From positions 800,001 through 864,000 of the forward strand of contig OZ241877.1 in NCBI GenBank assembly GCA_965203095.1: 64,000 nt of DNA, read 5' to 3'. A program made the translations under genes and the position numbers. The notes beneath the pieces are model-generated. The model saw only the letters and a list, made by a program, of their open reading frames with translations, did not search any database and was not told where the DNA came from. Below, in pieces: positions 1 through 64,000 of the stretch. Source of the DNA: Bdellovibrionales bacterium. GTDB taxonomy: Bacteria > Bdellovibrionota > Bdellovibrionia > Bdellovibrionales > UBA1609. Numbering within the stretch: the first letter of the stretch is position 1; every line of letters begins with the position of its first letter.

Positions 1-246
1 AAGCATTACAGTTTTTATGTGGCCCTCTATCATGATCAAGGGCTTATCCCTTTTAAAATGGCACACTCCCATAAAGGCTTTGCTCAAACATTAGGTCTTC
101 CTTTTTTGAGGTTAGGAGTGAGTCACGGAACAGGTGCAGATTTATTAAAGGAGAAAAACATTTCCAGCTTTTCTTTTTTGAGTGCGATTCAAGAGGCTTT
201 AAGGCTTATCCAGCAAAAAACCATTCTTAAGAGAAATTTTTATTGA
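1..246 (+). CDS. pdxA: 4-hydroxythreonine-4-phosphate dehydrogenase, C-terminal part (runs off window start)
   Basis: ALYHDQGLIPFK, TLGLPFLR and SHGTG match the PdxA C-terminal motifs. Confidence 0.85.
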   Translation, partial: KHYSFYVALYHDQGLIPFKMAHSHKGFAQTLGLPFLRLGVSHGTGADLLKEKNISSFSFLSAIQEALRLIQQKTILKRNFY

Positions 247-880
247 TCGTGCTTAAGGATTCTCTTAAAGAAGAAATCTCTTGGTCTTTTTCCAGAGGAG
301 CGGAGGGAGATTCTAATGGTTCTTTAGGAGGATTATGTTCTGTTTTGGGAATGGCCGAAGAACTTTTTTTGTGCTCAGAGGGTTTTTCTAAAAAGTTCTC
401 TATATCCCCTCCAAGATGAGGGCTAAAAATGGGGTCTTGCTCTAAAAGATCCATCTGAACTTGAAGGGCAGCCTTTAAGCCCGTTTTAAATTGCAACTGC
501 AATCTTTTTAAGTCAGCAATATCGTTATAAACGCTCTGAAGGGAATGGCGAGCGGATTGGACTAAAGCAGAGGATTTGCTTTGAGCCTTTTCTAAAACTA
601 AAGCACTGTGGCTTTCGGCATCTTTTCGGATCTTTTCCGCCCATTTTTCTGCCGAAGTGATGGATTGTTTCAAAATATGCTCCCTATCCCGATAGTCTTT
701 AATAAGCAGTTCTTGCTCATCTAACTGCTTTTTCATCATTTCGTTTTTTTTGTTGAGATGCCTGATCTCCTCTGCCAGAACATGGAGAAAGTCCCGAACT
801 TCAAACTCACTTAAGCCCCCTACTATTTTTTTAGAAAACCTTTTGGAGACGATATTGTCTTTAGAAAATTCCATAAACAA
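227..880 (-). CDS. divIVA: DivIVA-domain coiled-coil protein
   Basis: N-terminal 'IVSKRFSKKIVGGLSEFEVRDFL' DivIVA signature followed by a long coiled coil. Confidence 0.8.
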   Translation of the reverse strand: MFMEFSKDNIVSKRFSKKIVGGLSEFEVRDFLHVLAEEIRHLNKKNEMMKKQLDEQELLIKDYRDREHILKQSITSAEKWAEKIRKDAESHSALVLEKAQSKSSALVQSARHSLQSVYNDIADLKRLQLQFKTGLKAALQVQMDLLEQDPIFSPHLGGDIENFLEKPSEHKKSSSAIPKTEHNPPKEPLESPSAPLEKDQEISSLRESLSTINKNFS

Positions 881-1023
881 AATTCTATCAGAAAAAGGCG
901 AAAAAGAAAAATTTTAAACAAGCCTTTTGCTTAGCATTATAAACAATTTTCGCCCTTTGGCTAAGAACCAGCTAAAAGAAGGCAAAAAAATTCCCTTCTC
1001 TCAAGTATTTTTGCCATAAAAAC

Positions 1024-1051
1024 TTATGTTGAGGCTAAAAAAATCCGATAA
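1024..1051 (+). promoter_or_regulatory. Putative sigma28 (FliA)-type promoter of the tadC-FHA operon
   Basis: TTATG-N16-CCGATAA, followed by RBS GAGGAG and ATG at 1072; same spacing as the site at 26458. Confidence 0.45.
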
Positions 1052-1071
1052 TTCCAACAAGAGGAGTATTT

Positions 1072-1974
1072 ATGTCTTTAAGCTTTTTAACCCTTATTGC
1101 TGGCCTTGTCCTGTCCGCCAGCTCCGTTTATATGCTGGTTTCTGTAATATTAAGGCAATCGGACGATAAAAATGCTCTTTCTTGGATGGATGGAAAGGAA
1201 CCGGAAAAATCCAAAGTCCCTTTAATCCAGTTTTCCCGACCTTTAGTCCATAATTTCACTTTGAGCTATGTCAAAAAGGTCAAAAGCCAAAAATACAGAA
1301 AAAAATTGGAGAAAAAAATCATCACTGCCGGTTTGACAAGAGAGCTGAATGTGGATGAATTTATCGGCCTTCAACTTTTATGGGGCATTGCCTTCCCCAT
1401 TTTGTTTTTTATTTTCAACATAACCCTGAATTTAGATTTTCCACCAGTGACCACTGTTTTTGTTAGTGGAGTGGGCTTTTACTTCCCTCACGCTTACTGC
1501 AACAGCTGTAAGAAAAAAAGAAGAAGCTCTATCCTTGGGGATCTTCCCGCCTTTATTGACATTTTAGCCCTCAGCACAGAGGCAGGTTTGGATTTTATGG
1601 GAGCTATACAAAAAATTGTAGACAAAGCCCCTAAAGGCAGTGTTTTAGCCGAAGAGCTTTACACAGTTTTAAAAGACAGCAAATTGGGTCAAACCCGATC
1701 TCAGGCACTGGCCAACTTAGAGCAAAGAATTGATATACCGGAAGTCACCAGTGTGGTCTCTGTAATTAGAGACGCAGATGAAACAGGAGCCAGCATTTCT
1801 AAAGCTCTAAAGGCCAAGGCCGAACAGATCCGTTTTGAAAGATTTGCCCGGGCAGAAGAGGCCGGAGCTAAAGCCTCGCAAAAAATCCTCATCCCCATGA
1901 TGATTTTTATTATCCCCGCCGTTTTTATTGTGATTTTTGCCCCAGCCGCTTTTCAATTTATGGGAGGAAAGTAA
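1072..1974 (+). CDS. tadC: Tad pilus inner-membrane protein TadC (T2SS F family)
   Basis: TM segments; 'DLPAFIDILALSTEAGLDF', 'AEEAGAKASQKILIPMMIFIIPAVFIVI'. Confidence 0.85.
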   Translation: MSLSFLTLIAGLVLSASSVYMLVSVILRQSDDKNALSWMDGKEPEKSKVPLIQFSRPLVHNFTLSYVKKVKSQKYRKKLEKKIITAGLTRELNVDEFIGLQLLWGIAFPILFFIFNITLNLDFPPVTTVFVSGVGFYFPHAYCNSCKKKRRSSILGDLPAFIDILALSTEAGLDFMGAIQKIVDKAPKGSVLAEELYTVLKDSKLGQTRSQALANLEQRIDIPEVTSVVSVIRDADETGASISKALKAKAEQIRFERFARAEEAGAKASQKILIPMMIFIIPAVFIVIFAPAAFQFMGGK

Positions 1975-1978
1975 AAGT

Positions 1979-2326
1979 ATGCCTCAACTCATTCATAAAA
2001 AAGAAGGACATCCGCCTATTGCTCGCATTATTCCCGCAAAAACATGGAGACAGCGGATCCAGGGCCTTATAGGCCACCCTGGCCTTAAGGAAAAAGAGGC
2101 CTTTTGGATCCCCAAATGCCCCAGCATTCACACTTTTTTTATGAAATTTCCTATTGATGTGATCTTTACTGATAAAAAATTTCAAATTCAAAACCTGTTT
2201 GAAAATATCCCCTCTAACAAATTGATTTTTGGAGGTTTAAAAAGCCGAAATGCCTTTGAGATGAAGGCCGGACAAATTCAAACTCATCAACTCAAGAAAG
2301 GAGATTTTTTATATGTGGAGTCTTAA
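1979..2326 (+). CDS. DUF192 family protein
   Basis: 'RIQGLIG...CPSIHTFFMKFPIDVIFTD...AFEMKAG'; ATG at 1979 just after the tadC stop. Confidence 0.8.
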   Translation: MPQLIHKKEGHPPIARIIPAKTWRQRIQGLIGHPGLKEKEAFWIPKCPSIHTFFMKFPIDVIFTDKKFQIQNLFENIPSNKLIFGGLKSRNAFEMKAGQIQTHQLKKGDFLYVES

Positions 2327-3908
2327 ATTTTTATCAGGTCCCAAAGCAGGGAAAGAGATAATTCTTCAGCCCGGATTAGTGGTTGTAGGTAGGGAGAGTT
2401 CTTGTCAAATTCCGGTTCCAGCACAAAGCCTCTCCAAAAAACATGCACAAATTTTAGTTAAAGAAACAGAAGTTGTGATTGAAGATCTGGATTCCCGCAA
2501 CGGCACTTTTATTGATGGCCAGCAAATTAAAAAACGGGAACTGAAGGCAGGGGATCGGGTGGCTCTCTCGGATGTGATTTTTGAATTGAGGAAAAAAGCC
2601 TCTCCTCAACAATTCTTCCCCATGTATAATATGCCTCAGGGTCAGCCTCATTTTCCTCCTACATCAGCCCCCTCTCCGGCAAACTTAGCCAATGCACCGG
2701 AGGTTGTTAGCACCAAAGGTCCTTTAGTTAAAAACATTCAAAAACTGTTAAGCTCTTATAAAGACAATGTGGTTTTGCCAGGGGTTTATAAGTTGGCAGA
2801 ATGGATGGAGTTTAAAGCTGTTGTAGGGGCTTTTGTTTTGGCTTTTGCAGTTGTAGTTATGGTTTTTTCCTCTTTCCCGCTCATTTCCATTTTAAAATCC
2901 AGTGTTCAGCAAGAGAGCCGAAACAATGCAGAAAACATTGCCCTCACTTTAGCTCAAGCCAACAGGACTCATTTAAAAAAGGGTTTACAGTCGGCAATGA
3001 CAGTAGAGTATGCTTTGAGACGACCCGGAGTGGAGAAAGCCTTTATTATCTCAGCCATTGACGGGCGGATTTTAGCTCCAGCAGAGATAGCTCATACTTA
3101 TCCTAAAAGTGCACTCATTCATAAAGCCAGAAAACAGAACCGAAAAACAGTGGAAAAGATAGGTTCTTCATCTATTGCCGCCATAGTTCCCATTAGCTTT
3201 TACAATCCAGAAACTGGCGAAAACAGCCCCAAAGCTTACTCTGTAGTAATTTATGATATGAGCCAACTGGCTGTAGGCTCAAAAAAAATACTCAGCCTTT
3301 TGGTTCAAACTTTTTTTATTGTTTTTGTTTTTGGAGTTTGTTTGTTTTTCTTTCTCATTCATTTAATAGAGTTCCCCATTAAAAGCATTAACAGCCAAGT
3401 GGACAAAGCCTTAAAGGATGATAAAGCCCCTTCTATTTCCGTTAATTATCAGTCTCAGATTTTAACAGAGCTTTGTAGCCATATTAACAGTGCTTTAAAT
3501 CAAATTTCTTTAAGCCGAATGCTCAACACAAAAAAAGAAGATGATGGCTCAGGAGAGATTAACCGCCAAAATGAAATGAACAATTTAGTAGAGATTGTGG
3601 GTTTTCCTTCTCTGTCTATCAATATGGAGGATGAGACCATTGCCTCTTTAAACTCTAACTGGAGTGATCAGATTGGTTTTGCAGAGATCCTTCATCAGCC
3701 AGTTTCTGAAATATCAGACAGCCAATTAAAAGATCATTTAGAGCAGTTGATCCAAAAGGGTAAAGATCAACCTCAGGAAATTATTTTTGGTGAGATCAGT
3801 TTAAAGCAAATGAGTTTACAAAGTGCTTGTCAATTTATTATGGGAAAAAGCACTCCTGCTTATGCTATTGTGACTTTTATGCCTTCAGAGACAGAGGAGG
3901 CGGCTTAG
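2313..3908 (+). CDS. FHA-domain membrane protein (N-terminal FHA, two TM helices flanking an extracytoplasmic domain)
   Basis: FHA motifs GRE...SKKHA...SRNGT; hydrophobic segments near aa 170-192 and 327-352. Confidence 0.8.
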   Translation: MWSLKFLSGPKAGKEIILQPGLVVVGRESSCQIPVPAQSLSKKHAQILVKETEVVIEDLDSRNGTFIDGQQIKKRELKAGDRVALSDVIFELRKKASPQQFFPMYNMPQGQPHFPPTSAPSPANLANAPEVVSTKGPLVKNIQKLLSSYKDNVVLPGVYKLAEWMEFKAVVGAFVLAFAVVVMVFSSFPLISILKSSVQQESRNNAENIALTLAQANRTHLKKGLQSAMTVEYALRRPGVEKAFIISAIDGRILAPAEIAHTYPKSALIHKARKQNRKTVEKIGSSSIAAIVPISFYNPETGENSPKAYSVVIYDMSQLAVGSKKILSLLVQTFFIVFVFGVCLFFFLIHLIEFPIKSINSQVDKALKDDKAPSISVNYQSQILTELCSHINSALNQISLSRMLNTKKEDDGSGEINRQNEMNNLVEIVGFPSLSINMEDETIASLNSNWSDQIGFAEILHQPVSEISDSQLKDHLEQLIQKGKDQPQEIIFGEISLKQMSLQSACQFIMGKSTPAYAIVTFMPSETEEAA

Positions 3909-3909
3909 G

Positions 3910-4884
3910 ATGAGCAGTTTTCGAAGTTCTGTTTCTTCAACAAAGCATGCTCCTTCAGTTTTAAAAGGCTCATCGGCACTCACTCGCCCCTCTTCGGCTC
4001 CCGTTTTAAAAATTTTGACGGGATCTTATAAGGGAAAGCAGTTTCGCCTCTTAAGTGAGAAAATCGTTATTGGCCGGTCTCCGGAATGTGATGTGATTTT
4101 TAAAGATGACCTCTCTTGCTCTAAACGTCATGCAGGTATCATAAGGGAAAATAACTCCTATTTGATAGAAAGCCTTAGCCCAAAAAACCCAGTGAAGGTC
4201 AATGGGAGAGCCATTTCATCAAAAGCTTTAGAAAACAAAGACAAAATCACTATTGGATCTATAGAGCTGTTGTTTTTGAAAGACAGCCCAATGGTTGCCC
4301 CTCAGCCCTCCGCGGGAGCGACCGGCCCTCGCCCTCCAGCAAAACCTAAAAAACAAGCTCTCACTCCTCCTCGTTTAATTTTTATTGTTCTTGTGATTGG
4401 AGGTTTTTTTTTATTGATGTCTAAGAACGAAACCAAAGAAGAGGAAAAAAAATGGAATTTGAAAACAGAATCAGACATTTTAGAGGAAGTTCAAGCCATT
4501 AAAAAATTAAATGAAGAAGAATTTAAAAAAAAGGATCTGACTTTTAAAGAAAAAGGGGCCAAATCCGCTTTTATCAAAGGTTTTAGAGATTACAGAAAGG
4601 GTTATTTTGATAGAGCTTTAAAGCAGTTTCAACATTGCCTCACTTTGAACACAACGCATCCTCTTTGCCAAAGTTATGCCCGGAAGTCACAAACACAAAT
4701 TGAAAGGCTAATTCAAAAAAAAATTCGGTTAGGCAACGCTTATAAAAAAAACAGGCAATACTCTGCTTGCCGGGCTGTTTTTAAAAGTGTGGAGATTATG
4801 ATTCAAGATTCCCAAAACGCAATTTATAAAGAGGCTAAAGCTAACAGGCAGTTGTGTGAAACCTATTTAAAAAATCAAATTTGA
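3910..4884 (+). CDS. FHA-domain protein with TM helix and TPR-like C-terminus
   Basis: GRS...SKRHA FHA motif, Pro-rich linker, TM 'LIFIVLVIGGFFLLM', helical repeats. Confidence 0.8.
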   Translation: MSSFRSSVSSTKHAPSVLKGSSALTRPSSAPVLKILTGSYKGKQFRLLSEKIVIGRSPECDVIFKDDLSCSKRHAGIIRENNSYLIESLSPKNPVKVNGRAISSKALENKDKITIGSIELLFLKDSPMVAPQPSAGATGPRPPAKPKKQALTPPRLIFIVLVIGGFFLLMSKNETKEEEKKWNLKTESDILEEVQAIKKLNEEEFKKKDLTFKEKGAKSAFIKGFRDYRKGYFDRALKQFQHCLTLNTTHPLCQSYARKSQTQIERLIQKKIRLGNAYKKNRQYSACRAVFKSVEIMIQDSQNAIYKEAKANRQLCETYLKNQI

Positions 4885-4895
4885 GATAAAAATTA

Positions 4896-6797
4896 ATGAA
4901 GTTCATTTTTAAACATTTTGGCAAAGTTATAAAGGAGATCCAATTAGAAGAGGGTCAAGAGTATTTTATTGGCCGGCAAAAAGACTGTGACTTTATTTTA
5001 GGGGAGGAGACTGGTCTTTCCCGAAAGCATATTCGCATTTATACTTCACCAGAAACGGGAAATTGGATTGTAGAATCCATCTCTGAATGGGGAGGGCTTT
5101 ATTTGGCTGGGGAGGAGGTGGAGTCTGTAGAGGTAGAGAGAGCCGGCATTTTGTCATTAAAAAATTACACTTTAGAGTTTGTTAAAGAGAAGGAAGAAAG
5201 CGAGAAAGAAAAAGTTTCTACAGGTGACCTCACTAAAATTCCGGATAGTCAGCCCAGTTTTGATCCTCATGCAGGCACAAAGGTTCTTGTTTCCTCCGAT
5301 TTGGTTCACTCTCTTTATATTTATATTTCTGGAGAGTTTTCTGATCATATAAATTTAAATGAAAGGCCAAAATGGATTGTGGGCCGATCGGAAGAGTGTG
5401 ATATATCTATTGATTATAGCATTTTGACAAGAAAGCATTTTCAAATTTCCAATCGGGAGGGTAAATTTTATATTACAGATTTAGGAAGTGCTAATAAGAC
5501 TTTTTTAAATGATCAAGAGATATCACCTCATAAAGAGATTCTTTTAAAAGCTAATGATCAAATTTCTATTTCTGATCTCAAACTGGTTTTTGAAGTGAGA
5601 AATAAAAAATATGAGGAAATGATGAATCAGCTACCAGCAGTGTCAGAAGAGGATTCGGGTGAGGGAGAGAATCTTCCGGAAATGGCTCTCCCCAAAGTGG
5701 TTTTAGAAACCGCTCCTGTAGAGGAGTCTGCCCCCTCCTCTAAAGCCAAACTCTTAAACCCCAAAAGAATAGTTCTTCTAATTTTAGTTGTTTGTGCCGG
5801 AGTTGCTTTTTATTTTAAGCAGGAAATAGATAAGAAGGAGGCTAAAAGAAAAGCTTTGGAAAAACAACAAAAGGAAAAAGAATATAGAACTAAGTTAGAG
5901 GTATTTTATAAAGAGGCTGTAGATAGATTAGAAGAGAAAAAATATCTTCTTTGTATTAACCAGTTAGAAGAGTTGCACAGAGAATCTGCTGAAGGTTATT
6001 TTAAAGATTCCCAACAGCTCCTCTCACGGTGCCAAAATGCTTTGCTGAATCAACGCAAAAAAGATGAATTTGTAGCTCAAGAAAAAGCAAAAAAAGAAAC
6101 TGAAGCTAAAATCAAAAAAATTGTTGATAAATGTAAAAAAATGTATGCAGAAAAGAAAATTCAAACCATCATGGAGTTGAATGAATGTGCAAGAGATTTG
6201 GCCAATTTGGATCCTGACAATTCAGATGTTTCTGCTATGCGAAGGGAAATAGAGGAGAGGGAAAATTTAAAACAGATGGAAGAACAAAAAAAATCAGCTT
6301 ATAAAAAAACTCTTCAATCTAAGAGATATCTTTATAACAAAGCTAAAAAACTGAAAGATCAAGGGAAAGTTTTAAAAGCAGTATCAGCTTATAATGTGTT
6401 TTTAAAATCAGTAAAAGGTTTTTCCGGATTAAAATCTTTGGCAAAACAAGCGGTGGCAGAGAGGGATGAGATTCAAAAAAACTATGATGATGAATTAAAC
6501 GATCTATATCAGTCTTGTGAAAAGCTGATACAACAAAAAAAAATGAAAGAGGCTTACTCCGATTGTAAAAAAATTCTTGCTTTTAAGAGTGATGATAAAA
6601 AAGCCTTGCAATATATTCAGCAAGCCCTGCAAACTCTTCAAAAAGAGCTGAAACCTCTTTACGAGCAGAGCATGTCAGAGGAGAGTTTTTCCAGAATTGA
6701 GCCAGCTATTGAAATTTGGAAGGAAATTTTAAAAAGAGATATCTCTGATGGTTATTACTATAAAAAAGCCCAACATCAAATAAACAAATATAAATAA
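4896..6797 (+). CDS. Double-FHA protein with TM helix and TPR/coiled-coil C-terminus
   Basis: Two FHA motifs (GRQ..SRKH; GRS..TRKH..SANKT), TM 'IVLLILVVCAGVAFYF'. Confidence 0.8.
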   Translation: MKFIFKHFGKVIKEIQLEEGQEYFIGRQKDCDFILGEETGLSRKHIRIYTSPETGNWIVESISEWGGLYLAGEEVESVEVERAGILSLKNYTLEFVKEKEESEKEKVSTGDLTKIPDSQPSFDPHAGTKVLVSSDLVHSLYIYISGEFSDHINLNERPKWIVGRSEECDISIDYSILTRKHFQISNREGKFYITDLGSANKTFLNDQEISPHKEILLKANDQISISDLKLVFEVRNKKYEEMMNQLPAVSEEDSGEGENLPEMALPKVVLETAPVEESAPSSKAKLLNPKRIVLLILVVCAGVAFYFKQEIDKKEAKRKALEKQQKEKEYRTKLEVFYKEAVDRLEEKKYLLCINQLEELHRESAEGYFKDSQQLLSRCQNALLNQRKKDEFVAQEKAKKETEAKIKKIVDKCKKMYAEKKIQTIMELNECARDLANLDPDNSDVSAMRREIEERENLKQMEEQKKSAYKKTLQSKRYLYNKAKKLKDQGKVLKAVSAYNVFLKSVKGFSGLKSLAKQAVAERDEIQKNYDDELNDLYQSCEKLIQQKKMKEAYSDCKKILAFKSDDKKALQYIQQALQTLQKELKPLYEQSMSEESFSRIEPAIEIWKEILKRDISDGYYYKKAQHQINKYK

Positions 6798-6826
6798 TCA
6801 TCCGTGAAAAATCTGGACAAAAAGCT

Positions 6827-6854
6827 TTGACTTTTACCACTTTTTGTTTATAAT
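6827..6854 (+). promoter_or_regulatory. Putative sigma70 promoter
   Basis: TTGACT-N16-TATAAT, 12 nt upstream of ATG 6867. Confidence 0.5.
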
Positions 6855-6866
6855 TGTTTTCAGTTT

Positions 6867-7550
6867 ATGAAGTTGGATCAAAGAAGTTTTGTAGGAAAAT
6901 CCTTTAGGCCCCAGCCAGAAGTTTTAATTAGTGAAAGCTTACAAATGTTTGCTTTGGTGACTCCTTGGGGGCCACGCGAGCAAAGTCAAAAGGTGTTGGA
7001 GTTTCTTTCTCAAAACTATGAAAGCTTTTGCTCTGATGAGGAAAAAACAAATATTTATTCTCATTTAGAAAGTTTATCTGAGGAGGAAAACATATTAAGG
7101 TCTCTTGTTTTAGCCTGTAATGAATGGATTTTTAATGAACAAAATAAGGGAAAAGAGTATAACTTTGGTTATGAGTTAGTTTGTGGCAATTTTAAAAATG
7201 GGAAACTTGTTTTTCTTCAAGCAGGGCATCCTTCTGTTTATTTGGATCGCCCGGATATCCCTTTACAATCCTTAGGTCCCGTTTTGGATTTTTCTGCTAT
7301 GTTTGCCCATAGTGGGCAGAGACTGCCTCCTCTTCCATCGGTATTGGTGGGGCTTTACCCTGACACGCATTTTTCGGTTTTTAGTTTCCCTGTTCTTCCA
7401 AAAGATCGATTGATTTTCATCAGTCGGGATGTGGCTTCTGGCTCCATTTTGGACTTAGGAAGAGATCATCGAGGCTTAGATCAGCTCTTATCTGCCTTAG
7501 TAAAGGAAAATGAACAAAGCCCTCTTTGGCTGGGCAGGCTCTCCTTTTAA
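6867..7550 (+). CDS. Degenerate PP2C/SpoIIE-like phosphatase-fold protein
   Basis: 'LVFLQAGHPSVYL' and 'LPKDRLIFISRD' resemble SpoIIE AGHP and DxLLLxTDG motifs; catalytic DG motifs not evident. Confidence 0.45.
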   Translation: MKLDQRSFVGKSFRPQPEVLISESLQMFALVTPWGPREQSQKVLEFLSQNYESFCSDEEKTNIYSHLESLSEEENILRSLVLACNEWIFNEQNKGKEYNFGYELVCGNFKNGKLVFLQAGHPSVYLDRPDIPLQSLGPVLDFSAMFAHSGQRLPPLPSVLVGLYPDTHFSVFSFPVLPKDRLIFISRDVASGSILDLGRDHRGLDQLLSALVKENEQSPLWLGRLSF

Positions 7551-7632
7551 TCCTACAACATATATTTTTAAGTTCGGCCTTAAAGTGTCGTGGCCAGGCT
7601 AAAACTCTTTTTTGAGAAGACTACTTGAGAGA

Positions 7633-7821
7633 CTATTGCTTTGCTAAAAGCTTATCCAGCTTTTCATTAAGCTTAGCTTGTCCAACCTCAAGTTTAGCTT
7701 GTCCAACCTCAAGCTTATCTATGGATTTTCTGATTGGCCATAGTGAAAGTTGAATAATCCCAAACAGGACTGTCATAAGAGCACAAACTGCTATAACTGT
7801 GCCAGAATCTAAACTTTCCAT
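7633..7821 (-). CDS. Small membrane-anchored coiled-coil protein (62 aa)
   Basis: RBS AGGAG, upstream promoter, N-terminal TM helix, heptad repeat KLEVGQA x2. Confidence 0.7.
   Translation of the reverse strand: MESLDSGTVIAVCALMTVLFGIIQLSLWPIRKSIDKLEVGQAKLEVGQAKLNEKLDKLLAKQ
7669..7716. repeat. 21-bp tandem repeat (2.3 units) encoding heptad KLEVGQA
   Basis: aagcttagcttgtccaacctc / aagtttagcttgtccaacctc / aagctt. Confidence 0.9.
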
Positions 7822-7857
7822 GATTAACTCCTAAAGGTATAGTTTATGCCTTTATCC

Positions 7858-7887
7858 ACTATATGGACAATTGGCCGGGAATGTCAA
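7858..7887 (-). promoter_or_regulatory. Putative sigma70 promoter of the 62-aa gene
   Basis: Minus strand TTGACA-N18-TATAGT. Confidence 0.6.
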
Positions 7888-8020
7888 GCCATTTGTAAAT
7901 TTTTTCACAAAAACGCTCAAAAGCCCTTACCGGGGGCCAGCTAAAAGCTTTTATGGGAACCAAAAAAGGCTCAAAAAGCTCAAGTAGGCTTTTGGGCAAA
8001 TCTGGTTTTTTCATAAGCAA

Positions 8021-8368
8021 CTACTTAAAACTTTTATCTTTTAAAGTAGAGGAAGAGGACAAACTCTCCAATTTGTCAGAAGATCTTAAACCAGTATATA
8101 GTTCCATTTGTCGAATGCGGGTTTTCAGCTCATTCAATTCCTTTTCCATATAAAACATTCTGGAATTGACTTTGCCATTCCCATAGACATCCTCTGATAT
8201 CTTTTCAACCGACATTCTCAAAGTGTCCATAAAATTGGCGATATGTTCATTTTGCTTCTTCAAACTCAGCATGTGTTTTTGCCTTGAAGAATCGCGTTTT
8301 TGAAAAAACCTCCATATCAAATAGAGAAAAGGAACTTGTATGGTTAAGAGAAAAATAATGTATTCCAT
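8021..8368 (-). CDS. Hypothetical protein, N-terminal TM helix plus coiled coil
   Basis: Hydrophobic N-terminus, AGGGGG RBS-like sequence upstream. Confidence 0.55.
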   Translation of the reverse strand: MEYIIFLLTIQVPFLYLIWRFFQKRDSSRQKHMLSLKKQNEHIANFMDTLRMSVEKISEDVYGNGKVNSRMFYMEKELNELKTRIRQMELYTGLRSSDKLESLSSSSTLKDKSFK

Positions 8369-8480
8369 AGCACTACCCCCTAAAAAATTTTGGACTTGGC
8401 CTCCTTGGAGCCCCCGTTAGAGACAAGCCACTTACTGCCATTATAAAAGACTTGCCTTATAAAAGAAAGGCTTTAACAAG

Positions 8481-9677
8481 CTATGTCAATTCTGAAAAAA
8501 AGCTTTTAAATCGGGAAATGGCTTTTTTTATATCCTCCTCATCCCCCGCATAACTTAATCTCAAATAGCCCGGACAACCAAACTCCTCTCCAGATATGCA
8601 AAGGAGTTTTTTTTCAGATAAAAGTTGTTTCATTATATCCTGAGAGCTGTTTAAAAGTTGGCCTTTATGCCTTTTGCCTAAAAAGTTTTGAACACCTATC
8701 CAAAGGTAAAAAGCTCCTTCTGGTGGAAAAATTTTTAGTCCGGGAATACCACTTAAGCCCTGGATCAAGTTGTCTCTAAGGGATTTGAGTTTTTGAACAG
8801 TGCTTTTTATGTCTTCCTCACAAAGTGCAAAGCCATCTTCAAACGCTTTTTGAGCAATGGTGTTGGCACAACCAGCAGATTGACTTTGAAAGGCGGAAAG
8901 AGTTTGAACAAATCCTTTCGGGCCTATTAGCCAACCCAAACGCCAACCTGTCATCAGGTAATTTTTAGAAGCCCCATTAAAAGCTAAAACCTGATCTTTT
9001 AAATCCGGACAAACAGATAAAAGGTGCGGGGCTGGCCTACCGGAATACACAATACGATCATAAATGGCATCCACCATCACTGTTAAATGAGGAAAAGCTC
9101 GCACAGCCTCTCCAATAGATTCCCACTCCTTTTTTGAATAAATAGCCCCGGTGGGATTGTTTGGGGAATTGAGCAAAAGCACTTTGGTTTTAGGAGAAAG
9201 GCTTTTTTTCAGATCCTCTGATGTGATTTTAAAGCCTTGCTTTTCATTTGTAGGGAGAATTGTAATTTTTGCACCACTCAACTGGATAAGGGGCGGATAG
9301 CTCATCCAATAAGGAGATGGGAGTAGGACCTCATCCTCAGCCTCGCACAAGCTTTGAAATGCCGAAAACAAAACATATTTACAACCATTTCCAATAAAAA
9401 TATTTTCAGCGGAAAGAGGAAAGCCAAACTCCTGACTGGCCCGCTCACTCAATTTTTGCCTTAGAGGCTCCCTACCGGCGGAAGGAGAGTATTTTGTCCA
9501 GCCCTCATCTATTGCTTTCTTCCCAGCCGACCGGAGGGGGGGATAACTGTTCCACTTCAATTCCCCAATGGCCAAACTGACTACATCATCCCCTTGGGCT
9601 TTTAAAACCTTTGCTAATTTTAAAAGCTCAAAACCTACGGAGGCTTTAATCCCCTGCACTCGCTTTGCTGTTTTCAT
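8481..9677 (-). CDS. PLP-dependent class I/II aminotransferase (aspartate aminotransferase-like)
   Basis: NSPNNPTG, DAIY, SKNYLMTGWRLG motifs. Confidence 0.9.
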   Translation of the reverse strand: MKTAKRVQGIKASVGFELLKLAKVLKAQGDDVVSLAIGELKWNSYPPLRSAGKKAIDEGWTKYSPSAGREPLRQKLSERASQEFGFPLSAENIFIGNGCKYVLFSAFQSLCEAEDEVLLPSPYWMSYPPLIQLSGAKITILPTNEKQGFKITSEDLKKSLSPKTKVLLLNSPNNPTGAIYSKKEWESIGEAVRAFPHLTVMVDAIYDRIVYSGRPAPHLLSVCPDLKDQVLAFNGASKNYLMTGWRLGWLIGPKGFVQTLSAFQSQSAGCANTIAQKAFEDGFALCEEDIKSTVQKLKSLRDNLIQGLSGIPGLKIFPPEGAFYLWIGVQNFLGKRHKGQLLNSSQDIMKQLLSEKKLLCISGEEFGCPGYLRLSYAGDEEDIKKAISRFKSFFSELT

Positions 9678-9720
9678 AATTTCTCCTTATTTGTTATTCC
9701 TGCTTTGTTTTTTGATACTT

Positions 9721-10239
9721 TCATATTTCCTCCTTTTTTGAGAGTTTTCTCTCAATCTCTTTTTGAACCTCTAAGGGGACTAAACCCTTCAAATCCCCTT
9801 TGTGAAATGCAATCTCTTTGATCCACTTGGCACTAACCATTTCTGTCTCTGTCCCTGAGAAAAGAAAAAGAGTCTCCATCTCTGGAAAAATTTTTTTATT
9901 GTTCACAGCCAAATCCCTCTCATAAGGAAAGTCTGTCACCGATCGGATCCCTCTTAAAACAATGGAAATATTATGTTTTTTTAAATAATCTGTGGTTAAA
10001 CCCTCATGCTTTTCCACTTGAACATTGGGAATATGTTTAACAGCAGACCGAGCCATTTGTGCTCTTTCATCTAAAGAAAACCAGTATTTTTTATGAATGG
10101 AAGAGGCCACTAATAAAGTCACTTTTTCAAACAAAAGGGCAAAGCGACTAACCATATCTATATGGGCACAAGTGATAGGGTCAAAACTGCCCGGATAAAG
10201 ACCTTGATAAAATTTACTATTTTTTCCGCCGGCAAACAT
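9721..10239 (-). CDS. coaD: Phosphopantetheine adenylyltransferase
   Basis: YPGSFDPIT..H, RGIRSVTDFPYE; start likely ATG 10239; follows rsmD as usual. Confidence 0.9.
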   Translation of the reverse strand: MFAGGKNSKFYQGLYPGSFDPITCAHIDMVSRFALLFEKVTLLVASSIHKKYWFSLDERAQMARSAVKHIPNVQVEKHEGLTTDYLKKHNISIVLRGIRSVTDFPYERDLAVNNKKIFPEMETLFLFSGTETEMVSAKWIKEIAFHKGDLKGLVPLEVQKEIERKLSKKEEI

Positions 10240-10792
10240 AAAACCATATCTTTTTATCACTAAAGGCTTTTTGAGAAAAGAGATAAAAATGGCCATAATT
10301 GATTTTTAAAGACTCTTTAGCAGAGGTTTCAATAGCCACAACAGAACCAGGAGCTGGTAAAGGGCTGTTTTTCAGGATCTGCATGAGGCTTTCTCCGGCC
10401 TGAAGACGAAAAGGAGGGTCTGCTATAATTATATGGAAAAGAACCAGCTTAGGGGATTTTGGAACGGATTTCTGTTTTAAAAAAGAAAAGACATTGGCTT
10501 TATGCAGTAAAAGTTTTTCAGGATGAGGCAAAATGAGGGCGTTTTTTTTTATTATCTTAAGACATGCAGGATCTTTTTCCACAGCATGGGATGCTTTAGC
10601 CCCACGGGATAAAGCCTCTATGGCCAACTGGCCTGTCCCGGAAAACAGATCTAAAAAGAAACAACCTTCAAAAAAGAAGGGTGAAAGCACATTAAAGATC
10701 ATCTCCTTAGCCTGATTAGTCATGGGCCTTAAAGATGGTGGGCCTTTTAGACTGAGTTTTCTCCCCTTGCATGTTCCGCTAATAATTCTCAT
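10217..10792 (-). CDS. rsmD: 16S rRNA (guanine966-N2)-methyltransferase
   Basis: MRIISG..KGRKL, LRP, LDLFSGTG, EALSRGA, DPPF. Confidence 0.9.
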   Translation of the reverse strand: MRIISGTCKGRKLSLKGPPSLRPMTNQAKEMIFNVLSPFFFEGCFFLDLFSGTGQLAIEALSRGAKASHAVEKDPACLKIIKKNALILPHPEKLLLHKANVFSFLKQKSVPKSPKLVLFHIIIADPPFRLQAGESLMQILKNSPLPAPGSVVAIETSAKESLKINYGHFYLFSQKAFSDKKIWFYVCRRKK

Positions 10793-11175
10793 TTTTCGCT
10801 CTGGCAAAGTTGTTCGGCCTTTTCAATCAGTTGAAAAATATCCGCAAAAGGTTTAGGAATGAAAAGGTCAGCCCCTTTGTTTTTTATATCCTTTGCACTC
10901 ATTTCATCATGGGCGGAGATCATAATGGTTTTAGCCTTTGAGCCTTCCGGAATTTTTTTTAATAGATCCCACCCGCTCATTTGTGGAAGTAAAATATCTA
11001 TAAAAGCCAGATCCGGATCAAAAGAGGGCCATAAAGATAAAGCCTCCATAGCTCCGCCAACAGATCGCACCTTATGCCCTCGGCTTTTTCCTGCCAATTC
11101 AATAGCTCGCCGGATCAAAAGCTCGTCATCTACGACTAAAATTTTGAGATTTTTTTTAAAAGCCGGCATAATCAC
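10789..11175 (-). CDS. Single-domain response regulator (receiver only)
   Basis: ILVVDDE, FIDILLPQMSG, ISAH, PKPF. Confidence 0.85.
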   Translation of the reverse strand: MIMPAFKKNLKILVVDDELLIRRAIELAGKSRGHKVRSVGGAMEALSLWPSFDPDLAFIDILLPQMSGWDLLKKIPEGSKAKTIMISAHDEMSAKDIKNKGADLFIPKPFADIFQLIEKAEQLCQSEK

Positions 11176-11245
11176 CCCAGGTTAGATATGGATTCCCGTT
11201 TGCACGGGAATGACAGGTTTTTTTAAAAGCTGGCATAATCACCCC
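11151..11245. repeat. 28-bp direct repeat (11151-11178, 11218-11245; 1 mismatch) flanking a REP-like palindrome (11190-11214)
   Basis: tttttttaaaagc(c/t)ggcataatcacccc twice, with GGATTCCCGTTTGCACGGGAATGAC between. Confidence 0.9.
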
Positions 11246-12165
11246 GTGCTGGAGACAAAAACAATATAAAAAAAATAAGAGACAATAAAAAAACCAAACA
11301 GAATTTTAGGAATTTTTTTAAAAAAGAAAAGGCTCAAAGCCAGCAGTCCAGTCACAAAGATCATAAAAAAGTAATCATAATAAAGCTCTTTTGAAAAATG
11401 AAGAGGTTTAAATAATCCAGCAGATCCCAGGACAAACAAAGTGTTAAAAATGTTAGACCCTACAATGTTTCCTAAGGCCATCCCTCCTTCTTTTTTAAGG
11501 ACAGATTGCAAAGAGGCGGCCAATTCCGGAAGACTTGTGCTCAAAGACAAAATAAAAACCCCAGCAAATCTCTCAGATAAAGAAAAAGTCTCAACTAAAT
11601 TTAAAGAAGAGTCCACTGATAGAGAGGAACCTGCAAACAAAAGCACAAAACCAACAGCTAATGCTAAAAAAGATTTTTTAATAGAAAAATGTTTATCTAA
11701 AGGAAGAACCTCCTGTGAGGGTTTTTTCCTTTTTTGAAATAAAAGAACAAGATATAAGGTGAAAATCCCTATCAAAAATAAAGCCTCTAAAAAGTTAATT
11801 TTTTGGTCTATAGAAAATAAAGCTAAAATAAGGCTGGAACCTATAAGAACAGGCATATCTAACTGAAGGATCTGCTTTTCTCTCTGAAAACTGTAAAAAA
11901 GCCCTGTCAAAGCCAAAACCAAAAGAATATTGATCACATTGGAGCCTATAATATTCCCTAAAGCCGCGTCCGGCCGATCTTTAAGCCCAGCAGTCATTGT
12001 CACAAACCATTCCGGAGCGGAAGAAACAAAACCCAAAACCACAATGCTTAAAAATAAAGGCTTAACTTTAAAACGAATGGAAAAGGATTTTAAAGAACCC
12101 ACTAACCAATGACTTCCTAAAGCCAAACAACTCAAACCCAGAAAAAGCCAGAGGAGATCTTTCAT
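11239..12165 (-). CDS. Sodium/calcium exchanger family antiporter (YrbG-like)
   Basis: Two alpha repeats: SSAPE...GNIIGSNVINI and TSLPE...GNIVGSNIFN; ~10 TM. Confidence 0.9.
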   Translation of the reverse strand: MKDLLWLFLGLSCLALGSHWLVGSLKSFSIRFKVKPLFLSIVVLGFVSSAPEWFVTMTAGLKDRPDAALGNIIGSNVINILLVLALTGLFYSFQREKQILQLDMPVLIGSSLILALFSIDQKINFLEALFLIGIFTLYLVLLFQKRKKPSQEVLPLDKHFSIKKSFLALAVGFVLLFAGSSLSVDSSLNLVETFSLSERFAGVFILSLSTSLPELAASLQSVLKKEGGMALGNIVGSNIFNTLFVLGSAGLFKPLHFSKELYYDYFFMIFVTGLLALSLFFFKKIPKILFGFFIVSYFFYIVFVSSTG

Positions 12166-12438
12166 AAGCTCAGCCTTGAGTGGGATCTATAAAATATTAC
12201 ATACATAATTCTAATAGTGCCTATACAATTTTTATCTTGTTTCATTTAAGAAAATAATCAAAAACCGGACTTTAGGCTATTGTTTATTTTAAAAATAGCA
12301 ACTTTTTAAGCAGATATTGGTATTTTCTTTAAATTGCAATGGAGCCGGTTGGTTTATTGTCTCTGTCCCTATTATAAGTTTGCTTTTCACACAAGTCAGG
12401 ACAGGTTGCAGTGTTTCAACATGAACAGGAGCTTAAAC

Positions 12439-12867
12439 ATGCCTAAAAATCACCCTATCAATCAAAATATCCCTATCCATAAAGATGTGATCAAACGATT
12501 TTCAAAAAAAGTAGCTTTAGAATTATATGAAAAGCTTATTAACAAGAAAGCAGAAGTTCAAAATCGACCTTATGATTCTAAATCTGCACTTTCGCTTTTA
12601 GGTGGTGAAAAAGGAGGAGATCAGGCCGATCAAGTGAGCCGACTGCAAGAGGAGGCCCGCCACACAGGGCAAATACAAAGGGATCGTTTTTTGTTAGAGC
12701 AGGTGTTTCTGGCCTTAAAGCGAATGGAGTCTGGGGAATATGGCTTATGCCGGCAGACCGGAGATGTGATTGAACTCAACCGTCTGCAATCCTTACCATG
12801 GACCACTTTAAGCCTTGAAGGTGCAGAGATAGAAGAAAGTGAACGCGGTCATTTCAAACAGATTTGA
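12439..12867 (+). CDS. DksA/TraR family protein, one-cysteine type
   Basis: GDQADQ coiled-coil tip; 'ALKRMESGEYGLCRQTGDVIELNRLQSLPWTTLS'; RBS AGGAG before ATG 12439. Confidence 0.8.
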   Translation: MPKNHPINQNIPIHKDVIKRFSKKVALELYEKLINKKAEVQNRPYDSKSALSLLGGEKGGDQADQVSRLQEEARHTGQIQRDRFLLEQVFLALKRMESGEYGLCRQTGDVIELNRLQSLPWTTLSLEGAEIEESERGHFKQI

Positions 12868-13912
12868 GCTTTTTTTGCGAAAGCAGAGCTAAACCTGAAA
12901 GATAATAAATCAACCGAGCAGAGACATTTCCATTCCATTCAGCAAATGAAGTCTTCCCAAGTGTAGTTTTCCCAAGTAAAATTTTCCCAGGAGAAGTTTC
13001 TACCACATCAAAAGCCATCAGTTTTTTGTTTTGCCTCTGAATTTCAGAAAATAAATAAATGACTTGGTTGAAAGAAAGCCCACCAGGGACAGGAGTTCCT
13101 ACCCCTGGAGCCTCAGTCCAAGAGAGGCCATCCACATCCAAGGAGATATAAATTTCAGAAGGCAATAGGCCAATGATATGCCGGCACAAGTCGGCCCATT
13201 TTCCTCCAGAAAAAAGCTGAGAAGATATATCCCCATCAAAAAAACAGTGAATGCGGGAATCCTGTTGAATTTGCTGATATTCTTCTTCACAAAAATCTCT
13301 CACCCCCACTTGAACCATCTTTAAAGGAGAAAAATCTAAATTTAAAACATTGTGCATTATAGAGGCATGAGATCGCTTAAAGCCCTGATAAGCTGGCCGT
13401 AAATCCGCATGAGCGTCAATCACTAAAAGGCCGTATTGCCCCTTTAGATTTTCCCCTACGGCCCGAATCAAAGCCTCGCTTACAGAATGTTCCCCACCCA
13501 CCAGAGCAGGGATTTTCCCTTTTTGAAGGACTCTCACAGATCTTTCATAAAGCCAATCGATCAAGCTCTCACTGGCCTGATTGACTTTTTCGCTTAAAGC
13601 CTTCTCTTTCTGGTTTAAAATTTTGTCTTCCTCCCATTTTTTTTGAATGCCTTTGGCCCAATCGCTGGCCTGTTTGTTGAGGGAAATGATCAGAGGATCT
13701 TCAGCAGAAAAATGAATCTGCCGGTGATAGGCCCTACCAAAAAAAGGGTTGAAAAAATCCAACTGAGAAGAAGCCTCCCGAATCAGCTGAGGCCCTTTGC
13801 CAGTCCCTTTAAGATAAGAAGCGGTGGCCTGCCAAGGAGCAGGGATCAAAATCACATCCGCCTCTTGAAAAGAGGTTTTGACTCCAAAAGCTTTTGTTTT
13901 TTGATTTTTCAT
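12854..13912 (-). CDS. Agmatinase / arginase-family ureohydrolase
   Basis: GGEHS, DAHAD, SLDVDGL, GTPVPGG motifs. Confidence 0.85.
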   Translation of the reverse strand: MKNQKTKAFGVKTSFQEADVILIPAPWQATASYLKGTGKGPQLIREASSQLDFFNPFFGRAYHRQIHFSAEDPLIISLNKQASDWAKGIQKKWEEDKILNQKEKALSEKVNQASESLIDWLYERSVRVLQKGKIPALVGGEHSVSEALIRAVGENLKGQYGLLVIDAHADLRPAYQGFKRSHASIMHNVLNLDFSPLKMVQVGVRDFCEEEYQQIQQDSRIHCFFDGDISSQLFSGGKWADLCRHIIGLLPSEIYISLDVDGLSWTEAPGVGTPVPGGLSFNQVIYLFSEIQRQNKKLMAFDVVETSPGKILLGKTTLGKTSFAEWNGNVSARLIYYLSGLALLSQKKLKSV

Positions 13913-14014
13913 ATTTTTTAACTTGAGCTATTGCAGAGTTTTATGCTACATTGTTTTTGTTGAAAAAAAAAGCCTTGTTTAAAAGCAATTTCTAAAAAAA
14001 CCAGCTTATCTAAA

Positions 14015-15645
14015 ATGATCCTTTGGCCTCAACATGCTCTTTCCTGTTTTTTTGCCTCTGTCTTTTTTATATGGCTTTGTTCCTGTTCCGGGCCTGAGCT
14101 GAGGATCCTTCGGGAAGAAACTTTTTTTAACAATTTAGATGGCCAGCCGGAAAACCTGCACCCTATCCGAAGCACAGACACCTACTCTTCTATTGTTCAA
14201 TCGCATATTTTGGAATCTCTACTGCAAAGGAATAGCAACACTTACCAATGGGAGCCTCAACTGGCCCGGCACTGGAGTATCAGTCCAGATGGCCAAACCT
14301 TCACCTTTGAGTTATATGACAATTTAAAATGGTCTGACGGTCAGGACCTGACAACAAAAGACATCGAATTTTCTTTTTTAGCTTACAAAAATCCAAAGTA
14401 TGGGGGGATTAGATATTTATCTTATTTTGAAAAAATGGATTCAGTTAAAATTTTAAGCCGAACAAAAATTCAGTTTAAGGTCAAATCCCCTTATTTTAAA
14501 AATTTTCAAATCATTGCCGGAATGGACATTTTACCAGAGCATATTTATAAAGACCCTCAACTCAAACTGTCAAAAACTGTTATAGGTTCTGGCCCTTATG
14601 TTTTAGATCAATACATCCGGGGGAAAATTTTAGTTTTAAGAAAAAACCCCCTCTGGAGGGGAAAAACACTCCCAGAAAATAAAAACAAATGGCAGTTTGA
14701 GACTATAGCTTTTCGTTTTGTAGGTGGAGAGGCCGACATTATCTTAAGGATGGAAAAAAATCATATTGATTTCTCCTACCTCTCACCTGCGACTTTCTTT
14801 GAAAAAACAACTAAAGCCCCTTGGGGGACAAAAATTAAAAAGTTCAATTCAGCAATAAAGAACCAAGAGGCTATAGTTTTATTGGTTTCAATTTAAAAAA
14901 ACCTATTTTTCAAGATAGAAAAGTGAGAAAAGCTCTGGCTCATCTTATGAATCGAGAGCTAATGAATAAAAAATTTAGTTATGGACAAAGGGAAGTGGCC
15001 AGAGGGCCTTGGTATTTTTGGAGTGATTATGCCGACCCCTCAATTCCAGCTATAGAGTTTAACCCTAAAAAAGCCATAAAAATTTTAAAATCTTCTGGTT
15101 GGAATGACCAGGATCAAAACGGCATTTTAGAAAAGACAATCAAAGGCCAAATTAGGGAGCTTTCCTGGACTCTTATTTTCTCTAATCCTGAGAGCACAAA
15201 ACATCTCACTATCTATCAAGAGGATTTAAAAAAAGCAGGAGTTAAACTCAGTTTGAAAATTTTAGATTGGGCCAGCTTTTTACGGTTAATAGATGACAAA
15301 AATTTTGATGCGGTTATGTTGGGATGGGGGGCAGGAAGTATTGATTTTGATCCCAAACAGATTTGGCATTCAGAAAGTGCTCAAAAAAATGGATCTAATT
15401 TTATCAGCTATTCTAACCCTCAAGTGGACAGATTAATAGATCAGGGGCGATCTCATTTAGACAAAAAAAAGAGGGTTAAAGCTTTTAAAGAAGTTTATCG
15501 CCTTATTGCTGAAGACAGCCCTTATATTTTCATGTTTCACTCCCGCAAAAGGTTTTATGGCCTTCAAAAAAGGGTTAAGAGTCCGGCACCAGCTCTTAAC
15601 TATGGTTTGGGAATGCACTATTGGAGCTTAAGGCCATCGCATTGA
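14015..15645 (+). pseudogene. ABC-type oligopeptide-binding protein (family 5), split by a 1-nt frameshift at ~14837-14841 (real or sequencing error)
   Basis: ORFs 14015-14896 and 14923-15645 join as ...GTKIKKVQFSNKEPRGYSFIGFNLKKPIFQDRKVRKAL if one A is added to the A5 run. Confidence 0.75.
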
Positions 15646-15670
15646 TTTTTTTACAGAGAGTTAAATAAAG

Positions 15671-15762
15671 TGTCCCATTTTAAAACAAGGCTGTTCAATT
15701 TGAATACAGTGGATCAAAGTGCCGGGATTTTTTTCTTCAAAAAACTGTCTCAATTTGAGATT
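15671..15762. promoter_or_regulatory. Tandem TGT-N11-ACA palindromic sites (putative transcription-factor operators)
   Basis: 15671-15687 and 15692-15708 perfect TGT-N11-ACA, starts 21 bp apart; related TGTCTCAATTTGAGATT at 15746-15762. Confidence 0.45.
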
Positions 15763-15943
15763 CTTTAGCAAAAAGCTATTGATTTAAAAAAAAATGCCGA
15801 TGAGTTTTATAGAGGACTAAAATGATATTATCAAAAAAATTATTTTCAGCCCTCAAAAAGGAAATAGAGTGAGGTTCTTCTAAAAAACTTTATAACAAGC
15901 CCTCATTCTACACATTAAATAAAAGAGGTAAAAAAGGAGAAAC

Positions 15944-16264
15944 ATGCTGAAACATAACATTTCCACAGAAATCTTATCCCTCAGAACAAAGGAACTTGTC
16001 TCTCGTCAAAATTTTTTGTCTTCTGCTACAAAAAGAGGTTTAACAGTTTGTATTAAAAAAAAGTCTTTTCTTATCCCAGAACAAGATCTTCCAAAAATTT
16101 TAAATCATCCTGTCCAGCTTTTTTTAGATCAATATGAAATCGCTGTTTATGGGGTGATCACAAAAATTCGCGTTATAAAAGAAGATCTTTTTGAAATTTC
16201 TATTGGTTTTACAAAAGAGACTCCTTTATACTACAGAGAATGCGTGGGCGATCTATTAAATTAA
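15944..16264 (+). CDS. Hypothetical protein, possibly degenerate PilZ-like beta-barrel
   Basis: RBS AAGGAG; pattern 'VYGVITKIRV..FEISIGF..PLYYRECVGDLL'. Confidence 0.55.
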   Translation: MLKHNISTEILSLRTKELVSRQNFLSSATKRGLTVCIKKKSFLIPEQDLPKILNHPVQLFLDQYEIAVYGVITKIRVIKEDLFEISIGFTKETPLYYRECVGDLLN

Positions 16265-16734
16265 AATCTAAAAAAACCAATACAAGCTATCGGAGGAGCT
16301 TATCTCCGGCTTGGCCTAAAGAGGTTTTTATTTGGACAGACGGAGCTTGTAGAGGAAATCCCGGACCTTGCTCCTTAGGTCTTCAAGTTTTAAACCGTGA
16401 TGGGCAGATCTTGCATGAGGAAGCCCTCTATTTAGAAAACAACAACACCAACAATTTTGCTGAGTATAGGGCAGTTATTCGAGCTCTTGAACTGGCGGTT
16501 CAACAAGCTGTTCAAAAACTGTCCCTATTTTCTGACAGCCAACTGATCATCCGCCAATTAGAGAAAAAATATAAAGTCAAATCCTCTAACCTAAAACCTC
16601 TTTTTAAACAATGTCAGAAGTTTTTAAAAAAAATTCCCGAAGTTCATCTCAAATATATTAGTAGAGAACAAAATAAACCAGCCGATGCTTTAGCCAATCA
16701 GGCTTTAGATGAAAAATTCAAAAAAAGGAAATAA
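16240..16734 (+). CDS. rnhA: Ribonuclease HI family protein
   Basis: TDGACRGNPG, TNNFAEY, SDSQL, REQNKPADALAN. Confidence 0.85.
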   Translation: MRGRSIKLKSKKTNTSYRRSLSPAWPKEVFIWTDGACRGNPGPCSLGLQVLNRDGQILHEEALYLENNNTNNFAEYRAVIRALELAVQQAVQKLSLFSDSQLIIRQLEKKYKVKSSNLKPLFKQCQKFLKKIPEVHLKYISREQNKPADALANQALDEKFKKRK

Positions 16735-16736
16735 AA

Positions 16737-17705
16737 ATGAGTTTTCTTATTCGTCCAGCAGATTTTCAAGATAAAGAAGATCTTTTGGAGTTATCTCATT
16801 TTTTCCCACTTTGCAGTTTGCCTAAAAACTCTCTTAAGCTTAAAAAAAAGCTGGAGGTGAGCCAAGAGTCTTTCAAAGGGATCCGGCCTAAAGAGGAAAG
16901 AAATTATATTTTCGTCTTAGAAGATCAAAAGGCAAAAAAAGTCATCGGCTCCAGTCAAATTTTATCTTATTTTGGCCCTCATCAGTCCTTATGTTATTTT
17001 CTTAAAACATACAAAAAAAATATTTTTTTAGAATTGAAAAAGATCTCTACAGGGCAAAATCAAATAGGGGGCTTGATTGTGCATCCTGCATATCGCAAAA
17101 AGCCCTCCCTGTTAGGCTTGCAAATTGGTCTAACTCGTTTTTTATATATAAAAAGTTTTCCAAAAGATTTTTCTTCTCTTATAGAAGTGAGCCTCACTGC
17201 TCCTTTTACTGGATCAAAAAATGAATTTTGGAAAGAAACGGGGCAAAAGCAGTTAAAAATAAGCTATTCTTCTGCTTTAAAAAAGCTCCAAACGGATCGC
17301 CTTTCTTTTTATTCTCTTTTTCCAAAAAAATTAAAAATTCCTTTATCCCAGCTGAGTGAAAAAGCTCAAAATTGCCTTCAGGAAGTTCATCCGCAAACCT
17401 ATCCTGCCTTAACTGGTCTTTTAAAAAGAGGGTTTCAAGCAAGTTCTCGTCGTCACATACTGGACGGAGGGATTTATTTAGAAGCTTTTTGGAGGGATCT
17501 GCCCTTTCTTAAAAAAGCCAAAAGTCTTTTTTTAAAAAAAGACAAAAAAATAAAAGGTTCTGCCTTTCTTTTATCACAAAACAGCCCACAGGGTTTTAAC
17601 TGTCAAAAAGTTTTAGGCCAGCTGAGTGGAAACCGGTTTTTAATTCAAGCTATTCCCAGGGTTTTTTCCGATAAAAAAAAGGTTTTGGCATTAAAATTCC
17701 CTTGA
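16737..17705 (+). CDS. astA: Arginine N-succinyltransferase
   Basis: FLIRPA.., YIFVLED, IGGLIVHPAYR, EVHPQT.PA..LL..GF, DGG pattern of AstA. Confidence 0.75.
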   Translation: MSFLIRPADFQDKEDLLELSHFFPLCSLPKNSLKLKKKLEVSQESFKGIRPKEERNYIFVLEDQKAKKVIGSSQILSYFGPHQSLCYFLKTYKKNIFLELKKISTGQNQIGGLIVHPAYRKKPSLLGLQIGLTRFLYIKSFPKDFSSLIEVSLTAPFTGSKNEFWKETGQKQLKISYSSALKKLQTDRLSFYSLFPKKLKIPLSQLSEKAQNCLQEVHPQTYPALTGLLKRGFQASSRRHILDGGIYLEAFWRDLPFLKKAKSLFLKKDKKIKGSAFLLSQNSPQGFNCQKVLGQLSGNRFLIQAIPRVFSDKKKVLALKFP

Positions 17706-17903
17706 AAACGGGAATCCAGGAGTCTCAATCTTTTCCACAAAAATTTATTGAAAAACCTTATTCCCTAGCTTTTTCTCCAAAGGCCGTTCCATTTCGGGAC
17801 GGCAATACCTTGGACCCTCATGAAACGGCCTTTGGACAAAAACAGTTGAAAAGGTTAAAAAATGATTCTGTCAGCGAAATACTGAACATTTACAGGAATG
17901 ACT
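17696..17903 (+). mobile_element. ~208-bp composite MITE/REP-doublet-like element, copy 1, with central 71-bp hairpin (17771-17841)
   Basis: Starts ATTCCC-N8-GGGAATCC, ends GATTC...GGAATGAC; 7 differences over 186 nt from the inverted copy at 32721-32927. Confidence 0.75.
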
Positions 17904-17907
17904 CAGC

Positions 17908-18291
17908 CTAAACAGCTTTCTCTTTTTTCCACCTTGTTTTAAACATGTTTTGTAAAACATAAAAAAGTAAAAAAGTTAAAATGGAACTCAAACCTATCAA
18001 AAAGGCTTTGCCATCAAGAAACCATAAAACAGCGATCAAAACAACAAGCAAACTCAACCATTTAAGAGAGAGGATAAGGAAAGCTAAGGCTCGTCTTTTT
18101 TTCTTAAAAAGCAAGGAGGCCGAGTAAAAAAACAAAAGCATATAAAAATTAGCAAAAACAAATCCAGTAAAAAAAGCTATCCGGCTCAAACCAAAAAAAT
18201 AAACCAAAATGAACAAGAGCAAACCATAAAGAACTTGAAAGGCAAAACCTTTTAAGCCTAACGGAAATGTCTGTAAAAATTTAAAAACCAT
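17908..18291 (-). CDS. ATP synthase protein I (AtpI)-like 4-TM membrane protein
   Basis: Four hydrophobic segments, 'GFVFANF', 'LILSLKW', 'FLIGL'; directly downstream of an AtpZ-like gene; start uncertain. Confidence 0.55.
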   Translation of the reverse strand: MVFKFLQTFPLGLKGFAFQVLYGLLLFILVYFFGLSRIAFFTGFVFANFYMLLFFYSASLLFKKKRRALAFLILSLKWLSLLVVLIAVLWFLDGKAFLIGLSSILTFLLFYVLQNMFKTRWKKEKAV

Positions 18292-18428
18292 AAGATATAA
18301 GCCAGAATGAGACAAAAAATTGTGGCCCAGCCCCCCATTAAAAATTTGTTATCTAAAAATCGACCTAAAAAAAATCCAATTGCAATAAAAGATAAAAGCT
18401 CCGAGCTGACAATAAAAAGCTTTTTCAC
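18258..18428 (-). CDS. AtpZ/AtpI-family small membrane protein (56 aa, below ORF-track cutoff)
   Basis: GTG 18428: MKKLFIVSSELLSFIAIGFFLGRFLDNKFLMGGWATIFCLILAYILWFLNFYRHFR; GxxxGxxLD motif typical of the family. Confidence 0.65.
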   Translation of the reverse strand: MKKLFIVSSELLSFIAIGFFLGRFLDNKFLMGGWATIFCLILAYILWFLNFYRHFR

Positions 18429-18432
18429 AATC

Positions 18433-19194
18433 TCAAAACCCCGGCTGATGGCTCCGTCTTTCCATAAGGCGGTTAATCTTTCCCCTAATAAAAGGGTTGG
18501 AGGGGTGGATCTTCTCTAACTCCTTTATAGCAGACGAAAAATCTTTTTGGGACTCATAAATAAAAGCCAAATACTCTCTTAAAAAAGCTGATTCTTCGGG
18601 AAATTGCTCTATTTGCCTCTCAAAAAGCTCTTTTGCTAAATCAAATCGCCCTTCTGCCATCAGGCTCCGGCCCTTTAAGTTGAGTGCCTGTTTTCTTTTT
18701 TCCTGGGAGATTCCATCAAAAAAACATTTGTCTGCCTCTCTTAAAGCCTGTGAATATTTTTTTAAATAAAAAAAACTCTCCGCTATATGATATTGAACAA
18801 AAAACCTTTCCTCTGTCCCTAAAACTTGCCGGGACAAGTCAGTATAATGTTTTAAAGCCTTTTCATAATCTTTAATTTTATAAAAAGAAAGATCGGCCAA
18901 CTGCCTCTGCCATTTTTTAGAGGAAGGCGAAGGGTTCCGCTCAATTTTTAAAAGCTTTTCTAAAATAAAAATCGCCTTTTTTGTTTTTTCCTTTTTTATG
19001 CAAGCCTCTGCCCCACGAGTCAGACGAGAGGTCAGACGAGCTTTTTTCCTATAATGGAGTTGAGGCTGATGGGCCAATTTATAAGCCCTTTCACAACCGG
19101 ACCATGCCTTTAAAAAAGCTATGCCCTGGCCCCAACCCCAAGCTTCTATGGGCAAAGCAGATAAAGACATAAAAAATAAAGAGAGGATTCTCAT
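18433..19194 (-). CDS. Exported TPR-repeat protein
   Basis: Signal-peptide-like N-terminus; TPR helices (IAESFFYLKKYSQA, KGRSLMAEGRFDLA). Confidence 0.75.
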   Translation of the reverse strand: MRILSLFFMSLSALPIEAWGWGQGIAFLKAWSGCERAYKLAHQPQLHYRKKARLTSRLTRGAEACIKKEKTKKAIFILEKLLKIERNPSPSSKKWQRQLADLSFYKIKDYEKALKHYTDLSRQVLGTEERFFVQYHIAESFFYLKKYSQALREADKCFFDGISQEKRKQALNLKGRSLMAEGRFDLAKELFERQIEQFPEESAFLREYLAFIYESQKDFSSAIKELEKIHPSNPFIRGKINRLMERRSHQPGF

Positions 19195-19221
19195 CTCATA
19201 GATGTTTGGCTTTTAACTCTT

Positions 19222-24164
<4,943 letters not shown>

Positions 24165-24226
24165 TTATTATCTCATTTTTTTATCTAAAAAGAAAGCCCT
24201 TTATAGATTATTTCACGGGCAAGTAT

Positions 24227-25726
24227 TTATGGGGGAAAGGGGCTTCTCAGCTCTTTTAAAAAGCAAAAACAGGCCAAAGCAATAAGCAGTAAAAGAGGGA
24301 AAGCTGAGACAATAAGTAAGAGTTCAAGAGCTTTTATCCCACCGAGATAGAGCAGAGCTATGGCCAGCAATCCCTCTAAAGAGGCCCAATAGAGCTTGCC
24401 CCACAGGGGGAATCTCCCTTTTCGGGAGGAAATTTGATGAATAACATAAGAGGCCGAATCGGAAGATGTGACGAAAAAAACAACAATAGCCAAAAGAGCC
24501 GTTATACATAAGGTTTTTGAAAAGGGGAAATGCTTTAAAAACTCAAACAACAAAAGGGAATACTCTGTTTTTAAAAGAGGCTGAAGGTTCATTTCCCCGG
24601 TGAGATGATATTCAATAGCCGAACCGCCAAAAACAGCAAACCAAAAACAAGAAAGTCCGGCAGGGGCCAATAGGCTGGCCAACACAATTTGCCGGACACT
24701 TCGCCCTTTAGAAATACGAGCAATAAACAGCCCTGTAAAAGGGGTCCAAGCCACCCACCAGGCCAAATAGAGCAATGTCCATTGGGATCGCCACTCGACA
24801 GAACCTAAAGAGTTAACTCGAGTCATATTTTTGATCAGATCCAGTAAATAATGCATAGAATGCTCCACAAAGGAGCTGAGCACAAAAACTGTAGGGCCAG
24901 CGGAAAAGACAAATAAAAGTAAAAACAAGCAGATCAAAAGGTTCAATTCACTCAAACGGCGAATCCCCTTGTTCAGCCCAGAAATTAAAGATAAGGCTGA
25001 GCCTACAGTGATAGCAAAAATGATCAGGGTTTGAGTTGTTGAAGAATAAGAGATCCCCCATAACTCCTTAAGGCCGGAATTGATTTGCATACTTCCACGC
25101 CCTAAGGTGACCGCCATACCAATCAAAATCACCACTACCGATACAATATCAATAAGAGATTTTAAAAAACCAGCTGATCTTCCTTTTAAAAAAGGAGAAA
25201 ATATAGAGGATATTTTTAAAGATTTTCCTCTGCAAAAAGAGAAATAGGCCATAATGATCCCTGTCAGGGTATAAATAGCCCAGCCAGAAAATCCCCAATG
25301 AAGAAAAGTGAGTTGAAAGGCCTGAGGCAGTGGCTCTACCCCCGTGGTAGGCCCTGAAGGAGGGTAAAAATAATGATACAGTGGCTCATAAACGCCGGAG
25401 AACAAAAGCCCGGTGCCCATGCCTGCACTAAAAATCATGGCTATCCATGTTCCATTATTGTATTTTGGGGGGCCGGCCCCCATTTTCAGCCGGCCATAAG
25501 GGCTAAGGGCCAGGTAAATACAAAGGCAGAAAAATAAAAAAAATAAAAAAACATAAAACCAAGAAGTATAGAGGATAAAAACATTTTGCCCTCTCGACAA
25601 AACATTGAAAAAACCATTAGGAAATAAAAAAGCCAGTGCTAAAATAAAAAAAATGAGACCACCAGCCCCTATAAAAACAGGATTGCCATTTTTTTTAAAG
25701 AGGATGGGTAGGAGTTGATTTTTCAT
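24227..25726 (-). CDS. BCCT family (betaine/carnitine/choline) transporter
   Basis: MIFSAGMGTGL, FLHWG, WTLLYLAWWVAWTPFTGLFIARISKGR, TSSDS; start likely ATG 25726. Confidence 0.92.
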   Translation of the reverse strand: MKNQLLPILFKKNGNPVFIGAGGLIFFILALAFLFPNGFFNVLSRGQNVFILYTSWFYVFLFFLFFCLCIYLALSPYGRLKMGAGPPKYNNGTWIAMIFSAGMGTGLLFSGVYEPLYHYFYPPSGPTTGVEPLPQAFQLTFLHWGFSGWAIYTLTGIIMAYFSFCRGKSLKISSIFSPFLKGRSAGFLKSLIDIVSVVVILIGMAVTLGRGSMQINSGLKELWGISYSSTTQTLIIFAITVGSALSLISGLNKGIRRLSELNLLICLFLLLFVFSAGPTVFVLSSFVEHSMHYLLDLIKNMTRVNSLGSVEWRSQWTLLYLAWWVAWTPFTGLFIARISKGRSVRQIVLASLLAPAGLSCFWFAVFGGSAIEYHLTGEMNLQPLLKTEYSLLLFEFLKHFPFSKTLCITALLAIVVFFVTSSDSASYVIHQISSRKGRFPLWGKLYWASLEGLLAIALLYLGGIKALELLLIVSAFPLLLLIALACFCFLKELRSPFPP

Positions 25727-25757
25727 AAAAGTTTCCCCTGAGATAAAAAGACTATTC

Positions 25758-26348
25758 CTACACCCCCATAGAACACAATACTTCCTTAACCTGCCTTTTG
25801 AGGCTTTGCAAGTGGCCACTGTTGTCAATAATGAAGTCCGCATGGCCCTGAGCTTGGGATTCGGGAATTTGTGCCCTCCATCTCTGTTTAATTTCTATAG
25901 AGGTCCAGCCTTTTTTTATCAACCTTTGTCTTTTGATACTTTTAGGACAGACAAGCAAAATTTTTTTGTCAAAAGAATCAAACATTTTTAAAGATATGAG
26001 AGGGGCTTCATAAAAAACCCAGCTTTCCCCAGAGTTTTTTTGATGATCCCGCCATTTTTTAAAAGACTCCCTGATCAAAGGGTAAATAATGGCGGAAAGG
26101 GCCTTTCGCTTATCTGCATTTTGGAAAATATCCTTTGCCAGCTGTTTTCTATCCCACTCGCCATTAGATTTAAAAAATCGATCCTCATTAAAAATCTGCT
26201 TTAAACGGGAATAACAGGGGCTTTTAATGCTCATAAGCTCTCTCGCCTTTGTGTCCGCTTTAAAAACAGGGTAGGATTGAGCCTCTAAACAAGCAATTAC
26301 AGTGCTTTTCCCCGATCCCATAGAACCCGTCACTAAAACCGTTGTCAT
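25758..26348 (-). CDS. coaE: Dephospho-CoA kinase
   Basis: TGSMGSGKST, ADxxA, DRKQL, EAPL, ADFIIDNSG. Confidence 0.9.
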   Translation of the reverse strand: MTTVLVTGSMGSGKSTVIACLEAQSYPVFKADTKARELMSIKSPCYSRLKQIFNEDRFFKSNGEWDRKQLAKDIFQNADKRKALSAIIYPLIRESFKKWRDHQKNSGESWVFYEAPLISLKMFDSFDKKILLVCPKSIKRQRLIKKGWTSIEIKQRWRAQIPESQAQGHADFIIDNSGHLQSLKRQVKEVLCSMGV

Positions 26349-26457
26349 ATTGTTGATGAGAATACTGGTAGTTAAAGGATTTTTTTAGTCCCAAACCAAT
26401 GAAAAAGCCTTTAAAGGCTATTTTTTTCAAAAAAAAGGCTCACTCACAGGCAAACTT

Positions 26458-26485
26458 TAAAGTCTATAGCCAAAAAAGCCGATAA
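26458..26485 (+). promoter_or_regulatory. Putative sigma28 (FliA)-type promoter of the kinase-pilin operon
   Basis: TAAAG-N15-GCCGATAA; -10 box matches the sigma28 consensus exactly. Confidence 0.6.
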
Positions 26486-26494
26486 TTTTATTAG

Positions 26495-28441
26495 ATGAAA
26501 TTTACAGAATTTGGAAAATACACCATCATTAAGAAACTGGCCTCTGGGGGCATGGCTGACATTTTGTTGGCCTGTGATTTAAGCCCCGCGGGTTTTGGCC
26601 GATTTGTGGTCATTAAACGAGCTTTGTCAAAGTTTTCTGAAAATGAAGAATTTAAGGACATGTTCAAAAATGAGGGGAAGGTGGCCAATAGCCTCAAACA
26701 CAGCAACATTACCCCCATTTATGAATTTGGGATCCAAAAAGACCAATTTTTTCTCTGTATGGAATATATTTCCGGAAGAAATGTCCGAGAGCTTATTAAA
26801 AAATTACAACTTTACAAAAGCTCTATCAGTATTCCCAACGCGGTTTACATTATTAAAGAGGTGGCCTCTGGTTTGAATTACGCCCACAATGCAGTGGATC
26901 CCAACACGGGACGACCTTTAAACCTTATCCATAGGGACATCAGCCCCCAAAATATCATGTTGAGCTTTGACGGAGAGGTAAAACTTATTGACTTTGGAAT
27001 TGCCAAAATAGCCGACACCAATTTGACTCGAGTAGGCCATCTGAAGGGAAAGTTCAGCTACATGAGTCCAGAGCAGGCCAAGGGCGAACCATTGGACGCT
27101 CGGACAGATATTTTCTGCATGGGGATCATTTTGTGGGAGCTCTTGACTGGCAAAAGGCTTTTTGCTTCGTCAAATGACCTCAACTCTTTAAAAAAAGTTA
27201 AAGTTTGCGATGTTCCTTCAGCACAAAAAATCAATCCGGAGATCCCTACCGCACTCAATCATGTGATTCAAAAGGCTTTAAGCAAAAATAAAAATTCAAG
27301 ATACAAATCGGCCGCAAATATGGAGCAAGATCTGACAGTATTTTTAAATAAAAACTATCCAGAATATTCTCGCTATGAGTTTATTTCCCTAATAAAAAAA
27401 GTTTATCGAAAAGAAATAATGAAAGAGCGGGAAGACTTGAAAACCTATTCCTCTAAATTTAACATATATAAAAATGAACGAAACAAAGAAGAGGGCTTAA
27501 GCCCACAAACACAACACTTGAGTATTCCCGATATATCTATATTAGACCCGGCCCCTAAAGCACCAACAGAAACAAAAAGTTGGTTAAATGAAGAAGAGAA
27601 CAGGTCTTACAACAGCCAGTTTATCACACAAACCAAAAAGACGAAATCATTTACAAACAGTCAAGAAAAAGAGGAGAATAGTTCCACCTTAATCCAAAGG
27701 CAAGACTTCAAAACAGAGACTTCAGCAAATGACCAGACATTGAGTCGCTCATTGACTGATGAGACTCGTCAGCCCCAACTTGTTGCAAAAAATAATGACT
27801 CGATCCAGTTGAAAATGGAAAGCCAATACAAAATGGCTAAAACTCAAAGTCCTCCTTTTAATCAGGGGACTTTAAACACTGATCTGTCTTTTAAAAAAGC
27901 CACAGCTCTTTACGATAAGAAAAAATTTATAGAACAAATTGCAGAAAACAAGGATGAAAACCAAACCTCTTTGTTTTTTTTGATTATGGCGAGTGTTTTA
28001 TTTTTAGGGGGTGGTTCTTTTGCTATTTTTTGGTTGATAAAAAATGACAATGTGATGGAATGGTTAGGGGCAGGAGGCGGAACATCCCCTCCCTCTGTTC
28101 AGCAAGGTTTGCCTAAATCCATTCCGGCCCCGCATTCTGCTGAAAAGGCTTTTGCTAATAAGCAGATAACTAACCCACCGGCTCAGAGAAAAATATTTAT
28201 CAACTCCAAACCCTCAGGTGCGGCCATTTTTGTAAATGGTCAATTTTTGTCTAAATATACCCCTTCTGTAGTCAGTTTGAGTGCCAAAAGCATATCACAT
28301 ATCACTATTAAAAAAGAGGGCTACTTCCCTAAAAAAACTGTATTTAATCCACAAAATCAAAGCCAAAGCTCTTTAAGTGTCAGTTTAAGAGCTGATCCTC
28401 AAAGGGATCTCTCTTCGGAAAAAACCTATATTAGACAATAA
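26495..28441 (+). CDS. Transmembrane Hanks-type Ser/Thr protein kinase with C-terminal PEGA domain
   Basis: GGMA, HRDISPQN, DFG, GKFSYMSPEQ; Thr/Ser-rich linker; TM; PEGA-like 'INSKPSGAAIFVNG...TP...KKEGY'. Confidence 0.92.
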   Translation: MKFTEFGKYTIIKKLASGGMADILLACDLSPAGFGRFVVIKRALSKFSENEEFKDMFKNEGKVANSLKHSNITPIYEFGIQKDQFFLCMEYISGRNVRELIKKLQLYKSSISIPNAVYIIKEVASGLNYAHNAVDPNTGRPLNLIHRDISPQNIMLSFDGEVKLIDFGIAKIADTNLTRVGHLKGKFSYMSPEQAKGEPLDARTDIFCMGIILWELLTGKRLFASSNDLNSLKKVKVCDVPSAQKINPEIPTALNHVIQKALSKNKNSRYKSAANMEQDLTVFLNKNYPEYSRYEFISLIKKVYRKEIMKEREDLKTYSSKFNIYKNERNKEEGLSPQTQHLSIPDISILDPAPKAPTETKSWLNEEENRSYNSQFITQTKKTKSFTNSQEKEENSSTLIQRQDFKTETSANDQTLSRSLTDETRQPQLVAKNNDSIQLKMESQYKMAKTQSPPFNQGTLNTDLSFKKATALYDKKKFIEQIAENKDENQTSLFFLIMASVLFLGGGSFAIFWLIKNDNVMEWLGAGGGTSPPSVQQGLPKSIPAPHSAEKAFANKQITNPPAQRKIFINSKPSGAAIFVNGQFLSKYTPSVVSLSAKSISHITIKKEGYFPKKTVFNPQNQSQSSLSVSLRADPQRDLSSEKTYIRQ

Positions 28442-28767
28442 TGAGGGACATAATGTTTTTTTTGAGAAAAAAGCCCAGCACCTCCTCTCAAAATAAAGGC
28501 TTAAAAAGAGCTTTTTTAAAAAGTCGTTCCGGACAGGTCACAGTGGAGTATATCCTTTTAGGAGCTGTTTTGGCCTTCCTATTTAAATTGGTGACAACTT
28601 CTAACCCGTTAAAAGACTCATTACAAAATTTTCAAGAGACACCTTATAAAGTATTTAATAATTTGTTGGAGACCGGAAACTTAATCTCTGATGGACCAAC
28701 TGGACCAACCGCCACAGAACAGCATCCCAATAATCATAAATTGCATTACACTTCTGATGGAGAATAA
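28441..28767 (+). CDS. Small Tad/Flp-type pilin-like protein
   Basis: Class III signal: basic leader, G|QVTVEYILL, hydrophobic helix. Confidence 0.7.
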   Translation: MRDIMFFLRKKPSTSSQNKGLKRAFLKSRSGQVTVEYILLGAVLAFLFKLVTTSNPLKDSLQNFQETPYKVFNNLLETGNLISDGPTGPTATEQHPNNHKLHYTSDGE

Positions 28768-28776
28768 ATATCGCTT

Positions 28777-30096
28777 ATGAAAAAGTCTACATTTAATAGA
28801 TCGCATAAGCAAAAGTCCAGCTTGTTCGGGACGGCAATACCTTGGACCCTCACCGCTGGCTTTTGCTCATGCGATAAAGGACAGATCTTTTTTACGAAAG
28901 GATTAAGAGTCGCCTATGAAAAGCCTTGTTCTTTAATTTCTTTATCCAAAGGCCCTGCCCTTTCGGGCTCCCGCCAAGTCTTTACCCAAAATCCCGTCAT
29001 TCCCGCCTTGAGCGGGAATCCATTCCTCTCAGACCCTCACCATTCGTTATTCCCGCTTAGCTTTTCGGATTGCCCCCGGCAATTCTCAATCCCACGAAAG
29101 CGGGAATCCATATTTAGTTTATCTTTTTGTCCAAAGTCCGTTCCATTTCGGGACGGGAATACCTTGGACCCTCATGGAACGGACTTTGGACAAAAGCACT
29201 TAAGCAAGCTCTTCCCAGGATTAGTCTTTCCAAAAAAGCCAGTTGCTCCCGTGAAGAACCTTTTCGGCTTGCCCCCGGCAAGTCTCAATCCCGTGAAAAA
29301 CTTCGTCATTCCCGTGAAAACGGGAATCCAGAAATCTCTATCTTTCCTGCAAAATTTATTAAAAAGTCTCAGGTCTTTTCGGATTCCTGCTCAAGGAAGG
29401 AATGACTATTCTTGTCGTGGGAAAATACCTTCCCGGGAAAAAGGTTTTGTGACGATTCCTTTTCTTTTGGTTTCAATTATTATTTTATTTTTGATTCTCT
29501 CTTTTTTTAGGCTCACTTTCACTTTGGTTCATGCCAGTGTGGCTCAGTATATCGCCTATTCCACCTCCCGAAAACTGGCTTTGGGAGGGAAAAATAAGAA
29601 TGGGTTTATTAAGGCAGATGGCCATTATGTCAAACTCCATAAAAAGTTTTTTAATAATGCTTTTAAAGCTAATAGTAGTGATTGTAGTGAGGGAGGGCTT
29701 GATATGTTTACAATCTGCTCTACTAAAGACGGTCTTATTGGAAAAGGAGACTCGATAGGAAAAAAGAGTGAACGTGAGCGTGATTATAAAAGTAATCATC
29801 CTAATAAAACTTTATTTTATGGGGTAGGAGTTCTTTTTGATTATAATAAGGCACTGAGATTTAAAATCCCTTTCTTATCGAAAAACTCAAACATCTCGCC
29901 ACCGGAATATGCCATTATCAATTCTTTTTTAGGACGAGAGATTTCTCAAGATGAGTGTGATGATTATAGTAATAGTTTTTTCAAACAAAGGAATACATTT
30001 ATCTATAGTATGATAAAGGAAAATAGAAATTCACAAATTCTTGATGGCTTTGAAGCTAATAAGATAAAAATAAATGGAGGTGACAATGGCTGTTAA
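28777..30096 (+). CDS. TadE-like pilin-related protein with ~200 aa of repeat-derived sequence in its N-terminal leader
   Basis: KG|FVTIPFLLVSIIILF... prepilin-like segment near aa 221; upstream codons correspond to the palindromic repeats; ATG 9 nt after the previous stop. Confidence 0.65.
   Translation: MKKSTFNRSHKQKSSLFGTAIPWTLTAGFCSCDKGQIFFTKGLRVAYEKPCSLISLSKGPALSGSRQVFTQNPVIPALSGNPFLSDPHHSLFPLSFSDCPRQFSIPRKRESIFSLSFCPKSVPFRDGNTLDPHGTDFGQKHLSKLFPGLVFPKKPVAPVKNLFGLPPASLNPVKNFVIPVKTGIQKSLSFLQNLLKSLRSFRIPAQGRNDYSCRGKIPSREKGFVTIPFLLVSIIILFLILSFFRLTFTLVHASVAQYIAYSTSRKLALGGKNKNGFIKADGHYVKLHKKFFNNAFKANSSDCSEGGLDMFTICSTKDGLIGKGDSIGKKSERERDYKSNHPNKTLFYGVGVLFDYNKALRFKIPFLSKNSNISPPEYAIINSFLGREISQDECDDYSNSFFKQRNTFIYSMIKENRNSQILDGFEANKIKINGGDNGC
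28800..29406. repeat. Array of palindromic repeat modules (2 core hairpins, several REP-like units, 2 TTGCC-CCC-GGCAA hairpins)
   Basis: Hairpins 28800-28875 and 29125-29195; REPs 28996-29021, 29088-29109, doublet 29305-29406; modules 29062-29093 and 29261-29292. Confidence 0.9.
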
Positions 30097-30559
30097 TAAA
30101 AAGAAACGAAAAGCTAAGCAAAAACATTTTTTGCGATCTTCCCGTGGGGTGGCGGTGGTGGAAATGTTGCCACTGTTATTTATTTTTGTCATGTTTTTTG
30201 GCATTACTTTTGGCTTTTGGTCAGCTATTCACAAAGCCACTTTGCACAGCATAGCCGCTCGTCATTACGGCTTTGAAGTGATCCATAATCGCTCCGATTT
30301 GTATTATCATAGAGATACGGATACGGGAAAACCAAATAAAAATTATTATGGAAAACCTAATAAAGGTCTCCGTTATTTTGCTATTGTTGAACATCAAACC
30401 GTCGATCCAGAATTAAAACCAAGAATTAATAAATTAAATTTATTTGACAAAGGAGAACTGACAATAAATTCAATACAAGATCCAACTCTAGAAGTTAATC
30501 CCATTAAGCTTAAAATAGGTTATGGTATCTGTATAGATTATGAATGTGGCGGGTTATGA
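30086..30559 (+). CDS. TadE-like pilin-related protein
   Basis: Basic leader, G|VAVVEMLPLLFIF.., AAR motif, C-terminal Cys pair; RBS GGAGG before ATG 30086. Confidence 0.75.
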   Translation: MAVNKKKRKAKQKHFLRSSRGVAVVEMLPLLFIFVMFFGITFGFWSAIHKATLHSIAARHYGFEVIHNRSDLYYHRDTDTGKPNKNYYGKPNKGLRYFAIVEHQTVDPELKPRINKLNLFDKGELTINSIQDPTLEVNPIKLKIGYGICIDYECGGL

Positions 30560-30665
30560 CGGTGTTGTCTTCTCTTCCATAAACTCAGCAAGAATCCCCC
30601 TCATTTTTTTGGGCTTGCCCAAAAGCCTTCTTCTTTGGTATAGAGTAAACACTTCATGAGGATAG

Positions 30666-31124
30666 ATGATGACACGAGGCATAATTTATAAAACCTATAA
30701 AAAAGTGGAACAACTGCATAAAAAACACTTAAAAAGACATGGAGTAAATCTCCCAAAATTGAAAAATAACAAAGGATCATACACCAGAGATGCGTTGGTA
30801 TTAATATACCTAAGTCAAGGCTATCCTCATACTAAAAAAGCAACAAAAAAGGAATTAACCCAATTTATAAGAAAATATTATCCTGACACAAGTGATGTTC
30901 AACAAGGAAGGCATTTAGGAGCACAAAAAGGATGGTGGATTTTAGCAGGAGGAAGAGACAATATTGTCTTATCCTTAAAACGAGGAGAATATCAGCTTTA
31001 CACATTAGAAAAACCCTACCCTGGGTTTAAGCAAAGCAGGAGACAAATAAAATCCCTTAAAAGGCAAGCCCCCTGGCCAACTGAGATAGAAAATGAAAAA
31101 ATACATAAACAAAATTATTCATGA
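30666..31124 (+). pseudogene. Probable truncated type II restriction endonuclease (N-terminal part only)
   Basis: Overlaps the start of a DNA MTase; 'DVQQGRHLGAQKGW' resembles REase-annotated proteins (from memory); no CxxC/HNH or PD-(D/E)xK region before the stop. Confidence 0.5.
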
Positions 31125-32076
31125 TGATGCTCTTAATTTTTTGCCAAAATTAAAAAGCAATTCCATAGATATTATACTGACAGATCCTCCCTATTTCTTA
31201 GATAAAATGGATCATACTTGGAGTGCTAAAAAGGTAATCAGCCCTAAAAAACCTTATGCTATAAAACACCTGCCAGCAGGTATGAAGTTTGACAGAGAGC
31301 AAGGAAAAACCTTTTATTCATGGTATTTAAAAGTATCAGAAAATCTTTTTAGGGTTTTAAAACCAGGAGGATTTTTCTTTTCTTTTTCCAGCCCCAGATT
31401 GTATCACAGGATGACTTGTGCTATTGATGATGCAGGATTTGAAATAAGAGACTGTTTTATATGGCTTTATACACAAAATCAGCCCAAAGCAATGAGCCTT
31501 CATCATTTTATTAACAAAACAAATAAACCTGAAGAAGAAAAACAGAAACTCAATAGCAAATTTAAGGAATGGAAAACTCCACAGGTAAAATCCTGTTATG
31601 AACCGATTGCAATGGCTCAAAAACCTATAGAGGGAACTTATTTAGAAAACTCAATAAAATACAATGTTTCTTTAATCAATACAAAAATAAAGCAAGGGCA
31701 GAATAAAGATATGTTTGCATCAAATATCATGACAAGTGAATACATTAACCACAAAATAGATAAGGTTTTTTTAGTAGATAAACCAAAAGAAAATGAAAAA
31801 GGCTCTTTTAATAATCATAAAACAGTAAAACCCTTATCATTATTTAGATACTTAATTAGTCTAACTACAAAACCTAAAAGTATAGTATTGGATCCATTTA
31901 TAGGTAGTGGCACAACAGCTATAGCTTGTAGGGAGCTTAACAGGAAATTTATAGGAGTGGAAATCAATAAACAATATATTGATATTTCCACTACAAGATT
32001 AAGTAAGCTAAAGAGATCAAAAACACAACAAAAAAAGGAATTTATTCCCGGACAAAAAGAGCTTTTTACAATTTAA
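31093..32076 (+). CDS. N4-cytosine/N6-adenine DNA methyltransferase, beta class
   Basis: DPPY precedes H.TVKP and LDPFIGSGTT (motif order IV...I). Confidence 0.92.
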   Translation: MKKYINKIIHDDALNFLPKLKSNSIDIILTDPPYFLDKMDHTWSAKKVISPKKPYAIKHLPAGMKFDREQGKTFYSWYLKVSENLFRVLKPGGFFFSFSSPRLYHRMTCAIDDAGFEIRDCFIWLYTQNQPKAMSLHHFINKTNKPEEEKQKLNSKFKEWKTPQVKSCYEPIAMAQKPIEGTYLENSIKYNVSLINTKIKQGQNKDMFASNIMTSEYINHKIDKVFLVDKPKENEKGSFNNHKTVKPLSLFRYLISLTTKPKSIVLDPFIGSGTTAIACRELNRKFIGVEINKQYIDISTTRLSKLKRSKTQQKKEFIPGQKELFTI

Positions 32077-32112
32077 GCATTTTTAAACTATCCTTTTTTA
32101 GTTCAGGAAATA

Positions 32113-32706
32113 TTACTTGATCATAAAAGCCATATATCTTGAAAAAGAATGTGTTTTATAATCAAAGTTCAGTTCTCCGGAAAAAAGCAGTTGGCTGTGG
32201 GGGAATTTATCCTTCAGCTCTTCTTTTGAATGAACAGGGGCAATATGCTCTTTGTGCAGGAGATCACATGCTTGAAGAGCAATAGTTTTTCCAGTAGGAA
32301 TATTGTCATACCACAGCCGGGAGGAAAAGTGCTCAACAGAAGTGTTGATGATAATATCAGGCTTTTCGGAATCGGCAAAAGCCAAATCTTTATAATCCAA
32401 CTGATTGCAGTCTATGGTTTTGGCTTTAAACTTCCAAGCCCGGCAAAGCCAGTTTTCATTAAGGCTATCCGCTATTTTTTCGGAGAGAGGATCTTTGTCA
32501 AATAGCCGGATGGTTTTAATTTTTAAATTCTCCCGGCTCAGCAATAAAAAAGGAAGGAGCCCTACCCATCCACCCAAAATCCATATTGTTTGAGATTCTT
32601 TTTTGCTAATAAAAAGCTTTTCCAACTCCCGGCAAAGCCAAAGCTTGGATTCCACCTGGCCTGATGAAAAAACATCTCGGCTAAGCTTTATATTGTTTTC
32701 TTTAAT
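32113..32706 (-). CDS. Class I SAM-dependent methyltransferase-like protein (start uncertain)
   Basis: DVFSSGQVESKLWL, ILGGWVG, FDKD, IINTSVEH; frame is open upstream of the GTG at 32655. Confidence 0.6.
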   Translation of the reverse strand: MKENNIKLSRDVFSSGQVESKLWLCRELEKLFISKKESQTIWILGGWVGLLPFLLLSRENLKIKTIRLFDKDPLSEKIADSLNENWLCRAWKFKAKTIDCNQLDYKDLAFADSEKPDIIINTSVEHFSSRLWYDNIPTGKTIALQACDLLHKEHIAPVHSKEELKDKFPHSQLLFSGELNFDYKTHSFSRYMAFMIK

Positions 32707-32720
32707 CTTCCTCTCCTCCA

Positions 32721-32927
32721 GCCATTCCTGTAAATGTTCAGTATTTCGCTGACAGAATCATTTTTTAACCTTTTCAACTGTTTTTGTCCAAAGGCTGTTT
32801 CATGAGGGTCCAAGGTATTTCCGTCCCGAAATGGAACAGCCTTTGGACAAAAAGCTAAGGAATAAGGTTTTTTAATAAATTTTTGTGGAAAAGATTGAGA
32901 TTCCTGGATGACTGTTTGCACGGGATT
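32721..32927 (-). mobile_element. ~207-bp composite element, copy 2 (inverted), central hairpin 32782-32852
   Basis: Reverse complement nearly identical to 17696-17903. Confidence 0.75.
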
Positions 32928-32943
32928 GATTGGCTGTTAGTTT

Positions 32944-33684
32944 TTAAACAATTAATCCTCCAGTCACTTCTAACAAGGCACCGTTAATATAGCCGGCCTC
33001 CTCAGAGCACAAAAACAAACAGGCAGAAGAGACATCCTCCACTTGGCCAATCCTACTGGTGGGGATTTTTTCTATAAGGTTTTTAATTAAATCTTCCGGC
33101 ATATCCTTTAAAATATCTGTTTGAATAAGGCCGGGGACCAAAGCATTTACAGTCCAACCTTTCCGGCCCAATTCCCTGGCCCAAACTTTTGTTAAAGCGA
33201 GCACCCCTGCTTTAGAGGCAGAATAATTGCTTTGGCCAAAAAAGCCATAAAGTGCAGAGATGCTGGAAAGATTCACAATCCTTTTAAAAGATCCAGTAGT
33301 AAAATGAGGCAACAAATACTTTGTGCTTAAAAAAACGCCATTCAAATTAGTCCCCATGACAGAGGAATATTCTTCCCAAGTCATTTTTGATAAACTTCGA
33401 TCTTTAAGAATGCCGGCATTATTGATTAAAAAATCTATGGGTGCAGGCAAACCTCTTGTAGCATGAAAGCAGGACTCTTTTTGGGAGACATCCACTTGCT
33501 GAACGGATACTGAGGGGAAGTCCTGTTTCAACCGCTTTATACACTTTGGAGACTTTTCCCAAACCAGCACTTCCGCTTTAGCAAAAAAAAAGCTCTCCAC
33601 TATTTTCCGGCCAATCCCTTGCCCCCCACCTGTGACAAGAACCCGTTTGCCGGAAAAATCAAACTGAATATTGCCCATATTCAA
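32944..33684 (-). CDS. SDR-family 3-oxoacyl-ACP/CoA reductase (FabG-like)
   Basis: TGGGQGIG, NNAGI, YSASK, PGLIQT. Confidence 0.9.
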   Translation of the reverse strand: MNMGNIQFDFSGKRVLVTGGGQGIGRKIVESFFFAKAEVLVWEKSPKCIKRLKQDFPSVSVQQVDVSQKESCFHATRGLPAPIDFLINNAGILKDRSLSKMTWEEYSSVMGTNLNGVFLSTKYLLPHFTTGSFKRIVNLSSISALYGFFGQSNYSASKAGVLALTKVWARELGRKGWTVNALVPGLIQTDILKDMPEDLIKNLIEKIPTSRIGQVEDVSSACLFLCSEEAGYINGALLEVTGGLIV

Positions 33685-33690
33685 TATCCT

Positions 33691-34875
33691 TTAGATAACA
33701 GCTCGCCCGGCCAGCTCTTTAGTAATGTTTTTTTCCAAAGCTTCGTTAGTCCCGCCACCAATTTCCAATAATTTAGCATCTCTCCAAAGCCTCTCCACAA
33801 TGTATTCGCCTACATAGCCATAACCACCCAATATTTGTATAGCTCGATCCGCTATATTTTTACCCGTCTTAGCGGATAAAAGTTTGACGCTGTCACAAGC
33901 CAAGCGATGCTTTTTTAAAGGCTCTGCTTCCACCTGACGAGCCGTCTCATAAGCATAAGTCCGGCTGGCCTGAAACTCCGCATAACTCCGGGCAATATGG
34001 CTTTGAATTTGACCAAAAGAGCGAATGCTTTTTTGAAAAGATTTTCTCTCAGAGCTATAATTATTCATAATACTTAAACATCTACTGGCAATCCCTAAAG
34101 ACATGCCAGCCAATGCCAACCTCTCCACCTCTAAGTTTTTCATCATTTGCTGAAGGCCATCTCCTTCATCCCCTACCCGATACTTAAGAGGGATCTCACA
34201 GTTGTCAAAAATCAATTCCGCAGTGGAGGAGGCCCTCATCCCTAATTTATCTTTAATTTGTTGGCCAACAGAAAAACCCTTAAAACCCTTTTCCACAACA
34301 AAAGTAGAGATTTTATCCTTAGTTTTAGCGTAAAGCAGACAAATATCACAAGGCTTTTTACCATCCGGACAGGCATTGGTGATCCACATTTTTCGCCCGT
34401 TTAAAATGTATTTATCGCCTTTTTTAACTGCATAACTTTTCATAGCTAAAACATCGGTCCCACAGTCCGGCTCCGACATAGCCATAGCTCCTATTTTTTT
34501 GCCACTGGAGAGATCCGGAAGGCACAGTTTTTTAAGATCTTCGCTGGCATTTCGGGAAATGTTGTAAGCACACAAAACACTGTGAGCTAAATAGGCCAAA
34601 CAAAAACCAGGGTCTGACCGGCTCAATTCTTCATGAACTAAAAGCATAGCTGTCAGATCCATATTGGATCCGCCCAAGCTCTCCTCTCGAACCAGCAGGC
34701 CCAACAAACCCGCAGGACCTAATTTTTGGAATAACTTAAGGTTAAATTTTTCTGCCCTATCCCCCTCTAAAGCTTGTGGTTCCAACTCTTTTTGTGCAAA
34801 AGAGGAGGACAGATCCCTTAAAGCTTTGTGTTCCGGAGTAGGCTCAAAGAGAGAAAAACTTTTCCAGTGGGACAT
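33691..34875 (-). CDS. Acyl-CoA dehydrogenase (isovaleryl-CoA dehydrogenase-like)
   Basis: AMSEP..GTD, GRKMWITN, KLGMRASSTAEL, QILGGYGY, LLEIGGGTNE. Confidence 0.9.
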   Translation of the reverse strand: MSHWKSFSLFEPTPEHKALRDLSSSFAQKELEPQALEGDRAEKFNLKLFQKLGPAGLLGLLVREESLGGSNMDLTAMLLVHEELSRSDPGFCLAYLAHSVLCAYNISRNASEDLKKLCLPDLSSGKKIGAMAMSEPDCGTDVLAMKSYAVKKGDKYILNGRKMWITNACPDGKKPCDICLLYAKTKDKISTFVVEKGFKGFSVGQQIKDKLGMRASSTAELIFDNCEIPLKYRVGDEGDGLQQMMKNLEVERLALAGMSLGIASRCLSIMNNYSSERKSFQKSIRSFGQIQSHIARSYAEFQASRTYAYETARQVEAEPLKKHRLACDSVKLLSAKTGKNIADRAIQILGGYGYVGEYIVERLWRDAKLLEIGGGTNEALEKNITKELAGRAVI

Positions 34876-34988
34876 AATATGTTCCTTTTTTAAAACCTTA
34901 CCTTTTTAAAATAACATAAACTCTATAAGCCGTCCAGCTCTCTTTTTGCTATTTGCTAAATCCCAGCCAAAGGAGGAAAACTATTTTT

Positions 34989-36032
34989 TTAAAATGCGGT
35001 CTCCTCCTCCCAATCACCTTCAAAAAATTGCTCGATAGATATTTTATTCATGGCATAACCTAAGCAATCTGAGCGAGCAATGGCCTGATTTTTTGTAAGC
35101 ATAGAGGGGATAAAAGAGGATTTGACTGTTAAACGATTTTGATTGATAGAAAAATATTGAGTTAAAATATTTCTTCCCGCTTTATCTATAAGTTTTAATT
35201 TTTTAGAGTTTTTAATTTTCCCTAAGAATTGGCCCACAGGCAGTTTTTTAAAATTTAAATCTTCCAGTTCATTTATAAAACAAAAATGGCTATTTTTTAA
35301 AACCAGAGGAGAACGAAAAGAGAGCACAGAATCCTTATCTATGCGAATAACCGCAAAAGTGTAATAAATATGAGAAATTGTGATTTTATTATTCTCCCAT
35401 TGATCATCGGGATCTAAAAGAGTCTCTATCAGTTGAACTCCTTTTATTAGGCCCTGGGGGGTCCCTGGAAGACCGCACTCAATCACCACAGCCGGACATA
35501 TATCCGCTAAAGCTATAGATAAAACAGAATCAGGCTGAGTAAAATAAACAATATTGTTGGAAAAATTTTGAGCTATTTTTAAAGCCTTCTTCCCCTTTTG
35601 ATTGATACAGGCATAAAGAGGATTTTTCCCACTGTTGTTGTGAATATCCACCCCCAATTTAACTTTTTGATCTTGTGCGTATTGCAAGACGGATCGAGCT
35701 AAAGGGTGATTAAGAGATTTATGCCATATCCGGTTAAAATCTGGTTGATGGCTTAAATGACGCTGGCCCTTGGCCCCGGCCTCCGGATTGCCAATAAAGA
35801 AAATGAGACTCCTTGGCAAAGCTCTTCCCTGATATTTTTTTAAAATTTTTTGCAGGATAATAAAACCAGAAAACTCATTGCCATGAACCAAAACAGAAAT
35901 AAAAAGAGGTTGATCTTTTTCCCCCTTCAGATGGATTAGTGTTGGGCTATCAATAATTTTTGTTATTTCATGAGCTTTAATGCTCAATAAACCATCAGGG
36001 ATTTTCTTTATAATTTTTAAATGCTTATTCAT
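34989..36032 (-). CDS. M14-like Zn peptidase (succinylglutamate desuccinylase/aspartoacylase family)
   Basis: HGNE, DFNR, DIHN and ECG motifs. Confidence 0.85.
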   Translation of the reverse strand: MNKHLKIIKKIPDGLLSIKAHEITKIIDSPTLIHLKGEKDQPLFISVLVHGNEFSGFIILQKILKKYQGRALPRSLIFFIGNPEAGAKGQRHLSHQPDFNRIWHKSLNHPLARSVLQYAQDQKVKLGVDIHNNSGKNPLYACINQKGKKALKIAQNFSNNIVYFTQPDSVLSIALADICPAVVIECGLPGTPQGLIKGVQLIETLLDPDDQWENNKITISHIYYTFAVIRIDKDSVLSFRSPLVLKNSHFCFINELEDLNFKKLPVGQFLGKIKNSKKLKLIDKAGRNILTQYFSINQNRLTVKSSFIPSMLTKNQAIARSDCLGYAMNKISIEQFFEGDWEEETAF

Positions 36033-36040
36033 CTTTTAAG

Positions 36041-37462
36041 TTATACTTTCCATTGATAAACAGGGAGGTTTTTTTGTTGATTTTCCCAATAGATCTGGAC
36101 CAACTTATCAAATTTTTTCCCAAATTTATGGATAAAGGCTTTTTGCCATTTTGCACCGGTTTGTCCGGAATGCACTCTGTTTTTTATTACATCATGGATC
36201 CAATAATCTGTTTGAGAGTTATCTAAAGATAAGTTTTTTATCTCTTCCCACACTAAAGGAATTAGTTTTTTTAAAATAAGCTGGCTAAGTTCATAAGTGT
36301 TCCCGTCCCACCAAGGGCCCTCTGCTGAAAGCCCCCACCGGGAGGCTCGATAAAAAAACTCCTCCAACTTTGAAAAAGCAATATAAGGGGTTTTGCCCTC
36401 TATGTTTTTTCTTATTAAAGAGATCAAACCGATAAAGAAAATAATGTTAGCTTGCATATCTACAAGGCTGGGGCCGGAAGAAGGAACTCTGTGCTCAATA
36501 CGAAAATGAGGAACTCCCTTTTTATCAAAGCCAACAAGAATGCGATTCCATCTCCAGATAGATCCATTGTGAAGCAGTAAATGTTCTAACCGCCCTTTTC
36601 CTCCTTTTTTTATTTCCGGAAGCAAAACAGGATGAAAAAGGTTTTGATCAAAAAGTTCTGACACGCATTGATTGACAAAACCATGACCTAAACCCACACG
36701 AGAAACCGGGGGATCGCTTGTAGATTTTAAAGAGATCACCTGCTCAAAAAGAGGGATGCGGGACTCCTCCCAAAGCTCCTTCCCGCGAATAAAAGGGGAG
36801 TTAGCACAGAGGGCACTCATTATAGGGCTGGCAATTAAAGCCGAATTGTAAAAATCTTTAGCCTGCAAATAAGCCACTTGAAGATGAATTTGTAAAGAAG
36901 TGGTTTCAGCCTCGTGCATAACACTGGAAGTTTCCAAACGGAGGCTATCTTTTCCTTGTATATGAATTTGAGCCTTGCTTTTTCTTAAAAAAAGGATGCG
37001 ATCATTTATGGCATAATATCTGTTTTGCGGAAAAATTTGATCCATCCCAAAAGCCACCTGTGTAATATCGGGATAAGTGCCAATAAACAAAACTCGCCCT
37101 TGATGAGCTTGAGTTGCTTGAGCACATTTCTTCCAATAAAATTGAAAATCCTCCTCTAAGTTTTGAGCTAAGTTGGCCTTCAGCTCAAAAGGCTTTCCGT
37201 TAATTTCAAAGTTAAATTTAGAAAGCTCTGGGGTAATGTGCGGGTCTTTAACAATCTTCAGCAGTTTCTCACTAAAAGCATACGGAAGGGCTTTTTTGTT
37301 GATAATCCAGCCTTCTGCTTCATAACCACAAACTAATGGGGAATTTGTAAAACGACCGTCAGAGATCCACTGCTGGAGCTGTTTTGTCTCTTCCTTAAGG
37401 TGGAGAGCAAACTCCTCTTCCTGTGCTTTTGTCCAATGAGATTGGCTGATTTCCTGACCCAT
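36041..37462 (-). CDS. Glutamate--cysteine ligase family 2 (GCS2)-like carboxylate-amine ligase
   Basis: GYEAE, PELSKFNFEIN, TSLQIHLQ, ANSPF, WRWNR, RIEHR. Confidence 0.85.
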   Translation of the reverse strand: MGQEISQSHWTKAQEEEFALHLKEETKQLQQWISDGRFTNSPLVCGYEAEGWIINKKALPYAFSEKLLKIVKDPHITPELSKFNFEINGKPFELKANLAQNLEEDFQFYWKKCAQATQAHQGRVLFIGTYPDITQVAFGMDQIFPQNRYYAINDRILFLRKSKAQIHIQGKDSLRLETSSVMHEAETTSLQIHLQVAYLQAKDFYNSALIASPIMSALCANSPFIRGKELWEESRIPLFEQVISLKSTSDPPVSRVGLGHGFVNQCVSELFDQNLFHPVLLPEIKKGGKGRLEHLLLHNGSIWRWNRILVGFDKKGVPHFRIEHRVPSSGPSLVDMQANIIFFIGLISLIRKNIEGKTPYIAFSKLEEFFYRASRWGLSAEGPWWDGNTYELSQLILKKLIPLVWEEIKNLSLDNSQTDYWIHDVIKNRVHSGQTGAKWQKAFIHKFGKKFDKLVQIYWENQQKNLPVYQWKV

Positions 37463-37509
37463 AAAAATAGCTCCTCTGTCTTTTAGTGTTAGGGTTTAAG
37501 CGGTAATTT

Positions 37510-38742
37510 TTATTGGACTGGCCCCACTGTAGATCCCATCACACGAGTTTTAATAGATACTGATAAACGAGACATTTTTTGACTCAACTCCAAAACATTT
37601 TCTTTTTCTAAATCCATAATCAAATAGCCAATCCACTTGTTGGTGGCTAAATATTGAGTTTTAATATTGACTCCCGATTCAGAAATCAATTTGTTGATCT
37701 GGCTTAAAACCCCCGGCTGATTTTTATGAACATTAGTCACACGAGTTGCGTTTTCAGGAACAGGGGGAGCTAAAAGCGAAGGGAAGTTGACAGAGTTTTG
37801 GACAGTCCCTGTTTGTAAAAAATCCTTCAGACTTTTAGATACTTCAAAAGCAATGGAGGCTTGGGCCTCTTCAGTGCTTCCTCCTATATGAGGGGTTAAA
37901 ACAACATGTTTCATTTTTTGCAAAGGAGAATTAAAAAGAGCAGAACTGGCACTGGGCTCTTCCGGAAAAACATCTATTGCCACCCCTGCAATTTGACGAG
38001 CCTCTAAAGCGGATTTAAGAGAGATCAGATCCACAACAGTTCCTCTGCTGGTGTTAATGAGAAAGCTGTTTTTTTTCATATACCCCAATTCTTTTTTAGA
38101 GATAAGTTTTTTAGTTTGTGGGGTTTCCGGAACATGAAGAGTCACAAAATCAGCCATCTTTAAAAGGTTTTTTAGGTGAAAACAGGGTTTAGAATTGCCA
38201 ATAGGAAGTTTGTTGACAATATCATAGTAAAGAACTCTCATCCCCAAAGCCTCTGCTAAAACACTTACCTGACTCCCAATATGCCCATAGCCTATAATGC
38301 CAAGAGTTTTCCCTCTCAACTCAAAACAACCTTCAGTAAACTTTTCCCACCGCCCCTCTCTCATATTTTGAAAATGATCAAAAAGGGATCGGGAAAGCCC
38401 AACCATTAAACCTATTACCATTTCTGCCACACTTCTGGTATTGCCAAAAGGGGCGTTAAAAACAGGAACTCCCCTTTTGCAAGCATTATCCAAGTCAATT
38501 TGATTGACCCCAATGCAAAAAGCCCCAATACAGTCTAACTGGGAATGAGACAAAACCTCTTTGTTAATAAAAGTTCGGGACCGGGTGCAAAGAACATTAA
38601 TATTTTTTAATTTTTGAATAAGCTCTTTAGTGGATGGGGCTTTCTTCAACCTTTCGATATTGAGGCCCAACTCCTGCAAGGTCTCTTCTGCCTGTTTGTG
38701 GATCTTTTCAGTTAAAAGAGCTTTAAGAGATAAAGATTTCAC
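37510..38742 (-). CDS. serA: D-3-phosphoglycerate dehydrogenase
   Basis: RSRT, FCIG.NQ, NTRSVAE, GYGHIG, TPHIGGSTEEAQ, C-terminal ACT domain. Confidence 0.93.
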   Translation of the reverse strand: MKSLSLKALLTEKIHKQAEETLQELGLNIERLKKAPSTKELIQKLKNINVLCTRSRTFINKEVLSHSQLDCIGAFCIGVNQIDLDNACKRGVPVFNAPFGNTRSVAEMVIGLMVGLSRSLFDHFQNMREGRWEKFTEGCFELRGKTLGIIGYGHIGSQVSVLAEALGMRVLYYDIVNKLPIGNSKPCFHLKNLLKMADFVTLHVPETPQTKKLISKKELGYMKKNSFLINTSRGTVVDLISLKSALEARQIAGVAIDVFPEEPSASSALFNSPLQKMKHVVLTPHIGGSTEEAQASIAFEVSKSLKDFLQTGTVQNSVNFPSLLAPPVPENATRVTNVHKNQPGVLSQINKLISESGVNIKTQYLATNKWIGYLIMDLEKENVLELSQKMSRLSVSIKTRVMGSTVGPVQ

Positions 38743-38840
38743 TTATAATTTCCTTTTAATGTGTTGATCTCAGTTGCTAAAAAGCCTGGGGAGCTTTTTA
38801 GCAAGCTTTTTCAAAACCGACTAAGTAGGACAAATAAAGT

Positions 38841-40235
38841 TCAATCAGGAAAAGAGCAAATAAAAACGCTCCCCTCCCTCAATTCACTTTGAACTTTTAT
38901 AGTTCCACCATGTTTTTCTATAAGTTGTTTTACAATAGAGAGGCCAATACCCGCTCCTTTTACTGAAGTTCGAGAAGGATCCACCCTGTAAAACCTTTCA
39001 AACAACCGGCTTTTGTGCCGGCCAGCTATCCCTTCCCCATGATCCCGCACTTCTAATTGGACATAAGTTAATTTTTTTGTCCATACAATTTCAATCAATC
39101 GGCCAGAGGGGACATATTTAATCGCATTGTCAATCAAGTTGTAAAGAATCTGTTTTAAAAAATGGCGATCAGCCTTCACTGTTTTTTGCAAAAAATCCAT
39201 CTTGATTTCGTGATTTTTGATATGTAAATCCCGAACAATAGATCGAGTGATCTCCTCAGTGCTTAAGGTTTGTTTTTTTAACTCCGCTGGAGACTCCATC
39301 TGAGAAAGCTCTAAAAAGTGGTTTAATAGGGAAACCAGCCTTTGAACATTTCTTTGGATAATGCCTAAAAACTGTTTGATTTGCTCTTTACTGTTGGTCT
39401 CTATTTCATCTAATAGAGTGCCCACATAGCCTTGAATAGTGGTTAAAGGGGTCCTCAACTCATGGGAGACATTGGTGATAAAGTCCAACTGTATCTTTTC
39501 TGTTTTACGAATGTTGGAAATATCATAAAAAAGCCCTACCGCCCCGTGAATTTTGTTGTTGGCTCTTTTTAGCGGTGCCACTGTGATTTCATAAATGAAA
39601 GTTTCCTCCTCTGTGTCAAAAAAACCAATGGATAAAGTTTTTTTAATAACATTTTTTTTTCGCAAACACTCCTCATAAGCATGAAGAATATCGGGGTTTC
39701 TTATCATTTCACTTAAAAGCAGTTCCTGTTTGTAAGGTCTTTTTTGTGATGAAAAAAGCAAGGTGGCCTGATTGTTGAAAAACAAAACTTTTTTATTTTG
39801 ATCAATAGCTAAAATAGCCCCCGTCAAGGCGGAGATCACGGCCTCTAACTCAGAGGATTCTTGAGATATGATCTTCTCCTGCCATTTTAATCTGCTGTGG
39901 ATATGATTTAAGTTGGTGTTCAGTTCATAAAACTCTCCCGGCTCTTCATCTAAATAAGAAGATGAATCTTTATCAAAGGAATCTTTACCCTTAGCAATGT
40001 CTTGAACTCTTGTAAAAATCCGGGCCAAAGAATGGAGCAGGCGAATAAACAAAAAAGCAAAAACAAAGCCACAAAAAAGAAAACACAATAAAAATATATA
40101 AACAAACTGGGAAAGATCATAAGAGCTAAAAAATATATAGTAAGAAGATAAACCAGCAATAAGAAAAAAAAAGAAAAAAATAAATAACCGGCGAAACAGC
40201 CACTTGATCAGTTTGGGAAAAGGAAATTTTATCAT
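38841..40235 (-). CDS. phoR: Phosphate regulon sensor histidine kinase
   Basis: 2 TM, PAS-like region, SHELRTPLT, NLIDNAIKY, FERFYRVD, GIGLSIVK; in pst/pho operon. Confidence 0.85.
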   Translation of the reverse strand: MIKFPFPKLIKWLFRRLFIFFFFFLIAGLSSYYIFFSSYDLSQFVYIFLLCFLFCGFVFAFLFIRLLHSLARIFTRVQDIAKGKDSFDKDSSSYLDEEPGEFYELNTNLNHIHSRLKWQEKIISQESSELEAVISALTGAILAIDQNKKVLFFNNQATLLFSSQKRPYKQELLLSEMIRNPDILHAYEECLRKKNVIKKTLSIGFFDTEEETFIYEITVAPLKRANNKIHGAVGLFYDISNIRKTEKIQLDFITNVSHELRTPLTTIQGYVGTLLDEIETNSKEQIKQFLGIIQRNVQRLVSLLNHFLELSQMESPAELKKQTLSTEEITRSIVRDLHIKNHEIKMDFLQKTVKADRHFLKQILYNLIDNAIKYVPSGRLIEIVWTKKLTYVQLEVRDHGEGIAGRHKSRLFERFYRVDPSRTSVKGAGIGLSIVKQLIEKHGGTIKVQSELREGSVFICSFPD

Positions 40236-40238
40236 AAA

Positions 40239-40952
40239 TTATTTAATAGAGACACGGTAGCCCACCCCTCGGATGGTCTCTATTTTCTCTCCGTAAGTGC
40301 CTAATTTTTTTCTCAAACTGGAAATATGAGTATCAATAGTCCGGCCCGCCACAACCACATCTTCCCCTTGAATAAAACTGGTGATTTGTTTCCGGGACAA
40401 AACTCGACCCTGATGGGCGATAAGCATCTCCAACATTCTAAATTCTGAATAAGTTAAATCTATAACTTGGCCGGACAAAACCACTTTATGAGAATCTCTG
40501 TTGATAGTCAGCTCTCCCATAGATAAAATAGGAGGGCCTTTCCCCTTTTTTTGAGATCTTTGGACAAACTCTGATCTTTCTAAAAGGTTTCTCGCTCTGG
40601 CCCGGAGGACATTAAAATCAAAAGGTTTGATCATGTAATCATCTGCCCCTGTCTCTAAACCCAAAACAATACTTTCCGGATCGGATTTGGCCGTCACCAT
40701 TAAGATAGGGGTTTCGTATTGAATATGCTCCTTTTTTTTCATCCAAGAGACCAGATCTAAGCCACTGATTTCAGGAATCATCCAATCCATGATCACAAGG
40801 TCATATTTGCTTTTTAAAAGTTTATCATAAGCGATCCGGCCATTTTCAGCTATGTCCACTTCCATGTGCTGTTTAGATAGATGAAAAGACATGAGATCGC
40901 GAATATCCTGCTCATCTTCTACAATCAAAACTTTAGTTCTTTTGATATTCAT
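40239..40952 (-). CDS. phoB: OmpR/PhoB-family response regulator
   Basis: VEDE, DWMIP, GADDY..KPF, RTIDTHI..LRKKL, IRGVGY; operon context. Confidence 0.85.
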   Translation of the reverse strand: MNIKRTKVLIVEDEQDIRDLMSFHLSKQHMEVDIAENGRIAYDKLLKSKYDLVIMDWMIPEISGLDLVSWMKKKEHIQYETPILMVTAKSDPESIVLGLETGADDYMIKPFDFNVLRARARNLLERSEFVQRSQKKGKGPPILSMGELTINRDSHKVVLSGQVIDLTYSEFRMLEMLIAHQGRVLSRKQITSFIQGEDVVVAGRTIDTHISSLRKKLGTYGEKIETIRGVGYRVSIK

Positions 40953-40978
40953 AAAATAACTTTCTTGTTTTTTAGAAA

Positions 40979-41650
40979 CTAAGGGTTTTGGTGTTTAATG
41001 TCCAGTCCTGTTTGAAGAAAAACCACTTCCTCTGCAATGTTTGTGGCTTGATCTCCTACCCTTTCTAACTTTTCCGCAATGCCCACAAGCTGAATGCAGG
41101 TGTCAATAAGCTCTGTGTTTTTTAAAATACATTTTTTTAACTCTGAGCAAATTTTGTCCTTAAGTTGATCGGCTTTTTTATCTTGAACAATGACCTCTCT
41201 GGCCAGCTTTTCATCCTCGTTGATAAAAGAATCCAAACAGTTCAAAACCATTACAGAGATATGAGTAAACATTTCCTCTAAACAACGCAAAGAAAGCTCC
41301 AATAAAGGGTCTTCTTTTAAGCTTTTGCCTCTTTTAGCAATGTTTAAAGACAGATCTCCCATTCTCTCTAAAGAAGTATTGGCGGAAATAATGGATAAAA
41401 TCATTCGCAAATCTTTAGCTACAGGAGATTGAACCGCTAAAAACCGGTAACAGTATTTACCTAATTTGATTTGAAGGCTATCAATCTCTATTTCCCTATC
41501 GCGAATGGTGTGATAAATTTGCTCTCTGTTCACATTTTTTTGAAAAATGATCATGCTGGCTTCTTTAAGCATTTGCTCCACACAGCCCCCCATACCTGCT
41601 ATAAGGGATTTCAGATGGCTCAGCCGTTCATCAAATAGTTTTACAGACAT
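40979..41650 (-). CDS. phoU: Phosphate signalling protein PhoU
   Basis: QSPVAKDLR, LERMGD, LERVGDQATNIAE. Confidence 0.93.
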   Translation of the reverse strand: MSVKLFDERLSHLKSLIAGMGGCVEQMLKEASMIIFQKNVNREQIYHTIRDREIEIDSLQIKLGKYCYRFLAVQSPVAKDLRMILSIISANTSLERMGDLSLNIAKRGKSLKEDPLLELSLRCLEEMFTHISVMVLNCLDSFINEDEKLAREVIVQDKKADQLKDKICSELKKCILKNTELIDTCIQLVGIAEKLERVGDQATNIAEEVVFLQTGLDIKHQNP

Positions 41651-42411
41651 TAAAATCTCCCCGTAATATAATCCTCTGACTTAGAACTTTTAGGCTTAGT
41701 AAAAAACCATGAGGTTTTACTGTATTCTACAAGCTCTCCGTTGAGAAGGAAAGCAATATGATCCGACACCCGTGCCGCTTGTTGCATATTATGCGTGACT
41801 ACAATTACTGTCACTTGGCTTTTTAGTTTTTGAATTAACTCCTCAATCCATGAAGTGGAAATAGGGTCCAAGGCCGAGGTCGGCTCATCCATCAGTATCA
41901 CAGAGGGATCTACAGCTAAAGCTCTGGCAATGCAAAGCCTTTGTTGCTGGCCTCCGGAAAGGCTTAAGCCCGGACGATGAAGGCGATCTTTGACTTCTTT
42001 CCATAGAGCTGAGTTTTTTAAAGAAATTTCCACTTTTTCATCCAAAAGGCTTCTTTTCCTAATACCAGAGAGTTTTAAGCCAATAGCTACATTATCATAA
42101 ATACTCATCCCTGGAAAGGGGTTTGGTTTTTGAAAAACCATGCCAATATTCCTCCGAATCAGTGTCGGATCGGTATTGGTGCTGTAAATGTTCTTCCCGT
42201 CCAAAATCACCTCCCCCTCTAAGCGGGCACCCTCTACCTCCTCATGGAGGCGGTTAAGGCAACGGATAAAGGTGGATTTGCCACAACCCGATGGGCCGAT
42301 AATAGCCACTACACTGTGTTTTTTGATAAGCAAATTGATTTTAGATAAAGCCTGTGAGGTTTTAAACCAAGCACTCAGGTTGCTTACTTGTATTAATGTT
42401 TTTTTATCCAT
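41650..42411 (-). CDS. pstB: Phosphate ABC transporter ATPase
   Basis: [39 protein letters not shown]. Confidence 0.96.
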
Positions 42412-42420
42412 ATCTCAACT

Positions 42421-43281
42421 CTACAAATGACTTCGATAGCGAGGGTTCATAATAAAAATCACAAACCGAGCACTCAAGTTAACTAAAAAAACAAAAGAAA
42501 TCAATACCAAAGCTCCCCCCCAAGCCATAGCTTCTAAATCGGCAAAGCCACTTTTTGAAAATTCGTAAATTTGAACGGGTAAAGAGGCTATAGGATCACT
42601 TAATTTTTTTGAAAAAAACGGATTGCCCAAAGCAGTAAACAAAAGAGGAGCTGTCTCTCCGGCAATGCGGGCTAAGGACAAGATCATCCCGCTCAACAGC
42701 ATAGTCATTGCTCCCGGGATCAGAATTTGAAGAATCACCCTCCACCGGGGCAATCCTAAAGCCAAACCCGCCTCCCGGATATGATAAGGTGTCATTTTTA
42801 AAATCTCTTCAGATGTTCGCCCGGCCATAGGAACAAAAATCAACAAAAGGGCCATTGTTCCAGCATAAGCCGAAAAACCAAAAAAAGCCACAATCAAGCT
42901 ATAAACAAAAATGCCTATGACAATAGAGGGGGCACTCAGGGACAGATCCACAACAAATCGCAAAACTTTTGACAGGGGGTGCGAGCGATACTCACTTAAA
43001 AAAATCCCTAAAGCCCCTCCCCAAGGCACCCCTAAAAGGGAAGCCATGCCCACCATTACAGCACTTCCCATAATCGCATTGGCTAAGCCCCCTCCAGATT
43101 GCCCCGGACCTTTTGGGATTTGAGTAAAAAAATCCCAGCTAAGGGCTGTCCATCCCTTTTCCAAAACAAAGTAAGCAATATAAAAAAAAGGCAGAGTGGC
43201 TAAACAGGACAAAATCAATATCAAAAAGAGCATGACTTTGCTGTAAAACTTTCTCAACACATAATAAACAGATAAAAACAT
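42421..43281 (-). CDS. pstA: Phosphate ABC transporter permease PstA
   Basis: PSIVIG, REAGLALG, ARIAGETAPLLFT. Confidence 0.93.
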   Translation of the reverse strand: MFLSVYYVLRKFYSKVMLFLILILSCLATLPFFYIAYFVLEKGWTALSWDFFTQIPKGPGQSGGGLANAIMGSAVMVGMASLLGVPWGGALGIFLSEYRSHPLSKVLRFVVDLSLSAPSIVIGIFVYSLIVAFFGFSAYAGTMALLLIFVPMAGRTSEEILKMTPYHIREAGLALGLPRWRVILQILIPGAMTMLLSGMILSLARIAGETAPLLFTALGNPFFSKKLSDPIASLPVQIYEFSKSGFADLEAMAWGGALVLISFVFLVNLSARFVIFIMNPRYRSHL

Positions 43282-43284
43282 AGC

Positions 43285-44235
43285 TTAACCTTTAAATTGC
43301 TTTTTCATTCTCCATACAAGAAAAATAGCCAAACTGTTAAACAGTAAAGAGACCATAAACAAAGTGAAACCCACAGCCGTTAAGGAGGAGAGATGAAGGC
43401 GGGTGTCCGCCTCTGCATACTGTGTCGCCAAAACACTGGCCATAGTTTGTGAAGGGGCAAATAAAGAGGCACTCAGATCCACTTTGTTCCCTATAACCAT
43501 TGTGACGGCCATGGTTTCGCCAAAGGCTCTTCCAAAACCCAGGACCACAGCTCCCACAATGCCAGAGCAACCTCCGCCCAAAATAGCCACTTTAAACATT
43601 TCCCAACGAGTAGCCCCTAAACTCAGTGCCGCTTCTTTGTTAGAGTGAGGGACGGCCCGAAATACCTCTTTGCAAATTGAGGAGATGGTGGGTGTGATCA
43701 TAATGGCTAAAATCAGCCCCGCACACATCATGCCGATCCCATAGTAGGGGCCAGAAAATAAAGGCAAATGCCCTATATGCTCAGAGAGAAAAGGCTGGAC
43801 AGACTTTCTTAAAAAAGGGGCTAAAATAAAAACCCCCCAAAGGCCATACACAATGGAAGGGATAGCGGCCAGCATTTCCACAATAAAACCTAAAGGGACA
43901 GAAATCCAGCGAGGGGCCAACTCATTTAAAAACAAAGCAAAAGCCACACTCACAGGCACAGCAATTAACAAAGCCAAAAGGGAGCTAATAGTTGTGCCAT
44001 AAATTAGGGATAAAGCCCCGAACTCCTGTTTCCAGCTATTCCAAACCGGTTGGATAAAAAAGGAGAGTCCAAATTTTGAAAAGGCCGGCCAGCTGTTTAT
44101 AAATATTACAACTGCCATAGAGAAAAACAAAACAATAAAAGCCAATGCCAGAGCTTGAACAGCAAGAGAAAACAGCTTGTCCCCAGAATAGGTAAGTGAT
44201 TTATTCAACTCAAGGGCCTCATTGTTTTTGCTCAA
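43285..44235 (-). CDS. pstC: Phosphate ABC transporter permease PstC
   Basis: LAAIPSIVYGLWG, GRAFGETMAVTMVIGN. Confidence 0.95.
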   Translation of the reverse strand: MSKNNEALELNKSLTYSGDKLFSLAVQALALAFIVLFFSMAVVIFINSWPAFSKFGLSFFIQPVWNSWKQEFGALSLIYGTTISSLLALLIAVPVSVAFALFLNELAPRWISVPLGFIVEMLAAIPSIVYGLWGVFILAPFLRKSVQPFLSEHIGHLPLFSGPYYGIGMMCAGLILAIMITPTISSICKEVFRAVPHSNKEAALSLGATRWEMFKVAILGGGCSGIVGAVVLGFGRAFGETMAVTMVIGNKVDLSASLFAPSQTMASVLATQYAEADTRLHLSSLTAVGFTLFMVSLLFNSLAIFLVWRMKKQFKG

Positions 44236-45271
44236 ACTCTACTTGAGATAAAGTTTTGAGTGCAGATTCCGCCACTGTCTTAGGTAAGGATACAAAATGA
44301 AGAGGCTCAGCAAATTCTTGCCCTGGCCCTAAAGCCCACTTTAAAAAATTCAGTAATGCCTCCCCTTTTTGTTTTGGCATTTTTTTAGAAATGATAATAT
44401 AGGTGAAGCCGGAGAGAGGGTAAGCCCCCTTCCCCTCAATGTTAATTAGGGAACTGATATGGCTTTTTTGGCTTTTCATAGCTTGCTTGGCCGCCCATTG
44501 GATGGATTCCAAAGTGGGTTTTACCCATTGGCCAGATTTGTTTTTTATTACCGCTTGCGGGAGCTTTTGTGAAACCGCATAGCTGGCACCGATATAGGCT
44601 ATGGCTCCCTCAATTTTATTTACCAAGCCCATAATGCCCTCATTGCCTTTGCCTCCCACACCTACTGGCCAAGGGACAGACTTCCCCTTACCGATTTTTT
44701 GGACAAAGCTTTTGTCAGATTGAGCCAAGTAATCAGTCCAAAAACTGGTCGTCCCGCTGGCATCAGCCCTATAAACGACAACAATGTCCTGTTGGGGAAG
44801 GGGTAGATCGGGGTTGAGTTTTTTGATTTGAGGATTGTTCCAAAGTTTAATTTCCCCTTGAAAAATTTGAGAGAGAGTCCAGCCATCCAAGTGAAGGCTT
44901 GTTCCCTTACCTATAGGAAGATTATAAGTGACAGCCACAGCTCCTAAAGCTGTGGGAATATGAAGAATCTCTTTTTGACTGTTAGCCGTTTCTTCCTTAG
45001 GCACGGGGACATCTGTTCCGCCAAAATCCAAAGTTCCTGTAAGAAATTGACGGATCCCCCCTCCACTGCCAATGGATTGATAGTTGATAAATACTGAGGG
45101 ATCAATTTTTCGATATTCTGAAAGCCATCGAGAATATAAAATATAGGGGAAGGAGGCTCCTGCACCGTTAATAAGCAATTCCTCTGACTTTTTTTTAAAA
45201 AAGCAGGCATTCAAGCTCAAGTAGGATAAAAATAGGAGAAGAAAAGAGCTTTTTAAAATGAGGGTCTTCAT
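44219..45271 (-). CDS. pstS: Phosphate-binding protein PstS (probable lipoprotein)
   Basis: GAGASFP, YQSIGSGGG, RADASGTT, GGKGNEG; lipobox-like LNAC. Confidence 0.95.
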   Translation of the reverse strand: MKTLILKSSFLLLFLSYLSLNACFFKKKSEELLINGAGASFPYILYSRWLSEYRKIDPSVFINYQSIGSGGGIRQFLTGTLDFGGTDVPVPKEETANSQKEILHIPTALGAVAVTYNLPIGKGTSLHLDGWTLSQIFQGEIKLWNNPQIKKLNPDLPLPQQDIVVVYRADASGTTSFWTDYLAQSDKSFVQKIGKGKSVPWPVGVGGKGNEGIMGLVNKIEGAIAYIGASYAVSQKLPQAVIKNKSGQWVKPTLESIQWAAKQAMKSQKSHISSLINIEGKGAYPLSGFTYIIISKKMPKQKGEALLNFLKWALGPGQEFAEPLHFVSLPKTVAESALKTLSQVEFEQKQ

Positions 45272-45459
45272 CCTTTTCTCTATTTTTTAAAAAAGAAATG
45301 TTCCACCTGATTTGTGACTTACTTTACAGGCCAGCCTTTGTCCATACATTTTTTTAAATTCATAGCACTTTATTTGAGACGGCTTTTTTAGTTGGTTTTT
45401 GCCCTCATTTCAATCCCTTTTCCGCATGTGCACTGGATATTAAACTGGAAAATCAGCCT

Positions 45460-45662
45460 TTCCTGTAAATGTTCAGTATTTCACTGACAGAATTTATTTA
45501 AGTTTCTTTGCCTAAAGGTCCGTCCCATTTCGGGACGGCAATACCTTGGACCCTTATGGGACGGCCTTTAGGCAAAAACACATAGACTTTCTCAGCTTGC
45601 CCTTGCTAAGTTTGCCAAAAAGTTCCCCAAACTTTTTGGCTCCCGTGAAAACGGGAATCCAG
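45460..45662. repeat. Rearranged composite of the same repeat modules
   Basis: Reverse end module 45460-45493, core hairpin 45507-45576, hairpin 45614-45640, REP TCCCGTGAAAACGGGAATCCAG 45641-45662. Confidence 0.85.
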
Positions 45663-45824
45663 AAAAGCCGGTTTTTGTGAAAACAGGGGTTCTTCCCGCA
45701 AAGCACCTATTTTTATGCCATAAAGGATTTTTTTCTACAGTTTTTTAGCCTTTCTGACGATAAAGTATTACAGCCCTTTTAAAATTGTGTGTTGTTTTAT
45801 CTCATTTTAAATAAGGAAGGCTTT

Positions 45825-48800
45825 ATGCCCCTTGGTTTTTTGCTTTTTCTTTTTTTTGCCTCTTCCGCCCTTCCTGAAAATGCAAAAATCCCTAAAGCCT
45901 CTTTAAATGAACTAAGCCTTCAAGTGGCAGGGCAAACTCAAAAAACTCTTACAAAAAGTCTTAGCCAGTATATCGCAAAAGCTCTTAAGCCAAAATTAAG
46001 GAAAAGGCTTTATGCTCAGGCAGAAAATCCTCCTGGCAGTTCACCTTTTTTTGAAAAAAGACTTCATCACAAAACACAAACAAATCCCTCTCCCCCCTGC
46101 CATATCAATAGGGAATGTTTAAATCAGTTGCACAATAAGCTCTTAAACAAAAAGGATGAAGATAGCATACATTTTAACTGCCAATGGGCTTATAGGAACA
46201 ATCATCTCTGTTGTAAGGACCCTACGGGCTGTTTCCTCTCTTATGCTACAGATGAGATTAAAGAGGAGTTAGATGATAAGCTCAAGACTCTTGTTGTATC
46301 TCAAGCTTGCTCTCAGGAGGGGATTTCTTCTTTAAACTCTTTTTTGTCTGACTTTCAGGGGGATTTTTGCGAAAAGGGAGTTCGGCATTGTAAAGAGTTT
46401 TGTGAGCATACACTTAGGGATTTTCAGCAAAGTTTTAGGGCTTGTTTTTCCATAAAAAAATCGGTTTCTATAGATGAGGCATTGAGGAGAGCCAGGCAAG
46501 ATCCCTTATGTCACAGGGAAATGAGCAAAGTATCTCAAATTTATAAAGAATTGAGTTTTGATTCTTTGAGTGGTTTTTATAAAAATTTGAAGTGGGAGTC
46601 TTTGTTGAGTTTTCGTGAGGATCTTTCGTTTGAGGATTTTGTGGATTGTGAGCGGGTGAGGGAGGGGAAGGGGGATGAGAGTTTTAAAAGCTCAGCTTTT
46701 TCTATGTGTCAGATGGCAGGAACTATAGAATCAGGAAGGAAACTTCTTGCAAGGGCTAAGGCAAACAGGGAAGGTTCAGAGGAGGAGGAAAACTCAGAGG
46801 AAAACTCAAATGATGAAGATTCTCATCCTGTGAGTGCTACTAGTGGAAATTTTGCGGGCGGAGTTTATCAGCCTTCGGCTTTAGTTCCTACTCCTACAAA
46901 AATTTTTCCTGATGAAGGAAAAGGCTTGCTGGAAGAAGACAAAAAGGATTTGAGTAGGAGAGAGCTTTCCTCTGTAAAAGAACCTTCATTAAAAGAACCT
47001 TTACTTAAAAGCCCAGCAAGTTCTGTTTTAGAAAAAGGCTTATCTTCTACAAAAGCTATAGTGGGAAAAACCCAAGAAAGCTCTCAATCAAATCCTCAAT
47101 CTATTAAAAATCCTCAATCTATTAACAAGGCCAAAGCTCCTTTTCCCCCTCAAGCTGTTAATTCACTGGGATCAGGGGCAAAAATTCCTGAAGGAGCTTA
47201 TAAAGCCCCCTCTTATGAAGATTATTTAGGAGGGAGGTCCCCTTCTTCAAAAATATCTTCTTCAGAAAAGGCGTGGAGAGAATTGTTTGAAGACTCTCCC
47301 CTATCTAAAGAACCCCAAGGTTTTTTTGAAAAAACAGAGGATTTTTGGTTTCATTTTGTTGGGAAACCCCGTCAATACTTCAGTAAGTTGTGGTTTTCTA
47401 AGCTTAGGGGTGGCCCACAAGTGGTCTATCAGATGCTGTTTCAATCGGTATCAGCCCCTCAATTAGAGCCTTTGTTTGTTCAGGAACATCAAAAGTATCT
47501 TCCTCAACCTGTTTTTAAAAGCTATGATCTTCTGAGAGGAAAACCCGCTGGTCTTTTAGTTGAAATCAAATACAAATTGCCCAAGCTTTGTCTTCAGTTG
47601 AGAGGTCCTAAAAAATGTTTCCCAAAAAGAGAGTTTAAGTTAAAATTACAGGTTAAAGAGGATAAAAATATTCCTACCTTTTGCCATTCTGTAAGTAAAG
47701 AGGAAGGGAGGCTTGTAATAGAGGCGGATGATAAAAATGAAGAGCCTTGTTTTTTTAATAGTGAGGAGTTTTTTTCATCAAGGGATTCTCATAAGGTTCA
47801 TAAAAATTCCTCTCAAGATTTTTTTGAAGGCTCAGTTTTTAAGTTGATAGAGTTTCCCACAAGATTTATAGAGCCTGTGGATTTGAAGGAGTATATTGAT
47901 ATTGGTGAGCTGACAAACATTAGTTATCCTTTCAATGTTTTGCTTTCTTTTTCTGGTTTTAATGATCGGGTAGTGAAGGATATTGATGGTGAAAATTCCC
48001 ATGTTCCGGTTCGTATAAACATTGTGGAGTTGAAAAAGGCTTTTTTGCCAGATATGTCTATTCTTCGGTCGATGAGGAATGGGGAAAGAGCTACTCCGGG
48101 GAAGTCTATTTTAAAGCTATTTCGTGCAAGGGAGAAAGAAATCATTTTGCCCAATATGTCTGTTTTAGAAAACAGAGTATCTTGGAAGAAGGGCTTAGGG
48201 AATTGTGAAGATAATGTTGAGGCTTATTTTAAGACAAAGCTTTCGTCCGCAAATATTTTTTGCGTCAATGCTTTAGATCTTTTGCCGTTAAAAATAGGCT
48301 GGACGAGGATTAAAGGAGCTGAAGGAGTTGAGAAAATTGTAGGGGTTAAAGGAACTAAAGAGGCCGAAAGGATTAAAAGAGCAGAGGAAAATCATAAAAG
48401 ATGCATTTTAAGTGAGGAGGAAGCCGAGATAAATGCCAAAATCCCAAACTGGGGGGAAAGCAGTAAAAATGGCTATAAAATGACAGATTTGGAAAAAGTT
48501 CAAGCCTTTGCTTCTTCAGAGGAGATAAGAATTTTTGTGCCCACAGTGTTTCCCATTGCGGAGATCAGCTCAGAGGTTTTAAGGACTACAGTAGGTAAAG
48601 ATTTTGTTATTGGGAGTTGTGATACTTATACAACAGCTCAAGAATATTCGTCTTTTCAAAAAGATTCTGTTCCCGATTTAGATTTTTGCCGGGAGATTTA
48701 TGTTCATCCTAAACTTTATCATCGTTATCAAACTTATGGTTTGTTAAATGACCTTCAACTTTTAGAGGATGAAAGATTTAAAGGCGATTTTAGCAAACTT

Positions 48801-49740
48801 ATTGTTGTGGTTCCAAGGGATTATTTTGTCTACCATGGTATTCAAAGGGAGGGGGAGCATGAACCAGAAGTTTATGGCTGGACCCCTTTGCCTCATTTTA
48901 AACAGACGACTGGGGGGGTATTTGTCCTATTCTGGTTGGGGTTTTCTTGGAGGAATTACTTTTATTCGGGAGGATCAGTTGGATCGAGGGGTTTTAAGCC
49001 ATGAGTTGGCTCATCTTTTAGGCCAGCGGAGGGATTTTTATGATCAAGAGGGAAAGCAACAGCAAAAGTGCCGCAGGTTTTCCGGGGATGAGTTGATTCC
49101 TTGTGATGGATACAAAATCCCAAGGGCTTTAGAGGTTAAATTAGATAAGGAGAACAAACAAATTTGGCAATTTATAAGAAATAGATTCAGCATTATGGAC
49201 AATAAAAATGAGCCTGATATTGAAAATGTTTTAGAAATTTTATGGATAGATCGGGAGAGCCATCAGAGAGTGTTTTCACCTTACGCTAAAGTCAGTTCTG
49301 TTCTTTACGAGATTAAAAATTTTAGAAGCCATTTACCTAAAAAGAAGATTAAACCAAAAAAGCTTTTAGTTTCTGGTTTTTACGATAAGAAGAGGAATCG
49401 GTTTTTATCTCCTCAGTTGAGGGTTTTAGAGACGGACGGGATAACTCCTTCTTTATCTAAGGACTGGGATGTGAAGGAAGTGTCTTTAGTTTCATTTCAT
49501 GTAAAAAACAGGGAGGGCTCTCCTTTGCAGACGATTCGTCGTCCTGCTTTTGATGTGGAATCTCGGTTTCTTTATGAGGAGGGGAAGAGTAGAGAATGTG
49601 GTTCCAAGTCTTTTGGTTTATCGATGGTTTCAGCTATTTTTAATTTATCAAAGTTGAAGACGGAGGCAAAGGATCTCAAACTTTCGGTTTTTGGCCCGGA
49701 GGGGGAGGAAATTTTTTCCTCCTTCTTGCCTGAGGATTGA
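45825..49740 (+). CDS. Large secreted Cys-rich protein with C-terminal HExxH zinc-metalloprotease-like motif, interrupted by a frameshift (candidate G7 run 48912-48918)
   Basis: Signal-peptide-like MPLGFLLFLFFASSA; ORFs 45789-49004 and 48769-49740 overlap; G7->G6 gives ...KQTTGGYLSYSG...SHELAHLLGQ. Confidence 0.55.
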
Positions 49741-49766
49741 CAAAATCCCATAAAATAGTTTATAGT
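49737..49766 (+). promoter_or_regulatory. Putative sigma70 promoter
   Basis: TTGACA-N18-TATAGT, 9 nt before ATG 49776. Confidence 0.45.
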
Positions 49767-49775
49767 TTTTTCATT

Positions 49776-50372
49776 ATGAAGTTCTTTTTTGTTTTATATT
49801 TATTATTTTTTTCTTCAAATGCTATGGCTTGGACCGGGTATTGGGAGAGAGCCACTCGTGGTCCTCTTCGTCAGATTGTGCTTTCTGGTTATTATGTCCC
49901 TGAAGATGAAAAGGAGTTCGAGAAGTCGGAGGAACATTATCGAACATGGGGCTACTTAGAAGAAGGGGAATCTTTTAAAGAAAGCTCACTTTATGGAGGA
50001 GAAGGAAAAGAGCGTTATGGGGGGAAGAGGAAGTATTGTCACAAAGAAACAGATCCTGATGATGAGGGCTATACGGTGATTTTTAATCCTAATTTAAGGG
50101 CAAGGCTTTATGATAAGGAGTGGAATCTTTTAACAGAGGATTATTTGAGGAGTTCTCAGCCGGAAATGTATACTCCATTTACTTGGAGAGTTAGATCTTA
50201 TGTTCCCTACCATCCGGAGGCTTATTATCTAAGAGTTGTAAGACTTGTTGAAAATAAGGAGGTTGCTGTTCTTAGAGAAACAAGAGTTAACACTTTAAAG
50301 TGGTTGAAAAGTGGAGGCAGTAGCTACCGGTATGATAAATTCTTAAAATGCTATCGTGTCTATCACATCTAA
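49776..50372 (+). CDS. Secreted hypothetical protein, paralog 1
   Basis: Signal peptide MKFFFVLYLLFFSSNAMA; clearly similar to the next gene. Confidence 0.7.
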   Translation: MKFFFVLYLLFFSSNAMAWTGYWERATRGPLRQIVLSGYYVPEDEKEFEKSEEHYRTWGYLEEGESFKESSLYGGEGKERYGGKRKYCHKETDPDDEGYTVIFNPNLRARLYDKEWNLLTEDYLRSSQPEMYTPFTWRVRSYVPYHPEAYYLRVVRLVENKEVAVLRETRVNTLKWLKSGGSSYRYDKFLKCYRVYHI

Positions 50373-50410
50373 CTCCCCTTTTTACTCCTAAAAAATTGTA
50401 GTTTTTGATT

Positions 50411-51047
50411 ATGAAGTTATTTTTTGTTTTCTACTTATTGCTTTTTTCTTTAAATGCTGAGGCTTGGAGAATGCCTTGGGAGAGGGAAGATCCCGGTCCC
50501 CTTCGTGAAATTAGGATTCGAGGTTCTTACACCCCTGAAGATGAAAGGGAGTTAAGGGAATTGAAGGAGTCGGAGGAGTATTACCGTGAAATTGGCTTTT
50601 TAGAGGAAAATGAGGCATTAAAAGATAAATACCCTTTTGTCAATTATCGATATGGAGAGGAGCGCTTTGGTTTTTCTAATAATTATACTGGGTTTAAGTA
50701 TTGCCATACAAAACTTCCGGAAAAGTGGAAATACAAGTTTACTGTGGATCCAAAATTAAGAGACCCGAATTTGAGCACTCCGGATTTAAGGGTCCGGCTT
50801 TATGATGGGAGGGGGAATTTTTTATCAGAGGATCGCTTACGAAGTGGAGAATATGAAATAGGTTCTCGTTTCACTTGGATTGTGGAAGCCTATTCCCTAT
50901 CATCCGGAAGCACGAAAAACAAGAGTTGTGAGATTAGAAGAGGGTAAGGAGATAGTTCTTCGGGAAAGAGGACTATACACTTTAGAGGAGCTTCGCTCTG
51001 AGAAGATCAGTATAGTGTATGATAATGTATGGGACTGTTATATGTAA
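50411..51047 (+). pseudogene. Secreted hypothetical protein, paralog 2, frameshifted at ~50894
   Basis: After EAY the other frame reads PYHPEARKTRVVRLEEGKEIVLRE...WDCYM*, matching paralog 1 PYHPEAYYLRVVRLVENKEVAVLRE...KCY. Confidence 0.75.
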
Positions 51048-51420
51048 GGCCCATAATCCTTCCTAAACCCCACAGTTTTTAACATTATGAAATTGTTTTT
51101 TATTTGTGTGGCTGTTCCAAATTGAGAATAGGATTTAAGCTCATCTTGTATTGGCTTTAGATCTTTATCTTTTATAAAGACCATCTGTTGATCCATTTAA
51201 CAATTCGCTCCTGATAAATTGTTATTTCAAAGTGAAGGGTTTTTCCAATCCTGTGAGGCTACTTTTTACCATTTGACCCCCCTCTTAAAATGATTATCTA
51301 AGAGCAATTTAATCGATCATACCAGCCTCTGTCAAAAATTTTTACCATAAATCTTAAATTTTTTCATTAAACACTCTAAAAAAATATGTTAAACTCTAAA
51401 TCCAGAACCTTTGTGAAATT

Positions 51421-52881
51421 ATGTCTACAAATACAAAACCTATCGAATGTTTGGGAAGTTATATCAGAGGGGATTTTGAGTTTTCTCCCTCTCTTTCGCC
51501 CAATAAAAATTTTGAACAGGTCCGCAAAAGTCCGGCAGATTTTGAGGACATTGTTTTCCGGCAAGTCCCAACCCCGCTTTCTTCTATAACTTTAGCTGTA
51601 AAAGAAGGGGAAAAAGCTTATCTCCCATGGACCCGGCTAAAACCAGAAGAGCGAGCCAAAAAGCTGGCACCACTAAAACAAATAATAAAGAGGAACTTGC
51701 CAGAGCTTTCACAAACTATATCTCGTGAAATAGGCAAACCCCTTTGGGAAAGTGAGGGGGAAGTAAAATCCCTTATTGCCAAAGTAGATTTTGTTTTAAA
51801 AGAGGGTTTGAATCGCATCCGGAAACAAGAGATTTTACCAGCTAAAGGGCAAATCCGTTTTAAAAGTCGTGGGCTTTTTGTTGTGGTTGGGCCTTTTAAT
51901 TTTCCCATGCATCTGCCCTTAGGGCAAATTTTGCCCGCTCTAATCAGTGGCAATACAGTAATTTTTAAACCATCGGAAAAAGCCCCCGCTACTGGGCAAA
52001 AACTAGCGGAACTGTTTCACAAATTGAATCTTCCAGTAGGGGTTTTTCAAATGTTAACAGGTGGGGCCCGCTTGTCGGCAAAGCTTTGCACTCAGCCCTT
52101 AGTGGATGGTGTTTTTTTTACGGGTTCTTTTAAAACAGGCCAAAAAATCAAAGAGGCTTTGCTTAAAGACCCTTTTAAAATTTTGGCTTTGGAAATGGGA
52201 GGATACAACAGTGCTTTGATTTGGGACAACTCCTCTATAGAGCAGGCTTTAACAGAAAGCCTTAAAGGGAGTTTTTTTTCTGCTGGGCAAAGGTGCTCCT
52301 CCACTTCACAGATCATCCTTCACAAAAGTCTTTCAGAGGAGTTTGCCAAAGAGTTTGTCCGCCAAGCCCAAAAGCTTTCTGTAGATCATTACAGCCAAAA
52401 CCCTTTTATGGGCCCTTTAATTGATCAACAGGCGGTGCAGAGGCATTTTTCCTTTCAAAAAGAGATTCAAAAAGCTGGAGGGGAAACTTTGTTAGAAAGC
52501 CATCTTCTCAAAAGCAAAAAGGGCCATTATGTTGGCCCTGGAATTTACAAAATGAGTTTCACTGCTGGATCCCCCATAGGGACAGAGGAGACCTTCACCC
52601 CACAAGTAATCTTGTATGAAACAGAGGATTTAGATCAGGCTTTAGATATAATCCATCACTCTCAATATGGCTTGAGCTTATCGCTATTTACAAAAGATCC
52701 GGCACTGAGGGAGGAAATGTTTTACCGTGCCAAAGTGGGCTTAATTCATTACAATTTGTCCACCATTGGGGCAAGCGGATTTTTGCCCTTTGGAGGTTTA
52801 GGAAAATCTGGGAACGACCGCCCTGCAGGAGCTTTTGCTATTGACTCTTGTGTCAGCCCCTTGGCGGAAAGATTTGCTTGA
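51421..52881 (+). CDS. astD: Succinylglutamate-semialdehyde dehydrogenase (aldehyde dehydrogenase family)
   Basis: GPFNFPMHLP, KPSE, FTGS, LALEMGG, SAGQRC, PFGGLGKSGNDRP. Confidence 0.75.
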   Translation: MSTNTKPIECLGSYIRGDFEFSPSLSPNKNFEQVRKSPADFEDIVFRQVPTPLSSITLAVKEGEKAYLPWTRLKPEERAKKLAPLKQIIKRNLPELSQTISREIGKPLWESEGEVKSLIAKVDFVLKEGLNRIRKQEILPAKGQIRFKSRGLFVVVGPFNFPMHLPLGQILPALISGNTVIFKPSEKAPATGQKLAELFHKLNLPVGVFQMLTGGARLSAKLCTQPLVDGVFFTGSFKTGQKIKEALLKDPFKILALEMGGYNSALIWDNSSIEQALTESLKGSFFSAGQRCSSTSQIILHKSLSEEFAKEFVRQAQKLSVDHYSQNPFMGPLIDQQAVQRHFSFQKEIQKAGGETLLESHLLKSKKGHYVGPGIYKMSFTAGSPIGTEETFTPQVILYETEDLDQALDIIHHSQYGLSLSLFTKDPALREEMFYRAKVGLIHYNLSTIGASGFLPFGGLGKSGNDRPAGAFAIDSCVSPLAERFA

Positions 52882-52882
52882 T

Positions 52883-53890
52883 ATGAAAAAACTGCTTTTG
52901 GGCCTTCTTTTTGCTATTGGATTTTTTATTTCACTTTTTAGTGGCTATCGGTTGTTTTGGCCTATAGGGGGGGAAAGCCAAGAGCTTTCTCTTGATGTTC
53001 CCCCTGGGCAAAGTTTTTATAAAATAGCAGAAGAACTGGCTGAAAAAAGGCTTATTCGCTCTTCTTGGGATATGAAAGTTCTGGTTAAATTGGCCCATTC
53101 CCCCTCCCTCCCCCAAGGCTTGTATAAGCTTTCCTCTGAAATGTCCCTTTGGCGTATTTTTCAAAAAATCCGGAGGGGCCGGGAAGAGCTTTTTTCCATC
53201 TCTTTTCCCGAAGGCTTTAACCACTATGAAATGGGGGAACTTTTAAAAAGCCAAAACTGGCCTGCTGGGGAGTTTTTTTTAAAGCGGGCAAGAGATAAAA
53301 AACTGATTCAGAAACTTTTAAAACAAAATTTCAACTCCTTTGAAGGTTATTTGTTTCCGGACACCTATCATTTAGGAAAATATACTTCTGCTGAAGATCT
53401 AATTGAAATGATGACTAAAAAACAAAAAGAGGTTTATAAAAAACTTTCCCCTTTGCCTTTGCCCATCCCGCTGAGCACTCACCAAATTGTCACCTTAGCC
53501 AGCCTGATTGAAAAAGAGACCGGACAAGCCAAAGAGCGAGCTTTAATTGCTGGGGTATTTTACAACCGGCTCCGGAAAAACATGAAACTTCAAACAGACC
53601 CCAGCATACTTTATGCCCTTTACTTGGTCCAAGGTTTTGAAAGAGAGAAGAATATCCGGAAAAAAGACATTTTATTCCCTTCAGCTTATAATACTTATGT
53701 AATTCAGGGCCTTCCCCCGGGGCCTATAGCCAATCCAGGGGAAAAAAGCCTTCAAGCGGTTTTCACTCCAGAACCTTCTGATTATCTTTACTTTGTGAGT
53801 AAAAATGACGGAAGTCATAAGTTTTCAAAAAATTATAAAGAGCATAAGAAAGCGGTTTATAAGTATCAGATTCAGCCCTTTCAAAAATAG
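52883..53890 (+). CDS. mltG: Endolytic transglycosylase MltG
   Basis: EGYLFPDTY, LASLIEKE, LQTDP, YNTY..GLPPGPIANPG, YLYFV. Confidence 0.93.
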   Translation: MKKLLLGLLFAIGFFISLFSGYRLFWPIGGESQELSLDVPPGQSFYKIAEELAEKRLIRSSWDMKVLVKLAHSPSLPQGLYKLSSEMSLWRIFQKIRRGREELFSISFPEGFNHYEMGELLKSQNWPAGEFFLKRARDKKLIQKLLKQNFNSFEGYLFPDTYHLGKYTSAEDLIEMMTKKQKEVYKKLSPLPLPIPLSTHQIVTLASLIEKETGQAKERALIAGVFYNRLRKNMKLQTDPSILYALYLVQGFEREKNIRKKDILFPSAYNTYVIQGLPPGPIANPGEKSLQAVFTPEPSDYLYFVSKNDGSHKFSKNYKEHKKAVYKYQIQPFQK

Positions 53891-54035
53891 AAGATAGGGC
53901 TTTAAGAAAACTGATAAAAAAGCTATTGACAGCTCACCCTGGGTATGACCTAATAATGAAAGAATAATATCTAACTTTTCGCCAACTTCTAAAACAGGAT
54001 GGATTCCGGTTCGGGCTATGGATAAACTATAAAAG

Positions 54036-55079
54036 ATGGGGCTTTTAACTCAAATCAGCAAATATTTTAATAAAGACATTGCCATAGACTTGGGCACGGC
54101 CAACACTTTGGTTTTTTCTCCAGGTCAGGGGATTATCTTAAATGAGCCTTCTGTAGTGACAATGCAGAAGGATTTTCAAAACGAAAAAAAAGTTCTGGCT
54201 GTGGGTGCAGAGGCGAAACACATGTTGGGGCGAACACCAGGGAACATTGTAGCTATTCGTCCTATTAAAGACGGGGTGATTGCTGATTTTGAAATCACGC
54301 AACAGATGCTGAAGTATTTTATTTCCAAATCTACAGAGCACTCTTCTTATTTTATCCGTCCCCGGATTGTGATCTGTGTGCCTTATGGGATCACTCAAGT
54401 GGAAAAAAGAGCTGTGCAGGAATCGGCTCTCTCCGCTGGAGCCAGAGCTGTGCATCTTATTGAGGAACCTTTGGCCGCTGCTATGGGGGCTGGGCTTCCC
54501 ATCACTGAGGCTATGGGAAATTTAGTGGTGGACATTGGGGGAGGGACAACAGGGGTAGCTATCATCTCCCTTGGTGGAATTGTGATTTGTGAGTCCATTA
54601 AAGTGGGTGGGGATAAATTTGACGAAGCCATTATCAATTACATTCGCCGGAACTTTAATCTTTTAATTGGAGAGAGAACAGCGGAAAACATAAAAATCAA
54701 ACTGGGGACAGCCTTTTGTGTGGAAAACGATAACAAGAGTTTAGCTGTCAAAGGCAGAGATTTGGTTTCCGGCACACCCAAAACAATCACTCTCAACCGC
54801 TTTCAAGTGAATAAAGCCCTTATGGACCCTTTAGAAAAAATCATTGGAGCCATTCGCCTCGCTTTAGAAAAAACCCCACCAGAGCTGGCTTCAGACATTG
54901 TAGATAATGGTTTGTTTTTAACAGGTGGGGGGGCACTTCTTCACAACATGGATCTTCTGTTGAAAGAAAAAACAGGACTTCCCGTCTCCGTAGCTGAAGA
55001 ACCTCTTTTTTGCGTGGTCCTTGGGGCCGGAAAAACCTTAGATCAATTAGATTTGCTCAATCAAATCACTATTAAATAA
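54036..55079 (+). CDS. mreB: Rod shape-determining actin-like protein
   Basis: IDLGTANT, IRPIKDGVIADF, DIGGGTT, TPPELASDI, LTGGGALL. Confidence 0.96.
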   Translation: MGLLTQISKYFNKDIAIDLGTANTLVFSPGQGIILNEPSVVTMQKDFQNEKKVLAVGAEAKHMLGRTPGNIVAIRPIKDGVIADFEITQQMLKYFISKSTEHSSYFIRPRIVICVPYGITQVEKRAVQESALSAGARAVHLIEEPLAAAMGAGLPITEAMGNLVVDIGGGTTGVAIISLGGIVICESIKVGGDKFDEAIINYIRRNFNLLIGERTAENIKIKLGTAFCVENDNKSLAVKGRDLVSGTPKTITLNRFQVNKALMDPLEKIIGAIRLALEKTPPELASDIVDNGLFLTGGGALLHNMDLLLKEKTGLPVSVAEEPLFCVVLGAGKTLDQLDLLNQITIK

Positions 55080-55155
55080 TTTATCCTCTCTCTTTTTTAT
55101 CGGTAGTCTTATCAGGGAGAGGATTTTACAAATTTATAAAAAAAGAAGGCTGGAG

Positions 55156-56715
55156 TTATTTTTTAGGAATGAGCAATCTTGTCCCTGTTAAAAGTATGGT
55201 TTTGAGGTTCATGGAGTTGGCCTTCATAAGATTTAATAGAGGAATGTTATGTTTTTTTGCAATTCCGATTAAGGTATCTCCTTTGCGAACCACATAATAT
55301 TTTTTGGATTCGTTAGCAGGGGATCTGTGCTTGACCCTTAACTTTTGGCCGGGATGAATGAGCGGAGTCCCTTGTATGTTATTCATTAGTTTAAGTTGTT
55401 TCAAGCTCAAACCATGGAGCCGGGCAATACGGGATAGAGTTTGCCCTCTTCTTACCGTGTGAAATTCTTTTTTAGAGACTTTAGCTTTAGAGGGGGCTAT
55501 TTTAGAGACTGCCAGCTTTCGTGTGGGAATTTTTAATTTCTGCCCGATCCTCAAAAAAGAGCTGTTCCCTAAGCGATTCGCCCTTCGGAGTTTTCTTACA
55601 GTGGTCCGGTGCCGACGGGCAATTCTATAGAGACTATCCCCCCGACGCACCCGATACCAATAATGATAGTGATAACTGTATCGGGGCCGTTTCATCTGGC
55701 TCTTTTCCAAAGAGGCTTGAGCCAAAGCTTGAGAACCTACAGGAACACGAAGGTTGACTTCTCCCTCATAAATAGGCACATATTCCCCTTTATACATAGG
55801 ATTTAAGCTTTTTAATTCTTCCAAAGAAAGGCCAACATTTTGTGCCAGCTTTAAAAGAGATATAGGCTTTTTGACTTTTATCAGCTCATAACTGACTGGT
55901 TCTTGATAGTTCAAATTGTGAAAACCATATTTTTCCGGATCTTTAGAAATATGAATAGCGGCAATCAACTTAGGAATATAGTTTCGAGTTTCCCTGGGAA
56001 GGGCCTTTTTTTCACTCAAAAACCAAAAGTTCCGGTTGTAATGTCTCAAAACGGCCCGATTCACCCTATACTCTCCAGAATTGTAAGCCGCTAAGGCCAA
56101 AGGCCAGGATTCAAATAGGGAAAACAACTCTTTAAAATAATTCCCTGCCGCTCGTGTAGATAAAACAGGATCTCTTCTTTCATCCACAAAACCGTCAATT
56201 CTCAAACCATATCTTTTCCCTGTCCCCTGAATGAATTGCCAATATCCCACAGCATTAGCCCGGCTGAGAGCTTTTGGGCTAAACCCCGACTCAATAAGAG
56301 CTACATAAACTAAATTCTCTGGCAAATGCTTTTCTTTCAAAATGGATTTCATAAGAGGAATATAGCGGGAAGAACGTTCTAAATAGGCTGTCATATACTC
56401 CCGCCCTCGGTCAGTAAAATACTCAATCCAGCGATGAACTGCGGGATGGCTATCTAAGGAAATGTCACCATAAGGGCTTTTATAAGGCTTTTCCAAGCCC
56501 TTATAAAGTTGAGAGGAGCTGGATTCTTTATGAGAAACAGGGCTTTTTGTTTTAATAAAATGAGCACAACTGTTTAAAAAAATCCCGCTCAAGCCTAAAG
56601 TAATGGGCACTAAGTAGATGGTTTTTTTACAAAACTTTGATCCCCGGCTTTTAAATAAGGGAATGAACTTGTGAGTGTTCCCTAATGCTTTGACATATTT
56701 TAAAAAAAATAACAT
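55156..56715 (-). CDS. Lytic transglycosylase with three LysM domains (MltD-like)
   Basis: LIESGF, AVGYWQF, LAAYNSG, ETRNYIPK, three LysM repeats; start uncertain. Confidence 0.88.
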   Translation of the reverse strand: MLFFLKYVKALGNTHKFIPLFKSRGSKFCKKTIYLVPITLGLSGIFLNSCAHFIKTKSPVSHKESSSSQLYKGLEKPYKSPYGDISLDSHPAVHRWIEYFTDRGREYMTAYLERSSRYIPLMKSILKEKHLPENLVYVALIESGFSPKALSRANAVGYWQFIQGTGKRYGLRIDGFVDERRDPVLSTRAAGNYFKELFSLFESWPLALAAYNSGEYRVNRAVLRHYNRNFWFLSEKKALPRETRNYIPKLIAAIHISKDPEKYGFHNLNYQEPVSYELIKVKKPISLLKLAQNVGLSLEELKSLNPMYKGEYVPIYEGEVNLRVPVGSQALAQASLEKSQMKRPRYSYHYHYWYRVRRGDSLYRIARRHRTTVRKLRRANRLGNSSFLRIGQKLKIPTRKLAVSKIAPSKAKVSKKEFHTVRRGQTLSRIARLHGLSLKQLKLMNNIQGTPLIHPGQKLRVKHRSPANESKKYYVVRKGDTLIGIAKKHNIPLLNLMKANSMNLKTILLTGTRLLIPKK

Positions 56716-56763
56716 ATAGCCCTCATAATGCTTTTTTAAATAAAATAAACTGGCATTTTTCCC

Positions 56764-57675
56764 TTATAAAATGGTCTGAATTTGTTGTTGAATGAGAAGT
56801 TTTAAAATCTCTAAAATCTTTTCTTTCTTTTCCCCCGGTTTATGATAAAAATTCACATTTACAGAGTAGTCAAAACCGTCCAATGCAATAATCCTCAATC
56901 GGCCCAACCGGAGTTGTTTGGAAATACTATGAGCTGGTAAAAAACCACATCCTAAGCCGGATTCAATAGCTCTTTTGACAGTGCCCACATTATCGCATTG
57001 AAAGCTCGGCTCAATGGACAGGTTGTGCTCCTTAGCTTTTTTTTGAAAAAGATTTTGGAAAGCTAAATAATGATTTTCAACCTGTATCAGCCTTAGTTTC
57101 CCGATATCTTTAAAGTTCAAAATTTTAGGAAGTGTCAAATCTCTCCCTGCACCCACAAAATGCATACTGTCTTTAAACAGCAAACTTTTTTTAAATTGAG
57201 GAAAATCCCTGCCATACTCTTGCCTGAGATCAGGCATAATCACCGCATCTAAAGCCCCATCTTGCATACGGCGAATAACAGCTTCCCCTGTTCCATAAAA
57301 TAAAGACAGGCACATTTTGCTGTTCAGTTTGAGAAAGTTTCCAATTATTGGGGAGACCAAGTGCAATCCAATGGAGTTAACTGTAGAAACATTGATTTTT
57401 TCTCCAGAAAGCTGAAGGGAAATGGCTTGAATGGAATTTCTCGCTTTTTGAACCAAATTTAAAATTTTGCTGGCAGTTTCATAAAATATTTCACCTTGAA
57501 CTGTGGTTTTTACTTTTCTGGCATTTCGGGACAACAGTTTAACGCCAAAGTCCTTTTCCAACTGTCGAATCTGCTGACTGACTGCCGGTTGAGTGATGGA
57601 AAGCTTACTTGCGGCCGCTGTCATACTTCCTTCTGAAATTACAGTGCAAAAAGTGTAAAGATTTTGAAAATCCAT
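56764..57675 (-). CDS. LysR family transcriptional regulator
   Basis: GSMTAAASKLSITQPAVSQQIRQLE HTH. Confidence 0.93.
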   Translation of the reverse strand: MDFQNLYTFCTVISEGSMTAAASKLSITQPAVSQQIRQLEKDFGVKLLSRNARKVKTTVQGEIFYETASKILNLVQKARNSIQAISLQLSGEKINVSTVNSIGLHLVSPIIGNFLKLNSKMCLSLFYGTGEAVIRRMQDGALDAVIMPDLRQEYGRDFPQFKKSLLFKDSMHFVGAGRDLTLPKILNFKDIGKLRLIQVENHYLAFQNLFQKKAKEHNLSIEPSFQCDNVGTVKRAIESGLGCGFLPAHSISKQLRLGRLRIIALDGFDYSVNVNFYHKPGEKKEKILEILKLLIQQQIQTIL

Positions 57676-57893
57676 GCCTTATGATTTAATCAAAATAGAG
57701 ATAAAAGTCAAATGCTATTTATCGCCGTAAAAAACCAGCTCAAAATTAGAGGAATGGGCTTTTTTTCAAAAAAAATCATAAAATTTTTAAAAAAGGCTTT
57801 ATTTTTATATTTTTTAAGCTATGCTAAATTTTTATAGGATAAAATGTAAAAAAAGGCGAGCGGTTCGCCTAAAAACTTAAACCTAAGGTGATT

Positions 57894-58664
57894 ATGCAAA
57901 AATGGTTTTTTCTTTTAATGGCTTTCTGTTGGACAGCTCAGGGCAAACCCTTTAACAATTCTTATATCAGCTTTGATATACCTGAAACATGGGCCTGTAG
58001 GGCTTTTGGCACAGACTGGGTGTGCCACAGCAAATTTCAAGATAAAAAAGTGGAAGCCATAATCACATCCACTGCAAAAGTGGCTGGGCCTAATGACACT
58101 TTAAACGAATATAAAACCTATCTCCAGCAAGAAAAAACATGGTCCAATATTCGAAAAGAGCAGATCACTTCTGAAAAAATGACACCGGCCAAAGTGATTT
58201 TTATCAATAGATTTCAATGGGTGGACAGCATTCATAAAAATAGTGAGGTGAAATCCTATATCAGTCGCTATGTGGGCACTGTGTGTTGCCAAGGCAAATC
58301 CTCTCAGTTAGGGATTTTAGTGGTTTTGAGTGCCCATCAAGATCATTACACAAAATATTCTAACATATTTATTAAAACAGTTAACAGTTTGAAGGTTCAA
58401 GATATTGATAAAGCGATCTCTAAAGTCCGTGCCCATCAAGGGCAGGCCGAAGGGCAAATGACAGATTACTTAGGGGGCCTATTTGACGATTCCGATGGTG
58501 AGGGTTTAGACGACACAAATGCTACTGATGACAAACTCTTCGGTTTGGACATTAAACAGTTAGGAGCACTGGCAGGAGTTGCTGTTGTCTTTTTTATGTA
58601 TTTCATCATTAAAAAGGGAAGTAAAAAATCTCGTTCGCGAAGAAGGAGGCGGAGGAGAAGATAA
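57894..58664 (+). CDS. Exported hypothetical protein with C-terminal TM anchor and poly-Arg tail
   Basis: Signal peptide, acidic linker, TM 'LGALAGVAVVFFMYFII', tail KKSRSRRRRRRR. Confidence 0.7.
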   Translation: MQKWFFLLMAFCWTAQGKPFNNSYISFDIPETWACRAFGTDWVCHSKFQDKKVEAIITSTAKVAGPNDTLNEYKTYLQQEKTWSNIRKEQITSEKMTPAKVIFINRFQWVDSIHKNSEVKSYISRYVGTVCCQGKSSQLGILVVLSAHQDHYTKYSNIFIKTVNSLKVQDIDKAISKVRAHQGQAEGQMTDYLGGLFDDSDGEGLDDTNATDDKLFGLDIKQLGALAGVAVVFFMYFIIKKGSKKSRSRRRRRRRR

Positions 58665-58698
58665 TCTCCCTATCTCAGTGGGCTTTATAAGCTCAAGT

Positions 58699-60261
58699 TT
58701 ATGAAAATTTATGAGCAATAGGTTTTTTCCAAGACTCTCCTAAATCTTTTTCACTCAACTTTAAAATGATAGGGGCTTGTGCTCTTTTAAATTCCTGTTT
58801 TTGAACAAGATTCTCTATCTCTCTTCCTTTAAAAGTTTTTGGTGTTTGGCCTTGAAGGATCTTTTCAAGCAAAGGATCCAGCTGATGGTAAGGGAGGAGG
58901 TCATCTCTGTCTTTTTGCCGAGGGGCCAACTCAGCACTGGGCTCTCTTAACAAAAGACTGTTAGGAAAAAGTTTTCGTTTTTTATTGATATAACGAGCCA
59001 GATCATAAACTTGGCTTTTCCAAAGGTCGCCAATAGGGCAAAGGGCCCCACACAGATCGCCATATAAGGTGGCATAGCCAACAGCTATTTCACTTTTATT
59101 TCCTGTAGATAAGAGCAAGCTTGAGGATTCGTTGCTGGCAGACATTAAAATTAAAGCCCTCAGCCGGGACTGAATATTTTGAAGAGTCACAGGATTCCGG
59201 CAAGCTCTTTTATTAAAAAACCATTTTAAAAAAACATTATAAAGAGAGTTTATGTCTTTTTCCCTCAGCTCCACTTTCAGTTTATGGGCTATAAGCCGAG
59301 CCATTTTAAAGCTAATGCTTTGAGTGTGAGGCCCCGGTAAAAAATAAACTTTCACTTGCCTTGCCCCTAAGGCCTGAACTGTCAAATAAGTTGTCAGGGC
59401 AGAGTCTAAGCCTCCGCTCAGGCCCAAAATGGCTTTAGAAAAACCTGTTTGAGCAAAAAAGTCCCTTATTCCCAAAACAATAGCTTGCTCCCTGGCCTGC
59501 TGAATGTTTAACAAGCCTCTTACTTTTTGATGAGTCTTCTGAATGGTTTTTCTATTTGAAATATTGAGAATTTTCACTTCCTCTTTAAAAAAAGCCCCTT
59601 GCCATATTCGATCCCCTTGGCAATTTAAAGCAAAGCTGGCCCCGTCAAAAATCAAGCTATCTTGTGCCCCCACACGATTTAAATAAATGGCAGGGCAACG
59701 GTATTGACTTGTCAGATAGTGCATTCTTTTCAACCTGCTTTCTGGCTTTTGATCTGTGTAAGGGGAGGCGTTGATAGCTATTAACAGATCCGCAGGGGCC
59801 TGAGGGGAAACTTGCCAAAGATCTTCACATATCAGTATTTGGATTTTTTGATTATTCCAGAAAAAAAAGTTCTCCTCTGTCCGACCTCTTTCAAAGTAGC
59901 GAGATTCAAAAAATACGCCTTTATCGGGAAGAAACTCTTTTGCAAAAAAAACTGGCTTTTTATTTTTTTCAAAAAGAAAAACCCCGTTTTTCATGCCCTC
60001 TTCACTTTTAATAAAAGTGGGAAGTAAAAGGCCAAAGCCTTTTTTTAAACTTTTGTGGATCCGGTTCAGGTTTTTTTCCTGAATTTTAAAATATTTCTCA
60101 TGGTTTAAAAAATCCTTTGGAGGATAACCCCATAAGCCTCCTTCAGGAAAAACAGCCAATTCCGCTTTGTTCTCAATTTTTTTTAAAATCTTTAAAACTT
60201 GAGAACCATTCTTATGAAAATCCCCAAGGGGAAGTTTCACTTGAGCTAAAGCCAACTTCAT
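58699..60261 (-). CDS. nadE: Glutamine-dependent NAD+ synthetase
   Basis: Nitrilase domain (FPE, ICEDLW) plus SGGLDS, QNIQSR, TGNKSE, GYATLYGD, PSAEL. Confidence 0.93.
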   Translation of the reverse strand: MKLALAQVKLPLGDFHKNGSQVLKILKKIENKAELAVFPEGGLWGYPPKDFLNHEKYFKIQEKNLNRIHKSLKKGFGLLLPTFIKSEEGMKNGVFLFEKNKKPVFFAKEFLPDKGVFFESRYFERGRTEENFFFWNNQKIQILICEDLWQVSPQAPADLLIAINASPYTDQKPESRLKRMHYLTSQYRCPAIYLNRVGAQDSLIFDGASFALNCQGDRIWQGAFFKEEVKILNISNRKTIQKTHQKVRGLLNIQQAREQAIVLGIRDFFAQTGFSKAILGLSGGLDSALTTYLTVQALGARQVKVYFLPGPHTQSISFKMARLIAHKLKVELREKDINSLYNVFLKWFFNKRACRNPVTLQNIQSRLRALILMSASNESSSLLLSTGNKSEIAVGYATLYGDLCGALCPIGDLWKSQVYDLARYINKKRKLFPNSLLLREPSAELAPRQKDRDDLLPYHQLDPLLEKILQGQTPKTFKGREIENLVQKQEFKRAQAPIILKLSEKDLGESWKKPIAHKFS

Positions 60262-60350
60262 AACATTAAAAGCCTCTTTAAAAATAAATTTATATAACTA
60301 ACTTTCATTCTTGAAAAAAAAATTGTTTTAACAGGCTGGTGGAGAGCAGG

Positions 60351-61319
60351 TCATTCCTCTTGCCTCAGCTGTAGGAATTCCACCTCTTCACCTTTTAAAA
60401 CAAAAGGTATATCTTGCTGGACCCAGCCCTCCTGATCGGGTAAAAACTCATAGCGAGCTAATGTTTGAATGACAAAATTATCTAATTCTGTATGCCCAGA
60501 GGATTTTTCTAACTGAATTTGCTCTACAAGCCCCCTTCCTGTCACAAAAAAAGAAATAGAAACCGTCCCCTGCATACCAGCCCTTCGAGCAAAGTCCGGG
60601 TAAGACAAAGGGGGGTTGCCTCTTTTTTGCTTTTTACCTTGAAAATTCAAAACAGGCTCTTCAGGAACTGCTTTTTCTGAAGGAGTGGTTTGAGAAGATT
60701 CCGATATATCTGTGCTTTTTTGTGAAGGACTGGTATTTTTCGCCGGAGCCACTGATGGCGATTCCAACTCAGCTGTTTTTAAAGGAGGGGGGCTGGGTTC
60801 TGGAATTTCTTTCAGCTCTAATTCTATAACAGGATCCGGCACCTTTTCTGGCCCCGGCGGGGTTGTTTTGGGCGGGTCCGGTTCTACTACGAGAGGTGGG
60901 GGAGCTATAACTTTTAAAGGCTTTTTTGGGCTGGGTTCTTCCTTTTTAACGGGAGTAAGCTTATCTTTTATAGGCTTCTTTTCAGCCTCTTCTTCTGCTT
61001 TTATTTTAGGAGGATCCAGCGGGCTTTCAGGCTTTATGGTCTCTGTTTTTGTTGAATCTTTTTGTGGCTTTATGGCTTTTTTTATCTTCTTCAACCATGA
61101 GGCTTTTCCCTCAGATTTTTCCTTCAAAACAGGTTTTGAATGGGGTTGAGCCGTCCATTCCGGTGGAGGAGGGGTAAGGGCTTCTTCCTCTAATTCCTCT
61201 TCTTCTAACTCTGAGACTGGCTGAGGGCCTATCCGGATAGGGTTATAATAAAAATAAAGGGCAATGGCTCCCACCACATGGATGATTAGAGAAGCTATTA
61301 CAAAAGATTTTAATTTCAT
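60351..61319 (-). CDS. TonB family energy transducer
   Basis: N-terminal TM with SxxxH, Pro/Lys/Glu-rich linker, YPDFARRAGMQGTV..SSG..LD. Confidence 0.88.
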   Translation of the reverse strand: MKLKSFVIASLIIHVVGAIALYFYYNPIRIGPQPVSELEEEELEEEALTPPPPEWTAQPHSKPVLKEKSEGKASWLKKIKKAIKPQKDSTKTETIKPESPLDPPKIKAEEEAEKKPIKDKLTPVKKEEPSPKKPLKVIAPPPLVVEPDPPKTTPPGPEKVPDPVIELELKEIPEPSPPPLKTAELESPSVAPAKNTSPSQKSTDISESSQTTPSEKAVPEEPVLNFQGKKQKRGNPPLSYPDFARRAGMQGTVSISFFVTGRGLVEQIQLEKSSGHTELDNFVIQTLARYEFLPDQEGWVQQDIPFVLKGEEVEFLQLRQEE

Positions 61320-61349
61320 AAATCCTCAAGTTTTTATATCCGAGTTAAA

Positions 61350-61937
61350 CTAACTCTCTTCGCACCAAGCTCCTTGATGGTTGAGGCTCAATTCCTTATT
61401 GGAGTCAAGAGTGATAGCCCCTAAAATGAACTGATCACAATCGCACCATGTTGTAGGAGTGGGTGGGCAGGAGGAAAAATCACCCGTAGCCAAAGCATTC
61501 ACCCCAGTTCCTGGTTTACAAGAATTTTTATGAGTATAATTGAGGTCATTGCATATTTCAACATTATCTGTAGCCTTGTTTAAATTATCATTTTTGTAAT
61601 TATAGTAAATCCAGCCTCCTGTCATAGTGCTCGATAGGCTACCTCCTGGGTTGGGGTATTTATTGCAACATATAACCGCCGGGTCACCTGCTGTCCCCAC
61701 CCTGGCCAAAAGCTTACCTTTAGGCCGATAGCCCATGGCATAGATATATTGATGATAATGCCCGTCAGTAGATTTAACCATTTTCATCAAGCGGGATAGA
61801 GCTATCATCTCCACCTTAGCCCAAGTGATAGCACCGGTTTGCTTTTGTTTATTGTAAAACCTCATGCCCACCAATACCAACATTCCCAGGATGGATGTTA
61901 TCACTAACAGCTCCACTAAAGAAAAGGCTTTGCTCAT
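61350..61937 (-). CDS. Type IV pilin-like protein (prepilin N-terminal cleavage/methylation domain)
   Basis: MSKA|FSLVELLVITSILGML; Cys-rich globular domain. Confidence 0.85.
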   Translation of the reverse strand: MSKAFSLVELLVITSILGMLVLVGMRFYNKQKQTGAITWAKVEMIALSRLMKMVKSTDGHYHQYIYAMGYRPKGKLLARVGTAGDPAVICCNKYPNPGGSLSSTMTGGWIYYNYKNDNLNKATDNVEICNDLNYTHKNSCKPGTGVNALATGDFSSCPPTPTTWCDCDQFILGAITLDSNKELSLNHQGAWCEES

Positions 61938-62059
61938 CGGATATTAGACTTTTTGTAAAAACAGGATTTGTCAATAAAAAACCAGAAAAAAGGCCAAGTC
62001 CTCCATTTTTTAAACCGATTGACGAAAGCCACACAAAAGTTTAATAAAGGGGCAAAAGT

Positions 62060-62716
62060 ATGATAAAAGCAATCACTATTGATGGCCCCGCCAGTTCTGG
62101 AAAAAGCTCTCTTTCCCGCTTGCTTTCTAAAAAATTAAATTGGCCTTGGTGGTCTACGGGAGTTCTTTATAGAGGTTTGGCTTATGTGGGCTTTAAAGAA
62201 AATCTCAGCCCACAGGGCTATTTGCACTTTTTTCAATCCAAAAATTGGCATATTCATCTGACCGATTCAAAAAGTCTCTTTTTTTATAAAGGGAGAGATA
62301 TTAGCTCAAAGTTAGACAAAGGGGAAATGGATGAGCGAGCCAGCCTTTTCAGCTCCAACCCCTTGTTTAGGAAGGCTCTTATCCCTGTTCAAAAGCAGTT
62401 TTTCCAGCCCTATTTAAAAAAAGGTATTATTATGGAAGGTAGGGACTGTGGCACTGTCCTCTGCCCCTCAGCCCCATTAAAAGTTTTTTTATCCGCCAGC
62501 TCCATTGAACGAGCCAAAAGAAGAGCTAAGGACAGAAACCAAGATCAGTCCACCGTATTCCAAGCTCAAAAAATAAGAGATAAAAGAGACCAAAATCGCC
62601 CCTTTGCCCCCCTTATCCCTCCAAAAAATGCCTTGTGTTTGGATTCCAGCAAAAAAAGTGCTATGGAGTTGAGCTTTTTAGTTTACAAAAAGGCTCAAAG
62701 TCTTTTTTCTCTATAA
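62060..62716 (+). CDS. cmk: Cytidylate kinase
   Basis: IDGPASSGKS, TGVLYR, EGRDCGTV, RAKRR, RDKRD; precedes rpsA. Confidence 0.92.
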   Translation: MIKAITIDGPASSGKSSLSRLLSKKLNWPWWSTGVLYRGLAYVGFKENLSPQGYLHFFQSKNWHIHLTDSKSLFFYKGRDISSKLDKGEMDERASLFSSNPLFRKALIPVQKQFFQPYLKKGIIMEGRDCGTVLCPSAPLKVFLSASSIERAKRRAKDRNQDQSTVFQAQKIRDKRDQNRPFAPLIPPKNALCLDSSKKSAMELSFLVYKKAQSLFSL

Positions 62717-62720
62717 AAGC

Positions 62721-62749
62721 TTGATTTTCATACTTTTCCCATGTAAAAT
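62721..62749 (+). promoter_or_regulatory. Putative sigma70 promoter of rpsA
   Basis: TTGATT-N17-TAAAAT. Confidence 0.5.
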
Positions 62750-62817
62750 CGTCAAAATATGCTTGCACCAATTTAAAATCCGGGTTAAAAGCCTCAAAAA
62801 ATTAAGGAAAGTAATTT

Positions 62818-64000
62818 ATGTCTTTACCTATTACAGAAAAAAAACCTTTGTCTCAAAAAGACAAATCAAAAATTTTGTCACAGTTGGACGCTTTTGACAA
62901 AAATTTCCCGGCCAATCCAGGCCGTTTTTCCGCAGTTGAAGAATTTAATGAGCAATCCAAAACCATTTTTGATACCGCCTTACAAAATAAAGCCTTCAAA
63001 ACCGGACAAGTGGTTGAAGGACAGATCCTCCAGATCACAGAGGATCATGTGATTGTGGATATTCAATACAAAAGTGAAGGTATTATCTCCCGTTCAGAGT
63101 TTCGCCAAGAGGATCAATTGGAAATAGGCAAAAAAGTAGATGTCTATATAGAGCAAATTGAGGATAGAAACGGCATGGTGGTTTTATCTAAGGACAAGGC
63201 CAATGTTAAAAAAATTTGGCAGGACATTATCCGTGCGAAAGAAAATGATGAGACTATTCAAGGCAAAGTGATCTCAGTGGTTAAAGGCGGGGTGAGTGTG
63301 GATATTGGTATTAAAGCCTTCTTGCCGGGCAGTCAGGCCGATATTCGTCATGTCCGAAAGCTGGATTCCTTTATTGGGCAAACTCTCGATTTTAAAATTA
63401 TTAAAATGAATTACAAAAGAGGGAATATTGTTTTATCCCGAAGGATGATCCTTGAAAAAGAGAGGGAAAAGCTCAGCTCTTCAACAGACATTAAAGAAGG
63501 AGCTGTTGTAAAAGGCATTGTCAAAAACATTACAGATTATGGGGCTTTTGTTGACTTAGGGGACCGAGATGGTCTTCTTCACATTACAGATATGAGTTGG
63601 TCTCGCATTGAGCGACCCGGCCAGTTGGTGCAAGTGGGGCAAGAATTGGAATTGAAAATTCTAAAAATCGATAAAGATAAAAATCGCATCTCCCTTGGGC
63701 TAAAGCAACTCAATGAGAAAAAGTGGGAATCCACAATCGCTAAATATAAAATAGGTTCTGTAGTGAAAGGTAAAGTGTCTTCTATTGTGGATTATGGGGC
63801 TTTTGTCCTTTTAGAAGATGGCTTAGAGGGCTTGGTTCATGTTAATGAACTGTCTTGGTCGCGAAAATTAAAACACCCTTCACATATTATCCAAACAGGT
63901 GAAGATGTAGAAGTTAAAATCATTGACATAAAAAAAGACAGCCGGAAACTGAGTTTAAGCTTGAAACGCACTCAAGAAAACCCTTGGGAAAATCTAAAAA
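62818..64000 (+). CDS. rpsA: 30S ribosomal protein S1 (runs off window end)
   Basis: ATG 62818; YKSEG, AFLPGSQ, NIVLSRR, KNITDYGAFVDLG..DGLLHITDMSW, RISLGLKQL. Confidence 0.95.
   Translation, partial: MSLPITEKKPLSQKDKSKILSQLDAFDKNFPANPGRFSAVEEFNEQSKTIFDTALQNKAFKTGQVVEGQILQITEDHVIVDIQYKSEGIISRSEFRQEDQLEIGKKVDVYIEQIEDRNGMVVLSKDKANVKKIWQDIIRAKENDETIQGKVISVVKGGVSVDIGIKAFLPGSQADIRHVRKLDSFIGQTLDFKIIKMNYKRGNIVLSRRMILEKEREKLSSSTDIKEGAVVKGIVKNITDYGAFVDLGDRDGLLHITDMSWSRIERPGQLVQVGQELELKILKIDKDKNRISLGLKQLNEKKWESTIAKYKIGSVVKGKVSSIVDYGAFVLLEDGLEGLVHVNELSWSRKLKHPSHIIQTGEDVEVKIIDIKKDSRKLSLSLKRTQENPWENLK

Follow-up and report, generated by a model that had tools for sequence, protein, structure and literature searches.

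What is the short sequence that recurs on long hairpins in this part of a Bdellovibrionales genome, how does it spread, and what keeps it conserved? The stretch of DNA analyzed here (hereafter, the window) is 64,000 nucleotides long and belongs to a genome (G000) of 1.80 Mb that is 90% complete. The repeat is about 70 bases in length. The original prediction, made from the letters of the window, described a conserved core at five sites, each on a paired stem, and read it as a structured element that is either mobile or a dispersed RNA motif. All five sites are exact matches to a 25-base core pattern (17793, 28825, 29147 and 45529 on the plus strand, 32806 on the minus strand), the stems that had been quoted are present at the window copies, and 100 dinucleotide shuffles of the window gave no match. 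Across G000 there are 81 copies with at most two mismatches in the core, and the family exceeds 100 copies once degenerate cores are included.

The motif had not been recognized as a described family, and our searches agree. Rfam 15 returned nothing in the window at the gathering threshold, seven loci gave sub-threshold generic hairpins only, and the longest hairpin variant had no Rfam 15 matches. Full-text searches of the open literature found no description; an account of the IS or of the motif may exist in ISfinder or in subscription journals. The structured motif is apparently undescribed.

Copies in the Window

Copy 1 is folded on the minus strand (17770..17842). Its outer stem, P1, is formed by approximately 17770-17792 and 17820-17842 and encloses the conserved core (17793..17820). 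The copy scores 80 bits against our covariance model, to whose training set it belongs. The surrounding unit of approximately 205 bp (17696..17902, minus strand) has dRS3/NTS-type boundaries: a dRS3/NTS hairpin at 17699-17716 and a GTCATTCC-type end at 17892-17902. The IS5 inverted repeats discussed below are absent from this copy. The unit is nearly identical to the dRS3-bounded unit that carries copy 4 (32721..32925, plus strand), in which the hairpin lies at approximately 32781-32853, the core at 32803-32830, and the folded strand is the plus strand. Copy 5 sits in a unit on the minus strand with approximate outer limits of 45456..45661 (hairpin approximately 45507-45579, core 45529-45556, dRS3-type hairpin 45642-45659).

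Copies 2 and 3 are neighbors. Copy 2 (28800-28875, core 28825-28852) is contained in a decayed 133-bp IS5-type MITE on the minus strand (28770..28903), the left inverted repeat of which (28770-28784) has three mismatches and the right is degenerate. Intact ends are present in the MITE subfamily of the same length (133 bp) elsewhere in G000. A mosaic repeat cluster follows (28909..29330), made up of a solo IS5-type end (28909-28923), dRS3-type hairpins (from 28996, at 29091-29108 and at 29305-29328) and copy 3 (approximately 29125-29196, minus strand, core 29147-29174). Contigs from a public sequencing run are identical to the window at 16500-17805 and 32766-34000, an identity that speaks only against an assembly slip, as the run may be the source sample. 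Among the rows listed for four runs compared with window positions 16500-34000 there is no clean empty-site joint, and the contigs break at repeats.

Two open frames near these copies are of separate note. A 439-aa frame (28777-30096, plus strand) spans several dRS3 repeats as well as two copies of the hairpin. Repeat DNA accounts for about the first 210 of its residues, and the frame has no Pfam or NCBIfam match; the real gene, which lies among pilus-like genes, probably starts further downstream. At 30666-32076 (plus strand) a DNA methyltransferase (PF01555) comes after a 152-aa ORF without known family, possibly as a restriction-modification pair.

Fold and Preferred Strand

On its folded strand the core reads GA-GNG-UCCAA...GU-CNC-GA. 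In the model, P1 (18-25 bp) leads to a U-A pair with an adjacent bulge, then to two G·A pairs and to P2, a helix of 3 bp (GNG/CNC). Above P2 lie an asymmetric UCCAA/GU internal loop and then a P3 helix (2 bp in the window copy) with a tip of variable length. In copy 1 the tandem G·A pairs are 17818-19 with 17794-95, P2 is 17815-17 with 17796-98, the 5-nt joiner UCCAA is 17810-14, the joiner GU is 17799-800, and P3 is 17808-09 with 17801-02, closing a loop at 17803-07. The core had originally been placed as a loop at the stem apex. It is instead a structured extension of the stem that runs from the tandem G·A pairs through P2 and the internal loop to P3 and its loop.

The strand on which the core had been written is also not the one we would choose: the opposite strand folds better and is favored by wobble pairs. 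The minimum free energy of copy 1 is -40.9 kcal/mol on the minus strand versus -30.4 on the plus strand. Relative to shuffles, the z-scores of two hairpins (17765-17845 and 28795-28880) are -5 on the strand first written and -7 on the opposite strand. The reverse-complement strand is lower in energy in 41/50, 36/38 and 5/5 distinct copies from three genomes. Purine mismatches are favored by energy alone, and mismatches in P1 were therefore counted as a separate test of strand. On the GAG strand, 166 arm pairs from seven genomes hold 56 G·T versus 21 A·C mismatches; by distinct context the counts are 39 and 18 (p=0.0075). Under symmetric mutation the two kinds of mismatch would be equally frequent, so one strand is preferred. 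The bias marks that strand and is compatible with either RNA or DNA. Methods for structured-RNA discovery do not separate RNA from ssDNA (PMC5737381), and folded MITE transcripts are common (PMC10969869).

IS5-Type MITEs and Their Parental Element

Alignment of the flanks brought out inverted repeats, GTCGYYCGTGAAAAA, around many hairpin copies. In G000, 46 of the 81 copies lie between paired IS5-type inverted repeats (132-260 bp), 17 have one such repeat and 18 have none nearby. The MITEs have 15-bp terminal inverted repeats, lack coding capacity and are flanked by 6-bp duplications of the TANNTA type. An exact 6-bp target duplication is found in 19 of the 46 paired copies (shuffled mean 4.2, maximum 11). 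These 46 copies are IS5-derived MITEs. A non-autonomous mobile element had been foreseen as one of two possibilities, and the inverted repeats and duplications bear this out. The mobilizer had been expected to be an HUH/RAYT-like enzyme; the one that can be demonstrated is an IS5-family DDE transposase that uses the outer inverted repeats, which the earlier work had missed.

The same inverted repeats bound IS5 elements with an NF033578 transposase; an intact IS of this kind was found by scanning species genomes for the end. The cognate transposase of the relatives has DUF772 and DDE_Tnp_1 domains, and homologs on plasmids, at 43%, are annotated ISRm12-like. Related IS5 elements with 6-bp duplications are found in G017 and G244, and full-length elements are likewise flanked. 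The link between IS and hairpin is seen in G205. Full-length elements of 1,580-1,608 bp there include the hairpin, and the stop codon of the transposase falls in its 5' arm. The folded strand is the sense (mRNA) strand of the transposase, and the right repeat ends about 40 nt past the hairpin. Nine of the 11 model matches in G205 were inspected: three are full-length elements (one with a broken frame), three are deleted, two are short 3' pieces and one is a MITE. G229 has an internally deleted remnant of the IS5, ~80% identical, with the hairpin at the same position and an altered core. IS5 relatives at 41-57% identity, represented by six distinct 3' ends, lack the hairpin.

In G000, which is 90% complete, this transposase has no match. 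Four DDE_Tnp_1 genes of G000 were considered as the source of the MITEs and rejected; they are IS1634 genes with different ends. Nor is there a transposase match in G180, G195 or G201, and the copies inspected there lack intact IS5 ends. G000 also holds six IS630-like transposase genes and many pentapeptide-repeat paralogs.

Some IS5 copies have a small second palindrome in the left end (L182, L204, L156) that is missing in L197. Related palindromes are nested in the hairpin tip in G205 and G229, and further small hairpin families therefore move in these genomes. IS5-type ends also enclose genes. The sole ARAGORN tRNA-Asn gene of G000 (226160-226235) lies between such inverted repeats (C1:226059-226254) with a near-duplication, TATTTA/TATATA; the two repeats are either solo ends or the termini of a MITE that encloses the tRNA gene. 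At 6797-8021 of the window, two IS5-type ends that face inward, with no matching duplication, flank a 227-aa ORF (6867-7550) of no known family. A comparable pair of ends spanning 694 bp (G000:248801-249494) encloses a 110-aa YraN-like ORF. Gene capture is possible at such loci.

dRS3/NTS-Type Units and Other Settings of the Hairpin

The IS5 is not the only carrier. Ends resembling those of the unit around copies 1 and 4 are found in G195 as well, and further copies occur bare, outside both IS5 ends and dRS3 units. At G195:C5:105179-106483 (L304-L322), six units of hairpin plus dRS3 are arranged in tandem at a spacing of 235-261 bp, as in a BIME-like array. The dRS3/NTS repeat is a known site of Ssn single-strand nucleases (PMC11893778), and CGTC-1 REPs correspond to dRS3/NTS-type repeats (PMC3733652). 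In our reading, the hairpin module either predates its capture by IS5 or is independent of it. Some conserved operons (atp, ribosomal proteins) contain hairpin copies (L184 in G195, L206 and L193 in G201) that are bracketed by direct repeats of 26-45 bp, at least one of which comes from yet another repeat family.

The core is not fixed within its carrier. A MITE at G000:114894-115157 has the same flanks as window copies 1 and 4 and an inverted core. Judged from the base following the inverted repeat, the core is opposite to the orientation of the IS in eight of the 30 assignable MITEs of G000 and in 15 of the 23 sampled in G229. Each P2 allele is found on several stem and junction types, and chimeric copies, core-deleted copies and arms built from core pieces all occur. 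There is no orientation bias with respect to co-directional genes (16 vs. 13) or to replichores (46 vs. 35, p=0.27, with origin and terminus derived from skew and of uncertain accuracy). The gene context of the copies is similar to that of other intergenic gaps. A more radical explanation of these exchanges is that the core itself cuts, flips and swaps between stems with as little as 3-4 bases of flanking homology, parasitizing IS5 ends and dRS3/NTS units, and is a new functional nucleic-acid motif, either a small ribozyme or the folded-ssDNA site of an undescribed strand-transfer enzyme. We regard this as unlikely. Recruitment of such modules could be a strategy general to IS5 elements.

Covariation and Selection

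The covariance model was built from 18 copies. In a 50-row alignment fitted to the model, whose rows are related, both sides have changed in 20 of 22 pairs, and the observed score was unmatched by any shuffle or slid control. Independent covariation events are few: P2 has at least three double changes and P3 has one, and copying has amplified each of them. In G229, P2 was counted by hand with a search pattern that tolerated mismatches at P2 positions. Among the 92 copies listed, P2 is GGG/CCC in 43, GAG/CTC in 22, GTG/CAC in 19, AGG/CCT in five and otherwise in three. The middle pair, of which there are three types, is Watson-Crick in 91 of these 92, where ~37 would be expected under independence. 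The three exceptional copies all have chimeric arms, drawn from two different subfamilies.

P3 is GC/GC instead of GG/CC in G180 and G205, and is lengthened to ~14 bp in G195 and G201, while some tips in G244 reach 100-175 bases. G229 has a TTAAATC joiner variant, so the core is not invariant. G000 has amplified subfamilies in which a P2 pair is broken (TGG/CCC in eight and GGG/CGC in seven, together 15/61). Between P2 and P1, the tandem G·A pairs and the bulge never give way to a perfectly palindromic sequence. The core is retained across hosts whose UvrC proteins differ at more than half of their residues, and the stems and tip have been replaced.

How much of this reflects selection? The original prediction, a structured motif under selection, stands in part: the structure is there and the covariation is real, but the covariation of the outer stem, which had been its main evidence, is explicable by template switching. 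In a single step, template switching is known to make the two arms uniform, invert the spacer and create compensatory changes (PMC8604942, PMC8794818). It can therefore produce the covariation of P1 without selection. It accounts less well for covariation in P2 beside G·A pairs and a bulge that stay uncorrected, and less well for the occurrence of each P2 allele on several stem and junction types. Selection is better supported by the covariation of the core in relatives together with the bias of G·T over A·C.

Distribution and Origin in G000

A search of 109 genomes of the family with the model gave matches in eight, of which seven were kept after a check of the core. These are G000 and six genomes of a sister genus (G229, G244, G205, G195, G201 and G180); a weak match in G007 (E=0.004) was dropped for want of a core. 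The exact core pattern is found in three of 301 genomes of the order. A looser pattern is found only in G000 among 401 genomes sampled across the phylum, a sample without any genome of the sister genus. Viral contigs yielded no true matches to the core patterns (five chance matches lack stems). The 17 core-pattern matches in metagenome contigs, none of which has the upstream half of the core, were taken as chance. BLASTN against plasmids and phages returned no match except one of 25 bases at E=0.8. All seven positive genomes carry at least 28 dRS3-type repeats; several of the 19 negative genomes tested are also rich in dRS3.

In a UvrC tree of 22 taxa, G000 groups within its own genus, among five genomes that lack the motif, and the sister genus stands apart. 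UvrC of G000 and G229 is 46% identical, and their 133-bp MITEs are up to 83% identical in DNA with cores one base apart. The runs that contain G000 also contain contigs with the G229-type loop, which is one base shorter (mostly from one study). On these sequence comparisons, the simplest reading is that G000 gained the element horizontally from the sister genus on an IS5, and it would since have lost the transposase.

Search for a Protein Partner

In G000 there is no match to Y1/RAYT, RVT_1 or DUF559, and in G229 there is no Y1_Tnp (RAYT). The original prediction had suggested looking for a RAYT, IS200 or GIY-YIG gene flanked by copies; RAYT is absent from both genomes, and a stand-alone GIY-YIG (Ssn) gene of ~95 aa flanked by the repeat was not found in G000. 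The Y1 genes of G244 and G205 were considered as RAYT and set aside, since they belong to multi-copy IS200-like elements with their own ends. The GIY-YIG genes of G000 are UvrC and two GIY-YIG-RAMA proteins. The latter were rejected as partners; proteins of the same size class occur in motif-negative genomes. Short GIY-YIG frames are found only in G195, which is motif-positive, and G224, which is motif-negative, with no model match adjoining. No gene family recurs beside the copies. Rpn-like genes adjoin some hairpin copies in relatives, and G000 has what we take to be two six-copy families of Rpn-like proteins.

Direct hairpin copies flank genes in two relatives. In G244, an St85-family retron (effector plus RT) lies between two direct hairpin-bearing units with cores of 98 and 158 bases (L175, C1:118841-122401). 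In G201, direct copies flank other genes, presumably NYN-like (L317/L320). These direct repeats may mark the gain and loss of cassettes. The RT genes at L176 (G005) and L177 (G205) are accompanied by a short accessory ORF and an HRDC-like ORF, and these loci resemble diversity-generating retroelements.

Could the motif then be part of a reverse-transcriptase or rolling-circle system, as a retron ncRNA or an IS91-type end? The long-tip copies on either side of the G244 retron cassette suggest it, as does the CAAG within the near-invariant joiner, the target tetranucleotide of IS91. Against this, RVT_1 is without a match in G000, no model match of note lies at the RT loci of three other genomes, five further long-tip matches in G244 lie away from the retron, and direct copies flank unrelated genes too. 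A retron has a single ncRNA upstream of its RT, and the copies in G244 flank the retron, not precede it. A search for HUH-Y2 transposases gave 0/5 genomes, and its positive control was likewise without match. We judged the link in G244 to be incidental. The retron reading is largely refuted, and a system of either kind is very improbable.

Relation to Known Repeat Families

The nearest known elements are IS5-family MITEs (NF033578, transpos_IS5_1), with which many copies share the 15-bp inverted repeats, the 6-bp AT-rich duplication, a length of 133-260 bp and the lack of coding capacity. The hairpin differs from these in adding an asymmetric covarying core that is found outside the MITE too, inverts and is exchanged between stems, and 35 of the 81 copies have no paired ends.

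In other respects the hairpin resembles REP/BIME/REPIN elements with RAYT, and CGTC REPs/dRS3/NTS with Ssn. These too are dispersed, intergenic, stranded hairpins in mosaic clusters and tandem arrays (PMC3733652, PMC11893778). Like REP and dRS3, the hairpin has no gene-orientation bias, and it is physically joined to dRS3-type units. Compared with REPs and CGTC REPs, its stem is about three times longer and its conserved sequence is in an internal loop, not in the stem or tail. Alignments show that the hairpin has no GTAG-tagged palindrome of 20-40 bp. The CGTC tag with an 8-9-bp stem and a 4-5-nt loop is also absent from the hairpin itself, and such repeats are its neighbors. The hairpin is thus neither a REP/RAYT nor an NTS/Ssn repeat by the features that define them; it works most like a REP-type passenger, and is a MITE where the ends are present.

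Two further comparisons are instructive. The ssr9/MITEPpu9 module of ISPpu9 is also non-coding, lies downstream of the transposase, is found in some IS copies and alone, and is dispensable for related ISs (PMC12288879). However, ISPpu9 is of the IS110 family, which has another chemistry, and Ssr9 is a demonstrated sRNA with its own ends, whereas our hairpin is known from sequence and has no ends of its own. The attC sites resemble the hairpin in their little-conserved stem sequence, strand-asymmetric hairpin and conserved unpaired bases (PMC5737381). In contrast to attC, no link to a cassette array or integrase was seen at the hairpin. The tandem G·A pairs are reminiscent of stem II of the hammerhead ribozyme, but the hairpin lacks the CUGA turn. 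Likenesses to k-turn, hammerhead, twister, pistol, CRISPR repeats and tRNA fragments were dropped because defining bases or geometry are missing.

Interpretation

The reading that we favor, with moderate confidence, is a REP-like single-strand module on IS5 MITEs, with stems kept by template switching and a core kept by a putative reader. The hairpin would be a small non-coding module, active when folded as a single strand and lacking any mobility gene. It would spread by hitch-hiking: one IS5 lineage has it in the right end, deletion derivatives of that element (133-260 bp) account for over half of the G000 copies, and other copies are in dRS3/NTS-type units, sometimes in tandem, or bare. Template switching in replication would re-perfect or replace the long stem and invert the core between the arms. 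The core would be kept through recognition of its shape by a protein, and cores would pass from one stem to another through nicking and repair templated by other copies. As with RAYT on REPs and Ssn on NTS repeats, the substrate of that recognition would more likely be ssDNA, toward which we lean slightly; the lack of orientation bias, the inversions of the core and the presence of each P2 allele on more than one stem type speak for the DNA level. Recognition as RNA is possible and considerably less probable, and the absence of any reader would be improbable.

Alternatively, the hairpin could be the native right-end RNA of an IS5 sub-lineage, either a 3' structure of the transposase mRNA or an sRNA controlling transposase expression or mRNA decay. 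The dispersed copies would then be MITE derivatives, some later without ends. We consider this possible, though rather less than probable. In every inspected G205 element and in the G229 remnant, the stop codon falls within the hairpin on the sense strand, and the wobble bias independently picks the same strand; however, the placement in G205 comes from one event in all copies, and the hairpin flips freely relative to IS ends and neighboring genes. The graded deletion series from IS to MITE in G205 also fits. So do the tandem G·A pairs and the variable-length tip, which are typical of RNA motifs, and ssr9 of ISPpu9 sets a precedent for an IS-borne sRNA that also moves as a MITE (PMC12288879). 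Yet the hairpin is missing from IS5 relatives at 41-57% identity and is present in G180, G195 and G201 without intact inverted repeats or this transposase. Terminator-like and sense-strand promoter-like sites are both absent at the IS end, and the left-end palindrome, present or absent in the same IS, indicates that it collects passengers. A quite unlikely alternative is that the core has no function at all: a small number of master copies would have multiplied as MITEs and dRS3 units, with template switching behind the perfect, changing stems and the inversions, and gene conversion among the many copies behind the uniform center. The one-step effects of template switching cited above (PMC8604942, PMC8794818) would supply the mechanism. 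Arms with copied core pieces, chimeric and core-deleted copies, the amplified subfamilies with broken P2 in G000, and a patchy distribution in repeat-rich genomes only (seven of seven positives at or above 28 dRS3-type repeats) all agree with it. On the other side, P2 covaries while the adjacent tandem G·A pairs and bulge are never made palindromic, the core is conserved across distant hosts whose stems and tips have been replaced, and the G·T over A·C bias is unexpected from symmetric mutation.

The favored reading, a passenger module with a core under recognition, can be tested directly with the G205 element and the natural compensatory alleles. The route of spread is traceable from an intact IS5 to MITEs, and probably across genera. 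If the core is inert, the hairpin would be one more MITE/REP family in a small uncultured clade. The family offers a compact system for two questions: what keeps the core conserved in bacterial hairpin repeats that lack a known enzyme, and how much of the stem covariation of repeats is due to selection and how much to template switching.
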